Shown one piece after another: positions 1 to 61,625 of a stretch of 61,625 nucleotides of DNA. The stretch is from assembly GCA_945860125.1 (NCBI GenBank), contig CAMAPQ010000003.1, positions 1 to 61,625 of the forward strand, read 5' to 3'. Each line of letters opens with the position of its first letter. The stretch's first letter is position 1. Made by a program: the position numbers and the translations under genes. The notes below the pieces were generated by a model that was not told the origin of the DNA, ran no database searches, and saw nothing but the letters and a program-made list of their open reading frames with translations. The DNA comes from Klebsiella pneumoniae (lineage in GTDB: Bacteria; Pseudomonadota; Gammaproteobacteria; Pseudomonadales; CAMAPQ01).

Positions 1-166
1 CTTTGACCGATTATATGCATCAATTAAAACAACATTGAACCACCCGCCTTGGCAATCCAAATTTAGTCCCGCAACAATTTAAAAACGGTGTGGCTGACCT
101 ATTAGTCAGCCTCGCGCCTCAATCTATCAGGGGTGATCACTTACAAAAAACTAATTACAAAAACCA

Positions 167-1429
167 TCAATCATTCATATGCTCAATAACAGCATCACCA
201 AACTCAGAACACTTTAATAGTTTTGCATCTGGCATTAATCTTTCAAAATCATAAGTCACCGTACGCGCTGAAATAGCACCCTGCATGCCTGCCAGTATTA
301 AATCCGCCGCTTCAGACCAGCCAATATATCTGAGCATCATTTCCGCCGAAAGAATGAGTGATCCAGGATTAACTTTATCCTGACCTGCATATTTGGGCGC
401 CGTGCCATGCGTTGCCTCAAAAACAGCGACGCTGCCGCCTATATTGGCGCCAGGCGCAATACCGATACCACCCACTTCTGCCGCCAAAGCATCAGAAATA
501 TAATCCCCATTTAAATTCAGTGTTGCTATCACACTATATTCTTCAGGGCGCATTAAAATCTGCTGTAAAAAAGCATCCGCAATAACATCTTTAATAATAA
601 TCTCTTTACCCGTCCTTGGATTGGTCATGACATGCCATGGGCCGCCATTATAAGGTGTTGCGCCGTAACGCTCACGAGCCAATTCATAACCCCATTCTTT
701 GAATGCGCCTTCGGTATATTTCATGATATTACCCTTATGAACCAGGGTAACAGAAGGACGATCTGTATCAATTGCATACTGAATCGCTTTTCTCACCAAA
801 CGCTTTGAACCTTCTCGAGAAACAGGCTTAATACCGATACCACAACCTGTTGGAAAACGAATTTTCTTTACACCCATTTCTTCACGTAAAAACTTGATTA
901 ATTTTGTCGCCTCAGGGCTATCAGCAGGCCATTCAATACCCGCATAAATATCCTCAGAGTTTTCCCTAAAAATAACCATGTCTGTTTTTTCAGGGCACGT
1001 AACGGGGCTGGGGACACCCTTAAACCATCGCACCGGCCGGATACAAACGTATAAATCTAACATTTGTCTTAACGCAACATTTAACGAGCGAATACCGCCC
1101 CCCACAGGGGTCGTTAAAGGGCCTTTAATGCTCACTGAAAATTCAGTAAGCGCCTCTAGCGTTTCATCTGGCAACCAGGTATCTGGCGCATAAATTCTCG
1201 TTGCTTTTTCACCGCAATAAACTTCCATCCAAGCAATAGATCGACGATTTCCATAAGCCTTATCTATCGCATAATCCACTACTTTTCGTGTAACCGGTGT
1301 GATATCAACGCCGATACCATCACCTTCAATAAAAGGGATGATAGGATGATTAGGAACATTAAGAGATAAATCAGCATTGACTATTATTTTATCGCCATCA
1401 GGTGGCACAACAATTTTTTGGTAACCCAT
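167..1429 (-). CDS. icd: NADP-dependent isocitrate dehydrogenase
   Basis: [52 protein letters not shown] motifs; start set at ATG 1429 (MGYQKI). Confidence 0.97.
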
Positions 1430-1485
1430 ATTAAGAAACCCCAAATTCCAAGCAAAAATGTTAATCTCAGCGAAAACACAATTAA

Positions 1486-1517
1486 TTAAATAGTTAAATA
1501 GTTAAATAGTTAAATAA
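1486..1517. repeat. 8-bp tandem repeat (TTAAATAG)x4 upstream of icd
   Basis: ttaaatag ttaaatag ttaaatag ttaaataa read directly. Confidence 0.85.
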
Positions 1518-1569
1518 ATAATTTTATTCAGTATACCTGCATATCGCTAAAATTGCTTTATAAAGCCCC

Positions 1570-2061
1570 TTACACGCAAGAAATATTGCAAGAAATATTC
1601 CATTTTTTAGTACTTAAAAAATCATGCTCTTTTGCTTGAACCCATTGAGATTCACCACTTAACATGACCTCTTTTTTCCAAAAAGGCGCATTCACTTTCA
1701 GTTGATCAATCAAAAAATGACATGCCTCAAAAGAGGCGTGACGATGAGCGCTACTCACACCCACCCAAACAACCGGCTCATTAATAAACAAAAAACCCAC
1801 ACGGTGAATCATTGAAATATGAGCAATATTCCACCGATTCTGAACCTCAAGCGCTATCTCTCGCAAAAATTTTTCTGTCATACCAGGATAATACTCAAGC
1901 TCAATTCCTTTTAAAGAATTAACATGACTGCTCTCATCTATAAACTCTCTAACGATACCTAAAAATGTGACGACCGCCCCCACATTGTGGTGATTAAAAT
2001 ATAGCTTATTGATTTCACTTTCGAGATGTATTTTTTCTTTTTGAACATGAATAAAAATCAT
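1570..2061 (-). CDS. moaE: molybdopterin synthase catalytic subunit
   Basis: GAVVTFLGIVR, LEYYPGM, HRVG, SAHR, APFWKKE; downstream of moaC-moaD. Confidence 0.95.
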   Translation of the reverse strand: MIFIHVQKEKIHLESEINKLYFNHHNVGAVVTFLGIVREFIDESSHVNSLKGIELEYYPGMTEKFLREIALEVQNRWNIAHISMIHRVGFLFINEPVVWVGVSSAHRHASFEACHFLIDQLKVNAPFWKKEVMLSGESQWVQAKEHDFLSTKKWNISCNISCV

Positions 2062-2352
2062 TTATCCTCCTGTTACAGGGGGGAAAAAAGCTACTTCACA
2101 CCCTTTTAATATTATAAAATCGTCTTTTACTTTTTCATAATTTACCGCAACAAAAATCATTTGGTTAGGCACACCAAAACAAGACCAAGCGCCACCACGC
2201 AAACTTAAATAATGCTTCATTTCACCTATTGAAACACTTGAAGATGATAGTTTATTTTCATAAATTACCTCCTGCAAAGAAACAATTTCTTCCTTTATAC
2301 CTAACAACTCAGCAAGCGATGCAAAATAAAGCATTTTAACTTTATCTATCAT
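2062..2352 (-). CDS. moaD: molybdopterin synthase sulfur carrier subunit
   Basis: LYFASLAE N-terminus, C-terminal EVAFFPPVTGG; start approximate. Confidence 0.92.
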   Translation of the reverse strand: MIDKVKMLYFASLAELLGIKEEIVSLQEVIYENKLSSSSVSIGEMKHYLSLRGGAWSCFGVPNQMIFVAVNYEKVKDDFIILKGCEVAFFPPVTGG

Positions 2353-2821
2353 GTACCCAATCTCCGCTTTTTCCACCCGTCTTCTCTAATAGCTTTATTT
2401 CTTTAATCACAATGGCTTTATTTAAACTTTTGCACATATCATAAAGGGTTAAAGCCGCAACACTTACCGAGGTTAACGCTTCCATTTCAACGCCTGTCCG
2501 CCCTGTTAACCGACACGTGCTTTGAATATTTACGTGCGCCATGACTTCATCGATAGAAATATCAACTGTGACAGAAGATAAATTCAATAAATGGCATAAA
2601 GGAATAAGCTCAGATGTTTTTTTTGCCGCTTGAATGCCAGCTATTCGCACAGCAGCCCAAACATCACCTTTCTTTACTTTTTCTTCTTTTAAAAGCACCA
2701 GCACTTCATGGCCCACATAAACACACGCCAAAGCAGAGGCTGTTCGTATCGTTTCAGGTTTTGCACAGACATCAACCATGCTGACCTGACCCTGCTCAGT
2801 CAAATGCGTTAATTTAGACAT
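2342..2821 (-). CDS. moaC: cyclic pyranopterin monophosphate synthase
   Basis: LTHL..MVDV, LIPLCH, TGVEMEAL, LYDMCK, KTGGKSG. Confidence 0.97.
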   Translation of the reverse strand: MSKLTHLTEQGQVSMVDVCAKPETIRTASALACVYVGHEVLVLLKEEKVKKGDVWAAVRIAGIQAAKKTSELIPLCHLLNLSSVTVDISIDEVMAHVNIQSTCRLTGRTGVEMEALTSVSVAALTLYDMCKSLNKAIVIKEIKLLEKTGGKSGDWVHDR

Positions 2822-3034
2822 AATCCCATCTTTCCTTGTATATTTTCACGCTATAATTTAATACCTTAATCAATCTTGAAGAAATAAGCAGCTGTAACTC
2901 ACATCATATCCTTAATTACCTCTTTAATATCGTTACTAATGCGCATCAAAAAGCAATGGATAGAAATGGCCTCTGTGAATAACCAATTAAATGTGCCTGA
3001 ATATACTGTCTCTTCTTCTAAATATATGAGAAGC

Positions 3035-4522
3035 ATGATGAAAAAAACCAAAAATAGAAAAGGCGTTGCATTACTTTGTGCGGCGCTCACCATCTTTTCA
3101 ACACACACCCTATTTTCAACACGAACCATAGCAGAATCAGGGCATAACCTACCGACATTAGGTGATGCATCATCGCTGATTATTACGCCAGAACAAGAAC
3201 AAGCTTTAGGTAGAGCCTGGTTAAAAAGCATCCGCTCTCAAATCCCTATAATTTATGACCCTATCGTAAATGATTACCTTGAAAATATTATTTATCAATT
3301 AGGGGCTTCGAGTAAAATTGAACATCGTGAATTTGAAATTCTCTTCATTAATAACGCACAGATTAATGCTTTTGCTGCACCTGGCGGCATTATTGGTATT
3401 AATGCAGGTCTTTTCATACATGCTGCAAGTGAGGATGAGCTCGCTGCTGTTTTAGCCCACGAACTTGCCCACTTAAGCCAAAGACATTTTGCACGAAACC
3501 TTGAAAAGGGCAAACGCTCTGAAACAGCTAGCTTAGCAGCCTTATTAGCAAGTATTGCGCTATTAATTACAGCAGGTGGCGAAACAGGGCTAGCCGCTTT
3601 AGCGACAACACAAGCGCTTTCTATGCAATCATCACTTGCTTTTAGTAGACAAAATGAACAGGAAGCTGATCGTATCGGCATGCAAACTTTAGCAGAAGCA
3701 CATTTCAATCCTAATGCAATGGCACTTTTTTTTGAAAAAATGCAGAAAATCTCCGAGTTATCAGGCCAGACACCGCCTGAATTTTTACTCACCCATCCCG
3801 TCACTGAAAGCAGAGTGAGCGACTCAAAAAGCAGAGCAAACCAGTATAAAAATGTACGAACCTACTCATCAGAACCTAATATTGATTTTCTGCTAATGAA
3901 AGCAAGAATGAGCGCCTCCTATAATAAAGAATCTAACTTAAACATCTCACGATTTAAAGCCAGCATTGAAAATGCGACGAGTCATGATAAAACACCACAG
4001 CAATATGGGCTGGCCTGGGCTTTTTTTAAAGCAAATAAGTATGACGATGCACTCACAGAGCTGGCAAAAATAAGAGCGACCTTCCCAGAAAAACTTACGT
4101 TTGTTACTGCTGAAGCAGAAGTCCTTCTTGCCAAAGAACAGTTTAAGCAAGCAGAAATACTACTAGAAAAACATCTTGCTTTTAATCCTGACAGCTTTGC
4201 TCTGGATTTTTACCTGATTAAAGCAACGACGGCACAAAAAAAACACTTAAAAGCGATAGAGCGACTTGAGAAGTGGACGGTCAAAAAACCTAACCACCCT
4301 TTACTATGGCAACTACTTGCAGACGCTAGAAGCCAGATAGGCGATAAAATAGGTGCTTATACAGCACGCGCTGAACTGTATTTTCTTAATAACCAAATAG
4401 AGCTTGCGCTTGAACAGCTAAAATTTGCCCATGCTACGGCAAAAAACAGCTATGAAGAACAGGCAAAAATAGAGCTTCGCGCCAAAGAGATTTTGGCCTA
4501 TAAAAAAAACCAGCTACTTTAA
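3035..4522 (+). CDS. bepA: M48 family metalloprotease/chaperone with TPRs (BepA/YfgC)
   Basis: LPTLG, INAFAAPGG, HELAH zinc motif, FSRQNEQEAD, LLTHP, C-terminal TPRs; start uncertain (ORF open from 2939). Confidence 0.9.
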   Translation: MMKKTKNRKGVALLCAALTIFSTHTLFSTRTIAESGHNLPTLGDASSLIITPEQEQALGRAWLKSIRSQIPIIYDPIVNDYLENIIYQLGASSKIEHREFEILFINNAQINAFAAPGGIIGINAGLFIHAASEDELAAVLAHELAHLSQRHFARNLEKGKRSETASLAALLASIALLITAGGETGLAALATTQALSMQSSLAFSRQNEQEADRIGMQTLAEAHFNPNAMALFFEKMQKISELSGQTPPEFLLTHPVTESRVSDSKSRANQYKNVRTYSSEPNIDFLLMKARMSASYNKESNLNISRFKASIENATSHDKTPQQYGLAWAFFKANKYDDALTELAKIRATFPEKLTFVTAEAEVLLAKEQFKQAEILLEKHLAFNPDSFALDFYLIKATTAQKKHLKAIERLEKWTVKKPNHPLLWQLLADARSQIGDKIGAYTARAELYFLNNQIELALEQLKFAHATAKNSYEEQAKIELRAKEILAYKKNQLL

Positions 4523-4528
4523 AAACAG

Positions 4529-5599
4529 CTAGCCTGCAACAAAAGAGAGCATTCTATTAAGTGGTTTTATTGCTTTTATTGCCACGTCTTCCGGTACAAA
4601 AATTTCTGTCTCAGAACGATCAAATACTGATAATAAAAGATCCAGATTATTCATCGCCATCCAAGGACAATGTGCGCAACTTCTGCAACTTGCACCCTGC
4701 CCACCTGTAGGCGCCTCTATAAAACGTTTCAAAGGGGCAGCTTGCTGCATCTTATAGAAAATACCACGATCAGTTGCCACGATAAAAAGAGGATGAGGAA
4801 GCGCTCTAGCCGCTTGAATAAGCTGACTAGTTGAACCTACCGCATCCGCTAGCGCAATCACACTTTCAGGTGATTCCGGATGAACAAGCACCCCCGCTTC
4901 TGGGTATACATGTTTTAAATCAAGCAGTGCTTTTGCTTTGAACTCTTCATGCACAATACAGGCAGCATTCCATAACAGCATGTCGGCTTTTGTTCTATTT
5001 TTAATATAACCACCCAAATATTTATCAGGTGCCCAAATTATTTTCTCACCCAAAGAATCAAGATGATCGACCACTTTAAGCGCAATACTTGAAGTAACAA
5101 CCCAATCTGCTCTAGCCTTTACTAAAGCCGAAGTATTGGCATAAACAACCACCGTTCGATCAGGATATTGATCACAAAAAGCTGAAAAATCTTCATACTT
5201 ACAACCTAAATCCAAAGAACAAGTGGCTTCCAAAGTAGGCATCAATACGCGTTTTTGGGGGGTAAGAATTTTAGCGGTTTCACCCATGAATTTGACGCCT
5301 GCCACAACAACCGTTGAGGCTGAATGGGTCTTCCCAAATCGCGCCATTTCTAAAGAATCAGAAACAAAACCGCCCGTCTCTTCGGCTAAAGATTGAATTT
5401 CAGCATCTGTATAATAATGGGCAACTAATACAGCATTTTCCTGCCTAAACCTTTCTTTAATTTTTTCTCTTTTTGCTTTACGTGCCACTTCGTTTTCTGG
5501 CGCAGCAGAAGCATTCTGTTTATGATCAAAAAAAAGGCGATCCCAATTAATGTTAATGAGGGAAGAATCAGCCAATACATCTTTATTTAGCGTATTCAT
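4529..5599 (-). CDS. nadA: quinolinate synthase A
   Basis: LVAHYY, SDSLEMA, ATCSLD, VVYANTS, CIVHEEF, HPES, CPWMAMN. Confidence 0.97.
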
Positions 5600-5656
5600 A
5601 CAACAAACCTCTTAAGGTAATTCTATTTAATCAGCACAGAGCTATAAAAATAGAAC

Positions 5657-5783
5657 TATACCCAAAGTAATTGGAATCACGGCGAGGCGGCAAGAGAGAG
5701 AACCCCATGAGCATAGACAAACTATGTGATTGGGGTGAATGAGAGCCGCTAACAATGCCGTGTTTTCAAGTACGAAGAGTATA
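5657..5783 (+). repeat. ERIC/IRU-like 127-bp palindromic repeat, copy 1
   Basis: TATACCCAAAGTAATT...GGCGGCAA...CCCCATGAGCATAG..CTATGTGATTGGGGTGAA...TTCAAGTACGAAGAGTATA; ERIC length and layout; abuts cpoB stop. Confidence 0.9.
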
Positions 5784-6716
5784 TTATTTTTTAATTTGAC
5801 CTAAGTATTTTTTAGCCATGTTAGCCGGTGGCGTATTAGGGAATTTCTTGATAACACCTTCTAGTAATACACGTGCTTTAGCGGGTTCACCCAGCTCATC
5901 ATGAATCATTGCTAACTTATACATTGCAACGGCTGTTTTAGTATTTTTAGGATATTGATCAATCACAACTTGAAAATGTTTTTTAGCTTTAGCTAAATCT
6001 GGTTTCTTAGCAGCTAAGTACACTTCGCCTAACCAATAATGAGCATTAGCCGTTAAAGTACTATTCGGATATTGGGAAATAAAAGCCAAGAGTGATCGCT
6101 CGGCCTCTGGCAGTTTTTTTTCTTTAATCAGTTTTTGACTATCGCGATAAGCCTCTTCTTCGGAAGCAAATTGATCAACTGAAACAGCGGCAGAAGTATC
6201 CTGCGAATTATCATCACTACTCCCACCCTTAGCTGCGCCTTTTTGAGCTTCGTTAATGCGATGATCAAGATCAAGATACTGTTCTTTTTGCTGCTTAGAA
6301 GTCTGCTCAATACGATAATTTAACTCTTCAATCATACCTCTCAACTGCTGCACTTCCTGCTGCAAAGATTCAATCTGTGAAACCATTTCCCAATTAGGAG
6401 AAGAAGCACCCTGAGCAGAGGGTTTTATTGTGCTTCGCGGTGAAGTAGGCGGCAAAGACTGGTTAACAGAAGGCGCGTTATTATCAACTGCTTCGTGATA
6501 CGGTGATGCATTTTCATAAAAAGGACGGCTCGCATCAATTGGCTGAGGCGCATTTTGCCGAGGCTGGCTATAGTCTTGATCCCGAGGCTGATCTAGATAC
6601 TCATTATCAGAAGGAATTTCACGCTCTTCAACTGATAAAGCATGAGCATAAGAGGCGCCAAAAAAAATAACATATACAAAAAATGCACTTAAATAAGAGA
6701 TTGGAAAATGTTTCAT
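5784..6716 (-). CDS. cpoB: Tol-Pal system protein CpoB (YbgF)
   Basis: signal peptide, coiled coil LQQEVQQLRGMIEE, TPR ANAHYWLGE; follows pal. Confidence 0.93.
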   Translation of the reverse strand: MKHFPISYLSAFFVYVIFFGASYAHALSVEEREIPSDNEYLDQPRDQDYSQPRQNAPQPIDASRPFYENASPYHEAVDNNAPSVNQSLPPTSPRSTIKPSAQGASSPNWEMVSQIESLQQEVQQLRGMIEELNYRIEQTSKQQKEQYLDLDHRINEAQKGAAKGGSSDDNSQDTSAAVSVDQFASEEEAYRDSQKLIKEKKLPEAERSLLAFISQYPNSTLTANAHYWLGEVYLAAKKPDLAKAKKHFQVVIDQYPKNTKTAVAMYKLAMIHDELGEPAKARVLLEGVIKKFPNTPPANMAKKYLGQIKK

Positions 6717-6920
6717 GTAATACCTATTCCACGGTTTAAAACAATAGCAGATCTAGAAATAACTCATTCCCTTTGCAGATCAGTCGTTGCGTCTTTATCA
6801 ATTATTAGGGCAACTAATCTGGAAAGGAAATAACATAATACCGATCAATGCAGACAAGAAAAATATAGCGGAAAATAATGGGGGCGATGACTAAAAACTG
6901 TTATAAAAAAACAGCATATT

Positions 6921-6954
6921 AAAAAAGTAAAAGCGCTGTGCATTACACAGCGCT
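6921..6954 (-). terminator. Rho-independent terminator of pal
   Basis: stem AGCGCTGTG/CACAGCGCT followed on minus strand by TTTTACTTTTTT. Confidence 0.75.
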
Positions 6955-6969
6955 AAACTAAAAATCAAA

Positions 6970-7476
6970 TTAATATTTGACTTCTACGCGACGATTTTGC
7001 GCCCAAGAAGCATCATCATGTCCAGATGCAACAGGTTTTTCTTCGCCGTAACTTACGACTTCAACAGGATTAGAGGTAACGCCATTAGCACGCAAGAATT
7101 TAACAATAGCATTGCCCCTTCTTTCGCCTAGTGCAACGTTATACTCACGCGTTCCTCTTTCATCACAATGACCTTCTAAACGAATAGCCACCTCTGGATG
7201 TGCAACAAGGTGACGAGCATGTGCTTTTAACGCTTCGTATGACTCTTCACGTAGCGAAGATTGATCATAATCAAAGTAGAAAACATTAGTTTGTCTCATT
7301 GCTGCTTCAGCATCATATTGCCCTTGAGAAGAAGCACCTGCTGAAGCATCAGTTGTGGTTGTCGCTTGATCGGTTACAGAACCTTCTTCTTCTTTAGGCG
7401 AGCTAGAACAGCCAGCTAAAGAAACTAAAACAGCCAAAGCGCAACAGTTAAGCAATTTAGTAAACTGCATTTTCAT
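6970..7476 (-). CDS. pal: peptidoglycan-associated lipoprotein
   Basis: lipobox LAGC, YFDYD, EGHCDERGTREYNVALGERR, SYGEEKP, NRRVE. Confidence 0.98.
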   Translation of the reverse strand: MKMQFTKLLNCCALAVLVSLAGCSSSPKEEEGSVTDQATTTTDASAGASSQGQYDAEAAMRQTNVFYFDYDQSSLREESYEALKAHARHLVAHPEVAIRLEGHCDERGTREYNVALGERRGNAIVKFLRANGVTSNPVEVVSYGEEKPVASGHDDASWAQNRRVEVKY

Positions 7477-7528
7477 CTCCTTATATCAATGGTTAATTAG
7501 TGCCATACAATTATACCTGATACCCCAA

Positions 7529-8842
7529 TTAATGCAAAAAGGGAGACCAAGCAGGTTCGCGAACTTCACCGCTTCTTGCTGGCAAGCGGAATTTCACCTG
7601 CCCATCAATTGAAACAGCGCTCAGAACACCTTGTCCTCTCTCCTGCGTTGCATAAATCACCATAATGCCGTTTGGTGAGATACTAGGAGACTCATCGAGT
7701 AACGTTTGCGTTAAAATAGAAAACGACTGCTTCTGTAAATCTTGCACAGCAATATGAAACCTTCCGCCATTCTGGTGGACCATAACAAGCTCCTTCCCAG
7801 TAGGGCCAAGCTCGCCTCTGGCATTATAGGTACCAGTAAAAGTGAGCCTTTTTAATTGCCTGGAAGCAAGATCAATCTCATAAATTTGAGGTGAACCACC
7901 GCGATCAGACGTAAATATAAGACTATTACCACTTGGCGACCAACGTGGCTCCGTATCGATTGAGTAATGATCAGTGATTCGATCTAATTTGCCGGAAGAT
8001 AAAGATAAGATATAAATCTCAGGGTTACCATCCTTGGATAAGGTAACGGCCATCCTTGTTCCATCCGGCGACCAATCAGGCGCACCATTAATACCCTTAA
8101 AAGAAGCCAACTTAAACTGTCTGCCCGTATATATTTCCTGAATATAGATAGCAGGCCTACTACTTTGAAAGGAAACATAAGCAATTTTTTTACCGTCAGG
8201 CGACCAACTCGGCGACATTACAGGCTCAAAAGACTCATAAATCGTCTCAGCACGATAACCATCAGCATCTGCTTTTTGTAACCTGTAACGTTTCTTGTTG
8301 TCCCTACCACGATCTACCGTAATATACAAAATTTGAGTGGAAAATGCACCTTTAATACCGGTTAACTTTTCAAAAATAATATCGCTAATATGATGCGCCA
8401 TGGCTCGCAAATCAAGCGAGGTGCCTTTTCTAAACTCAATCGTTTCACCTTTAAATACATCATACAACTCAAACTCAAAAGAAAACTGACTACCCACAGG
8501 CAATACACGCCCTGTAACAAGATAATCCATTCCTAAAACACGCCAATCTTTAAAAAAAACATCCTTTTTCTCAAAGGGGCGAGAAAGCATATTGTCTCGG
8601 CTTAATGGCTTAAATAAGCCGCTTCGCTCAAGATCACTGCTGACAATCTCGCCAATATCTTCCGGCAAAATACCACTACCGAACCAATGAAAAGGCACAA
8701 TTGCAATCGGCGTTGCACTTGATGAACCTGAGGTAATTTCAATTGTCAATTCACGCTCTGCGTGAGCCAAAGAAGACAAAAAGAAAAGTAACACACCATA
8801 ACTCAAAAAAAGACTTGAAAATTGGCCTATTTTTTTAAACAT
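7529..8842 (-). CDS. tolB: Tol-Pal beta-propeller protein TolB
   Basis: PIAIVPF, DLERSG, PD40 repeats ([16 protein letters not shown]), REPAWSP; start approximate. Confidence 0.97.
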
Positions 8843-8982
8843 ACTTGTAACCCACACGATCACATACCTCAAAAAACGTAAACTTAATAAAGTATCAAGC
8901 TAATACAATTGTTATATTCTAGAATCATTAAAATAGCACGTTGCAACGAAAAGAAAAGTGCCGCTTATTAAAAATAAAAAAA

Positions 8983-9840
8983 TTAAAAATCATCTGGGTT
9001 AAAAACTAAAAGCAACTTACGAAAATTTCGATCAAAAATATCGCGATCTTTTGGAACAGGTAAAATATGGGCTCTTTGCACCGCAACAATAGCAGAACGA
9101 TCAAAGGCATTATTTCCACTGGATGTCACAACATCGACAGAAAACACCTCACCACCAGGTAACATCGCTATTCTCAACGTGACTTGAAGCGATTCACGCA
9201 CGCTAGCAGGTTTCACCCAACTTCTTTCAATCGCCTGACGGATTAAAATTGAATATTCATCAACCTCGTCCTGACTTTCCTGTTCTCTTTCAGCATTCTC
9301 CTGAACCTTACGTTTTTTGCCTTGAATTTCATCCTCTTCTGCTTCTAGCAAGGAATCAAGATTATTCATCCCCCATTCCTTTTTAGGTTTGGATTCAGGT
9401 TTTTTTTTTGGTTCTTCTTTTTTCACAACTTCAGGTTTGGCAGGCTCAGGCTTTTTATTTGGCTTTTCAACTATCTCTTTTTGAGGCTCAGGCTTTTTAG
9501 GTTCGGGCTTTTTGATTTCCGGCTTAGGCGGCTCAGGCTTTTTGATTTCCGGCTTCACTTCTGGCTTCGGCGGCTCAGGCTTCACTTCTGGCTTCGGCGG
9601 CTCAGGCTTCTCAGGCACTGGTTTTTGAGCAGGCTTTTCAGGTTCAGCTTTTTTTTTGCGCTTAGCTGGTTTATCGAGCGTATCTTTCTCAACTAAACTT
9701 GCCGCAATAAACTTAGGTATTGGCGGTTTAATTTCCTTTCTTTCCCACTGGAAAAAACCAACAACCGCAATAATGACAATTAAAAGATGCAGCGCAACAC
9801 TTTGAATAAATGGTTGCAAATAAGGTCTTTTTTCACTCAC
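8983..9840 (-). CDS. tolA: TolA
   Basis: N-terminal TM SVALH, low-complexity K/P/E linker, C-terminal SSGNNAFDRSAIVAV; between tolR and tolB. Confidence 0.9.
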   Translation of the reverse strand: MSEKRPYLQPFIQSVALHLLIVIIAVVGFFQWERKEIKPPIPKFIAASLVEKDTLDKPAKRKKKAEPEKPAQKPVPEKPEPPKPEVKPEPPKPEVKPEIKKPEPPKPEIKKPEPKKPEPQKEIVEKPNKKPEPAKPEVVKKEEPKKKPESKPKKEWGMNNLDSLLEAEEDEIQGKKRKVQENAEREQESQDEVDEYSILIRQAIERSWVKPASVRESLQVTLRIAMLPGGEVFSVDVVTSSGNNAFDRSAIVAVQRAHILPVPKDRDIFDRNFRKLLLVFNPDDF

Positions 9841-9930
9841 TACAGACTCTCATATAAAAAAACTAAAATACCGCCACCACTGCAAATCATTCCCTTATCC
9901 CCTCAATACAGGCATACAACTTAACCTGTC

Positions 9931-10371
9931 CTAGATTGCGCTAGGTGGAGGCGACTCTGTAATGAGCCCCACCTGATGCGTACCTGCCTTTTGAAGCGCC
10001 GCCATTACTTTAACAACCGACCCATAATTAACACGATCATCACCCTGAATTAAAACTGGGACATTAGGTTTTTGAGCAAGAATCTTATTAACTTGATCTT
10101 GAATATCTTCAATTGATACAGCCAATTTCTTCTCATCACCCAAATTAACGTAGTAACTCCCATCAGCTTTAATAGAAATAACAATGGGATCTTCTAAAGG
10201 CTGAATAGGTTCGGAAGAAGCTTTGGGTAACTCAACTTTTACCCCTTGCGTCAATAAGGGCGCAGTTACCATAAACACAATAAGTAACACCAACATAACA
10301 TCGATATAAGGCACAACATTAATATCGGCCATTGGTTTTTTCTTGCCAGACCGAGAGATTACACTAGCCAT
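9931..10371 (-). CDS. tolR: TolR
   Basis: INVVPYIDVMLVLLIVFMVTAP. Confidence 0.97.
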   Translation of the reverse strand: MASVISRSGKKKPMADINVVPYIDVMLVLLIVFMVTAPLLTQGVKVELPKASSEPIQPLEDPIVISIKADGSYYVNLGDEKKLAVSIEDIQDQVNKILAQKPNVPVLIQGDDRVNYGSVVKVMAALQKAGTHQVGLITESPPPSAI

Positions 10372-11065
10372 CTAATCCTTCCCCATGCACTTTTCTGTGC
10401 AAAATACTTGAAAACTCATCTGAAAAGGCAACATACATATTCATCAAACTATCACCTTCCGTGGTATAGCGATTATAAGCAATAACAGCTGGAATCGCCG
10501 CAAAAAGGCCAAAAGCAGTTGCGATTAAAGCCTCAGCAATATCCGGGGCAACAACTTGTAATGTTGCCTGATTCTGCGTTGCAAGCGCTAAAAAAGAATT
10601 CATAATGCCCCATACCGTGCCTAATAGACCAATATAAGGACTAACAGAACCTACCGTCGCTAAAAAAGGCAGGTGTTTTTCAAGCTTCTCTTGCTCTCTT
10701 AACAAAGCGACTCGCATGGATCTTTGCGAGCCCTCCATAACTGCATCAGCATCTGTTGCAGTTTTAGACTGACGCAATCTTGCAAACTCTTTGAACCCAG
10801 CCAAGAAAATTTGCGCCTGACCTTGTAACACTTCTCCTGACTGAGAGCTTAACTGCACATATAATCGACTTAAATCAACGCCAGACCAAAAGCGCTCCTC
10901 AAAAGCAATCTGACTTTTCCTCGCTAAACGCAGCTCTTTTCCCCGACGAATAATAAACATCCAAGAAAGGACAGACATGGCAACTAACGTTATCATGACA
11001 AATTGAACTGGCAAACTGGCTTTAAAAATAATTGCCCACGCGGTTAATGGCTCAGTCACGGTCAT
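10364..11065 (-). CDS. tolQ: TolQ
   Basis: [39 protein letters not shown]. Confidence 0.97.
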
Positions 11066-12197
11066 TATTCTCCTTAATAGTCTCTTTTAATTTTAACCCT
11101 ATATGTTGATAGGTCTGATCTGTTGCCACGCGCCCTCTCGCTGTTCGCATTAAAAGACCCTGCTGAATAAGATACGGTTCAATCATTTCTTCAATCGTGC
11201 CTGCTTCTTCACCAATCGCCACAGCAAGACTATCCAAACCCACCGGCCCACCATTAAACTTTTCAATTAAAGTAAGCAGTAATTGGCGATCCATTTGATC
11301 CAATCCTAAGGCGTCAACGTTCAGTAAATCAAGCGCTTCTTGTGCCACCGCTTCAGTTACTTTTCCTTGCGCTTTTACTTCAGCAAAATCACGCACCCGA
11401 CGCAATAAACGATTAGCAATTCTAGGCGTACCACGCGCTCTTTGCGCGATTTCTCTAGCGCCTGCTTCATCTGCACTTAAACCTAACAAACCAGCGGATC
11501 GAACAACAATACGCGTAAGATCCGTAATATTATAAAACTCAAGGCGCTGCACAATACCAAAACGGTCTCGAAGAGGCGATGTCAATAAACCTGCGCGTGT
11601 TGTCGCCCCCACTAAAGTAAAAGGCTGTAAGTCAATTTTAATGGAACGGGCCGCCGGGCCTTCACCAATCATTAAATCAAGCTGGAAATCTTCCATTGCA
11701 GGATAGAGTACTTCCTCAATAACAGGACTTAATCTATGAATTTCATCAATAAAAAGCACATCATTCGGCTCTAGATGAGATAACAAAGCAGCTAAATCAC
11801 CTGCTTTTTCTAAGATAGGCCCCGATGTTGATCGCAACTTCACGCCCATTTCATTGGCGATAATATGCGCAAGCGTTGTCTTGCCTAATCCAGGGGGGCC
11901 AAAAATAAGCGTGTGATCAAGCGCTTCTCGGCGCGCCTTAGCAGCAGATATAAAAATTTCCATCTGATTTCTGACTGCATCCTGCCCCGTATAATCACAC
12001 AACAGAAAAGGACGGATTGCCCGATCAATTCTTTCTTCACCCTTCTTTTCAATAGGCGAAACAGTGCGATCAGATGGCTCAACAGCCTCTTCAGTCTCTT
12101 CAGGCTCTTCAGTCTCTTCAGGCTCTTCACTTAAGACATTTGAAAAAACAATTTCTCTTGAGAAAGGTTTGATCAACGTTTTTTCTCTATCAACCAT
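11052..12197 (-). CDS. ruvB: Holliday junction branch migration helicase RuvB
   Basis: [35 protein letters not shown]. Confidence 0.98.
12087..12129. repeat. in-frame 9-bp tandem repeat encoding [14 protein letters not shown] in ruvB
   Basis: ctcttcagt/ctcttcagg alternating, about 5 units. Confidence 0.85.
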
Positions 12198-12228
12198 TTT
12201 GTTTGTCCTAATGCTCAGCTTTAAAAAA

Positions 12229-12861
12229 CTAAACCAGCATTACCTTGAGCGCAGAGCGAATTAATTCCTCACTCGATAGCCCCGCCACAAAAACTTTTTT
12301 TACAGCTTTTTCTGCGTCAATTGGCTTAAAACCCAAAGACATAAGCGCGCTTTCTGCTTCCATTTCAGCAGTTGACTTAAGCGTACTCCTTAAACTCTCA
12401 TACAATACGGTACTTTTTGCTGAAGGATGGGCTGAATTCAAAGATAATAAAGAAGCTTCCGTTTTTAACTTATCGCTTAATTCTAAAATGAGTCTTTCAG
12501 CTGTTTTTTTACCAATACCAGGAACTTGGATGAAGCGTTTTACTTCACCATTGAGCAAAGCTTCAACTAACTCTTTCGCACTCAAAGCAGATAACAAAGC
12601 AAGCCCTGCTTTAGGACCAATACCATTTACCTTTAGCAATAAACGAAATAGATTGCGATCTTCTCGACCAAAAAAACCATAAAGTAGATGGGCATCATCA
12701 CGAATGACAAGATGCGTGTAAAGTAACACTTCTCTTTCAAGCTCGGGCAATAAAAACAAGGTAGATAAAGGCACTTCGATTTCGTAGCCTATCCCAAACG
12801 CTTCCAAGCCAATTAAAGGGGGTTGTTTTTCTATCAATTTTCCACGAATCCATCCGATCAT
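12229..12861 (-). CDS. ruvA: Holliday junction branch migration protein RuvA
   Basis: [38 protein letters not shown]. Confidence 0.97.
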
Positions 12862-13415
12862 TGTATTCTTTTCCGTTTGTAACCATAAAGAGCAGCCGGC
12901 TTGAGCGCAGGAAAAACATTACTCACTTTAACAGGCTGTATTTTGTGAATACCTTCACTGTTATGCAAATGACACAAAGCAATACCCAAAGCATCCGCTG
13001 CATCTGCAGGCGGAGAAACAGACAACTTAAATAGGTGCTTAATCATATATTGCACTTGCTTCTTATCTGCATTGCCATTGCCTGCAACCGCTAATTTAGC
13101 TTGTCTTGCAGAATATTCGCTAAGAGGAATATTCGCTCTGGCAATCGCCACAATTGCTGCACCTCGCGCTTGCCCTAATTTTAGAGCAGACGAAACGTTA
13201 TGGGCTAAAAAAACTTGTTCAATCGCAGCTTCAGCTGGCTTAAAGTGATGAATAATTTGAGTCAAAGAATCAAATATTTCAGCTAAACGAGCAGGCATAG
13301 GACGGTCAGAAACACGGATACAACCGCTTTCAATATAGACCACATTACGACCATCCCACTCAATGATACCAAATCCTGTAATCCGAGAGCCCGGATCAAT
13401 CCCTAATATTCTCAT
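12858..13415 (-). CDS. ruvC: crossover junction endodeoxyribonuclease RuvC
   Basis: RILGIDPGSRITGFG, AIEQVF, LKLGQARG, DAADALGIALCH; ATG 13415. Confidence 0.97.
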   Translation of the reverse strand: MRILGIDPGSRITGFGIIEWDGRNVVYIESGCIRVSDRPMPARLAEIFDSLTQIIHHFKPAEAAIEQVFLAHNVSSALKLGQARGAAIVAIARANIPLSEYSARQAKLAVAGNGNADKKQVQYMIKHLFKLSVSPPADAADALGIALCHLHNSEGIHKIQPVKVSNVFPALKPAALYGYKRKRIQ

Positions 13416-13425
13416 TCCACATCCA

Positions 13426-14184
13426 CTATGAATACGACGCAATTTTCTCCATGACTGACTCAGGAATATCAACATTGGTATAAACGTTTTGAACATCATC
13501 CAAGTCTTCAAGCTGATCAATTAATTTAAGCACCTTTTCTGCAACTTCCGGATCTTCTATCGTTGTAAGCGTCGCAGGCGACATAACAACTTCAGCACGC
13601 TCGACGGAAAAACGCTGCTTTACGAGCGCCTCTTTAATAGGAATCACTAACTCCCACGGGGTAGTTACTTCAACAGACTGATCATCATGAATAATGACAT
13701 CCAACGCGCCCACATCTAGCGCTGTTTCCATTAAAAGATCTTCATTATGATAAGCGGCAAGGACAATCTCGCCCTGACGCTTAAATAAATAAGAAACAGA
13801 GCCTGATGTACCTAAATTACCAGCATTTTTAGTAAAAGCATGTCTTACTTCTGAAACGGTTCTATTGCGATTATCCGTCATGGTCTCAACTAATACCGCC
13901 ACACCAGAAGCACCATAGCCTTCATACGTCACTTCTTCAACCTGAGTACCTTCTTCATCGCCTACTCCACGTTTAATAGCGCGCTCAACCGTATCCCGAC
14001 TCATATTCACCTGCAATGCTTTATCCATCACCGCACGTAATCTAGGATTATCAGCAACAACACCGCCGCCCAATCTTGCCGCCACGGTAATTTCACGAAT
14101 TAGTTTAGTGAAAATTTTACCGCGCTTCACATCCTGAGCTGCTTTACGATGTTTGATATTCGCCCACTTACTATGACCCGCCAT
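13426..14184 (-). CDS. yebC: YebC/PmpR family protein
   Basis: MAGHSKWANIKHRK, YEGYG, TDNRNRT, DDVQNVY. Confidence 0.97.
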   Translation of the reverse strand: MAGHSKWANIKHRKAAQDVKRGKIFTKLIREITVAARLGGGVVADNPRLRAVMDKALQVNMSRDTVERAIKRGVGDEEGTQVEEVTYEGYGASGVAVLVETMTDNRNRTVSEVRHAFTKNAGNLGTSGSVSYLFKRQGEIVLAAYHNEDLLMETALDVGALDVIIHDDQSVEVTTPWELVIPIKEALVKQRFSVERAEVVMSPATLTTIEDPEVAEKVLKLIDQLEDLDDVQNVYTNVDIPESVMEKIASYS

Positions 14185-14198
14185 ACGCCCTTATTCCC

Positions 14199-15977
14199 TT
14201 AAAGTTTTTTTTCCTCAACGCGCACTCGAATGCCTAAATCGCGCAACTGCTGAGGTTCAACAGTAGAAGGTGCATCCGTCAATAAACAAGCAGCAGATTG
14301 CGTTTTAGGAAAAGCAATGACTTCACGAATTGATTTAGCGCCACACATTAGCATTACTAAGCGATCCAAACCAAAAGCTAATCCACCATGAGGCGGACAA
14401 CCAAATTTTAGCGCATCAAGCAAGAAACCAAACTTTTCTTGCGCAGCTTCAGCATTAATTTGCAAAAGATCAAATACAGTGCTTTGAACTTCACTATCAT
14501 GAATACGAATAGAACCACCGCCCAACTCAACACCATTTAACACCATGTCATAGGCCTGAGAAACAACTGCGCCAGGATTACGTTTTAGTTCATCTAAGTC
14601 ACTCTTAGGCGCTGTAAAGGGATGGTGTAACGCAGCCCATCTACCCGAGGCTTCTTTTTCAAACATAGGGAAATCCACCACCCAAAGTGGCGCCCATTGA
14701 TCACTCATTAGATTTAGATCTTGGCCGATTTTATTACGCAGCGCACCTAAGGATTCATTCACAACTTTTTCTTTATCTGCCCCAAAAAAGATAATATCGC
14801 CAGGCTGAGCACCGGTACGCGCAATAATGCCCGCTAAAGCTTCATCAGATAAGTTTTTAACAATAGGCGACTGTAACCCATCGCGCACAACCTCACACTT
14901 TTCATTGTATTTAATATAAGCAAGTCCCTTTGCACCATAAATACCGACAAACTGCGTATATTGATCAATTTCTTTTCTTGAAAGTTTATCGCCTGCGCCG
15001 TGTACGCACAGCGCCGCAACACGACCTTCTGCATCCACAGCAGGATTACTAAAAACACGGAAATCACTTTCTTTTACGAGATCACTCACCGTCACTAACT
15101 GTAAAGGATTGCGCAAGTCTGGCTTATCAACACCATACTTTTCCATTGCCTCGTAATAAGTCATTCGTGGAAAAACAGGCAGCTCAACAGATAAAAGCTG
15201 ACTAAACATTTTTCTAATCATGCCTTCAGCCAACCGCATAATATCTTCAGCATTCACAAAGGAAGCCTCAATATCAATCTGCGTGAATTCAGGCTGACGA
15301 TCAGCACGTAAATCTTCATCACGAAAACATTTTGCAATCTGATAATAGCCTTCAAATCCTGCCATCATTAATAGCTGCTTAAACAGCTGCGGTGATTGTG
15401 GTAAAGCGAAAAAAGAACCTTGATGGGTACGACTGGGCACTAAATAATCTCTTGCCCCTTCAGGCGTTGCCTTGGTCAAAATAGGTGTTTCAATATCAAT
15501 CAAGCCCATTTCTTCGAGATAATTTCTAGCAAGCGAAGTAACACGCGCACGAAACATGAGACGATCACGCAACAAGATGCGCCTTAGATCAAGATAACGA
15601 TATTTAAGACGCGTTTCTTCGCCCACTTCAGCATACTCATCCAAAGGAAAAGGCACAGGTTCTGAACGGTTTAATATCTCAACATGCTCGCCAACCATTT
15701 CAATACGTCCGGTTTGCATTTGCGGGTTTATCGTGCCCTCTGGCCTTAACCTAACCATCCCTTTAATTTTGAGCACATACTCAACGCGCACTTTTTCAGC
15801 AACCGCAAAACTATGCGGTGCAATAGGATCAAATACCACTTGCACTACACCAGAACGATCTCGCACATCAAGAAAAACAACGCCACCATGATCACGACGA
15901 CTCTGTACCCAACCGGCTATTTCAACAGACTCACTCACTAAGTGCTCGCGAACATCGCTACAAGCATGCGTACGCAT
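14199..15977 (-). CDS. aspS: aspartate--tRNA ligase
   Basis: [50 protein letters not shown]. Confidence 0.98.
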
Positions 15978-16184
15978 TGATGATACTTTAAACACACACT
16001 ACCCCTTAAAAAGACCTTCAAAATGAAGATAAACTATAACGCACAGCATCACTATATTTTTACAATAAAGCATGGAAATAAGGCATTTTTAACATCATTC
16101 ACCAAAGTGAAAGGATGCCAATCTTAAAAAATACAGCGGCGATAATACTGGATTTGAAAATTGTCTACAACTCGCACAAAAGTA

Positions 16185-16311
16185 TATACCCAAAGTAATT
16201 GGAAGCACGGTGAGGCGGCAAGCAAATGAACCCCATGAGCATAGATAAGCTATGTGATTGGGGTGAATGAGCGCGGCCAACAATGCCGTGGTTTCAAGTA
16301 CGAAGGGGGTA
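16185..16311 (+). repeat. ERIC-like repeat, copy 2
   Basis: same 127-bp element as 5657-5783. Confidence 0.9.
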
Positions 16312-16320
16312 GAGCAAGGA

Positions 16321-16734
16321 CTAATCAGCACCAGACGAACTAGGCGAAGATCCGCTCGAAGTAGACAAAGTTTTATCAGCCCCACTCCCTGAAGCACTCT
16401 TATTTACAGAGGCACTTGCAGAGGCACTGTCACTCGATGCGTTACGATCAGAAGTAGACTCTGCTGTTTTTAAGCTTTCATTCTCAGTATTTTTAGAGGC
16501 AGACTCCCCACCAGACTCCGCCCCAGCACCTTCCGTTAAGTTTTTCTTATTGCCAGACTTAAAATCAGTTTCATACCATCCACCACCCTTCAAACGAAAA
16601 GCTGCTGCTGAAATCTTTTTCTTTAACGTAGGGTTGCCACATTTAATACAATCTACGAGCGGTGCATCACTCATTTTTTGTAACGCTTCGCGGGCGGCAC
16701 CACAGTGAGTACACTGATATTCATAAATAGGCAT
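16321..16734 (-). CDS. FmdB family zinc-ribbon protein
   Basis: MPIYEYQCTHCG...CIKCG...FRLKGGGWYETDF, Ser/Ala-rich tail; upstream of aspS. Confidence 0.9.
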   Translation of the reverse strand: MPIYEYQCTHCGAAREALQKMSDAPLVDCIKCGNPTLKKKISAAAFRLKGGGWYETDFKSGNKKNLTEGAGAESGGESASKNTENESLKTAESTSDRNASSDSASASASVNKSASGSGADKTLSTSSGSSPSSSGAD

Positions 16735-16868
16735 AAACAAACCTCATTAAACAAACCAATTTAAAACGCCAATTAAAAACACAAATCTTCAACATATTTT
16801 TTGCTGCCGCATCATAACTAAAAAAGCATGATCTTAGAACAGAATGAATCACCTTTAACTAGGCTAAA

Positions 16869-16971
16869 TAGGACTTACGCAGAATTGTTCCAGCAAGGCG
16901 TCCTGACGAAGACAGTACACTCTGTACGGCGAGGCAGGACAACAAAGCTGGGCGATTTTGCGTAAGTCCTA
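16869..16971 (+). repeat. 103-bp palindromic MITE-like element (family B), copy 1
   Basis: TAGGACTTACGCA...TGCGTAAGTCCTA terminal inverted repeats; abuts tamB stop. Confidence 0.9.
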
Positions 16972-19900
16972 CTAAAAACTAATACTATAAATCAGATCCA
17001 GCGCCTGATCTAAACCACTCACCGCCTCTAAATACCACTTAGAAGAAAGCTGATACCTTAAAATAGTTTGACTAATAGGTGCAAAAACACCTTTTGCATA
17101 TTGAATATATAAATCTTCGCTAATCTCTTTGCCTACAGTAACCTGTAACTCACTACCACTCCCCGAAGTATCAATTTCAACTTCCTTTAAACCCCACTTA
17201 TCAGGCGTACGCCCTACTAATGACTTACCACCCTTCAAGCCCAACGCAACAGCTGCTTGCGTCATTAATGTCTGCTCTTGATTCTGCGCGCCAGAATCCT
17301 GCTGACGAAAAGTCGAACGACCTAATAAAATGTAAGACAAAATTTGTTGGTCATTTAAAACCTGGCTTAATGGTTCATCCGTATCAAGCGGCTCATAAAA
17401 CAAATGCGATACGGCATTTTGTGCTGAGCCTTGCAACAATAAACCTGCCAGCAGGTTATCCCTTTTTACCTCACGAACTGCTTCGATTTCAATCATGGGT
17501 CGATCTAATGGGCCATTAAAATCGATACTGCCTTTTCTAATTTTTAACTCTTGCCCCCATGCGGTATATTGCCCTTCAGCCACAGTTAACACGCCATTTG
17601 CCTGAATTTTATTCTTTCTATGCGAAAGACGTAGCTGACCTTCTAATCTTCCTTTGGCACCATACACATCAAATACCGTTTTTTTACCTAAGTGAAGCCC
17701 AACATTCAAATCAAAGGTGCCAAGCTGTGCAAGCGTTGCAGGATGCGAAAATTCCTCCTCAAGAACAACCACATCTTTTGATAAACCGATCTTTTGCGAG
17801 CCGCCTCTTTTTATAACTTTTGCCTGATCAATATTTATATCGCCTTCAAGTTTTATTTTTTCAGCATTCATACTGAAATTCACATTGGGTGAAATCCAAA
17901 ATTCAGACGGCAAGTCATAGACAAAATGAAAGCGATTACCGGTAATCTGCGCATTAATTTTAGGCAAACCAACTTCAGACCAATCAATATCACTCTTAAC
18001 CATCCCCTTTGCTTCAGCTACCTGATACTGCGCATCAACACCCGCACTTTTACCCTTTAAAATAGATTTTAACTGTATATTTTCAAGGCTCACTTTATAA
18101 CGCGGCAATGCGAATAACCCCTGCTCAACCGCTAAAATGCCATAAAACTCAGGCGAAGCTAACTGCCCCCCTAAGCGAATTTGAGCATTTAATGTCCCAC
18201 CTAACTTATCGTTTTCTTCAAAAAACAAGGCATAAGGTGCCAAGCTAATGTGGTTAATCGTTAAATCACCACCAAGTGTTCTAAGCGCATTATTATCGAT
18301 CCAAAAATGCGCATTCGCCAAAGGCTTGTCATGAGAAGCAAGCACGCCCTTCACTTCCCATTTTGCTTTATCAAAATGGGATTCAATATGTAATTGATCG
18401 AAGAAAATAGGCGACACAGATGAATCATTTTTAACTGATAATTGAGCACCATCTGCAACCCCCTCGATAACAAATGGCTGATTTTCGCCCAATATTGCAC
18501 GGCCTTTAGCCGTTGCCGCCCCACCGAATAGCCATAGAGACTCTTCATTATTTAGCAAACTCAAATCAGCCATTGCAGAAGAAAAATTAAACGTATGCAG
18601 TTTATCTTTTAGCACATAATCAGCGCAAAACTCACTCACATCATTAATCAAGCACAGCATTGATAAAGAAGCTTTTTCTGCTAAAAATGCCCACTCGAAT
18701 ATTGCTTGTTTTTTAACATCCCATTTTAATTTTTTATATTCAATTGGCAGAGACTGTACCGTTAAATGGTACACATCAGACGCGATACGACCTTGCGATA
18801 ATAATTCCCCCCGCACATGATCGCCGACAAATTTAGCCGTTAACTGATGCTCACGTTGATTACCAGAAAACTGCAAATCAAATCTTTCCCCATGCCATTT
18901 TTGAAGAACAAACTCACTAAAAAACAAGCTTCCTTCTAGTTGCGTTTGGCCCAATTTTTTCATAACAAGATTAAAACGTGCTTCTTTATTAGAAGAAAAA
19001 AAAGCAGACTTTATTTTTGCCGATGATATAACAGCTGTTATATCAGGTTCAGCAAATAAGCCTTTTACATCGATATGCCCTGTTAACTTGCCTTTTATCT
19101 CACGATTAAACACCGCTAAATCAAAGTCTTTTAAATCGCCTTGAACATCCCACACCTCCTTAAGCGATCCTTTAACCCTTAATTCTTGAGCGCCGTAACT
19201 TAATAAAAAATGATCCAATATTAGCGGCTTATCCTTTTTCCAATTTGCATCAAAAGAAAAGTCAAAAGGCTTTCCCATTAAAAAACCATTAAAATGTTCG
19301 CCCTGAAGATCAAATGAGGCATTTTTACCTAAAGTAAAATCAGCAGATAATAAACCATCAACTTTAATCTCCCGCAAAGGAAGAAACTCACTAAATGAAA
19401 ACTGATAAAAGGCAATATCAAGCGCGCCTTTTATCAGCGTAGGATGATAATTTCCCGTTACCGCCATATTTCCATATAACGAGTTAATAATGGCGGAATA
19501 ATCAATATTTTTAGGCGTAATTTTAGCCTGCAAATGATATGGATGTACCTCACCCTCTCTCACGATAAGATCGCCAGTTGTTGTTAAATTAATGACGCCT
19601 AAATGCCCGTTTAAATCACCCTCACCCGTTACTTGATTCAAGCCTATGCCTTGAGAAGAAGAAAAAGCAGGAAGTGAAAAGTGATAAGTAAATTCAAAAG
19701 GCAGCTTTTCTTTTTTAGGATGAAGCGTACCAACAGCAGAGAAATTGAATATCCCTTCTGAGTTAATTTCAGACTGAACTTTATTGATATCGCCCTTCAA
19801 TATTAGCTTTAATTGATTAATATCAGGCTGGCTAAATTTTACAGGTAATCGCTCTATTAATGACTCATCAAAAACAACGCGCGCCTCAGCATAAAAGGGA

Positions 19901-20484
19901 TAATCAGCATAACTACTGCCATGCGCTTTAAGCTCAACGACATATTGATTATCGTGTTTAAAGTGCCCTTCTTGAAGAACCCATTTTTCTTCTACCCAAT
20001 GCCCCAAAAAATACAGATCCTGAAAATTAAGGGTGTTATTTTTTTTATGTAAGACAACCGACTTAATATTAATATCGCCAACATCAAATAAAAAAGGCAA
20101 TCTTAATGCAGGTAATTTTATGCCATAAAAAATATTCTCAAAACTCTTTTTTTTATCTGATTCTTCAAAAAACAACTCAAGCTGATCCAGCCATAAATGA
20201 TCAACAGAAACTCTGCCTACCAATAAATCAGACAGATTTGCTTTAAAATACAGATGATCAATATAAAGTGAGGATAAAGATGACTCATTAAAAGAAACTG
20301 AAACACCACTTAAAGATAAACCGGTTAATAAGGAACCACTCATATCTTCAATGACAAAAGGCGCTTTTTTTTGCCCCGAAACTTTATAAAAAAATTGAAC
20401 GCCAAATTCTGTGGCAAGAAAAAGCCACAGCATAAAAAAAATAAAGAAGCCTAAGAAAAAAATACTTTTGAATAGCCGCATCAT
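16972..20484 (-). CDS. tamB: translocation and assembly module TamB
   Basis: N-terminal TM, long beta-rich repeats, DUF490-like C-terminus (GQYTAWGQ, YQLSSKWYLEAVSG); follows tamA. Confidence 0.88.
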   Translation of the reverse strand: MMRLFKSIFFLGFFIFFMLWLFLATEFGVQFFYKVSGQKKAPFVIEDMSGSLLTGLSLSGVSVSFNESSLSSLYIDHLYFKANLSDLLVGRVSVDHLWLDQLELFFEESDKKKSFENIFYGIKLPALRLPFLFDVGDINIKSVVLHKKNNTLNFQDLYFLGHWVEEKWVLQEGHFKHDNQYVVELKAHGSSYADYPFYAEARVVFDESLIERLPVKFSQPDINQLKLILKGDINKVQSEINSEGIFNFSAVGTLHPKKEKLPFEFTYHFSLPAFSSSQGIGLNQVTGEGDLNGHLGVINLTTTGDLIVREGEVHPYHLQAKITPKNIDYSAIINSLYGNMAVTGNYHPTLIKGALDIAFYQFSFSEFLPLREIKVDGLLSADFTLGKNASFDLQGEHFNGFLMGKPFDFSFDANWKKDKPLILDHFLLSYGAQELRVKGSLKEVWDVQGDLKDFDLAVFNREIKGKLTGHIDVKGLFAEPDITAVISSAKIKSAFFSSNKEARFNLVMKKLGQTQLEGSLFFSEFVLQKWHGERFDLQFSGNQREHQLTAKFVGDHVRGELLSQGRIASDVYHLTVQSLPIEYKKLKWDVKKQAIFEWAFLAEKASLSMLCLINDVSEFCADYVLKDKLHTFNFSSAMADLSLLNNEESLWLFGGAATAKGRAILGENQPFVIEGVADGAQLSVKNDSSVSPIFFDQLHIESHFDKAKWEVKGVLASHDKPLANAHFWIDNNALRTLGGDLTINHISLAPYALFFEENDKLGGTLNAQIRLGGQLASPEFYGILAVEQGLFALPRYKVSLENIQLKSILKGKSAGVDAQYQVAEAKGMVKSDIDWSEVGLPKINAQITGNRFHFVYDLPSEFWISPNVNFSMNAEKIKLEGDINIDQAKVIKRGGSQKIGLSKDVVVLEEEFSHPATLAQLGTFDLNVGLHLGKKTVFDVYGAKGRLEGQLRLSHRKNKIQANGVLTVAEGQYTAWGQELKIRKGSIDFNGPLDRPMIEIEAVREVKRDNLLAGLLLQGSAQNAVSHLFYEPLDTDEPLSQVLNDQQILSYILLGRSTFRQQDSGAQNQEQTLMTQAAVALGLKGGKSLVGRTPDKWGLKEVEIDTSGSGSELQVTVGKEISEDLYIQYAKGVFAPISQTILRYQLSSKWYLEAVSGLDQALDLIYSISF

Positions 20485-20486
20485 AA

Positions 20487-22268
20487 TTAAAACTCAGGCC
20501 CCATCGTCAAATGGAACCGAATATTTTTTTCAAAATCCAAAGGATAGGCCACATCCAAACGAATAGGCCCCAAAGGGGAATACCATCTTATACCAGAACC
20601 TATGGCTGTTTTTGCCTCAATTTTATTCGTAAAAGCAGAGCCGCTATCTGCAAAAAAAGCAACTCTCCAACGACCAATAAGCGGTTTTTCATACTCAACA
20701 GAACCTGCCACCAAGTAACGCCCACCTTCCAACAAACCAGAAGTTTGATTTGTAACGCCAAGCGACTCAAAAGAAAAACCCCGCACTGAGTGATCCCCTC
20801 CCGCACGAAATCTAACTGTTTCAGGTAAATCAGACACTTCGCTTTCACTCACAACCGCGCCCCACTGAAAACGAGAAATCAGGCGATTTTCTTTTGAAAC
20901 TTTTTTAATCCATCGATTTAACCCTGTCAAACGTAAATAATCATGATCACTACCCCATGCTCGCGCACTGGTATCTAACTCATAATGCTTTAAATTACCC
21001 TCATTGATTATCAACGTGCCATCCTTGCTCACCGCTTCAAAATAAATACCTGGCACAATCGAAATAGAAACATCCTCTAAACCATCATTAATAAACTCAT
21101 CTTTTGCAAGTTTAATAAAGCGTCCCATCATCCAGCCTGACTCAAAATTTTTAACTTTTTGAAAGTTCAGCGAAGAAGTTTTTGTATTTAAAATATCATC
21201 AGTTTTATGCGCAGCCCCTATTTCATAATATTGAAGAAAATCATTCAACACAGGTATTTGATAACGTGTTTCTAAAATATTTTTCTTGGCAGATAATTTC
21301 GTTTCCACCAAAACAGAATGGCCTTTATCGCTCACCCATGGCTGACGCCAACCAAAAGAAACACGCGGGCCGACATCGGTTGCATAACCAAGCCCTACCT
21401 TAAGGGTTCGTCTAGACTGCATAATGACTTCTATCTTAAGAGGAAGCGTTTCACCGCTTACTTTTTCAAAGTCAGGATTTATTTTTACCTGACTAAAATA
21501 ACCTGTTTTTATTAAGCTCAAACGATATTGAGCTAGCTCATCAGCTGTATAATAATCACCCATTTTAAAGGGTAATCTTTGATGAAAAATGGCTTCACGT
21601 AATAAGGAACCTGTAATAACCAAAGAAGAAATACGATATCGTTTACCACTATCAAACAATAAAGTAATGGATGCCGTTTTTTTCTCTAAAGAAACATTTA
21701 CCTTCTTTTCTTTAAATTCAGCATCAAAATAGCCTCGCGCTAAAGCAGCATTCAAATAATTTTCTTTCAGCTGCTCATACTTACCATGATGAAAAATATC
21801 TTTCTCTTTGATAGGCGCATTTTTACCCAATGCTTTAAAGGCAGGATCAGACAAAGCATCGCCTTTGACGACTAAAGCTAAAACATCAATTCTGATGGGC
21901 TCGCCTAAGACTAGCTGTATTTTTATTTTGTTTTTCTTTTCTAATTTTTCAAAAGAGACATCACACTCAGCAGCATAATAACCCAATGATTTTAACGCAG
22001 CTAAGCACGTCTCTTCACCTCTTTCGCGAATAAATGTTTTAGTAATATTTTTTTGCGCTTCTTCAAGATAAAAACGAATATTTTCTTTTGTTTTTTTATT
22101 GCCTTCGCCTGTAAATTCCCACTCTAAAGGTTTCAATTTTTTAGGCGCTTTTACTTCTTCTGCAACTTTTACTTCTTCTGCAACCGTAGCGTATGAAAAA
22201 ATTAAACCATAAAAAAATAACAGGCAAAAAAAAATATCTTTAACAATTGCTGCCAAGTCATTACACAA
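20487..22268 (-). CDS. tamA: translocation and assembly module TamA (Omp85 family)
   Basis: POTRA (ALARGYFDA), GYATDVG, RFRAGGDHSVRGF, RWYSPLGPIRLDVA. Confidence 0.93.
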   Translation of the reverse strand: MCNDLAAIVKDIFFCLLFFYGLIFSYATVAEEVKVAEEVKAPKKLKPLEWEFTGEGNKKTKENIRFYLEEAQKNITKTFIRERGEETCLAALKSLGYYAAECDVSFEKLEKKNKIKIQLVLGEPIRIDVLALVVKGDALSDPAFKALGKNAPIKEKDIFHHGKYEQLKENYLNAALARGYFDAEFKEKKVNVSLEKKTASITLLFDSGKRYRISSLVITGSLLREAIFHQRLPFKMGDYYTADELAQYRLSLIKTGYFSQVKINPDFEKVSGETLPLKIEVIMQSRRTLKVGLGYATDVGPRVSFGWRQPWVSDKGHSVLVETKLSAKKNILETRYQIPVLNDFLQYYEIGAAHKTDDILNTKTSSLNFQKVKNFESGWMMGRFIKLAKDEFINDGLEDVSISIVPGIYFEAVSKDGTLIINEGNLKHYELDTSARAWGSDHDYLRLTGLNRWIKKVSKENRLISRFQWGAVVSESEVSDLPETVRFRAGGDHSVRGFSFESLGVTNQTSGLLEGGRYLVAGSVEYEKPLIGRWRVAFFADSGSAFTNKIEAKTAIGSGIRWYSPLGPIRLDVAYPLDFEKNIRFHLTMGPEF

Positions 22269-22286
22269 AGCTCTCTTGCCAAAAAA

Positions 22287-23009
22287 CTATCGACTTGTTT
22301 CATTCACCCAACCTTGAACGACTGGCATTGAAAATATATGGCCATTAAAATTTAAGATAACGCCACTTTCAGTAATTTCAACCAACATAAGCCCTTCTTC
22401 AATAAACTCGCCTTCCTTCAATAACTGCCCATTCACAATCACAGAGCGAAAGGGACCATCAGAAGAATACATATGCGAATCAAAATGAAGTGAAGGCAAA
22501 GCAGATTGAACGGCTTTAGGTAAATCATAAGGAGAAGGCAGTTTATTAGGCTCTTCTTCATCTACTTGCAGACTTTCAGCGTAACGACGTGACTGTGGGC
22601 CTATTGTTTCAAACTGCGCCTCATCATTTACGATTTGCGTTTGTTCTGGCGCATTATTATGCGTTCTAATCACTGCCTTGGCTGTCACAATTTCGCGCTC
22701 TTGCTGATAATTTTTCTGTAGTGCCACAGGTGGCTTTGCTTGAGCTTGTACGGGCGCCAAAGACTCCGATTTAATCGGCGCTGACAATACCGCTTCCTGC
22801 GCTTGGGGCACTTTAGACTGATACTTCCAAAATAAATAACTCGCAAAAAAACTCAAGTTCAGTAAAAGCAAACCCATGAAAAACCAAGCCCAAATATTAC
22901 GGCGGTTTCTTTCAGGCAATACAGCGGACTCAATCGAATAAAAATTAGGCGACTCGCTTTTTTTACGGTCCTGCTCAGATTTTTTAAGCGCTTCTAAAAT
23001 ATATGACAC
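22287..23009 (-). CDS. exeB: type II secretion accessory protein ExeB/GspB
   Basis: SYILEALKKSE N-terminus, single TM, C-terminal SHMYSS..VIVNGQLLKEG; follows exeA. Confidence 0.85.
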   Translation of the reverse strand: MSYILEALKKSEQDRKKSESPNFYSIESAVLPERNRRNIWAWFFMGLLLLNLSFFASYLFWKYQSKVPQAQEAVLSAPIKSESLAPVQAQAKPPVALQKNYQQEREIVTAKAVIRTHNNAPEQTQIVNDEAQFETIGPQSRRYAESLQVDEEEPNKLPSPYDLPKAVQSALPSLHFDSHMYSSDGPFRSVIVNGQLLKEGEFIEEGLMLVEITESGVILNFNGHIFSMPVVQGWVNETSR

Positions 23010-23031
23010 ACTCACCCTCACTATCTTTTAT

Positions 23032-23072
23032 CTTTATTGTGACGCCTCTGGAACAATTTTGCGTAAGTCCTA
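23032..23072 (-). repeat. truncated family B element
   Basis: GACGCC..CTGGAACAATTTTGCGTAAGTCCTA, one end only. Confidence 0.8.
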
Positions 23073-23078
23073 ATAACG

Positions 23079-25037
23079 TTACTCGCTAATGGTTGGCGCT
23101 GTTTTATCACCTCTTAGTGACAATAGAATAAAAGTATTAATGCCCACCATGCCATCCGGCTCTAACCCCACTGAAGCTTGGAACGCTTTCACACGCTCAA
23201 CAAGAGGCTGGTCATAAGTAGCTACTTCACTCTCAATAGCTTGATTGGGCCCTAAGTTAGCGCCATGGTTAGCCTGCCCACCATCCCATTGGGCTAATTG
23301 CGCTTCTAGCCAAACAACCATTTTTCCTTTTGCACCAGGTGACAAAGTCCCTTTAAAGTCAGCGGGCATTTTCCATAATAGGAGATAATCCCGCGTCCAG
23401 TAACGCTGCAACTCTCTGATAGGCACCAAGTATTCCTGACCTTCAATTATCAACCGCACATGAGTATGGCTCAACCCATTTAATAACGCATAACGCGTTC
23501 TCGATCCAAAACTTGTTTTATCTACATTTACGAGTTTCATCACGATAGGCATGTTAAAAATCGCTAAAATATTCAGATCGCCTTGACGCGACAAACAAGT
23601 TAAGCCGGCTGTTTGTGCAGATAAACAACGCATTTGCCAAGCTTCAGACTCAGCAAAATAGCCAAAATCAGCTCTACTTTGACTTAACGAGGAAGCGTCA
23701 GACAAAAGTAAGTTTCCTTCTTCTAAAGCGTGCGTATTAATGGCAGGGCTTCCCCACTGCATAAACAAGCTTTGCCATGCTGCTTCAGAACTAGATGATT
23801 CTGAAATATTTGTACTTTCAAAAATCTTATAAAAATTATGACTGAATTTTTTTTCTTTAGAGGGCGCCGTTTCTTCAATAGCGGAACTATTAATGGCAGA
23901 ATTAATGACAGGATTAATGGCTGGCTTCTCTAAAATGGGCAATGTCGATTGAATAATTTCACTGGGCAATGGCTGACTTAACGCATTATTTTCCTTACCA
24001 GATAAATCAGCAGGCAGCGGCGATGAAATGACAGCAATAGGCTTTTTTACCTCCTGCAAAGCAGTTTTCTCTTTAATAATTTGGGGCGAATAAAGCTGCC
24101 ATTTTGTTTTTAATTTTTCTTTGATTGGCTCATAAATTTTCATGCCTGAATAAATAATGACAGCTAAAAAGAGCAATCCTAATAAGCTCGTCGTTATTTT
24201 AATCAGTATTTTTACGGTATTCGTTCGTTTAATACCGAGCAGTTCTTGAGCTGCTTTTTTTACAATTTTACCGTCAATTATCCACTCATTACCAGCATAA
24301 GCACCCAGTAACGCTCTATCGCACAAACTATTGATAATTCTAGGCACACCTTTGGAGTAAAAGAAAATTTTCTTTATTGCACTATCAGAAAAAATACCAC
24401 TTCGCCCTCCCGCAACAATTAAACGATGGCGAATATATTCCGCTACATCTTTTTCAGTTAAAGAGACCAGGTGATAACGCGCTGTCACGCGCTGCGCAAG
24501 CTGCCTTAAGTTTCGCTTCTCAAAACGTTCGCGTAATTCTGTTTGGCCAATTAATACAATTTGCAAAAGCTTTCGATCATTCGTTTCAAGATTCGTTAGC
24601 AAACGCAATTGTTCTAAAACACTATCAGAAAGGTTTTGCGCCTCATCCACAATAAGTAAGGTACGCATACCTTGGGCGTGATTTTCTAATAAACGCTTAT
24701 TAATGAGATCAACATATATTTTGGCTGAAGTCTCGCTTTTGGGATGCGTAATTTTTAACTCGTCACAAATAGAAGCAAGCATTTCAATAGCATTCATTCG
24801 AGGATTTAATACAAGGCAAACTTCGGTTTTTTCAGGTACCTGATCTAGAAAGCAACGACATAAAGTTGTTTTCCCAGTACCGACTTCACCCGTAATAACG
24901 ATAAAACCATTATCACTTTGCACGCCAAAAAAAAGATGCGCCAAAGCTTCGTGATGTTGATGGCTCATATATAAATAAGCAGGATTAGGCGCGATGGTAA
25001 AAGGCTTTGCTTTAAAACCAAAATAAGTTTCGTACAT
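23079..25037 (-). CDS. exeA: ExeA/GspA AAA ATPase with C-terminal peptidoglycan-binding domain
   Basis: MYETYFG..PFTIAPNP, TGEVGTGKTT, IVDEAQ, LRLLTNLET, TM, VKAFQASVGLEPDGMVG. Confidence 0.92.
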   Translation of the reverse strand: MYETYFGFKAKPFTIAPNPAYLYMSHQHHEALAHLFFGVQSDNGFIVITGEVGTGKTTLCRCFLDQVPEKTEVCLVLNPRMNAIEMLASICDELKITHPKSETSAKIYVDLINKRLLENHAQGMRTLLIVDEAQNLSDSVLEQLRLLTNLETNDRKLLQIVLIGQTELRERFEKRNLRQLAQRVTARYHLVSLTEKDVAEYIRHRLIVAGGRSGIFSDSAIKKIFFYSKGVPRIINSLCDRALLGAYAGNEWIIDGKIVKKAAQELLGIKRTNTVKILIKITTSLLGLLFLAVIIYSGMKIYEPIKEKLKTKWQLYSPQIIKEKTALQEVKKPIAVISSPLPADLSGKENNALSQPLPSEIIQSTLPILEKPAINPVINSAINSSAIEETAPSKEKKFSHNFYKIFESTNISESSSSEAAWQSLFMQWGSPAINTHALEEGNLLLSDASSLSQSRADFGYFAESEAWQMRCLSAQTAGLTCLSRQGDLNILAIFNMPIVMKLVNVDKTSFGSRTRYALLNGLSHTHVRLIIEGQEYLVPIRELQRYWTRDYLLLWKMPADFKGTLSPGAKGKMVVWLEAQLAQWDGGQANHGANLGPNQAIESEVATYDQPLVERVKAFQASVGLEPDGMVGINTFILLSLRGDKTAPTISE

Positions 25038-25168
25038 TATTCATCTCTCGTATGGGCATTCAAGGTGATGAGTATTCTAATACTAATTTCATTTTCATGT
25101 TAATTGTGCTGCGCACCGTTACACGAGAAGGAGAGAGGCAGCCCAAGAGGGGAATTTTATTTTTGATG

Positions 25169-25296
25169 TATACCCTTCGTACTTGAAACCACGGCATTGT
25201 TGGCTTCCGCTCACTCACCCCAATCACATAGTTTATCTATGCTCATGGGGTTCACGCTCTTGCCGCCTCACCGTGATTCCAATTACTTTGGGTATA
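25169..25296 (-). repeat. ERIC-like repeat, copy 3 (overlaps the 3' end of the adjacent CDS)
   Basis: reverse-complement copy of the 127-bp element. Confidence 0.9.
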
Positions 25297-25846
25297 TACG
25301 TACTTCTACGGGTAGTTTTGCAATTCTTTCACAAAGGCGAGCATCTCGCAAAAAAGGCCACCAATCATATAAAAAAATTTGAAGGGGTCGCCAAAACGCA
25401 ACCCACCCAATAATGAGCAATCCTTCACGTAACACATCTGCCCCACCGCCCAACACAGGCAGTAATTTAATTAACGCAACACAAAAAGTAAGAAATACTA
25501 AACCAATAACTAAGCTTATCTTGCCATCTCGCAAAATATTTCTTAAGTGTTGGCGATGGACAAGCGCACGATACGTAAAAAAATAATTAATTGTTTGTTG
25601 AATCATCGCTTCAGTATTGTTTTCAATATCAGAAGGCAAATAAATAACAAGTTTTATTTCTTCAAGAAAATATAATTCTCGCATTGAATCCATTAACCAT
25701 TCAACAGCTTCATCATCGAGATCACGACTATGAAAAGGGGAAGGATCAAGCGAATTAAAAAATTGATTTATATTTGAAAGTTTGAGCTCGATCAGTCTCA
25801 ACTTACCTTCACGTCGGTAAGCATGAGCAGGTGAAAGTTTATGCAT
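25283..25846 (-). CDS. hypothetical membrane protein (2 TM segments)
   Basis: 187-aa ORF, FNSLDPSPF..RDLD, two hydrophobic segments, GWVAFWRP..IFLYDWWP. Confidence 0.75.
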   Translation of the reverse strand: MHKLSPAHAYRREGKLRLIELKLSNINQFFNSLDPSPFHSRDLDDEAVEWLMDSMRELYFLEEIKLVIYLPSDIENNTEAMIQQTINYFFTYRALVHRQHLRNILRDGKISLVIGLVFLTFCVALIKLLPVLGGGADVLREGLLIIGWVAFWRPLQIFLYDWWPFLRDARLCERIAKLPVEVRIYPK

Positions 25847-25906
25847 TAGTTAAAACCGCCATATAAAGCAGAACAATTAAATTCATTTAATTATAGATTA
25901 ATTATA

Positions 25907-26129
25907 TTGACCAAATAAAATAATGGGGGTAGCCTCTGAATCAAGCCATTTTTGTGGTTATTCTCGCCAGCAACACTGCTGCAAAAACCGGCGCTCTTAT
26001 AGTAACCCATAACGTTATAGTAAGCGCGCATAGCGTTACTTGTTCATTTCTTCTTTTAGCCTGAAGTCACCCAATTAAAATAAGTTTCCGCCTTTTTAGT
26101 CTCTCAAGTTTTTTATTCTTTTTACAAGG
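25907..26129 (+). promoter_or_regulatory. sigma70-like promoter plus ~200-nt leader, copy 1
   Basis: TTGACC-17 bp-TAGCCT, then a sequence near-identical to 28792-29015. Confidence 0.75.
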
Positions 26130-26139
26130 CGTTAGGGAA

Positions 26140-26214
26140 ATGAGCAAATTGCATTCAGTAAAATTATTTTTCATAGGTTTGATAACTAATCAGTGTCTAC
26201 TAGAAGGATCATGA
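26140..26214 (+). pseudogene. 24-codon relic of the PEP-CTERM gene (5' end joined to 3' end)
   Basis: MSKLHSVKLFFIGLIT resembles MMNRLHLVKLILIGLT of 29023; ends LLEGS* versus LLSEGFA*. Confidence 0.6.
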
Positions 26215-26217
26215 GCC

Positions 26218-26721
26218 ATGAGAAAACTATACTTACTCAACTTTAAAAAACTTTTAATTACGATAGGATCAATTTTAATAATATGCCTACCGCCAATCAT
26301 TTTACCAGCTTATTCAGCAGAGACTGCACCCACTCTTAAATCGCTAAATGAACGGATTGGCCGTCAATATGGTCGAATGGACACTCTTCACTACAGGTTA
26401 GAATTAGTCTTCAGAGAAGGTTTAGGATCTTATATAGGACTAGATACTGGATGGCAAGGAATTGATGATAATCAGTGGAAAGATATCTACCTATTGGAAA
26501 GCGATAGGCCGGGCTGCTCAGAGGTGCGGTGCGATATTTTTCTTCAAATGAAAAAAGCTGATGATCAAACAATCATCGGTGGGCCTATTAAGGTAAATGA
26601 CTGCGAAGTTAATTGGATTCTTGACGGCTCGAAAATTAAGCTGGATTTCTTAGCTTATGATCTGTGCTTATCTACTTTTAGCAGTTACAGAATCATCGTT
26701 AAAATCAATCATAATGGGTAG
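26218..26721 (+). CDS. secreted protein, paralogue family P1
   Basis: signal peptide AYSA, coiled coil, GLDTGW, 4 Cys, GGPI, NW, YRIIV. Confidence 0.85.
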   Translation: MRKLYLLNFKKLLITIGSILIICLPPIILPAYSAETAPTLKSLNERIGRQYGRMDTLHYRLELVFREGLGSYIGLDTGWQGIDDNQWKDIYLLESDRPGCSEVRCDIFLQMKKADDQTIIGGPIKVNDCEVNWILDGSKIKLDFLAYDLCLSTFSSYRIIVKINHNG

Positions 26722-26807
26722 TGGGCTCTGATAAAGATTTTATTAGGTTTAATGTATGGGTAATTTTAAGTTAAGTTCAATTATTTTTTTCCAAAAGGAT
26801 TTAAATC

Positions 26808-27326
26808 ATGAGTCATCACTCTTTATTGAAAAAATGCAACATTTTCATCATTCATGCGCTCACTTTATTTAGCCTTTTACTGACATTTTCACAGGCTCAT
26901 GCAGCCACCCGCCCCTCTCTTCAGAGCCTGACAAATGAATTAGAAATGCAGGAAAAAATGATGATCGGCTTTCAAGCTGAGCTTGAAAGAATTAGCGACA
27001 GATATATGGGTTCATATATCGCCTTAGATACTGGATGGCAAGAGAAAAACAACACTAATTTATTTGAAATCAATCATGGACAAGCTTCAGTTGGATGCGA
27101 TCAGCTGCGGTGCGGTGTTCACTTACAACTTAAAAAAGTGAATGAATCACTGGTAATCGGTGGCCCTATTCACTTTAACTACGCCATAGATAGTTGCCAG
27201 GCAAATTGGGCATTAGGGAGCGATAGCAGACACATCCAATTTATTGGTCCTTCCGATAGTTGCGCTTCAAATCTCAGTGAGTATCGAATTATTGTTGAAG
27301 TTTTTACTACGACACCGATAAACTGA
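26808..27326 (+). CDS. secreted protein, paralogue family P2
   Basis: AHAATRPSL, ALDTGW, CGVHLQLKK, GGPI, CQANW, YRIIVE. Confidence 0.85.
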   Translation: MSHHSLLKKCNIFIIHALTLFSLLLTFSQAHAATRPSLQSLTNELEMQEKMMIGFQAELERISDRYMGSYIALDTGWQEKNNTNLFEINHGQASVGCDQLRCGVHLQLKKVNESLVIGGPIHFNYAIDSCQANWALGSDSRHIQFIGPSDSCASNLSEYRIIVEVFTTTPIN

Positions 27327-27354
27327 GATCTGAACAAAATATAAATACTACCTT

Positions 27355-27481
27355 TATACCCAAAGTACTTGGAATCACGGTGAGGCGGCAAACAAGTGAA
27401 CCCCATGAGCATAGATAAACTATGTGATTGGGGTGAATGAGAGCTGCCAACAATGCCGTGCTTTCAAGTACGAAGGGTATA
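27355..27481 (+). repeat. ERIC-like repeat, copy 4
   Basis: full 127-bp copy TATACCC...GGGTATA. Confidence 0.92.
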
Positions 27482-27536
27482 GATCGTCAGTATTGATTCG
27501 TGAATAAATCAACTTTCACTTGGAGTGTTGCATGCC

Positions 27537-28058
27537 ATGAATATTTCTATTTTTTTTCAGGTTAAAAAATTTTCAGCCGCGATAATTTTAACTTTAACAG
27601 TATGTTTATTAGTAATTTTTTCACGTGCTTATGCTGCAGAAACAAGGCCTTCTTTGAGTGGGTTGCAGAATAGAATTAATGCTCTTGAGCTTCGAGTAAA
27701 CGATTTATTTATTGACCCCAACCAAAGACTGTATGGATTATATACTGGGTGGGCATATATTTTTGACACAACATGGAAAGAAATTAATTTCAGTCAATCT
27801 TCTACTAAAAGCTGCGTGAATACACCAGATAAAACTGCGCTTTGTATTGTTCACTTACAGCTACGAAAAGCAGATGGATCAATGGTTGGTGCACCTATAA
27901 CCTCGGGGAAAGAATGCTCAGCTAATTGGACAATAGATAACGAAGGGAAAAAAATTATGCTTAACGATACAGGTTGTTTGTTCTCATTAGGGTTTACGCA
28001 TTTTCGAATGATCGTTGAAATATTGCCGCCACCTAAACTGCCGGAAAAGTTAGATTGA
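27537..28058 (+). CDS. secreted protein, paralogue family P3
   Basis: AYAAETRPSLSGLQ, GLYTGW, CIVHLQLRK, CSANW, FRMIVE. Confidence 0.85.
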   Translation: MNISIFFQVKKFSAAIILTLTVCLLVIFSRAYAAETRPSLSGLQNRINALELRVNDLFIDPNQRLYGLYTGWAYIFDTTWKEINFSQSSTKSCVNTPDKTALCIVHLQLRKADGSMVGAPITSGKECSANWTIDNEGKKIMLNDTGCLFSLGFTHFRMIVEILPPPKLPEKLD

Positions 28059-28117
28059 TTTTACAAGTTAAATATCGGGTTATATTTAATATGGTTTTAA
28101 TTAAAAGGATGTGAATC

Positions 28118-28651
28118 ATGAATAGCCTATTCTATGTTAGATCAAAAAAAGCATCTATTTTTTATTCAATAACTTTTATTGTGTTATTTCTACCTTTACT
28201 CGCGAGAGCCGAAATAACTCAGCCTACCATAAAAAGCCTGCAGGAGAAGCTTGATAATTTAGAATTATTCTTTACTACTTTTCTTGAGAAACAGTATAAA
28301 ATTATCTTTGGGTTAGACACACAGTGGCAAGGCGTTAGTTACCCTTATTGGCATAATATTGATTTCAGTCAAACTAATATTTCTAACTGCTCAGACCTGA
28401 CCGATTTAAATAATTTTGTTGTACCCACACCCTGCATTGTTCACTTCCAGCTACAGAAAAAAGATAATAAAGATGACTCAGTTATCAGCGGCCCGATCAA
28501 AATAGGAGAATGCTCACCCAATTGGATGATCGATTCTACAGGCACTAAAATTATACCAACTTATTCAAATTTTGACGCTTGCTCAGCTATTTTTAGTCAC
28601 TACAGACTAGTTGTTGAAATTTTGCGGCCACAGGCTAATGCCGGATTATAG
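28118..28651 (+). CDS. secreted protein, paralogue family P4
   Basis: ARAE..PTIKSLQ, GLDTQW, CIVHFQLQK, SGPI, CSPNW, YRLVVE. Confidence 0.85.
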   Translation: MNSLFYVRSKKASIFYSITFIVLFLPLLARAEITQPTIKSLQEKLDNLELFFTTFLEKQYKIIFGLDTQWQGVSYPYWHNIDFSQTNISNCSDLTDLNNFVVPTPCIVHFQLQKKDNKDDSVISGPIKIGECSPNWMIDSTGTKIIPTYSNFDACSAIFSHYRLVVEILRPQANAGL

Positions 28652-28676
28652 CGCGCATCTTATTTTCTAAAATTTT

Positions 28677-28715
28677 CAAGCCTCATTTTAATTATCAATG
28701 GGGCTTGTTAAGTTT
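28677..28715 (+). terminator. probable terminator after P4
   Basis: CAAGCCTCATT/AATGGGGCTTG hairpin followed by T-rich sequence. Confidence 0.6.
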
Positions 28716-28791
28716 ATGGCTTTTATTTTTCAACTTTTATACCGTAAAAAATTTTCACGATTTTCGAAAAAAAATAATCCTTAAAAAAATA

Positions 28792-29015
28792 TTGACTAAA
28801 TAAAACAACAGGAATAGCCTAACAATCAAGCCATTTTTGTGGTTATTCTTGCCAGCAACACTGCTGCAAAAACCGGCGCTCTTATAGTAACCCATAACGT
28901 TATAGTAAGCGCGCATAGCGTTACTTTTTCATTTCTTCTTTTAACCTGAAGTCACCCAATTAAAATAAGTTTCCGCCTTTTTAATTTCTTAAGTTTTTTT
29001 ATTCTTTTTACAAGG
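28792..29015 (+). promoter_or_regulatory. sigma70-like promoter plus ~200-nt leader, copy 2
   Basis: TTGACT-17 bp-TAGCCT; leader near-identical to copy 1; runs into AAGGAG RBS of 29023. Confidence 0.75.
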
Positions 29016-29022
29016 AGCTAGA

Positions 29023-29844
29023 ATGATGAACAGATTGCATTTAGTGAAATTAATTTTAATAGGCTTAACGACAATATTAATGTGTCATAAAACATTCGCC
29101 ATCCCCATAAGTTTTGATAATGAAGCCAACTATCTTTGGGCTGCCAACGCACTCGTAAGCGACCCAAGGCCTCCCAAAAAATACCTACTTAATACCGCCA
29201 ATTTAGACAGAGGTGGTCAGGGATTGCCATTCCAATCGAGTCTCACACTTAGCTCTGGTCATCAAACGATTAGAACCCGTGGTTTTAACACAACTTCAGG
29301 AGATTATTATTTTGGTGCAAATGACCCTGATAATTACAATCAATTTTCTGATGGTGATGTTTTATCGTATAGCTATTCCAACCCAAGAAACCCTTGGGCA
29401 TCTAAAATGTTTGGTGTAGGGATGCATTTTATTTCTAGTGATCTTTTGGAAAAAGATGATATTTCAATCACTATTCCAAGCCTAAACAATCTCATTATTG
29501 GTAATACGATTAATCATCGTATTTTAGCAGATGGTGGTTTTGCATATTATACTGGGCTACTTATTGATGATAATCTTTTTAATTTTAATCCCAATGGATA
29601 TTTTTTCAATCAATTTTCTATTAGTTTTAAAGATGACAAGGCAATTAATTTTTTCTACAACATCGATGATATTTCGCTTATAAGAGCCGTGCCAGAACCC
29701 AGTATTCTCGCGTTATATTCTATTTCATTATTGATGGCAGGCTTGTTTCATTGGCGATCAAAACGAACGATAGCGCAAAAATTTTTACAAATTTTTAGTT
29801 TTAAAGTGCGCAAAAACCAACTTTTATCGGAAGGATTCGCCTAA
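29023..29844 (+). CDS. PEP-CTERM sorting domain protein
   Basis: signal peptide (TFA-IPI), NIDDIS then VPEPSILALYSISLLMAGLFHWRSKR. Confidence 0.88.
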   Translation: MMNRLHLVKLILIGLTTILMCHKTFAIPISFDNEANYLWAANALVSDPRPPKKYLLNTANLDRGGQGLPFQSSLTLSSGHQTIRTRGFNTTSGDYYFGANDPDNYNQFSDGDVLSYSYSNPRNPWASKMFGVGMHFISSDLLEKDDISITIPSLNNLIIGNTINHRILADGGFAYYTGLLIDDNLFNFNPNGYFFNQFSISFKDDKAINFFYNIDDISLIRAVPEPSILALYSISLLMAGLFHWRSKRTIAQKFLQIFSFKVRKNQLLSEGFA

Positions 29845-30329
29845 TGAAAAACTCAATATCATTTAGTTTCAGAAAATTTTTGCATGGAATAATTTTTATT
29901 TTCTTAACAAGCTTACTGCCTATTTTTTCGCAAACTTATGCAGCTGAGCCGAGACCTTCATTAAGCGGGTTGCAGAGCCAGCTTAATGCTCTTCAAGAAG
30001 AGGTTAGACTTAATAAAAGAGTGATCGGCTTAGATACAGGATGGAAGTATTATGGGGGCGAGTGGGAAGATATTTCCTTTGCACAAGGTTACGGTGCTAG
30101 TTGCTCACCAGTATACGGATATTCACGCTGTATTGTTCATCTTCAATTTGAGGGATTTTCTGGAGTTGTTGGAGGAGAAATACTGGGCGTGGACGGCGGG
30201 GGAAATATTTGTGCGCCCAATTGGATAATGAATTACAACGGAACACGCATCGTTATCGATAGCTCATGCAAAGCATATATCAATCGCTTTAGGATTATTG
30301 TAGAACTTTTACCGCTAGACCAGATTTAG
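29844..30329 (+). CDS. secreted protein, paralogue family P5
   Basis: TYAAEPRPSLSGLQ, GLDTGW, CIVHLQF, CAPNW, FRIIVE; TAATG coupling to the PEP-CTERM gene. Confidence 0.85.
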   Translation: MKNSISFSFRKFLHGIIFIFLTSLLPIFSQTYAAEPRPSLSGLQSQLNALQEEVRLNKRVIGLDTGWKYYGGEWEDISFAQGYGASCSPVYGYSRCIVHLQFEGFSGVVGGEILGVDGGGNICAPNWIMNYNGTRIVIDSSCKAYINRFRIIVELLPLDQI

Positions 30330-30390
30330 ATTTTTGATAGTAAATTTTCATGATTATGCTACGCAAACTTTAGAATCATTTGACACATAT

Positions 30391-30427
30391 AAAAGATGCC
30401 TCCTAGATTAACAGCGAGGCATCTTTT
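30391..30427. terminator. bidirectional terminator
   Basis: AAAAGATGCCTC...GAGGCATCTTTT between convergent genes. Confidence 0.75.
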
Positions 30428-30489
30428 ACAGACGGAATACTCGCGAAAAGTAAAATCCGACAAGCTAAAGACAAGCGGAAAATTAAAAA

Positions 30490-31287
30490 TCAACTCTTAT
30501 GCTCCATGAGATATTTATCGATAATTCTTGATGTTTCATACTTATAATCAATTTGAGAGGAAGGCCACCCCTTCCAAAACTGACTACTCTGAATAATTTC
30601 CCAACGCGTTTGAATATCTTTAATCGAACAATCCTCTCTGTAAATACCAATAACATCCAAAATCAGTCCGAATCTGGAATCACCATTCGCTTTTATATAG
30701 AGACTATTAAGAAAGGTAGGATCTGAAAAACATTCGATAACAAAAGAAGTTAATTTATCCATACGACACCATCTTGCAAACATAGCTATTATTCCAGGTG
30801 GCGTATAATTTACGTTATATTCAAGTGCTAACCTGAAGGCTCGATTGTCCCGAGCCAACAGCATAAATTCAAATCCTCTTCGATCATTTTTATCATCCAA
30901 ACGATCTACTTTTCGCCCTACAATATCGAATAGTTGGAGAATATCATTATGCACAGGATGATTATTTTTTCCCCAGCGTTTACTTTTTTCAATATAACTT
31001 GCCCATTTTTTTAGGAAAGGCTCGGCATTAACTTTATTGAGGGCAGTAGAAAATATTTCAAAAGGATGACGACTTGTACTGGATGCCAAATCGGTATTCG
31101 ACTTATTTGTGACTTCATATATTGGACCCATAAGTATGTTGAGCTCATTTTGAGATTCAACCATTTTTGGATTAAAAATAGATAATATAAACCATACCGT
31201 TTTTCTAAAAAATTCAAGCGATTGTTTTGGATAAGCATAGATAAGTATCGCACCGACAATAATCACAATCCAAATCATAATGATCAT
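30490..31287 (-). CDS. hypothetical protein with N-terminal membrane anchor
   Basis: 265-aa ORF, GGAG upstream, hydrophobic N-terminus; no family recognised. Confidence 0.7.
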   Translation of the reverse strand: MIIMIWIVIIVGAILIYAYPKQSLEFFRKTVWFILSIFNPKMVESQNELNILMGPIYEVTNKSNTDLASSTSRHPFEIFSTALNKVNAEPFLKKWASYIEKSKRWGKNNHPVHNDILQLFDIVGRKVDRLDDKNDRRGFEFMLLARDNRAFRLALEYNVNYTPPGIIAMFARWCRMDKLTSFVIECFSDPTFLNSLYIKANGDSRFGLILDVIGIYREDCSIKDIQTRWEIIQSSQFWKGWPSSQIDYKYETSRIIDKYLMEHKS

Positions 31288-31372
31288 TTCTCCACTTTAA
31301 TTCAAAATAGGTTCATAGCTAGGCGCGGAGGTATGTCAATTAAAATAAATCCTGTATCGCTTAAGATACACC

Positions 31373-31460
31373 TCTTTTAAATTGTAATCCTAATGCATTT
31401 TTCTATTAATTTTAAAGATGACAATCCAATTAATTTTTTCTACAACATCAAGGACATCTT
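31373..31460 (+). pseudogene. degenerate fragment of the PEP-CTERM gene
   Basis: ttctattaattttaaagatgacaatccaattaattttttctacaacatc matches about 29616-29664 with few mismatches. Confidence 0.7.
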
Positions 31461-31594
31461 GATCATAAATTACCTTAAAATATTTTTTTCAGTTTTTACT
31501 CATTTTTAGGCAACAAATCGACGTGTAAAGCATGCCTTCATAAATAATTTTCCTTTTAATATGAGCGAATCACAGGTTCTGTATGCAGTATGTC

Positions 31595-31639
31595 GTGGTC
31601 TAATGAAGTGTGCGGTGGTCTAATGAAGTGTGCGGTGGT
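31595..31639. repeat. 20-bp tandem duplication GTGGTCTAATGAAGTGTGCG x2.25
   Basis: read directly. Confidence 0.85.
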
Positions 31640-31741
31640 AACGCATAGCATCACAAAACAAATCACAGAATGCAACTAAAACATAATGCTAATTTAAAGC
31701 ACCTAATGTTTTATTTATTTTGGCGGCGTAAATATTAATAA

Positions 31742-31845
31742 TAGGACTTACGCAAAACTTTCCTAGCAAGGCGTCGCGATGAAGGCAGTACAAGTCGTAC
31801 GACTAAGCGCGATAACAAAGCTGGGGCAGTTTTGCGTAAGTCCTG
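31742..31845 (+). repeat. family B element, copy 3
   Basis: TAGGACTTACGCAAAAC...GTTTTGCGTAAGTCCT. Confidence 0.9.
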
Positions 31846-32071
31846 AATAAATCAAAAATGACGCTGGTAAAAGTGAGTGATCCCCTGCATCTTGCCGATG
31901 ACTCGGCAAGATAAAAGCTAAACGGCTTCAATGATGTGCTTCATGAATTGCAATCGTGTACTTGAACGTTACCCTTTCCCACTATCAGCCATACAAGACA
32001 TTCCAGTGCGATCCCCAGGAAGTTTTGGATTATTTTGAAAGGTTAGAAGCCCTTGCGTTGAGCTCAGGTTA

Positions 32072-32512
32072 TTAAGATTCTTCCAATAAAAATGTAACAG
32101 GGCCGTCATTTATCAAAGACACCGCCATGTCCGCACCAAATTCACCAGTTTGAACATTAAGGCCGCTATCTTCAAGCGTATGAACAAAAAGATGGTAAAG
32201 CATTAGTGCATGATCAGGTAAGGCTGCAGTTGAAAAACCAGGGCGATTACCTTGGCGTGTATTCGCAACCAAAGTAAACTGCGAGACAACTAATATGCTC
32301 CCCTGAGAAGCTGTAACGCTCAAATTCATTTTGTCATTATTATCAACAAAAATGCGATAAGCCAGAATGCGCTTAGCAAGCTTTACCGCTAAAGCTGCTT
32401 GATCAATTTTCTCAACACCGACAAAAACTAATAATCCTTGATCAATTTTACTTTTCACACATCCCTTAATGCAGACTTCAGCCTGCGTCACGCGCTGAAT
32501 AAGTGCTTTCAT
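32072..32512 (-). CDS. dtd: D-aminoacyl-tRNA deacylase
   Basis: MKALIQRV, KMNLSV, VSQFTL, GEFGADM, NDGPVT. Confidence 0.97.
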   Translation of the reverse strand: MKALIQRVTQAEVCIKGCVKSKIDQGLLVFVGVEKIDQAALAVKLAKRILAYRIFVDNNDKMNLSVTASQGSILVVSQFTLVANTRQGNRPGFSTAALPDHALMLYHLFVHTLEDSGLNVQTGEFGADMAVSLINDGPVTFLLEES

Positions 32513-33132
32513 AAACCCTGCAATTCTTTTACTAGTGAATCAAGATGATCCTGCTCTTCTTTATCACTTGAAGAATCACGTGAAGAACGAGGTTTAGCAG
32601 ATTGAGCAGGAACAGCAGAAGACGGCACACCTGAACTACCTGCACCTGAACCTAGCTGGTTACTCATAAACTGATCTAACTGCTGCATAATGAGCTGAAT
32701 ATTTCGCGTTTCTGTGCCGGGGGGAATGTTCGCGTTATAGTTTTGAAAATGTTTCTGCGCCAACATTAAATGAACAATCGCAATATTAAAATGTGCTTTT
32801 GCATTCGCAGGCACCAGCGCGAGTGTTTTTTCATAATATTCTTCTGCTTTTTTTAATGACTCTTTTTTAAAGGCAATATTACCCAAGCGATAATAAACAA
32901 TAGGCTCTTGAGTGCTTTTTGCAGCTAATTTAGAATAAATGCTTTCAGCTTTTTCCAAAGAGCCCAACGCATAAAGTTGATCTGCTTCTTTCATTTCAGA
33001 TTGAAAAAAATCAGAAGGATTATTCTTAGGATCATGATCAACCACTTTAATTTTTTTCAAAGAAACACAGCCTGAGCATAAAGAAAGCATTAAAAATAAT
33101 GCAACGACTTTAAAATTAATCATTTTTCTCAC
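32509..33132 (-). CDS. TPR-containing lipoprotein
   Basis: lipobox LCSGC, TPRs (YYRLGNIAF, AHFNIAIVHL). Confidence 0.8.
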   Translation of the reverse strand: MRKMINFKVVALFLMLSLCSGCVSLKKIKVVDHDPKNNPSDFFQSEMKEADQLYALGSLEKAESIYSKLAAKSTQEPIVYYRLGNIAFKKESLKKAEEYYEKTLALVPANAKAHFNIAIVHLMLAQKHFQNYNANIPPGTETRNIQLIMQQLDQFMSNQLGSGAGSSGVPSSAVPAQSAKPRSSRDSSSDKEEQDHLDSLVKELQGL

Positions 33133-33171
33133 CTTTCACAAACATTAAACAGTGTAAATTAAGTAATAAAA

Positions 33172-34803
33172 TTACTTCTGAGATTTTGGCGGTATGAAAG
33201 AAGGCGCACCAGCATTAGGTTGTTGATATTGATACCAGGCTAATTTTGATTGCGCTTTTTGCGCTAAAGCATGCTCTTGCGGCAAAATTTCAAGCACTTC
33301 TTGCCAATATTTTTTAGCACTTTGAATATTAAGATCTTCATTATCTTCAGCAAGACTCATTAGTTTTTCCGCGCGACCAACTGTTTTTTTTACCATTTTA
33401 TGTGCAATGCCACTTTCACTGTCCTCCACTTTTGCCGCCGCCTCACGCAAACTAAAAGCTTCAAGGTGTTGTTCATGCTCTTCTAGTTTTTCTGCGCGCA
33501 CCAATAATGCTTCAACAGCAATTCCCTTTACTTCAAGTGCGTATTTACTTGAAGACTCACCCAACACATTTTTTTCTTCTTTTAAAAAATTAAGCCAAGC
33601 TTTAAAAGCAGCATCTTTATTGCCTGAACGATATAATTTATTACCACGCTCATATTGTGAAACTAAATCACCAAACATCTCTATCTTTTCTCTTAAGCGT
33701 GTTTTATCAGCACTTGAAACGGCTGCTTCCTGCACCAACTCTTTAGCCTCACTTATAATTCTTTTACCCTCACCCGCTAAATATTTATCATCAAAGTTAC
33801 GCACCAATACCCTCGCCCTTTGAGCCTGATCAAGCTCTAACTCATCAATACTTTCTTGCTTTTTTGAAATAGGCTTTTCTTGTAAAAAACTATTCTGATC
33901 TTTCATAAAAGGAGAAGCATTTTCAACGCTTACTTGCGAAGCAGTGGATGGCTTATCGGGCGCAATTAAAGGGGGAGATTTTTCCAACTTTGAGCCTGTT
34001 TCTTCAGAATTAAACTCAGGAACTATCTGCCGGGTTACTTCAACAGGCTGAGTTTTGGTAACAGGCACAGATTCATCTATCGATATAGCATTAAAGGTAG
34101 ACTCTATCTCTGCGGCAGCACTCACATTTTCGGTCATATCTTCAGATTGAGGCGGTAAGCTAGACTCTTCAGCCTTACGCGCTTTAGCTGCTAGCGCTGC
34201 ATCTAATACTTCCTCTGCTGCTGCTTTTCTATTTGCTGCCTTTTGATCAGGCACAAAAAAAGCGGTTGAGTCCTGAGCTTCATCTTTCTTTTTCTGTGCT
34301 TCTACTTGCGTAGCAAGCTCAGACTCATCACCCGTCAACCAATCTTGTTGTAATACGGTAAAAACAAGAACCATAACGAGACTCGTTACAGCAAAAACAA
34401 GCGTCATTAAAAATAAATTCAGCGCCACTTTTTGGTGACGGCTAGATTCAACTTTTTCAACTTGATCAATAGTGCCACGAGATGACGCTTCCTTTATTAA
34501 TAGTGTATTTTCTTGATAAAAATACTCTACAGCGTTCACTCTGACTGTATCGCCATCATTTAAAACAAAGTTTGTTACTTTGAGATTATTAACCCATAAC
34601 CCTAGCGTTAAGCTTTCTGCACGCACCATTGTTCTTGAATACTGACGTGAAAACTCAATACCATTTTTAAAGGGTTCATCAGGATCAATACAAGCTACTA
34701 GCACGCCAAATTTTTCCACAAATCTTGCTGGAAAACGACCAATAAAGGTTGTTTCACCCAACTTAATATTTAACAAACTTGCCAAATAGTTATTATTTGC
34801 CAC
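33172..34803 (-). CDS. bitopic membrane protein with degenerate FHA-like N-terminus and helical/TPR-like C-terminus
   Basis: TFIGR...GLWVNNLKV...LNDGDTVRV, single TM, low-complexity linker, helical repeats. Confidence 0.65.
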   Translation of the reverse strand: MANNNYLASLLNIKLGETTFIGRFPARFVEKFGVLVACIDPDEPFKNGIEFSRQYSRTMVRAESLTLGLWVNNLKVTNFVLNDGDTVRVNAVEYFYQENTLLIKEASSRGTIDQVEKVESSRHQKVALNLFLMTLVFAVTSLVMVLVFTVLQQDWLTGDESELATQVEAQKKKDEAQDSTAFFVPDQKAANRKAAAEEVLDAALAAKARKAEESSLPPQSEDMTENVSAAAEIESTFNAISIDESVPVTKTQPVEVTRQIVPEFNSEETGSKLEKSPPLIAPDKPSTASQVSVENASPFMKDQNSFLQEKPISKKQESIDELELDQAQRARVLVRNFDDKYLAGEGKRIISEAKELVQEAAVSSADKTRLREKIEMFGDLVSQYERGNKLYRSGNKDAAFKAWLNFLKEEKNVLGESSSKYALEVKGIAVEALLVRAEKLEEHEQHLEAFSLREAAAKVEDSESGIAHKMVKKTVGRAEKLMSLAEDNEDLNIQSAKKYWQEVLEILPQEHALAQKAQSKLAWYQYQQPNAGAPSFIPPKSQK

Positions 34804-35114
34804 TTAGCGCCTCACAAATGAAAACTTCTTAAAAACAAAAAAATAGATGCTGGAAAAGCTGTTTTATTCTACTGAGAAAATAAGTATGACGCAAAAAGAA
34901 CCGTGCGTGAGAGAATCACGACGATACTGCTAGCTGGCAGGGGAAGGATAGCAATTAGACAATACAGCATTATCTCCAGAGAGAGCACTTTTTATTGAGC
35001 CAATGCCAAACGCTTGCCTCCGTAATCGTATAAATGCATATGAACATAGAGACATGAGAGAAGAAAATAGCACTAGGATTTTGCATCAGAGATGTGGGTG
35101 ATGAACTTTCACTT

Positions 35115-35164
35115 GAGTGAATGAGCTCGGCCAACAATGCCGTGTTTTCAAGTACGAAGGGATA
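35115..35164 (+). repeat. partial ERIC-like repeat (3' part)
   Basis: GTGAATGAGCTCGGCCAACAATGCCGTGTTTTCAAGTACGAAGGGATA. Confidence 0.85.
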
Positions 35165-35171
35165 GCTCAGG

Positions 35172-35963
35172 TTAAATATTTGGTAAAGATGAAATAAGCT
35201 GTACTGCATTAGCATTTCTCAATAAGCTTTCTACTATTTCTAGTTTATTCTGAACAACAATAATTTTGTTTTCAGTTAGCCCATTAGAATTAATTCCTTC
35301 TAAAGCAGCGGAGCTATTCATACTATTTAAAAATACTTTGATAGACTGAACTTTATCTCTAATTTTTTCTATATTTACCAATTTACTAGAGATTATATAA
35401 TCTTCAATTATTGAAGAGTTATGACTAACTAAAAGTTCTAAATGTGCCTTTGAAAAGTCCAGACATTTTTCAAATAATTCTAACTTTTTATTATTACAGC
35501 CCGCTTCTATTTCATTTAATGAAGTATGTAGAATATCGTATATATTTCTAAAAGCTTCTACCTGCGCATTTACAGCACCTAACTGCTCTTCACTGATTTC
35601 AAGACTGTCTATTAAAGTTCGATGAGTTTCGAGAACGCTAGTATTCCATAAGTTAATTGTGTTCCGAATACCGCCAATGCTCTGAAGGAGATTATTTACG
35701 CCCCGCCCTTGAAAATCAACACGGTTAATTGCTAGTAATAATGTCCCTTCAAGCATATTGTTGTTCAATCTAGGTAAACGCATCTCTCTTAAAGCAGAAG
35801 CCCCCATTCTTGGAATATCTACATCATTTATATTATTTAAAAGCCCAGAAACATGTTCAATAGCACCAGATTGCCTCTGGAATTGTATCTGAAATTGCAT
35901 CTGTGTATCGACAGAGCCAACCGTTGACCCAGAACTTGCATTAGCACCACATATTAACGACAC
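35172..35963 (-). CDS. hypothetical protein (orphan, helical/coiled-coil)
   Basis: 263-aa AT-rich ORF, N/I/L/S-rich, no family recognised. Confidence 0.6.
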   Translation of the reverse strand: MSLICGANASSGSTVGSVDTQMQFQIQFQRQSGAIEHVSGLLNNINDVDIPRMGASALREMRLPRLNNNMLEGTLLLAINRVDFQGRGVNNLLQSIGGIRNTINLWNTSVLETHRTLIDSLEISEEQLGAVNAQVEAFRNIYDILHTSLNEIEAGCNNKKLELFEKCLDFSKAHLELLVSHNSSIIEDYIISSKLVNIEKIRDKVQSIKVFLNSMNSSAALEGINSNGLTENKIIVVQNKLEIVESLLRNANAVQLISSLPNI

Positions 35964-36139
35964 CTAATAATTTATATTCTCAGATCGTATGACGTACATA
36001 ATCTGATCAAATCAGCATACATTTTAAATATTACAGTTGTGAGTCATTAAACGGGGTCTGTCGCGTTAACACAGATACGTGAAATTTTGGCGGCGCGCTA
36101 TGCGCATTTAAACAAACTGGACTGCGTTAAAGCATAATA

Positions 36140-36215
36140 TGGTGCCGGAAAAAGGAATCGAACCCTCGACCTTCTCATTACGAATGAGCTGCTCTACCGA
36201 CTGAGCTATTCCGGC
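36140..36215 (-). tRNA. tRNA-Thr (anticodon CGT)
   Basis: GCCGGAATAGCTCAGTCGGTAGAGCAGCTCATTCGTAATGAGAAGGTCGAGGGTTCGATTCCTTTTTCCGGCACCA; 76 nt with CCA. Confidence 0.97.
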
Positions 36216-36373
36216 GTATGATTCAAAGATAAGGCAAATGAAAGAGCCGACTATCATACCTAAAAAAACCCAAAGGTGAAACTGATGCCTCTTTAACACA
36301 GCTTTTTTTAAAGCTTTATCTATACTCTAAAAAGACTCAATAGGCCAACCCAAATAATAGGCTCGATTTACGT

Positions 36374-38236
36374 ATGAAAGAAAAAAAAATTTTGATCATT
36401 ACACGTAACTTACCTCCCCTAGTAGGAGGCATGGAAAGGTTAAACTGGCATATCATAGATGCGCTAGCAAAAGAAAATCAGGTCTGCGTCATTTGCCCTA
36501 AAGGCTCTCAGTTACAAAATATTCCCAACATAACCTACCAAGAAATTCAGCTTCAACCCTTACCACTATTTTTAGCGCTTAGCTTATATGCTGCAATTAA
36601 AACATCGTTAGATTTTAAGCCAAATATTGTACTTGCTGGAAGTGGGCTTATGGCGCCGATTGCATGGCTAGCTGCGCGTTCAATTGGTGCTATCTGTGCA
36701 ACTTATATACACGGCCTAGATATCGTAGTGAATCACATTGGTTATCAAACAATTTGGCTCCCTTTTATTCGAGCACAAAACATTTTAATTGCAAACAGCA
36801 GCGTTACAGCTTCACTCGCTAAAGAAAAGGGCATTAAATCAGAAAAAATTAATATCATTCACCCTGGTGTCTATATCGACCAAAAAGAAGTTTCACAAAC
36901 ACTAACACTTGAATTTTGTAAAAAATATGAATTAGGAAATGGCCCTTTCTTGTTATTTATTGGTAGGATTACAAAAAGAAAAGGTTTAAAACCATTTCTT
37001 TTAAACATTTTTCCGCAAATTCTCAAATGCTATCCAACAACACAGTTAATTGTTGTGGGTGAACCGCCTATACATGCATTAAATGCGGCAATCGATTGTC
37101 AAGATAGTATTCTAGATGCAATCTCACAGCTGAATTTAAGTTCTCACGTAAAATTTATTGGTGAATTAAATATTCATTCAGAACAATTAGCTTTGATTTA
37201 TCAATTAGCATCAGTACATGTTTTTCCGATCCAAGCCATACCAGGCGACATAGAAGGCTTTGGCATGGTTGCAATTGAAGCAGCTGCACATGGAACGCAG
37301 ACGGTTGCTTTTGCGGTAGGCGGCGTTGTGGACGCTATTGCAGAAAACATAAGCGGCCGTTTAATTGAAATAGGAAATAATAGTGAGTTTGCATCAGCTG
37401 TTATTGACTTAATTAAAAACCCTCTACCCAAAAATAATGTAAAAATATTTGCTCGACAATTTTCTTGGCAATTTTTTGCAGAAAAACTCATGATATCACT
37501 GGATAAAAAACATAACCTTTCGAGTGATAGGCAGCCTCACGCATTACTAGACTTAGCCTCGCGCCGATTAAAAGGGATCAAAATTGAAAAACTCTTAGGA
37601 CTAACAGACAAAAAAATAAAATACCGCCTATTAGAAATTGGCACAGGTAGTGGTGGTATTGCCCATTACTTTGCATGTCAATCAGAGTTACAGTGCGAAG
37701 TAACAGCCGTTGATACAGCCGATCAACGCCTAGAAAAGCAAGGTTATACTTTTGTAAAGGTACATGATACTCAGTTACCATTCGAAGATGAGAGCTTTGA
37801 TATAGTGATCAGCAATCATGTTATTGAACATGTGGGAGATATAACAGCTCAATTAGCCCATTTAAAAGAGGTAAAGCGCGTGCTTTCATCAAACGGTAAA
37901 GGCTATCTTGCAGTTCCAAATCGCTGGATGTTAATTGAACCACATTATAAACTCATTTTTTTGAGCTGGTTACCAAAGCCATTAAGAACCCCCTATTTAA
38001 AATGGATGAAACGAGGTGAAAATTATGACTGCGAGCCTCTCTCTCTTGCTAAAACTGAACGATTACTTACTCAAACAGGTTTTATTATTCAAGGAAAAAC
38101 ACTTGAAGCAATTGGCTTAATGTATAAAATTGAAGGCGGTGGTTTACTATTAAAATTAATAACTATGCTGCCAAAAATATGCTTAAAAATGCTTGAACCA
38201 ATCATTCCAACTTTAATTTATACATACAAAAAATAA
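36374..38236 (+). CDS. GT4 glycosyltransferase fused to class I SAM-dependent methyltransferase
   Basis: PPLVGGMER, GRITKRKG, EGFGMVAIEA; then LLEIGTGSG, LPFEDESFDIVISNHVIEHV. Confidence 0.9.
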   Translation: MKEKKILIITRNLPPLVGGMERLNWHIIDALAKENQVCVICPKGSQLQNIPNITYQEIQLQPLPLFLALSLYAAIKTSLDFKPNIVLAGSGLMAPIAWLAARSIGAICATYIHGLDIVVNHIGYQTIWLPFIRAQNILIANSSVTASLAKEKGIKSEKINIIHPGVYIDQKEVSQTLTLEFCKKYELGNGPFLLFIGRITKRKGLKPFLLNIFPQILKCYPTTQLIVVGEPPIHALNAAIDCQDSILDAISQLNLSSHVKFIGELNIHSEQLALIYQLASVHVFPIQAIPGDIEGFGMVAIEAAAHGTQTVAFAVGGVVDAIAENISGRLIEIGNNSEFASAVIDLIKNPLPKNNVKIFARQFSWQFFAEKLMISLDKKHNLSSDRQPHALLDLASRRLKGIKIEKLLGLTDKKIKYRLLEIGTGSGGIAHYFACQSELQCEVTAVDTADQRLEKQGYTFVKVHDTQLPFEDESFDIVISNHVIEHVGDITAQLAHLKEVKRVLSSNGKGYLAVPNRWMLIEPHYKLIFLSWLPKPLRTPYLKWMKRGENYDCEPLSLAKTERLLTQTGFIIQGKTLEAIGLMYKIEGGGLLLKLITMLPKICLKMLEPIIPTLIYTYKK

Positions 38237-38281
38237 TATAACTTACATTTAAATAAAATAACCTAAGTGCAATATTTAAAA

Positions 38282-38314
38282 TTTCAATGACATGGTAATC
38301 CCCTGTCATTGAAA
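38282..38314. terminator. hairpin between convergent genes
   Basis: TTTCAATGACA/TGTCATTGAAA inverted repeat. Confidence 0.6.
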
Positions 38315-38374
38315 ACTTATTGCATCTAATGCCCGAATAATTCTATCCATCAAATAAGCACTTAAAAAAGCAAT

Positions 38375-39472
38375 CTAGGGAGAAATCAAGGTAGGCTTTA
38401 TGATTAAAAATAAATTTTCAGTAAATTTTTTTTTATCTTTTTTATCTAAGTGAGAACCATCAGGTAAATCAAAACTATTGAGAGCAGAATAATCATCAAA
38501 GTGAAACGATGCAGAATGTCTCAATAAGACTTTTTTCCAAAATAAATCTTGCGGGTATCTTTGTTGATCCATCTTCCAAATTAGTTTACTTGAAGGCATT
38601 CTTAATATTGTGACATGAACGCCCCGCGATTCAATTTTTTCCAAAAGAGAAATGAGCACACTTAAGCTTTCTTCAAAATTTTGAAGATTACCTTGCGGCA
38701 GCGTGGGAATTGCAGCTTCATAAGCATCTATGACAAATTCAAACTTACGAACCTGCTCTTCGGGAAGAGTAGACCCAAAATTGCGGATTATACGATTCAG
38801 ATAAAAAGATGGCAGAGCTAACTTACTGTAGTCTGCATCACGAGAGCGGTTATCATTTGTAATGAGATAATTACCCTTAGCTTGATGCTTGGGTTTGAGT
38901 GCTAAATCATAAATAACTTTATGAGGTTTCGCACCTTCAAGCCTTGTCACCATATAACTTAGTAAAAGCTTATCGATTTTTTGATCAATAAAGCGGTATA
39001 AAGGCTGCTGTTTTTTGTGTTCATACGCTTCCACCCAATCCCAGGATTTATCTTTGACAAGCAGAGTCTCAAGTGAAGCCTCGTTTAAATCCAGTATAAT
39101 ATTACCCATTACACTCGGATCATTTGCCAAATTTTTTAACACAGCAAAAACATTTGAACCGTCAATAGCAAGCTGGATCGGTTTTTTAGAAGACATTTCT
39201 TCTAATGCGTGCAAATCTAGCCCTAATTGAAAACGTGAAGCGCCCACCAAAATCAAAGCTTTATCGCTAAGCTGGGATGCTTTAGCTCGCTCTTGAGCCC
39301 ATAATTCAGCGTTATCAATCAGCGTGGGCGTCCAGTGAAGGGTACGTAAATTATTTTCAAAAAATAAAATTATTACCAATACAATAAAAGTACTGCCAAT
39401 AAAAACTAAAAACCAGTCTTGCTGATTAATAACATTAGCATTAGAACTGGAAGTAGATAAAGGCTCGGTCAT
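38375..39472 (-). CDS. SGNH/DltD/AlgJ-like partner of the MBOAT acyltransferase
   Basis: N-terminal TM, LVGASR, C-terminal DGSHL; GGAGGTGGTG RBS before ATG 39472, overlapping the MBOAT end. Confidence 0.7.
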   Translation of the reverse strand: MTEPLSTSSSNANVINQQDWFLVFIGSTFIVLVIILFFENNLRTLHWTPTLIDNAELWAQERAKASQLSDKALILVGASRFQLGLDLHALEEMSSKKPIQLAIDGSNVFAVLKNLANDPSVMGNIILDLNEASLETLLVKDKSWDWVEAYEHKKQQPLYRFIDQKIDKLLLSYMVTRLEGAKPHKVIYDLALKPKHQAKGNYLITNDNRSRDADYSKLALPSFYLNRIIRNFGSTLPEEQVRKFEFVIDAYEAAIPTLPQGNLQNFEESLSVLISLLEKIESRGVHVTILRMPSSKLIWKMDQQRYPQDLFWKKVLLRHSASFHFDDYSALNSFDLPDGSHLDKKDKKKFTENLFLIIKPTLISP

Positions 39473-40862
39473 CACCACCTCCAAACAAATAAATTACTAA
39501 CAATAAACTCGTCACTAAAAAAAGTTTCCCATGACTCGATAGTTTATTAATCAGCTGAAAATAATCATGGCTACGCCTAAAAATATGCCAAACAACCAGA
39601 AAAAAAAATGTACCAAAAACCAATTGAGACGTTTCATGTTCGAGAGGTAAATTCGATACTGTTGTTGTATTAACACCTAATAGCGACCGAACCAAAACAT
39701 TCAAATCAGTTAAATTTTTTATTCTAAATGGAACCCATGTTAAACAAATAACCAATGTCGTCAGCAAACTCAAAGGGATATTATATGCTGCTTTATTTCT
39801 ATAATAAGGCTTAAAAATTTTTTTGCATGACCGCTCAATAATGAGTAAAAATCCATGCATAGCACCCCATAATAAAAACAACCAAGATGCGCCATGCCAT
39901 AATCCACCCAGCATCATGGTAATCATTAAGTTTAGTGCCGTTCTTCCAGGAGAAATGCGGTTACCGCCAATACTAATGTAGAGATAATCACGCAACCAAC
40001 GAGATAAGCTAATGTGCCATCTTTGCCAAAAATCTGCAAACCCAAGGGCTGCGTAGGGTGCTTTAAAATTCTCAGGCAAATCAAAACCTAAGGTTTTTGC
40101 TATGGCAATTGCACATAGAGAATATCCGCAAAAATCGAAAAAAATTTGCCCTGAAAATGCAAATACACCACACCATGCCTGCCAAGGATTAGTCTGTTCT
40201 GGAAAATTAAAGACAAGATCTGCCGCAGGGGCCATGATCGTATCTGACAAAATAATTTTCATGAATAAGCCGATTATGAGCAAGCAAAAACCAAAACTAA
40301 TCTGCTCAAAATTTAGTGGTTTTAATGTGGCGCATTGCGGCAAAAATTCATCAGATCTAACAATAGGGCCTGCTACTAATTGGGGAAAAAAACTGACATA
40401 AAGCGCATAATCTAGAAATGATTTTTCTGCAGAAACTTTATTACGGTAAACATCTAAAACATAGGAAATTGTTTGAAAGGTATAAAATGAAATACCAACC
40501 GGAAGAACAATGTTCCAAGCAGGTGCTTGATAGTCCCAACCTAACCAAGCTACGCATTGAGAGAATGTAACAAGGAGTAGCTCTCCATATTTAAAAACCC
40601 CCAATAAACTTAGACTTATCATTATACTGACACATAGTAATATTTTTTTTTGTTTTGGATGTTTTACCATTAGCTTGGCAATAGACCAGTCAAATACAGT
40701 GGAAAAAATTAATAAAGTTACAAAAATTGGATTCCATGCAGCATAAAAAATATAACCACTTAGACAAAGAAAAGCTTTACGTTGTACCCATCTGGGCAGG
40801 GAATAATAAACAAGTAACACCACACTAATAAAAATTATAAAAGTATATGTATTAAATGGCAC
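39441..40862 (-). CDS. MBOAT family O-acyltransferase (AlgI/PatA-like)
   Basis: LPVGISFYTFQ, FFPQLVAGPI, DFWQRWHISLS, GLWHGASW, FIYFQF. Confidence 0.95.
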   Translation of the reverse strand: MPFNTYTFIIFISVVLLVYYSLPRWVQRKAFLCLSGYIFYAAWNPIFVTLLIFSTVFDWSIAKLMVKHPKQKKILLCVSIMISLSLLGVFKYGELLLVTFSQCVAWLGWDYQAPAWNIVLPVGISFYTFQTISYVLDVYRNKVSAEKSFLDYALYVSFFPQLVAGPIVRSDEFLPQCATLKPLNFEQISFGFCLLIIGLFMKIILSDTIMAPAADLVFNFPEQTNPWQAWCGVFAFSGQIFFDFCGYSLCAIAIAKTLGFDLPENFKAPYAALGFADFWQRWHISLSRWLRDYLYISIGGNRISPGRTALNLMITMMLGGLWHGASWLFLLWGAMHGFLLIIERSCKKIFKPYYRNKAAYNIPLSLLTTLVICLTWVPFRIKNLTDLNVLVRSLLGVNTTTVSNLPLEHETSQLVFGTFFFLVVWHIFRRSHDYFQLINKLSSHGKLFLVTSLLLVIYLFGGGDDRAFIYFQF

Positions 40863-41121
40863 CTAATAATTCCAACTATAAATATAAAAACATATGAAAA
40901 GTCTCAGCCTAATTTATAAGGCCACATTAAAATAAAGCATCAGTGCAGCTAAGAATTTTTAAAATATAGCAGATCAAATACTTTTACGTATATGAAATTT
41001 TCTGATATTTATCACTCATATTGAGCGCCCCTCAAATAGCTATTATTTATTTTAAATAATGTAACGTTAGTGGTATCTTCATGCTTTGGTGATGAGCGCT
41101 ATCAAATACTTAGTGAAACCA

Positions 41122-42111
41122 TCAAGACGATAAATCTTTACTAAGGCTAAATAACTCGTTATAACCAATCATCATTTTTTCTTCGGTATACTGTTGCAGT
41201 ATTCTTTCTCGATTATAGGCACCCATATCAGCTCTAAGACTTGGGTTTTCTATGAGCTTTTTAAGATACATGCTCATTGCATCTACATCACCAAAATCAG
41301 TTAGATAACCCCCTTTTCCATGATGAATTAATTCAGGCATAGTTGATTTATTTGAAGTAACAACAGGAAGCCCACAAGCCATTGCCTCAGCCACAACCAA
41401 ACCAAAACCTTCGCGAAAAGTTGGAAATAATAAAATATCGCAATCTTGATACACAAACGGCATATCTTCATGAAGAACTCTACCTAACCAACTAATTTTT
41501 CCCTCTTTTTTATCCCCATGCTTATCAGAACCAATCATTATAATCTGAGTATTTTTCGGTAATTTATCTGATATCATTTCAATCAAATGAAACCCTTTTG
41601 CTTTTTTAAACGCACCAACATAAAGGATTTTAATTTTTTCATCTGCAGGTTTTTTTTCCTTAACAGGTATAAATTTATTATGATCAACTCCATTTTCAAT
41701 CACATGAATATCTTTTTTTATATTCAGTGTGTTTTTTGCAAGATCAGCAATAAAATGGCTTACTCCGGTTAAAATATCAGCATTTTTAACTGCAGAAACT
41801 ATTGCAGGCGCCAAAATATTTTTATAATAAAATTTTTGTGCAACGGATGAAAAATCAATAAACTCCCTGTCAATCCTAAATCCATGAAAGGTCAGTATAT
41901 TGATACTTTTATTTGATAAAATATACGGCCCTAAATCTGGAGAACTATGAATAATACAATTTTCTTTCTTATAAATAGACATTAATTTTGGACAAAGCGC
42001 TGCATAGGGAGAAATTGAAAAAATCTCATAATTTTTAATTTTTTGAGATAATTTCTCATGTAGAACATATGCACCATTTCCATATATTACTGGGCAATAT
42101 ATGCTCATCAT
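41122..42111 (-). CDS. GT4 family glycosyltransferase
   Basis: VIENGVD, EGFGLVVAEAMACGLPVV. Confidence 0.92.
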   Translation of the reverse strand: MMSIYCPVIYGNGAYVLHEKLSQKIKNYEIFSISPYAALCPKLMSIYKKENCIIHSSPDLGPYILSNKSINILTFHGFRIDREFIDFSSVAQKFYYKNILAPAIVSAVKNADILTGVSHFIADLAKNTLNIKKDIHVIENGVDHNKFIPVKEKKPADEKIKILYVGAFKKAKGFHLIEMISDKLPKNTQIIMIGSDKHGDKKEGKISWLGRVLHEDMPFVYQDCDILLFPTFREGFGLVVAEAMACGLPVVTSNKSTMPELIHHGKGGYLTDFGDVDAMSMYLKKLIENPSLRADMGAYNRERILQQYTEEKMMIGYNELFSLSKDLSS

Positions 42112-43193
42112 TTTTTTCTATCTCTTATTAAAAACATGTTAAGTTTATTATAAGCATTCCAAAAAAAAACAATTGATTTAAGTAAAATTCCAGCATAAGA
42201 TTTTTTCAGATGAAAAACTATTAACATAATCATTTTTAAATATTTAATGTTCTTTATTTTTATACCTGCTTCAAAAAAACTTATTTGCTCAGGCGTAGGC
42301 TGACCAAACTCTGAAACAAAACTTAATGCAACATAAACGACTCTATGTGGAAATAAATAATAAATTAATTTAACTCTTAATTTATCGTAAACACTAAGAG
42401 ATATACTTTCTGAAACCTCCAGAAAGTGATCCAATGCTAAAACCCAATCAACCATCTGTAATAGTCTTCGATCTCCATCAGCAGAAAACACACCAGGTTC
42501 TCTTAGACGAAAAAAAGCAGTAATATCTGATGTGCAAGCGCATAAACCATAACGCAAAAGTTCTGCCGTAAGCCACACATCGCTATTTATTTTATAATAT
42601 GAAGCACCCAAGCCACCAGTTTTTAAATAGATACTTTTTTTAATTATCGCGCCTGCCATCCAACCTGATGATGTCGTCCAAGGGACAAATAGTTTAAATG
42701 CCTCAGAGAGACTTAATACGCCATGAAATTTATCAGACCTAGTAAAACATCTTCTGTCGCTTAAACTCTCATCATATTGTAAAGAAGCATACAAATTTCC
42801 AAAAGCAAAAACCACCCTATCATCTTTACGAATTAAACTTATCATTTTTTCAATACAATCTGGCGTGATAAGGTCATCAGACGATAAAAAAGCAATATAC
42901 TCACCTTCAGCATAGGAAGCAGCAAAACCAAAACTTTCATTCATTGATAGAAAAGAATTAGTTTTAATTTTTCTTATTTTTGAATGTATTAATGAAGCGA
43001 GAAACTCATCTGTTCCATTCGTACTATGATTATTAGATACAATTACTTCAATATTAGAATAGGTTTGATTTAAGGCACTTTCGATACAGGCTTTTAGATA
43101 GTCTAAATTCTGATTATAAGTTGGTATAACGATACTAACTAACGGCTCAAAGACCGTGTGATTTAACGGTACATGATCATTACTTTCGTCCAT
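42108..43193 (-). CDS. GT2 family glycosyltransferase
   Basis: PLVSIVIPTYN, SALNQTY, GEYIAFLSSDD. Confidence 0.92.
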   Translation of the reverse strand: MDESNDHVPLNHTVFEPLVSIVIPTYNQNLDYLKACIESALNQTYSNIEVIVSNNHSTNGTDEFLASLIHSKIRKIKTNSFLSMNESFGFAASYAEGEYIAFLSSDDLITPDCIEKMISLIRKDDRVVFAFGNLYASLQYDESLSDRRCFTRSDKFHGVLSLSEAFKLFVPWTTSSGWMAGAIIKKSIYLKTGGLGASYYKINSDVWLTAELLRYGLCACTSDITAFFRLREPGVFSADGDRRLLQMVDWVLALDHFLEVSESISLSVYDKLRVKLIYYLFPHRVVYVALSFVSEFGQPTPEQISFFEAGIKIKNIKYLKMIMLIVFHLKKSYAGILLKSIVFFWNAYNKLNMFLIRDRKK

Positions 43194-43264
43194 ATAAATA
43201 ACTCACATAATATAACTGTTTTTAAATATAGTTTTTTGTGTTTAAAATGCAAACACCTCTTTCA

Positions 43265-44746
43265 TTACCCATTGGACTTCATATATCTATAACCAAACAG
43301 CCAGGAAGCACCTACCACTAAAAAAGAAACTCCCGCTAATGTTAAACCAAGCCCGTATCTTGATGAGGGAAAATAACCCCATTGATAAAACAAAAAAGGA
43401 GGAAAAATGCTAATTAAAATCACGACTAACTCTGGCAGCAGACTGATCGCGTACCAACGTCTTGCAACACCGATTAACACTTTTCGGTGAATAGCAAAAA
43501 CTGAAAAAAGAATATACCCAACATTCACCATTAACCAAGCAAAACCTCCGGCCACCAAACCATAAGATAATACGCTCACAATAGACAAAGGCAGAAGAAT
43601 TAAACAAGCAAGCATATTTTGATATAGCGCAAACTTAGGCCAGCCAGCTGCCAAGGTCAGCGCATAAGGGATGTGCATTAATGCATTACAAGCAGCGCCA
43701 ATGGATAACATTATCAATACATAAGGCAAGGCATGAGGATAATTATGATTACCAATATAAATGAATAAAATATCCGAAGGAAAAAAAACTAACATAGCCG
43801 CAAAAGGCATTACAAGACAAGCAACCAATCTAGAACCAATAAGATAGGTATGCGTGAGTGATACAACATCACCCAACGTAAACTGCTGAATCATTTTGGG
43901 TAGCCATGCATTCATGACTAAACCCGCAGGACGGGTTAAAACACTTACCATTGACCAAGCCAGCATATAAAAACCAAATTCTTCCAAAGGTAAAATACGA
44001 CTTAAAACAATTTTATCTAAGCTTGTCAAAAGTAGCGATACAATCGTAACGCCCAACATATCACACGCATATTTTTTAGTGCGATGAAACACAGCAAAAT
44101 CAAATCTTGTTTTGCCTGAAGGGAAGATACGCCACAAAACACAAGCAATGATTAATAAATGCAGCGCAGTTATAAGGGCGTGCCAACTAAAAAAAACAAG
44201 TATCGTTTGATTTTTATCAATCAAGAAAGGAATAGCACCGATAAACCGTAGAGCACTCATGGAGGTATTAATCACATTCATCAAAGGCTGACGCTGCAAA
44301 CCAATAAACCCACCGGTATAAAAAGAAATAGGCAACTGAAAAAATAATTGCACAGCCATCAGTTGTAATGATTGCTCAACAAGCTTTATAGGCAATTGTT
44401 GTATTTTTAACCAAGAAGTCGCAAGCAGAGGAATACTAAAAAAAGCAGGGATAAAACAAAAAATCGCAAAACCAATATAAATCACTTCCAGCGTTCTAAG
44501 GGTTGTACGTACCTGTTTTTTTCCCTCATCAGTTGCTGTTTGTCCTGCAATCTCTCTTGTTAAAGCCGGCGTTAGCCCCATATCAAAAATTAAAGTAATA
44601 CCTGCTAAAGTTGCAAAAACCCCGATTAGCCCAAAACCATCAGGGCCAAGATAATGTAGATAAACAGGCATAATCACAATCTGTATAATTGCAGTTATGC
44701 TGCTACCTAGAAGGTTACTTAGAAAGTTAGTTTTAAGAGAGGTCAT
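43265..44746 (-). CDS. wzx: Wzx-like oligosaccharide flippase
   Basis: multi-TM, LGPDGFGLIG, DMGL..ALTREIA, DKIVLSRILPLEEFGFY. Confidence 0.85.
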   Translation of the reverse strand: MTSLKTNFLSNLLGSSITAIIQIVIMPVYLHYLGPDGFGLIGVFATLAGITLIFDMGLTPALTREIAGQTATDEGKKQVRTTLRTLEVIYIGFAIFCFIPAFFSIPLLATSWLKIQQLPIKLVEQSLQLMAVQLFFQLPISFYTGGFIGLQRQPLMNVINTSMSALRFIGAIPFLIDKNQTILVFFSWHALITALHLLIIACVLWRIFPSGKTRFDFAVFHRTKKYACDMLGVTIVSLLLTSLDKIVLSRILPLEEFGFYMLAWSMVSVLTRPAGLVMNAWLPKMIQQFTLGDVVSLTHTYLIGSRLVACLVMPFAAMLVFFPSDILFIYIGNHNYPHALPYVLIMLSIGAACNALMHIPYALTLAAGWPKFALYQNMLACLILLPLSIVSVLSYGLVAGGFAWLMVNVGYILFSVFAIHRKVLIGVARRWYAISLLPELVVILISIFPPFLFYQWGYFPSSRYGLGLTLAGVSFLVVGASWLFGYRYMKSNG

Positions 44747-44798
44747 GAAAAAAGCAGCCCATTAATTCTTTGTAGGTAGATTAATTTACCTCTCTTAA

Positions 44799-45893
44799 CT
44801 ATAGGCTGATAACTTCAATATTTTTCAGGTGAGAAAGTTTTATCTGTGAAACAATTTCGCTTAAGTAGTTGGGGTTAGAGACAATAAGCAAGTCTTTATC
44901 GGATGCCTCACAATAAAAGTCTGCTTTATCTTTAATTGAAATGCGAGAGCCTGGCAAAAACTTACCTACTTTATGAGGGTTAATATCGATAGCAAAATCA
45001 ATTTTATTTAACAGCCTATTCATTGCAGCACAATGAGCTAAGAACATACAACCCTTAGTTGAAGCACCCCAAATATAGCCACGTCGTTTTTCAGAAAGCA
45101 TGCTATCAATAGTGTTTATCTGATCAACCAAAGAGGGAAATAACTTATAAAAATCAATAAATGCCCAAGCGCCATCCTCATACTCATTGGAAAAATCATC
45201 AGAAAAATCACTTATTTGTGCAATAATATATTGATATTGATCATCAAATAATAATCCTGAACTAATCAATTTATTTGAGAACATCTTGGACAATGCGTCT
45301 TGTGAAAAATAGTTAACATGCTCGTAGGTTATATCAAAAAATGCCTGATTTTTTAAAATCCAATCATAATTAGGTACTTCTATATATATTTTAACTGTAC
45401 CAAATATTATTTTTAATAACCGCAAAAAATCATGCGGCTTAGGAATATGCTCTAAAACGTGCCGAAGAACAATTAAATCTGCTTTTATTCTATCGCTACC
45501 TAATAGATATCGCTTAAAAATATTAGGATTATCACCTTCATATGTCGCATCAAACCCAATCACTTTGAAAAGCTGATTTTCTTCAAGTAAGCTAAAAAAA
45601 TCACCTTTACCACAACCCACCTCAACGACTGTTGCCCCACAAGAAATATTTTTTTTAAGCAACTCTAAAACGCATCGCATATGATATTGAAACTGGGGAG
45701 AAAAAGCCTGACTATTCTGGTAGTTTTCATCATACATTCCTATTGTCGACTCAAAAGCTGAGTTCTCAACAAAATTTAACACGCTATTCTTTCTTAAAAG
45801 CAATTTCCCAAAAATCTCTTGCTCATTTAAAGATAATAAAGGCCGGTTAGGCACAGCAGGTATTGATAATATAGAGGGTGAAAGACTAAGCAT
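44799..45893 (-). CDS. SAM-dependent methyltransferase, sugar C-methyltransferase-like
   Basis: VEVGCGKG, RHVLEHI, YEHVNYFS, WGASTKG, DINPHKVG. Confidence 0.85.
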   Translation of the reverse strand: MLSLSPSILSIPAVPNRPLLSLNEQEIFGKLLLRKNSVLNFVENSAFESTIGMYDENYQNSQAFSPQFQYHMRCVLELLKKNISCGATVVEVGCGKGDFFSLLEENQLFKVIGFDATYEGDNPNIFKRYLLGSDRIKADLIVLRHVLEHIPKPHDFLRLLKIIFGTVKIYIEVPNYDWILKNQAFFDITYEHVNYFSQDALSKMFSNKLISSGLLFDDQYQYIIAQISDFSDDFSNEYEDGAWAFIDFYKLFPSLVDQINTIDSMLSEKRRGYIWGASTKGCMFLAHCAAMNRLLNKIDFAIDINPHKVGKFLPGSRISIKDKADFYCEASDKDLLIVSNPNYLSEIVSQIKLSHLKNIEVISL

Positions 45894-45934
45894 GCGGATG
45901 CTCCCTATGCTAATTCAATTTTCAAAAAAATAAG

Positions 45935-46777
45935 CTATTTACCCCAAAATGCCATAGGCTCATAATCAGAATAAGGTAATGAACCAAGGTTTATTTTTAT
46001 ATTTGATTTTCGTTCTTTTATTCTTTGTTCTACAAGCCGTCTCACTGAAATAGGGCTACCACTACATACATTAAAATTACCTTCTTTTTTTGATTCAAAA
46101 ATTTCAACAAGCTTTTCAGCGACTGTTTCGACAGGCAAATAATCTCTTAATTGTTCGCCACCGCTCATATCAAATATAGGGTCGCCTCTGTCTATCGCTC
46201 TGTCAAGAGATGCAATAATTGACAGTGAATTCTGACCTCGACCATACATATAAAAAAGCCTTGCCCACTTTAAGTTGAAAGGTATTTCAACCTTAAGATA
46301 AGTGAGATACTGTCTTAGTATATCTTTAGAAAAAGCATAAGGATTAGCAGGCTGGGTAATTGTATTCGCCGGTATTGGGCCATACTGAAAGCCATATTCA
46401 AAACATGTACCCGTTACGAGAATATTATTAACACCTTTATAAATGAGTGATTTAATAAACTCATAATTTTTAGGTAGATTTTCTTCAAAATGAAATAATG
46501 ACTTATAATTAGGCAATCCCTGCCACGCAAGATGAATAAGGGCGACGCCTTTATTTAATTTAAAATCTATTTTATCGTTATGTATATCTAAAGAAACAAA
46601 TGAAACAGAAGAATACCAATCAAAAAATCTTGCTTTATTTTCATCTCTTGCAATTGCAATGACTTCAATATTTTTCTCAAGAAGCAGAGGTATAATATGC
46701 TGACCAATAAAGCCTGTTGCACCTGTAACGATAACCTGCTTCATATCATCTTGAAAATTAAATATATCAGGCACCAT
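45935..46777 (-). CDS. NAD-dependent epimerase/reductase (NDP-4-keto-sugar reductase-like)
   Basis: VTGATGFIG, HLAW, GTCFEYG, YAFSK, GGEQLRDY; start 46777 or 46744. Confidence 0.9.
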   Translation of the reverse strand: MVPDIFNFQDDMKQVIVTGATGFIGQHIIPLLLEKNIEVIAIARDENKARFFDWYSSVSFVSLDIHNDKIDFKLNKGVALIHLAWQGLPNYKSLFHFEENLPKNYEFIKSLIYKGVNNILVTGTCFEYGFQYGPIPANTITQPANPYAFSKDILRQYLTYLKVEIPFNLKWARLFYMYGRGQNSLSIIASLDRAIDRGDPIFDMSGGEQLRDYLPVETVAEKLVEIFESKKEGNFNVCSGSPISVRRLVEQRIKERKSNIKINLGSLPYSDYEPMAFWGK

Positions 46778-46780
46778 ATC

Positions 46781-46908
46781 TATACCCTTCGTACTTGAAA
46801 ACACGGCATTGTTGGCTACGCTCACTCACCCCAATAACAAAGTTTATCTATGCTCATGGGATTTCCTCCCTTGCCGCCTCCCCGGTGATTCCAATTACTT
46901 TGGGTATA
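46781..46908 (-). repeat. ERIC-like repeat, copy 6
   Basis: reverse-complement copy, somewhat diverged. Confidence 0.88.
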
Positions 46909-47079
46909 TTCCATATCTATTCCGGAGTAACAACAAAACCTGCGCCTTATAATTTATTTACTATAGACTAATAACCACATCTCGCTTAAGAGCGCTTGCT
47001 TTTATTTTTTTAGCTATTATATATAATCAATAATATTGATCTGTTTTCAATATCATTTAAGACTTAAGAGATATTTTGA

Positions 47080-47745
47080 ATGACGATAAAAAACCCATTA
47101 CGCCTAAGAGCTGGATCAATTAGTAACTTAACCCTATATATTAGCAAGCAATTAAATAGCCTGTTCCCGGCTGAAGGTTTAGATTGTGATATAGAGGAAC
47201 TGGGCCGTATTATTAATATAGCACTTGAAAGAATGCGCCCTATTCTTGAAGCCGTCCGCGCTTTTGAAGAAAATGCCTTTGATCATTTTAATACTTTGCA
47301 ATACTCTACTTTTCTTTATCTCGTCTCAAATGAATATTGGCAATTAACTCAGAAAACAGAGCTCTCTGAGCGAATTTTTTGCTTAAATCGTGCATTAAAC
47401 TCTATAGAGTTATTTTACTGTGTAAATATGCCGGAAATCTTTCTTTTAGCACATGGATTAGGCTCTGTTCTTGTTAATACTCACTATGGAAATAAATTAG
47501 TCATATTTCAAAACGTGTCTGTTGGAAGGGTTGGCGATGAAAAACCATTTATTTCAGAGAACGTTATCTTATTTCCAGGATCAATTATTTCTGGCAACAC
47601 ACTGATTGGTAAAAATAGCGTGGTAGGTGCAGGCGTTGTATTGCATAACTTTGAATTACCCGATAACACTATGGCTATTAGAAACGCCGAAGGCTTTGTT
47701 TTAAAGCCACGAAAACGTGATTTTAGCGCCCTTTACTTTAAATAA
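47080..47745 (+). CDS. hexapeptide-repeat (CysE-like) acyltransferase
   Basis: LAHGLGSVL, IFQNVSVG, PFISENVILFPGSIISG, IGKNSVVGAG left-handed beta-helix. Confidence 0.8.
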   Translation: MTIKNPLRLRAGSISNLTLYISKQLNSLFPAEGLDCDIEELGRIINIALERMRPILEAVRAFEENAFDHFNTLQYSTFLYLVSNEYWQLTQKTELSERIFCLNRALNSIELFYCVNMPEIFLLAHGLGSVLVNTHYGNKLVIFQNVSVGRVGDEKPFISENVILFPGSIISGNTLIGKNSVVGAGVVLHNFELPDNTMAIRNAEGFVLKPRKRDFSALYFK

Positions 47746-47747
47746 TC

Positions 47748-48974
47748 CTATTCTATTTTTAATGCAGGAATGGCCGTTACAAAATGCCCACCCCATTCTT
47801 TTATAAAAGAGAGTTGACGCATCACTTCATCACTTAAATTCCACGGGAAAATAATAATATAATCTGGCTTTTCTTTTAATAGCCTCTCTTGTGAAACAAT
47901 TTTAATGCGACTTCCTGGCATATATTTTCCTTGCTTCGCAGGGTTGCGATCCACAATAAAATCAATTAAATCAGTGCGAATACCTGCAAAATTTAACAAA
48001 GTATTCCCTTTCGCTGCCGCACCATAACCCACTACTTTTTTATTTTCTTTTTTTGCTTTAAGTAAAAAAAACAGAAAATCATTTTTAAGTTTTTCAACAC
48101 TTTGCTGAAACTCACTATAGTAGACAAGATTTTGCATCCCTAGCTCTTTTTCAACGATCAGTAATTTAGATACATTGATACTTTGTAACTTTTTACCTTC
48201 ATGCTGCTTTTGTGCAAAAACACGCAAGCTACCACCATGTGTTGGTAATAATTCAACATCAAAAATAGCCAACCCATTCTTATTAAAGATGGCATTAACT
48301 GTTGTGAATGATAGATACGAAAAATGCTCATGATAAATCGTATCAAACTGTTTTCCTGCCTTTAACGCCATTAAATGAGGAAACTCAAAAGTAGCCACCC
48401 CTTCTGGCTTTAATAAAGCTGAAAAACCCCGCACAAAATCATTAATATCCGGAACATGCGCTAAAACATTATTAGCAATCATTAAATTGGCCTTACCTTC
48501 TTCTATTACTAATTTTTCAGCTAGTTTTGAACCAAAAAAAGCCTCTATTATAGGTATATTTTTTAATCTAGCAGCGACAGCGGTACTTGCAGTAGGTTCT
48601 ATGCCTAAGCAAGGAATATGATGGGATACAAAATACTGTAATAAATAGCCGTCATTGGCAGCAACTTCAATTACTTTACTTTCTTTATTTAAACTAAAAC
48701 GTACCATCATTTGCTGTACATAGTCTTCTGCATGCTTTAACCAAGTTGTTGAAAAACCGCTAAAATAAGCATAGTCCGCGTTAAAAAACGCCTCTGGTTC
48801 AGCAAAGTCTTCGGTTTGAACAAGCCAACAAAACTCACACACTAAAATACGAAGCGGGAACCACTTTTCAGGGCTATTAAGATTTTCTTGGGTTAAATAA
48901 CTATTAGAAGGGGGCGCTGTACCTAAATCTAAAAAAATATGTCTTAATAGTGTGTGACAGTGCCGACACTTCAT
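47748..48974 (-). CDS. NDP-hexose C3-methyltransferase (TylC3/EryBIII-like)
   Basis: CRHC/CEFC zinc site, EVAANDGYLL, NNVLAHVPD, FDTIYHEH, THGGSLR, YGAAAKGNT. Confidence 0.9.
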   Translation of the reverse strand: MKCRHCHTLLRHIFLDLGTAPPSNSYLTQENLNSPEKWFPLRILVCEFCWLVQTEDFAEPEAFFNADYAYFSGFSTTWLKHAEDYVQQMMVRFSLNKESKVIEVAANDGYLLQYFVSHHIPCLGIEPTASTAVAARLKNIPIIEAFFGSKLAEKLVIEEGKANLMIANNVLAHVPDINDFVRGFSALLKPEGVATFEFPHLMALKAGKQFDTIYHEHFSYLSFTTVNAIFNKNGLAIFDVELLPTHGGSLRVFAQKQHEGKKLQSINVSKLLIVEKELGMQNLVYYSEFQQSVEKLKNDFLFFLLKAKKENKKVVGYGAAAKGNTLLNFAGIRTDLIDFIVDRNPAKQGKYMPGSRIKIVSQERLLKEKPDYIIIFPWNLSDEVMRQLSFIKEWGGHFVTAIPALKIE

Positions 48975-49534
48975 ATCAAAAGCCCTTTAAATGTCTCTAA
49001 AAGAAAAGGATGCAATTGATCCCTTTTGGAAATACAGGTTGTTTCACAAGGCCAAGCAATACCTAATTTTGAATCCTGATAATGTAATCCCGCTTCTGCA
49101 TGAGGCGCATAAAATGCCGAATGACAATATATAAGATGACAATCATCGGTTAACGTTTGAAATCCATGGGCAAAACCTTCAGGGATTAACAGACTATGAT
49201 TATTATCTGCCGATAAAATTTCTGCATGCCACTGTAAAAAAGTAGCCGAATTCTTACGCAAATCTACCACCACATCAAAAATCTTACCCACAAGACAACT
49301 TACTATTTTTATTTCACTATGAGGAGGAAGTTGAAAATGTAAGCCCCTAATACTCCCTGCCTGATAAGTGTGAGTATGATTAATTTGAACAATGTGTTTT
49401 TCAATATTGAATATAGAAGCTAATTCTTCTGCACAAAATAAACGCGATAAAAAACCACGCTCATCTTTCAGGCATTCTCGCTTAATTAATTTCAACCCAG
49501 CTAAGGGCGTATCTTTCATCACAAAACGCTTCAC
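48971..49534 (-). CDS. rfbC: NDP-4-keto-6-deoxyhexose 3,5-epimerase (RmlC family)
   Basis: DERGF, RGLHFQ, DVVVDLR, IPEGFAHGFQTL. Confidence 0.92.
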   Translation of the reverse strand: MKRFVMKDTPLAGLKLIKRECLKDERGFLSRLFCAEELASIFNIEKHIVQINHTHTYQAGSIRGLHFQLPPHSEIKIVSCLVGKIFDVVVDLRKNSATFLQWHAEILSADNNHSLLIPEGFAHGFQTLTDDCHLIYCHSAFYAPHAEAGLHYQDSKLGIAWPCETTCISKRDQLHPFLLETFKGLLI

Positions 49535-49555
49535 CTATCCACTCCTACTTTTTCA

Positions 49556-49658
49556 TAGGACTTACGCAAAATCGCCCAGCTTTGTTGTCCTGCCTAGCCG
49601 TACAGCGTGTACTGTCTTCGTCAGGACGCCTTGCTGGAACAATTCTGCGTAAGCCCTA
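49556..49658 (-). repeat. family B element, copy 4 (overlaps the rfbG 3' end)
   Basis: reverse copy of 16869-16971. Confidence 0.9.
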
Positions 49659-50709
49659 TTTCATATTGGTGGATTTGCTCAAGACTTATTTCACGCATCT
49701 GCTTGTTTTGTAACCAGGCATGATACCACTCGGCTGTTTTATGTAAGGCTTCATCAATAGACCATTTGCAAAACCAGTTAAGACGTTCACGTGCTTTATG
49801 GCTATCTAATTTTAAATAACATGCCTCATGTAATTGCGGGGATAAATCACAATTCCATTTTGCCTGAGGGAAAGCAGCAGCAAGCGTATGAAGTACTTTT
49901 TCAACAGAACAAGCCGCCTCTGAAGAAGGACCAAAATTCCATCCTTCTGCAAAACTTTCCCCTGCTGTATAAAGTTTTTCTGCCAGTGTTAAATAACCGG
50001 ATAACGGCTCCAAAACATGTTGCCAAGGGCGAATGGCTTTGGGAAAACGTATGCACAAAGGCTCTTTTTTTTCCAGCGCACGCATAAAATCAGGAATTAA
50101 ACGATGCGGCGCCCAATCTCCTCCACCTATAACATTACCCGCCCGTGCACTAGCAACTGAGATACCTTTTGCCGAAAAAAAAGATTGCCGATAAGAAGCG
50201 GTAATAAGTTCAGAGCAAGCTTTGCTGCTTGAGTAAGGATCAAACCCACCCATAGGCTCCTCTTCGCGATAAGGCCATATCCATTCTTTATTCTCATAGC
50301 ATTTATCGGTTGTCACGTTGAGAATCACACGTACGCTGCGTACCTTGCGCACTGCCTCAAAAAGATTAACGGTTCCCATCACATTTGTTTCATACGTTTC
50401 GATAGGTAGCTCATAAGCAGTTTTTACTAAAGCTTGTGCGGCAAGATGCAATACAATTTCAGGCCGAGCAAAACTCAAAGCCTCAACTAATTGAACTTTA
50501 TTTCTTATATCGCCAATTGTATGTTCTTTGAGATCGTCAATAACGTTACATAAAGTAAAAAAATTAGGCGTGGTTGGAGCAGTAAGTGAGTAGCCATAAA
50601 CATCCGCACCAAGCTGTTTTAACCAAAGACTAAGCCATGCGCCTTTAAAACCAGTGTGCCCTGTTAAAAAAACACGTTTGCCTTTCCAAAAAGAATTATC
50701 TAGGACCAT
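49621..50709 (-). CDS. rfbG: CDP-glucose 4,6-dehydratase
   Basis: FWKGKRVFLTGHTGFKGAW, HLAAQ, TTDKCY, DPYSSSK, RAGNVIGGGDW, RPWQHVLEPL. Confidence 0.97.
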   Translation of the reverse strand: MVLDNSFWKGKRVFLTGHTGFKGAWLSLWLKQLGADVYGYSLTAPTTPNFFTLCNVIDDLKEHTIGDIRNKVQLVEALSFARPEIVLHLAAQALVKTAYELPIETYETNVMGTVNLFEAVRKVRSVRVILNVTTDKCYENKEWIWPYREEEPMGGFDPYSSSKACSELITASYRQSFFSAKGISVASARAGNVIGGGDWAPHRLIPDFMRALEKKEPLCIRFPKAIRPWQHVLEPLSGYLTLAEKLYTAGESFAEGWNFGPSSEAACSVEKVLHTLAAAFPQAKWNCDLSPQLHEACYLKLDSHKARERLNWFCKWSIDEALHKTAEWYHAWLQNKQMREISLEQIHQYEIGLTQNCSSKAS

Positions 50710-51473
50710 AATTTCCAAGGTGCTTTCCCTACCGACCATAGTTCTTCTAAAAATTTTTTATCTCTTAAGGTATCCATCGCATGCCAAAAACCTGCATGTT
50801 CAAAAGCAATTAATTCATTCTTTTCGGCTAATTGTGTAAGAGGCTCCGTTTCCCAACTCGTGTGATCCCCTTCGATATAACGCAGGCAATCAGGGCTTAA
50901 AATAAAAAATCCGCCATTAATCCAGCCCCCATCCCCTCTTGGCTTTTCAATAAAGCCTGTCACTTTTTGGCCACTTAAAAGTAAAGAGCCATAACGGCCA
51001 GCGGGTTGTACCGCTGTAACGGTCGCAAGCTTACCATGCTGCCGATGATGGTTAATTTGAGCTTGCATATCTATATTAGAAAGGCCATCCCCATAAGTAA
51101 AAAAAAAGAATTCTTCATTCTTTATATATTCACTGACACGTTTTAATCTGCCGCCTGTTAATGTATTTTCGCCCGTATCGACTAAAGTTACTTTCCAAGG
51201 CTCAGCATGCTTATGATGAACTTCCATTTCATTCGTTGTCATATCAAAAGTAACGTCAGACATATGTAAAAAATAGTTGGCAAAGTATTCTTTAATGACA
51301 ATACCTTTATAACCACAACACACAATAAAATGATTTACGCCATAAAAAGAATATAGCTTTAAGATATGCCATAAAATCGGCTTACCCCCTATTTCAATCA
51401 TAGGTTTTGGCTTGGTATGGGTTTCTTCAGAAATTCTCGTACCTAAACCACCCGCTAAAATAACCGCTTTCAT
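50700..51473 (-). CDS. rfbF: glucose-1-phosphate cytidylyltransferase
   Basis: ILAGGLGTRISEET, KEYFANY, DTGENTLTGGR, TYGDG, MDTLRD. Confidence 0.97.
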   Translation of the reverse strand: MKAVILAGGLGTRISEETHTKPKPMIEIGGKPILWHILKLYSFYGVNHFIVCCGYKGIVIKEYFANYFLHMSDVTFDMTTNEMEVHHKHAEPWKVTLVDTGENTLTGGRLKRVSEYIKNEEFFFFTYGDGLSNIDMQAQINHHRQHGKLATVTAVQPAGRYGSLLLSGQKVTGFIEKPRGDGGWINGGFFILSPDCLRYIEGDHTSWETEPLTQLAEKNELIAFEHAGFWHAMDTLRDKKFLEELWSVGKAPWKLWS

Positions 51474-51514
51474 TATTTACTCTCGCAGAGTTTATTTATA
51501 ATAAAAAGTATATA

Positions 51515-52375
51515 TCAAAAATTCTGCTTTCGACTTTGATACATTAATACGGTAATTTGTTCTGAAATAAGCCCCATGAGAAATACCAAAATGGCGGTAA
51601 TAAAAAGCAGTGCACCCATATTGGTAAAACGTTCAGACACGATAAATGTATATAAATAATAACAACATGCTGTAATAAAAAAGAAAGCGCTCACGGGCAT
51701 AAACATTCTTAAAGGCGAATAGAGTGTTGCAATTTTAAAGATGATCAACATAAATTTAAGTCCATCATTCATTAAATTGATGTGGCTTTTTCCTTCTCTT
51801 TTTAAAGCGACAATAGGATGATAAGCAACACTATAACCTGCCCTAAAAAAAGCCATAGTTATGGTAGTAGGATATGAAAATCCGTTAGGGAGCAAATAAA
51901 TAAATTCTTTAAATTTTTCAGCGCGTACTGCTCGAAAACCAGAGGTTAAATCTTTAATCGGTTTTTCAACCAACCACGTTGCAACACGATTATAGATACC
52001 ATTACCCAAACAGCGTAAGCGATTGGCTTGAGAGCTTTTATCTCTTGCACCTACCACCATGTCATAACCTTCATGTAGTTTTTTTAATAAATCAGCGATA
52101 TCTTTTGGCTGATGCTGACCATCCGCATCCATAGTGATCCAGATGTCACCTGTTGCGATACGCGCACCGGATTTAACTGCCGCACCATTTCCTAAGCTAT
52201 AGGGGTGCGTCACAATTTTGACGCCATACTTTAAACAAAGCGCTAAAGTGCCGTCATTAGAACCATCGTTAACGATGATAACTTCAGCCTCGGGATAATT
52301 TTTTTTAAGATCTGGCAAAAGAAGCGCAAGAGAGGCTTCTTCATTTTTTGCCGGGATAATAATTGAAAGTTCCAT
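51515..52375 (-). CDS. GT2 polyprenyl-phosphate glycosyltransferase (DPM1/GtrB-like) with C-terminal TMs
   Basis: IIPAKNEE, NDGSND, MDADGQH, DMVVGAR, DLTSGFR, two C-terminal TMs. Confidence 0.88.
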   Translation of the reverse strand: MELSIIIPAKNEEASLALLLPDLKKNYPEAEVIIVNDGSNDGTLALCLKYGVKIVTHPYSLGNGAAVKSGARIATGDIWITMDADGQHQPKDIADLLKKLHEGYDMVVGARDKSSQANRLRCLGNGIYNRVATWLVEKPIKDLTSGFRAVRAEKFKEFIYLLPNGFSYPTTITMAFFRAGYSVAYHPIVALKREGKSHINLMNDGLKFMLIIFKIATLYSPLRMFMPVSAFFFITACCYYLYTFIVSERFTNMGALLFITAILVFLMGLISEQITVLMYQSRKQNF

Positions 52376-52412
52376 TCTTTTATCTCACGCTGCTGTATAT
52401 TAAAAAATACTA

Positions 52413-52515
52413 TAGGACTTACGCAGAATTGTTCCAACAAGGCGTCCTGACGAAGACAGTACACGCTGTACGGCGAGGCAGGACAACAAAGCTGGGCGAT
52501 TTTGCGTAAGTCCTA
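52413..52515 (+). repeat. family B element, copy 5
   Basis: near-identical to 16869-16971. Confidence 0.92.
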
Positions 52516-52575
52516 CATTACAAGAATATTAAAAGATGCTCGATTTTTATTATAGACGGTGATTTTTAATTCATA

Positions 52576-54555
52576 TTATGTCTTATCAATCTTCTTCTTT
52601 TTTAAAAGATCATCCATATCTTGATACTTTTTAAGATATGACTTTGGCAAAGTCGATCGATCAATTGTATTCAGCATGGCTATTGCCTTGTCATATTCAC
52701 CCATTAAATAATAAGTCGTTGATAAACCGAAAACATAATCACCATTTTGAGGTGAAAGCACCACAGCTTTTTTAAAATAAAAAACGGAAGCATCATAAAG
52801 ACCATAGCTAAGCGTAATTGCACCAAAATCATTATAAAATCCAGATTTATCTGCTCTCTCAAAATAAGGATTTTCCTCAAGTGCATTTATTATTCTATTT
52901 AAAAATGCAGGGCTGATAGCGCAGGTCTCACTATAACGACATCCAATTAGATCTTTTAATCTTTTATTCATATCTATTGTAATGGGTGCCTTAGCAATAC
53001 GTTCGATTAGAAGGTTTTCAACATTAGGATCTTTTTTATGTAAAAAAATATCATTAAATCTGATTAAACCAACAAAACCACTTATATCATTATTACTAAG
53101 CTGAGAAGCCAAGTTATAATGATGTGTTACTTTTTCATATAATTTTTTATTAAAAGAATCATTCACCACACTATTATCATTTAACAACAACATATCAACA
53201 TAAGCCATTGCAAGCTGGGTATGTGCGCGAACAGAAAGTGGATGATTTCGTGATTCATTTTCATATAGCGTGAAATCAGAAGACCAGGTATTTGCTCTCA
53301 CCCACGTACCACTTGCACACAAAATAACAGGCAAGATAAAAATAATATTTTTATAATAAAGAGGGCATTTATCTCTCACATGATTTAACAAATCAGCAAT
53401 GATAATAATAAACCCCATCATTGGAAAATAATTTCGGTGATCAAACATCATTTCTAAAGAAAAAATAGAAGATTCTAAACCATGCCCCAATAAAAACCAG
53501 CCTAAACCAAAACAAAAAATAGGTTTTTTCTTAACAAGAAAAACAGATAAAAACATACCTAAAATTAAAAATAGCATTGAAAAAAAAGTAGAAAGCGGGG
53601 AAAAAATACCTTTAGAAATAATTAAATCGTCCCTAAAAATGGCCATATCTTGAATGTTAGGAATAAATATCATTTTAATATATAACCATAACACTCTTGG
53701 CTGCGTCATTACTCTTTCTTTTAAGGAAAAGTCACGCATGGAATAAGAGCGCTCAAGCCAATTATGCTCAATTAATATTGCTAAAAAAATAAATAAAACA
53801 GAAGAAACAATCAAAAAAATGATTGGTTTAAAATATCTAATGGGTTTTAAACTACTTCCTAAAAATTTAAAAAAAATTATTTCAAGTAAAAATAAAACAC
53901 CTAATCCTGTTAAAATACTTTCCTTAGAGAGGATGGCTAGAACAAAGAAGAAAAACGCCCCAAAAAAATAAATAAACTTAACCCTACTTTCTTGTAACTG
54001 CTTAACTCTTGCATAAAAATACAGATTTAATGTGCAAAAAAAAAACAAACAGGAAAGACTTGTCATTCTTTGAACAACGTATAAAACACTGGTTACATTA
54101 AGAGGATGAAAAGCCCATAAACTAGCAGAAAAAATAGCCATACTAATTATGGTTAAATCATCTTTATTTTTTTTATGTAGAAATGAAAAAAAAGATCGGC
54201 AAAAGAAAAAAAATAATATGGAATTGACAAAGTGAATAGCAACATTCGTTACTTTAAACCAGAAGGGATTAAGCTCTGTTAACTGATAATTAATTAAAAA
54301 AGTAAAATAGCTGACCGGCCTATATAACGGCCCTGTTCTTACTGAAAATAAAGCAGTCTTAATATTTTCAATCGTAAAACTTTCTAAGTTCAATGCTTCA
54401 TTATCGACAATACTAGGGAAATCATCAAAAACAAAAGGACCACTCAAACCTGGCCAATATACAAAAAACATTGCAACAAAAAGAGTTAACGCTATAGGAA
54501 TACCGTAATGCAATTTTTTTATTTTATGAACTAGATTAGGTAGAAAAAAAAACAT
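52576..54555 (-). CDS. TMTC-like GT-C fold membrane glycosyltransferase with C-terminal TPRs
   Basis: FVFDD after TM1, YRPVS, NVAIH, HPLNVTSVLYVVQR, LSKE, DHRNYFP, many TMs, TPR tail. Confidence 0.75.
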   Translation of the reverse strand: MFFFLPNLVHKIKKLHYGIPIALTLFVAMFFVYWPGLSGPFVFDDFPSIVDNEALNLESFTIENIKTALFSVRTGPLYRPVSYFTFLINYQLTELNPFWFKVTNVAIHFVNSILFFFFCRSFFSFLHKKNKDDLTIISMAIFSASLWAFHPLNVTSVLYVVQRMTSLSCLFFFCTLNLYFYARVKQLQESRVKFIYFFGAFFFFVLAILSKESILTGLGVLFLLEIIFFKFLGSSLKPIRYFKPIIFLIVSSVLFIFLAILIEHNWLERSYSMRDFSLKERVMTQPRVLWLYIKMIFIPNIQDMAIFRDDLIISKGIFSPLSTFFSMLFLILGMFLSVFLVKKKPIFCFGLGWFLLGHGLESSIFSLEMMFDHRNYFPMMGFIIIIADLLNHVRDKCPLYYKNIIFILPVILCASGTWVRANTWSSDFTLYENESRNHPLSVRAHTQLAMAYVDMLLLNDNSVVNDSFNKKLYEKVTHHYNLASQLSNNDISGFVGLIRFNDIFLHKKDPNVENLLIERIAKAPITIDMNKRLKDLIGCRYSETCAISPAFLNRIINALEENPYFERADKSGFYNDFGAITLSYGLYDASVFYFKKAVVLSPQNGDYVFGLSTTYYLMGEYDKAIAMLNTIDRSTLPKSYLKKYQDMDDLLKKKKIDKT

Positions 54556-54573
54556 GGCATCCCTTCCAAAATG

Positions 54574-54606
54574 AAAGATCGCTGGCGTTAACCCCAGCGA
54601 TCTTTT
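54574..54606 (-). terminator. hairpin after pilA (terminator or attenuator)
   Basis: AAAGATCGCTGG/CCAGCGATCTTT; short U tract on minus strand. Confidence 0.7.
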
Positions 54607-54636
54607 AAAGCATGAACTTATGAATAAAACAGTATA

Positions 54637-55143
54637 TTAAGCTTTACAGCTGGTTGGCTTATATCTGGTTGGCATGTTACCAGCAAAAGGCACTCCAACA
54701 ACGTTTTGTTGGTTTCGACTCATCGTTAAATCAGGAGTAATTGAAGAGCTCCCGCAAATCCAAATAATTTGATTTGCTCTGTTAACGTAGGGGCTGAATC
54801 CTAAGTTTAAGCCGGCGATTCTCCTGCTAACTTTTGGTTGGTTATAAGTAATCGTAATTGTACCGGAAGTGTTAGTAGCAATTGATGAAACATAGTTACC
54901 TGTAAAACTCGTTGCCGCTGGTAGACCTAAAGAGATAGCGCCAGCTGAATGCCTGCCTTTATTTCCATAAAACTCACTAATACCAACTTTCAGTTCAGAA
55001 GCCATTGTTATGCCTTCCGTCACCTGAGAACGAACAATATAATCCTGATACTGTGGCACTGCAATTGCTGCCAAAATACCGATAATTGCAATAACGATCA
55101 TTAATTCGATTAAGGTAAAACCTTGTTGTACTAACTTATTCAT
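54637..55143 (-). CDS. pilA: type IVa major pilin
   Basis: QQG|[28 protein letters not shown]-terminal disulfide loop; divergent from pilBCD. Confidence 0.97.
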
Positions 55144-55213
55144 AATGTTATCCACTTTTGTTGTTGCCTACTTTCTTTAAACTTCGCGCTTCATTCAACG
55201 CTGATTGATATAA

Positions 55214-55230
55214 AGCAGACTCTGTGCCAA
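55214..55230 (-). promoter_or_regulatory. sigma54 (-24/-12) promoter of pilA
   Basis: TTGGCACAGAGTCTGCT: GG-N10-GC; pilA promoters are typically RpoN/PilR dependent. Confidence 0.8.
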
Positions 55231-55345
55231 TACATGAATTCATTCACTAAAGTTCGCCTTTACGCTTAAAAACCAAAGAGATAAGCAAAATTAGCCATCA
55301 AGGCTGTTTGTTTCAATGAGTAAATAAGCCCAGCCAAATACCTTT

Positions 55346-55364
55346 TTTTGTCAGCTACTGACGC
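55346..55364. promoter_or_regulatory. possible PilR-type upstream activator site
   Basis: TTTTGTCAG-CTA-CTGAC inverted repeat about 120 bp upstream of the sigma54 site. Confidence 0.4.
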
Positions 55365-55503
55365 AACCGGCTATTTGCTTTTAATTTACGTAAAAAATTT
55401 TGCATCATTGGCATTATTTAAAAAGTCACACCATACTTTTCAAAGGAAAAATAAATGAATAAAAATAAATTCACATAAAAATGCTAGGAGCTTACGACCC
55501 ATA

Positions 55504-57213
55504 ATGTCGACGCCTATTCCCAACAGTGGTCTTGCAAAATATCTAATTAAAAACGGCCTAATTGATGCCAATACGTCAGCTCTTGCTCAGCAAGAAGCCA
55601 TAAAAGAGAACTTACATTTTGTAACCTATCTTGTATCAAATGGCATTGTTAATTCTTCTGTTCTTGCTCAAGCCGTTGCTGAAGAGTTTGGCTACCCTTA
55701 CTTTAATTTAGATGTATTCGATTTTGATTTATTACCTAAGAACCTTGTGAGCGAAAAACTAATTCATCAACACCGAGCGCTTCCTCTTTATAAAAGAGGC
55801 CGAGTATTATCTTTAGCGGTATCAGACCCCACTAATTTAAGCGGATTTGAAGAAATAAAGTTTAATACAAGCTTTATGATTGACATTGTTGTGGTTGAAG
55901 AAGAAAAACTGGCAAAACAACTTGCTCGCTTTCTTGACAACGCAGAACGTGGTATCGAAATTGATAATGCTCAGTTTTCTGAGATGGAAGAGGAAGGTGG
56001 TGAAGCAGACACAAGGCAGACAGCAACCATCACAGTTGATCCAGATAACGATAAACCTATTGTTCGGTTTGTGAATAAAGTTTTATTAGATGCAATTAAA
56101 AGTGGTGCTTCTGATATTCATTTTGAACCTTATGAAAAAGCCTTTCGTATACGCTTCAGATCAGATGGCATATTAACTGAAATCACGCGCCCGCCCCTTA
56201 ATCTCGTTAACCGTGTTTCAGCAAGATTAAAAGTTATGGCACAGCTTGATATTTCAGAAAGAAGACTCCCTCAGGATGGAAGAATAAAACTTCAAATTTC
56301 AAGAACCCGCGCTATTGATTTTCGGGTGAACTGCCTACCCACAATGTGGGGCGAAAAAATTGTTTTAAGAATTTTAGATGCTGATAGCGCAAAGCTGGGT
56401 ATTGATGCGCTTGGCTATGAGCCCGAACAAAAAAGACTATTTATGGAAGCACTTGAAAAGCCGCAAGGCATGGTGTTGATTACAGGGCCAACCGGTAGCG
56501 GTAAAACTGTTTCGCTTTATACAGGCTTAAATATATTAAATACAACAGAACGAAATATTTCAACAGCAGAAGATCCCGTTGAAATAAACCTTGAAGGAAT
56601 TAATCAGGTTAATGTGCTACCTAAAATTGGGCTTGATTTCACTGCCGCCCTAAAAGCCTTTTTGCGTCAGGATCCTGACATTATTATGGTAGGGGAAATA
56701 AGAGATTTAGATACAGCTCAAATTGCGATTAAAGCAGCACAGACAGGTCATATGGTGTTGTCTACACTTCATACTAATAGCGCACCAGAAACATTAACGC
56801 GCTTACGAAATATGGGGGTTCCGTCTTTCAATATTGCAACCTCTGTTACGCTTATCATTGCACAACGTCTCGCAAGACGATTATGCACTTACTGTAAAGA
56901 ACAAGCACATATTCCAGAAAAATTGTTGATTGAAGCAGGTTTTCCAGAAGAAGAGGTAAAAGATATTGTTTTATTTAAACCGGTGGGCTGTGAAAGATGT
57001 AAAAACGGCTACAAAGGCAGAACCGGTATTTATGAGGTAGTAAAAGTAACGGATAGCATCTCAAGAATTGTAATGAACGAAGGAAACTCGATTGAAATTG
57101 CGGATATGTGCCGCAAAGAAGGCTTTAATGATCTTCGTGCTTCGGCACTAAAAAAAGCGCGAGATGGTTTGATTGGTTTGGAAGAAGTTTACCGTGTAAC
57201 GACAGGACATTAA
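55504..57213 (+). CDS. pilB: type IV-A pilus assembly ATPase
   Basis: ASDIHFEP, RLPQDGR, TGPTGSGKT, LRQDPD, STLHTN, CxxC pairs. Confidence 0.98.
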   Translation: MSTPIPNSGLAKYLIKNGLIDANTSALAQQEAIKENLHFVTYLVSNGIVNSSVLAQAVAEEFGYPYFNLDVFDFDLLPKNLVSEKLIHQHRALPLYKRGRVLSLAVSDPTNLSGFEEIKFNTSFMIDIVVVEEEKLAKQLARFLDNAERGIEIDNAQFSEMEEEGGEADTRQTATITVDPDNDKPIVRFVNKVLLDAIKSGASDIHFEPYEKAFRIRFRSDGILTEITRPPLNLVNRVSARLKVMAQLDISERRLPQDGRIKLQISRTRAIDFRVNCLPTMWGEKIVLRILDADSAKLGIDALGYEPEQKRLFMEALEKPQGMVLITGPTGSGKTVSLYTGLNILNTTERNISTAEDPVEINLEGINQVNVLPKIGLDFTAALKAFLRQDPDIIMVGEIRDLDTAQIAIKAAQTGHMVLSTLHTNSAPETLTRLRNMGVPSFNIATSVTLIIAQRLARRLCTYCKEQAHIPEKLLIEAGFPEEEVKDIVLFKPVGCERCKNGYKGRTGIYEVVKVTDSISRIVMNEGNSIEIADMCRKEGFNDLRASALKKARDGLIGLEEVYRVTTGH

Positions 57214-57215
57214 TT

Positions 57216-58487
57216 ATGGCAGTATCCAGCTCGTCAGCCAGTTCAAAGAAAAAAAGTATTGATAATAAGAAAAAAAAGGCTGAAATAGATCCCGCTTTTA
57301 TTTGGGAAGGAACAGATAAACGAGGGAATAAAACCAAGGGGGAAATGCTTGGCAAAAACCCTATTCATGTTAAGTCTGAACTAAAAAAACAGGGTATTAC
57401 CTCTGCAAGGGTTAAGAAAAAACCCAAACCTCTTTTTCAAGGCGGTAAAAAAGCAATTAGCCCCATGGATATCGCCATTTTTACACGCCAATTAGCAACC
57501 ATGATGAAAGCGGGTGTTCCTTTGGTGCAATCTTTTGGTATTGTTGCTGACGGTCTTGAAAACCCTTCAATGCGTGAGTTAGTGCTTCACATTAAATCAG
57601 AAGTAGAAGGCGGTAGTAATTTAACCAGCGCGCTAAGACAGCACCCTAAACACTTCGACGACCTTTTTTGTAGCTTAGTTGATTCAGGCGAACAATCCGG
57701 CGCATTAGAAACCATGCTTGATCGTGTTGCTATTTATAAAGAAAAAAGCGAAGCGTTAAAATCTAAAATCAAAAAAGCAGTGAAATATCCTATTGCGGTA
57801 ATCATTGTTGCTTTTATTGTGACAACGATTCTTTTACTTAAAGTGGTACCCACTTTTAAAGAACTCTTTGAAGGCTTCGGCGCTAAACTGCCTGCTTTTA
57901 CTTTATTTGTAATGGGCTTATCTGAATGGATGCAAAAATACTGGTGGATACTCATAGGCGGCATAGCGGCAAGTATTTATGGGTTTAAAGAAGCAATTAG
58001 GCGATTCCCTATATTTGCACACTATATTGATAAATTAACGCTTAAATTGCCTGTTTTTGGCAACATTGTTTTTCAAGCAACCATTGCACGTTATGCCCGA
58101 ACACTTGCTACCACTTTTGCCGCAGGCGTTCCCTTAGTGGATGCTTTAACCGCTGTTGCCGGCGCCACAGGAAATAGCGTTTATAGAAATGCGGTGGAAA
58201 AAATACGTGAGGACGTTTCTTCAGGCACACAGCTTCAATTTTGTATGAAATCTTCAGGTCTATTCCCTGCGATGGCGGTGCAAATGGTTGCAATTGGTGA
58301 AGAGTCTGGCTCGCTCGATGCCATGCTTGATAAAGTCGCTTTATTTTATGAAAGCGAAGTGGATAACTCTGTAGATGGTTTAACCAGCTTAATGGAACCG
58401 ATTATCATGAGCGTTCTGGGCGTAATTATCGGCGGTTTGATTATTGCGATGTATCTGCCTATTTTCCAATTAGGTTCCGTCGTATAA
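57216..58487 (+). CDS. pilC: type IV pilus platform protein
   Basis: FTRQLATMMKAGVPL, GEQSGALE, GEESGSLD, AMYLPIF. Confidence 0.97.
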   Translation: MAVSSSSASSKKKSIDNKKKKAEIDPAFIWEGTDKRGNKTKGEMLGKNPIHVKSELKKQGITSARVKKKPKPLFQGGKKAISPMDIAIFTRQLATMMKAGVPLVQSFGIVADGLENPSMRELVLHIKSEVEGGSNLTSALRQHPKHFDDLFCSLVDSGEQSGALETMLDRVAIYKEKSEALKSKIKKAVKYPIAVIIVAFIVTTILLLKVVPTFKELFEGFGAKLPAFTLFVMGLSEWMQKYWWILIGGIAASIYGFKEAIRRFPIFAHYIDKLTLKLPVFGNIVFQATIARYARTLATTFAAGVPLVDALTAVAGATGNSVYRNAVEKIREDVSSGTQLQFCMKSSGLFPAMAVQMVAIGEESGSLDAMLDKVALFYESEVDNSVDGLTSLMEPIIMSVLGVIIGGLIIAMYLPIFQLGSVV

Positions 58488-58500
58488 ATCGTTTTACATA

Positions 58501-58603
58501 CAGGACTTACGGAAAATCGCCCAGCTTTGTTGTCACGCTTCGTCGTACGATTTGTACTGTCTTCATCGCGACGCCTTGCTGGAACAATTTTGCGTAAGTC
58601 CTA
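58501..58603 (-). repeat. family B element, copy 6
   Basis: AGGACTTACG...TGCGTAAGTCCTA, 103 bp. Confidence 0.9.
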
Positions 58604-58636
58604 TACATATAAACTTCAAGAGAGCAGATAAGCTAA

Positions 58637-59563
58637 ATGTTTGAACCGATAATTGACGTGCTGCAAGCAAACCCCACTTTCTTCCTTTGCTTAATGGTAG
58701 CAATGGGGTTAATGGTGGGTAGTTTTTTAAACGTGGTGATTTTCCGTTATCCTATTATGCTAGAACGTCTCTGGCAGCAAGAAGCAAATGCTTTTTTAGA
58801 GGCACAAAACGCTGAAAAAGCAGCAAATGAGGCAACACTGCCTTCGATAGAAATGCAAAAAACTCAAGAAGAAAAACCCTTTAACCTCATCACGCCCCGC
58901 TCAACTTGCCCCACCTGTAAAAGCGCCATTAAGCCGTGGGATAATATTCCCATTATCAGTTATGTGCTTTTTTTAAGAGGTAAATGTCGAAAGTGTAAAG
59001 CGCCTATTTCATTGCGTTACCCGCTAGTTGAGTTAGGCACCGCTATTCTAAGTGGCCTGGTTGTTTATCAGTTGGGATTTTCAGCGCAAGCTTTTGCAGC
59101 CTTGTTCGTTACATGGATACTGATCGCTCTTTCAATGATCGACTACGATCATAAAATATTACCTGATGACTTTACCTTACCACTCATGTGGGCAGGCATT
59201 CTTTTCAACTCAACCTCCTATGGTTTTGTGAGCTTACATACTTCAGTATTAGGTGCCGTGGGGGGTTACTTAAGTTTATGGAGCGTTTTTTGGCTCTTTA
59301 AATTCGTTACAGGCAAAGAAGGAATGGGTTTTGGTGATTTTAAATTACTTGCTGCCCTCGGTGCTTGGGCAGGATGGCAAGCTATTCCGGTTATTATTCT
59401 TTATTCTTCTTTTACTGGCTCAATTATTGGGCTTTCACTGATTTTTATCACGCAAAGAAATAAGAATAATCCCATTCCTTTTGGCCCTTATCTTGCGATC
59501 AGTGGCTGGCTTGTTTTGCTATGGAATACTGCCCTACCTTTTTATACAATGCCTACGCTGTAA
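58637..59563 (+). CDS. pilD: prepilin peptidase/N-methyltransferase
   Basis: [36 protein letters not shown]. Confidence 0.97.
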
Positions 59564-59566
59564 TTT

Positions 59567-59669
59567 TAGGACTTGCGCAAAACTGCCCAGCTTTGTTGTC
59601 ACGCTTCCTTGTACGATTTGTACTGTCTTCATCGCGACGCCTTGCTGGAACAATTTTGCGCAAGTCCTA
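59567..59669 (-). repeat. family B element, copy 7
   Basis: TAGGACTTGCGCAAAA...TTTTGCGCAAGTCCTA. Confidence 0.9.
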
Positions 59670-59728
59670 AATTTAATATGTGCATGATCAACGCCCCTAG
59701 ATCCCCCCGCGAAACCGTGGCAAAGGAA

Positions 59729-59855
59729 TATACCCAAAGTAATTGGAATCACGGTGAGGCGGCAAGAGCGTGAACCCCATGAGCATAGATAAACTATGTG
59801 ATTGGGGTGAATGAGTGCAGCCAACAATGCCGTGGTTTCAATGGCGAAGGGAATA
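59729..59855 (+). repeat. ERIC-like repeat, copy 7
   Basis: full 127-bp copy immediately upstream of coaE. Confidence 0.9.
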
Positions 59856-59861
59856 GATAAC

Positions 59862-60482
59862 ATGCTTAAAATTGGTTTAACAGGTGGCATAGGTAGCGGT
59901 AAAAGTACGGTGCTTTCTTTGTTTCAAAGTTTGGGTGCATCAACACTAAATGCTGATCAAGTTGCAAGAGAAGTCGTTGAACCTAACACCCCTGCACTTT
60001 TAGAAATTCATCGTTATTTTGGTGATTGGGTATTAACCTTACAAGGCGAACTAAATAGAGCGGCGCTCAGAGCACATATTTTTAATAATGCTGCTGATAA
60101 GAGATGGCTAGAGTCACACCTTCACCCTAAAATCCATAAAGCAATGGAACAACATATTGCCTGTTTTTTTACGCCTTATGTCGTGATTGAAATTCCCTTA
60201 CTCATTGAAAAACGCTTATCAGACAATGAAAATTTTTTTAATGTCGACAGAATTTTAGTGGTCGATTTGCCCGAAACACACCAAAAAGAAAGAGCAATGA
60301 TACGGGATGTATCATCCAGTGAAGAAATTGATCAAATTATATTATCGCAAGCGCGCCGCGAAGAAAGACTGAAACTCGCTGATGATGTAATACACAATGC
60401 AGGCAGTCTTTCTGAGCTTAAAAAACAGGTTGCAGCATTGGATAAATATTATAAAGAACTAGATTCCCGCTTTCGCGCATAA
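59862..60482 (+). CDS. coaE: dephospho-CoA kinase
   Basis: IGLTGGIGSGKST, LNRAALR, LHPKI, IPLLIE; follows pilD. Confidence 0.96.
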   Translation: MLKIGLTGGIGSGKSTVLSLFQSLGASTLNADQVAREVVEPNTPALLEIHRYFGDWVLTLQGELNRAALRAHIFNNAADKRWLESHLHPKIHKAMEQHIACFFTPYVVIEIPLLIEKRLSDNENFFNVDRILVVDLPETHQKERAMIRDVSSSEEIDQIILSQARREERLKLADDVIHNAGSLSELKKQVAALDKYYKELDSRFRA

Positions 60483-60523
60483 GCGCTAACATAAAATAAA
60501 TTCGATGCAAATGAGCCGGCATC

Positions 60524-60662
60524 CGTCATTCCCGCGAAGGCGGGAATCCAGAAAATCTCTTGTACTTATGTCAATCATTCGAGACAAAGCCCAAAGAAGA
60601 TATTAAACAGCCGTCATGTTTGACACTTAAAAAACTGGATTCCCGCCTTCGCGGGAATGACG
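60524..60662. repeat. inverted pair of dRS3/REP-like palindromes (28-bp arms)
   Basis: CGTCATTCCCGCGAAGGCGGGAATCCAG ... CTGGATTCCCGCCTTCGCGGGAATGACG. Confidence 0.9.
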
Positions 60663-60683
60663 AAAGAATAATTTAAAAAAAAA

Positions 60684-61115
60684 TTAATGGCGTGTTTTGA
60701 CTGACTCACGAAATAAAGCATCAAAATTAATGGGCGCTAAAAGCAGTTGTGGAAAACTACCTTTATTCACTAAGTCAGCAATCACTTCACGAACAAAAGG
60801 GAAAAGAACAGAAGGACAATAGCTTCCTAATAACGGCGTAAGCTGATCTTGCGGGGTATTCTTAATGAGAAATAAACCTGCTTGATGCACCTCAGCAATA
60901 AAAGCAACTTTTTCTTCATTGGTAACCGTCACGGTTACGCGCAAAACAACTTCATAAAAATCGTCTTCAATTTTTGTCGTGCTGTTATTTAATTCAAGAT
61001 TAACCTCAGGCGTCCAATCACTCTTAAACACGCTAGGTGTGCTAGGCGCCTCAAAAGATAAATCCTTTACATAAATTCTTTGTAATGAAAACTGAGATTG
61101 CGATTCTTCGGACAT
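60684..61115 (-). CDS. secB: protein-export chaperone SecB
   Basis: QRIYVKDLSFEAP, YCPSVLFPFVRE, LAPINFDALF. Confidence 0.97.
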   Translation of the reverse strand: MSEESQSQFSLQRIYVKDLSFEAPSTPSVFKSDWTPEVNLELNNSTTKIEDDFYEVVLRVTVTVTNEEKVAFIAEVHQAGLFLIKNTPQDQLTPLLGSYCPSVLFPFVREVIADLVNKGSFPQLLLAPINFDALFRESVKTRH

Positions 61116-61139
61116 ATTATCTTCCCTTCCTATATTGCT

Positions 61140-61568
61140 CTAACCTTTAACTAATGGCATTTTCTCATTCAGCCAACCCTGTAAACCACCCTCCAAACGA
61201 TAAACTTCAACGACACCTTGCGCTTTAAGCAAGTTTCCAATCGCAGAAGAATGCTGCCCCATTTTACAAACTAAAATCACAGGATGCCCCTTAAAGCTTT
61301 CCAATGTTTTTTTATGCTCGCCAGCTTTTAACTGAATATAGGGCAAGTTAAGCGCTTGTGTAATATGTCCCGTTACAAACTCGCTACTTTCTCTTAGATC
61401 TAAAACAATTGCCTGCTGTTTATTAATCAAATTTACTGCTTTTTGTGCGCTAATGACTGCCCCGCCTCGTTTTGACTCTAAAATAATCAAAGCAACGATC
61501 AGCGTTACTAAAGAAGAAACCAACATCCAATGACGAATAATAAATTCATAAACCTGTGACATATTCAT
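61140..61568 (-). CDS. rhodanese-like domain protein (YibN-like)
   Basis: N-terminal TM, LDLRESSEFVTGHI, ILVC, LEGGLQGW; upstream of secB. Confidence 0.9.
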   Translation of the reverse strand: MNMSQVYEFIIRHWMLVSSLVTLIVALIILESKRGGAVISAQKAVNLINKQQAIVLDLRESSEFVTGHITQALNLPYIQLKAGEHKKTLESFKGHPVILVCKMGQHSSAIGNLLKAQGVVEVYRLEGGLQGWLNEKMPLVKG

Positions 61569-61625
61569 CTTTAATTCCTGTGTGCCCAAATATTAAATCA
61601 TGCGCACTTTAGCCTAATTTGATTT

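Follow-up and report, generated by a model that had tools for sequence, protein, structure and literature searches.

Why are two stretches of non-coding DNA nearly identical when the genes that follow them are not? The question was raised by a window of 61,625 nt (the whole stretch of DNA analysed) from an uncultured lake bacterium, in which both operons next to these stretches encode secreted or surface proteins. Two copies were located, copy A at 25904-26204 and copy B at 28789-29090, and both comprised a TTGAC(C/T)-N17-TAGCCT promoter-like site, a leader of ~200 nt, and ~20 codons. A pattern search of the 2.58-Mb genome on either strand found TTGAC[CT]-N17-TAGCCT at 25907 and 28792 only. 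The twin promoter and leader reported in a preliminary description of this DNA were therefore both recovered, but the ends it assigned (25907-26129 and 28792-29015) were too short, since the homology reached about 65 nt farther, into coding sequence.

Segment-wise comparison indicated that the identity between copies A and B was a mosaic. The 60 nt upstream of the copies agreed at 28/64 positions, which is background, with unrelated 60-mers being 45% ± 4 identical. In the promoter part (25904-25938), 26/35 positions were identical, and the differences sat in the spacer, as had been described, and just past the -10 element. The core that followed (25939-26098 versus 28824-28983) was identical at 157/160 positions, with mismatches at 25965, 26042, and 26059 only, which confirmed the reported near-identity after the promoter. 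Identity was 32/42 in the distal leader (26099-26139), 48/66 in the first ~21 codons (26140-26204), and 29/64, again background, past these codons. The homologous flanks of the core were identical at 106/143 positions (~74%), and the difference between core and flanks was significant (Fisher p = 1.4e-10). The high identity was equal across predicted stems, loops, linkers, and the unstructured tail of the core. The core borders were fairly sharp, at 25939 and about 26098, and the window was rich in dispersed repeat families, both of which would suit a core that is a separate item (a small mobile element, say, or a small RNA gene in its own right), landed twice or made separately, with the duplicated genes incidental. 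We regard this as very improbable, in that the genome held two copies only, both placed alike with respect to homologous flanks, and the flank homology went on at 74% on either side. No terminal inverted repeats were found, and the plasmid and phage collections contained no match to the leader. The features of the locus are collected in the table.

Table. Coordinates of features at the duplicated promoter-leader locus (window positions)
Feature	Position	Strand	Remarks
Promoter-like site A	25907..25935	+	TTGACC, 17 nt, TAGCCT; A/T-rich stretch upstream
Leader A, predicted 5' UTR of ~197 nt	25939..26139	+	near-identical core 25939-26098
Hairpin P1	25944..25959	+	-5.4 kcal/mol; at most 2 nt from the predicted RNA 5' end
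Hairpin P2	25966..25982	+	CAGCA/TGCTG palindrome; -5.9 kcal/mol
Hairpin P3	25991..26029	+	14 pairs; -13.9 kcal/mol; region 25988-26032 z = -3.3
Alternative weak terminator-like hairpin and U-rich run	26019..26040	+	-6.9 kcal/mol; scan site 26023-26037
Stub ORF, 24 codons	26140..26214	+	first ~21 codons homologous to signal peptide of 273-aa gene, 48/66
Small secreted 4-Cys protein gene, first	26218-26721	+	paralogue
Small secreted 4-Cys protein gene, second	26808-27326	+	paralogue
Repeat element	27347-27483		between second and third small-protein genes
Small secreted 4-Cys protein gene, third	27525-28058	+	paralogue
Small secreted 4-Cys protein gene, fourth	28118-28651	+	paralogue
Likely terminator of unit A	28677..28707	+	11-bp hairpin, then U-rich run
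Promoter-like site B	28792..28820	+	TTGACT, 17 nt, TAGCCT
Leader B	28824..29022	+	same P1-P3 at +2885
PEP-CTERM-like protein gene, 273 aa	29023..29844	+	signal peptide; VPEPS, hydrophobic span, and RSKR at residues 222-248; then 25-residue tail
Small secreted 4-Cys protein gene, fifth	29844..30329	+	paralogue; start overlaps stop of 273-aa gene
Likely two-way terminator of unit B	30390..30428	.	strong hairpin, A-run before, U-run after
Fragment of another PEP-CTERM-like gene copy	31390..31473	+	61% over residues 195-222, E = 1.1e-4; 85% DNA identity

The five small-protein genes all fell in this locus, as did the only full-length copy of the 273-aa gene. The genes directly downstream of the two copies were not paralogous, so that the preliminary description of diverged downstream paralogues applied instead to the five small-protein genes, which were strongly diverged (29-43% amino-acid and 51-55% DNA identity). 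In unit A, the stop codon of the stub sat 3 nt before the start codon (ATG) of the first small-protein gene, and the same cassette would thus now drive a four-gene operon. The end of the stub resembled the end of the 273-aa gene, mostly through the GAAGGAT ribosome-binding site that the small-protein genes have in common; for this reason the likeness was dropped as proof of an in-frame deletion. The 273-aa protein is called PEP-CTERM-like here, as it scored 13.4 bits against PF07589 (cut-off 20.7) and 14.0 bits against TIGR02595 (cut-off 16), with E = 0.0025 against the PepA model. Its structural model was unusable (pLDDT 32); that of the small protein reached pLDDT 66 and had no fold match in the PDB at E <= 0.001. 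Small proteins of this kind are also encoded by relatives (P0006, P0007, and the 95%-identical P0003). The clustering of these genes and the extra fragment at 31390-31473 pointed to repeated duplication and decay. Each unit ended in a terminator-like hairpin, and both surrounding stretches folded better than most shuffled sequences (28645-28740, z = -2.7, 1/200 shuffles equally good; 30325-30450, z = -2.9, 0/200).

The promoter-like site matched the σ70 consensus at 5/6 positions in the -35 hexamer, TTGAC(C/T), and at 3/6 in the -10 hexamer, TAGCCT (T1, A2, and T6), with a 17-nt spacer, which placed it below the threshold of the consensus scan. Both hexamers were unchanged around the diverged spacer, a pattern that would be difficult to account for if they did not form a promoter. 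The core started 4 nt past the -10 hexamer, at about the expected transcription start, and on these positions transcription would begin near the 5' border of the core, at about 25942 in copy A and 28827 in copy B. The motif was rejected as a regulon signal because its near matches elsewhere in the genome fell in coding sequence.

The leader was structured in its 5' part. Its first ~100 nt folded better than shuffled sequences (z = -2.7, 3/300 equally good), the 3' 100 nt did no better than shuffles (z = +0.7), and a tail of ~110 nt was unstructured and U/A-rich. The hairpins of the preliminary description were present, as was its direct repeat, two TTATAGTAA inside P3 (25997-26005 and 26015-26023, 18 nt apart); the pairing GCCATTTTTGTGG/CTGCAAAAACCGGC was possible but absent from the minimum-energy and centroid folds. 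The 3' arm of P3 and the hairpin at 26019-26040 were mutually exclusive, with a U-rich run after the latter. Such an arrangement, together with a structured 5' part and a core that begins at the predicted +1, could mean that the leader is a sensing cis-regulatory RNA, attenuator or riboswitch-like, in which a ligand, protein, or small RNA shifts P3 versus 26019-26040, and both units would then be regulated together. This is quite unlikely in our judgement. The terminator-like hairpin was weak (-6.9 versus -13.9 kcal/mol for P3) and its U-run was interrupted, and terminator-like sites were not commoner than in shuffles (5 versus 4.0 ± 1.9). No leader peptide with a ribosome-binding site was found in the leader. 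A coding reading of the 36-codon GTG ORF at 25954-26064 was rejected, as it lacked a ribosome-binding site and showed 1 synonymous versus 2 non-synonymous differences between the copies.

Searches for relatives of the leader also argued against sensing. Rfam 15 gave no match in either leader at E <= 10, and the 10 matches in 20000-35000 were all outside the leaders, which agreed with the preliminary description that no known riboswitch was recognised. The further copies for which it had proposed a BLASTN search did not appear: the genome itself contained two, with the other 38 listed matches being 41 nt or shorter at E >= 0.0065, BLAST found homologues in 0/60 relatives, and none of 400 order-level genomes gave a credible one (a single 24-nt pyrimidine-tract match, E = 4.6e-4 per genome, was taken as chance). 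With no homologue in the searched genomes and collections, there was no covariation to count. A covariance model of the leader (R1), which scored its own copies at 159 bits, found nothing credible in 150 order-level genomes; eight matches had E 0.2-0.9 (20.7-22.8 bits), and among the four of these inspected, two were inside ORFs, two were intergenic, and none preceded a similar gene. In metagenome contigs, the hairpin pattern had 0 matches, and of 189 pattern stretches picked up with the 273-aa protein, 0 were confirmed. In genome contigs, 44 stretches from the small-protein alignment likewise yielded 0 confirmed, and the two-repeat pattern occurred in at least 120 stretches, in which leader BLAST found nothing beyond the 27-28-nt pattern itself. 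The eight sequencing runs listed included none recorded as RNA. Contigs from four runs that matched 25000-28788 were short, low-depth pieces of the same organism only. One of 204 nt (depth 2.7) combined letters of the A and B types over the identical core and may be an assembly chimera.

BglG-type antitermination was considered from a resemblance only and rejected, since the 96.8%-complete genome had 0 matches to CAT_RBD, the BglG-type RNA-binding antiterminator domain; an ANTAR search also gave 0 matches, but its control was silent too. What stood of the earlier proposal of a cis-regulatory RNA or operator array was its broad part, in that promoter-like hexamers and a long non-coding leader precede two units, whereas the missing Rfam match and homologues and the weak terminator spoke against a riboswitch or attenuator. 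A regulatory RNA specific to this lineage has only a slim chance of being correct as well. Here the P3/terminator-like switch would be read by some factor and would co-regulate the two surface-protein operons outside the PrsR/σ54 circuit, by which exosortase cargo is normally controlled, and the copies would stay alike through selection for identical regulation. A leader that did act as a switch would add a new regulatory RNA to the control of surface-protein expression, but the present evidence does not require one.

The plus and minus strands folded equally (-27.2 versus -26.5 kcal/mol), so that RNA hairpins were indistinguishable from DNA palindromes. Equal folding is what DNA palindromes would give, the direct repeats were 18 bp apart, and the control regions upstream of PEP-CTERM genes are DNA sites, as known from the text of Haft et al. 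2006 (PMC1569441). The core could accordingly act at the DNA level, with the CAGCA/TGCTG and 39-bp P3 palindromes and the two TTATAGTAA as operator or activator sites and the real promoter nearer the gene, for instance at TAAAAT (26076-26081), which was kept in both copies and could be a -10 element. We consider this reading unlikely. Sequence inspection found no acceptable -35 element 16-18 nt before TAAAAT, and hexamers kept around a diverged spacer favored the upstream promoter. The motifs were not repeated genome-wide as a regulon needs, with CTTATAGTAAC occurring 3 times and GTTATAGTAAG 2 times.

The known regions upstream of PEP-CTERM genes weighed in the same direction. According to the text of Haft et al. 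2006 (PMC1569441), they consist of motif 1, a spacer of ~63 nt, the σ54 motif 2, ~71 nt, and the start codon; motif 1 has 17 nt ending in TTTACA and lies 32-92 nt upstream of motif 2, which bears GG at -24 and GC at -12, at a mean distance of 71 nt upstream of the start codon. We searched for these features as that text gives them. No GG-N10-GC was present on the + strand of 25847-26145 or 28652-29030, neither leader had a σ54-like site scoring 8 or more of 12, and TTTACA occurred in the two upstream regions only at 26121 and 29007, beside the ribosome-binding site 13-14 nt before the start codon. A σ54/PrsR box was therefore rejected for both leaders. GG-N10-GC does occur upstream of the other PEP-CTERM gene of this genome, on contig C8, and the genome encodes an exosortase (TIGR02602, 138.9 bits, above 105.55), PrsR (TIGR02915, 581.2 bits, above 502.6), and RpoN (TIGR02395, 478.9 bits, above 277.35). 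The locus thus adds an exosortase-cargo-like gene without a σ54/PrsR box in a genome having PrsR, and the text of Haft et al. 2006 (PMC1569441) flags regions without this box as an open class.

We favor, at about an even chance, an old duplicated expression cassette with a constitutive leader, whose core was homogenised by gene conversion. The cassette would run from a σ70-type promoter through the ~200-nt 5' untranslated leader to a ribosome-binding site and start codon, and would belong to a lineage-specific unit in which a small secreted 4-Cys protein comes after a PEP-CTERM-like surface protein. This unit was duplicated, probably long ago, and the surface-protein gene of copy A would since have been reduced to the 24-codon stub, which is probably translationally coupled to the first small-protein gene. 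Gene conversion between direct repeats 2.9 kb apart may have been the main keeper of the central 160-nt near-identity, while the promoter spacer, the part beside the ribosome-binding site, and the stub would have drifted to about 74%. The leader RNA is most likely constitutive; P1 at its 5' end, with P2 and P3, may protect the message from 5'-end-dependent decay, and the ~110-nt tail would be a ribosome landing region.

With selection alone, the loops and linkers of paralogous functional RNAs are not normally preserved to this degree, and such identity is typical of conversion tracts. Conversion would explain the 98% identity over stems, loops, and tail beside 74% flanks without a sensing role, and this identity, taken alone, does not speak for a sensing RNA; nor does near-identity between two copies within a genome speak for a structured RNA. 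A pair of sequences from a single genome would look alike under gene conversion and under very strong purifying selection, and the three core mismatches indicated that any conversion was not very recent. Together, our results illustrate how an expression cassette in its entirety, with promoter, long leader, and start, can be reused upon gene loss, and how a non-coding tract can stay identical next to genes that diverge almost to background.

Concerted evolution of duplicated bacterial sequences by gene conversion is known from tufA/tufB and the rRNA operons. As in those systems, a near-identical tract lies here within older, more diverged, close direct duplicates; unlike in those systems, the presumably homogenised tract is a non-coding leader and the adjacent genes retain little more than background identity. 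The 5' UTR of Escherichia coli ompA stabilises an abundant envelope-protein mRNA, and AU/U-rich leader enhancers are bound by ribosomal protein S1. The leaders here resemble these in that a stem-loop occupies the extreme predicted 5' end and the ribosome-binding site of a secreted-protein gene is preceded by an unstructured U/A-rich stretch, but there is no sequence relationship, and a stabiliser role would follow by analogy only.

The text of Haft et al. 2006 (PMC1569441) reports over 200 nt of non-coding sequence upstream of >65% of PEP-CTERM genes, with many long upstream regions falling outside the σ54 class. Similarly, 371 nt of non-coding DNA lie here between 28651 and 29023, the host has exosortase, PrsR, and RpoN, and the region was copied between neighbouring genes; the leaders differ from the σ54 layout in having σ70-like hexamers instead of -24/-12 elements. 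As outlined in the text of PMC9850573, pepA of Aquincola tertiaricarbonis is RpoN-dependent, with an upstream intergenic region of ~85 nt and a mapped start behind -24/-12 motifs. In contrast to pepA so described, the gene studied here has a ~200-nt leader and no -24/-12 motifs, and it shares with pepA, a surface-protein gene of the PEP-CTERM type, the arrangement of a separate promoter region and a likely stem-loop terminator downstream.

On reading 25700-29400 and aligning its two similar stretches, we found a two-copy repeat (copy A and copy B) comprising a promoter-like site, a leader and the first ~21 codons after it. The same repeat was recovered independently as family D3/D6 by a repeat search of the window. 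Similarity began abruptly at 25904 in copy A and 28789 in copy B, and ended near 26204 and 29090. Background was taken as the identity between unrelated 60-mers from the window (45% ± 4). The core, a leader tract mismatched solely at 25965, 26042 and 26059, was far more alike than its homologous flanks (Fisher p = 1.4e-10), and identity was at background outside the repeat. The duplication of promoter-like site and leader in the preliminary description was therefore real.

Features of the duplicated locus and of the repeats and genes near it (A, copy A; B, copy B)
Feature	Position	Remark
60 nt upstream	25844-25903	A vs B 28/64, background
Promoter part	25904-25938	A vs B 26/35
Core	25939-26098	A vs B 157/160
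Distal leader	26099-26139	A vs B 32/42
First ~21 codons	26140-26204	A vs B 48/66
Beyond coding homology	26205-26264	A vs B 29/64, background
Hairpin P1	25944-25959	-5.4 kcal/mol
Hairpin P2	25966-25982	-5.9 kcal/mol
Hairpin P3	25991-26029	-13.9 kcal/mol
Stub, 24-codon ORF	26140-26214	downstream of A
Four further small-protein genes	26218-26721, 26808-27326, 27525-28058, 28118-28651	after stub
Terminator-like hairpin	28677-28707	end of A unit
273-aa protein gene	29023-29844	downstream of B
161-aa secreted protein gene, four conserved cysteines	29844-30329	start overlaps stop of 273-aa gene
Terminator-like hairpin	30390-30428	end of B unit
Fragment of another 273-aa gene copy	31390-31473	
Dispersed repeat, ~125-137 nt	5649-5785, 16177-16313, 27347-27483, 59721-59857	
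Same family, further positions	25166-25297 (- strand), 35117-35161, 46778-46884	
Second dispersed repeat	16868-16990, 31741-31863, 52412-52534	
Third dispersed repeat	49557-49658, 58502-58603, 59568-59669	
TamA-like, GspB-like, GspA/ExeA-like genes	20487-25037 (- strand)	just upstream

In the promoter part, both copies kept the hexamers TTGAC(C/T) and TAGCCT, and differences were confined to the 17-nt spacer and three bases 3' of the -10. The composite TTGAC(C/T)-N17-TAGCCT occurred at these two places only in the 2.58-Mb genome. Conservation of the hexamers around a diverged spacer argues for a real, long-maintained promoter, which would place the RNA start at ~25942, coinciding with the beginning of the core.

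Three hairpins were predicted in the first ~100 nt of the leader, with two TTATAGTAA repeats located in P3. Folding of this part exceeded that of shuffled sequences (z = -2.7, with 3 of 300 shuffles folding as well; z = -3.3 for the P3 region). Beyond it, ~100 nt of U/A-rich sequence were structured at chance level (z = +0.7), and the whole leader was unremarkable (z = -1.5 and -2.1 for the two copies). An attenuator that senses a signal is quite unlikely: the alternative hairpin with a U-rich run (26019-26040) was weak at -6.9 kcal/mol, and terminator-like sites were not enriched (5 vs 4.0 ± 1.9 expected). The reverse strand folded as well as the forward one (-26.5 vs -27.2 kcal/mol), so that folding alone cannot separate RNA hairpins from DNA palindromes; an array of DNA operators, with the promoter nearer the gene, is an unlikely reading of the core.

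Neither leader matched Rfam even at E <= 10. The riboswitch-like RNA proposed from the sequence was neither supported nor refuted. BLAST found the two copies in their own genome and none in 60 relatives, all of the same order only, the window's genome being the sole representative of its family in the comparison. Among 400 order-level genomes there was one 24-nt pyrimidine-tract match, taken as chance. When the first 124 nt were built into a covariance model and scanned against 150 genomes, eight gave noise-level scores of 20.7-22.8 bits. Nothing similar emerged from the metagenome and species-genome collections, scanned with the proteins and, among the matches listed, with leader patterns, or from plasmids and phages compared with the leader by BLAST; that the leader is a separate element or a small RNA gene is highly improbable. 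Metagenome runs with sequence of the organism came from lake water and freshwater sediment; none was recorded as RNA, and the contigs of four runs offered nothing beyond short fragments of this sequence at low depth. One 204-nt contig from another lake sample, covering 25906-26109, switched from copy-A letters at its 5' side to copy-B letters at its 3' side, and represents a recombinant allele or else a chimera formed in low-depth assembly across a 76-nt identical stretch.

The expectation of diverged paralogues downstream held for the five secreted four-cysteine small proteins (29-43% amino-acid and 51-55% DNA identity among themselves), but not for the genes adjoining the leaders, which are the stub in copy A and the 273-aa gene in copy B. 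The first ~21 codons of the stub were homologous to the signal peptide of the 273-aa protein, and its stop was separated by 3 nt from the ATG that opens the series of four small-protein genes. All five small-protein genes and the only full 273-aa gene were at this locus. The small proteins (tandem paralogues of 161-177 aa with GLDTGW and NW motifs) had no match in Pfam or NCBIfam, nor in a PDB fold search using a structure model of pLDDT 66. A profile of the five recovered seven matches, two clearly from other organisms, among 1.84 billion representative proteins, and the 273-aa protein recovered itself alone among 5.8 billion; by these searches both are orphans too. In addition to a signal peptide, the 273-aa protein carried a module of VPEPS, hydrophobic span and RSKR (residues 222-248); it scored below cut-off for PF07589 (13.4 vs 20.7) and TIGR02595 (14.0 vs 16), with a weak match to the flocculation PepA model (E = 0.0025). 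The module, normally the end of a PEP-CTERM protein, was followed by a 25-residue tail after the basic cluster, containing the RBS of the next gene.

One copy of the ~125-137 nt family (27347-27483) lay in the gap after the second small-protein gene, and two copies matched Rfam V_AS5 (Vibrio RNA AS5) sub-threshold (62.8 and 49.9 bits vs a gathering score of 96). The second and third families were ~100-123 nt long with 65-93% identity. In the GspA/ExeA-like protein, a peptidoglycan-binding C-terminus was combined with an ATPase domain at the N-terminus; similarity of the latter to the XrtA-associated ATPase stayed below cut-off (264.9 vs 324.5 bits).

Flank divergence of ~26% indicates that the duplication is old, and the core has therefore been homogenised or held under very strong constraint. 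Because identity was equally high across stems, loops, linkers and the unstructured tail, we consider gene conversion the likelier cause, acting between the direct repeats, which lie 2.9 kb from each other; selection on the leader may contribute. We picture an old family of tandem units, each with a leader, a surface-protein gene and a small-protein gene. One unit would have lost its surface-protein gene body, leaving the stub with its start, leader and promoter. We infer, by comparison with the leaders of envelope-protein genes, a constitutive 5' UTR, in which protection of the mRNA would come from the extreme-5' stem-loop together with P2 and P3, ribosome loading would be aided by the U-rich tail, and translation of the four-gene operon would be coupled to that of the stub.

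Over 65% of PEP-CTERM genes have more than 200 nt of non-coding DNA upstream. Most such proteobacterial regions contain motif 1 ending in TTTACA, followed after a spacer of ~63 nt by a sigma-54 motif of the -24/-12 type, which itself lies ~71 nt from the start; PrsR is the proposed regulator, and many genes have upstream regions outside this class (Haft et al. 2006, PMC1569441). The start mapped for Aquincola pepA lies behind -24/-12 motifs (PMC9850573). The window's genome encodes an exosortase, PrsR (above cut-off) and RpoN. Its leaders lacked the defining features of the published region, since GG-N10-GC was absent from the coding strand of both and TTTACA occurred solely 13-14 nt ahead of the start. 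A single PEP-CTERM match in the genome exceeded the cut-off (21.9 bits), at 14463-15110 of contig C8. The ~200 nt upstream of that gene held T-rich TTTAC(A/C) motifs and one GG-N10-GC site, GGTTTAAATCTTGC; downstream of this sigma-54-like site, ahead of the start, lay sequence similar to the ~125-137 nt family. The C8 gene thus fits the published PrsR/sigma-54 layout, whereas the window's PEP-CTERM-like gene does not. The two-copy repeat is best described as a promoter-leader cassette that was duplicated and probably homogenised by conversion; its locus is lineage-specific and resembles exosortase cargo, and it has no canonical sigma-54 box.
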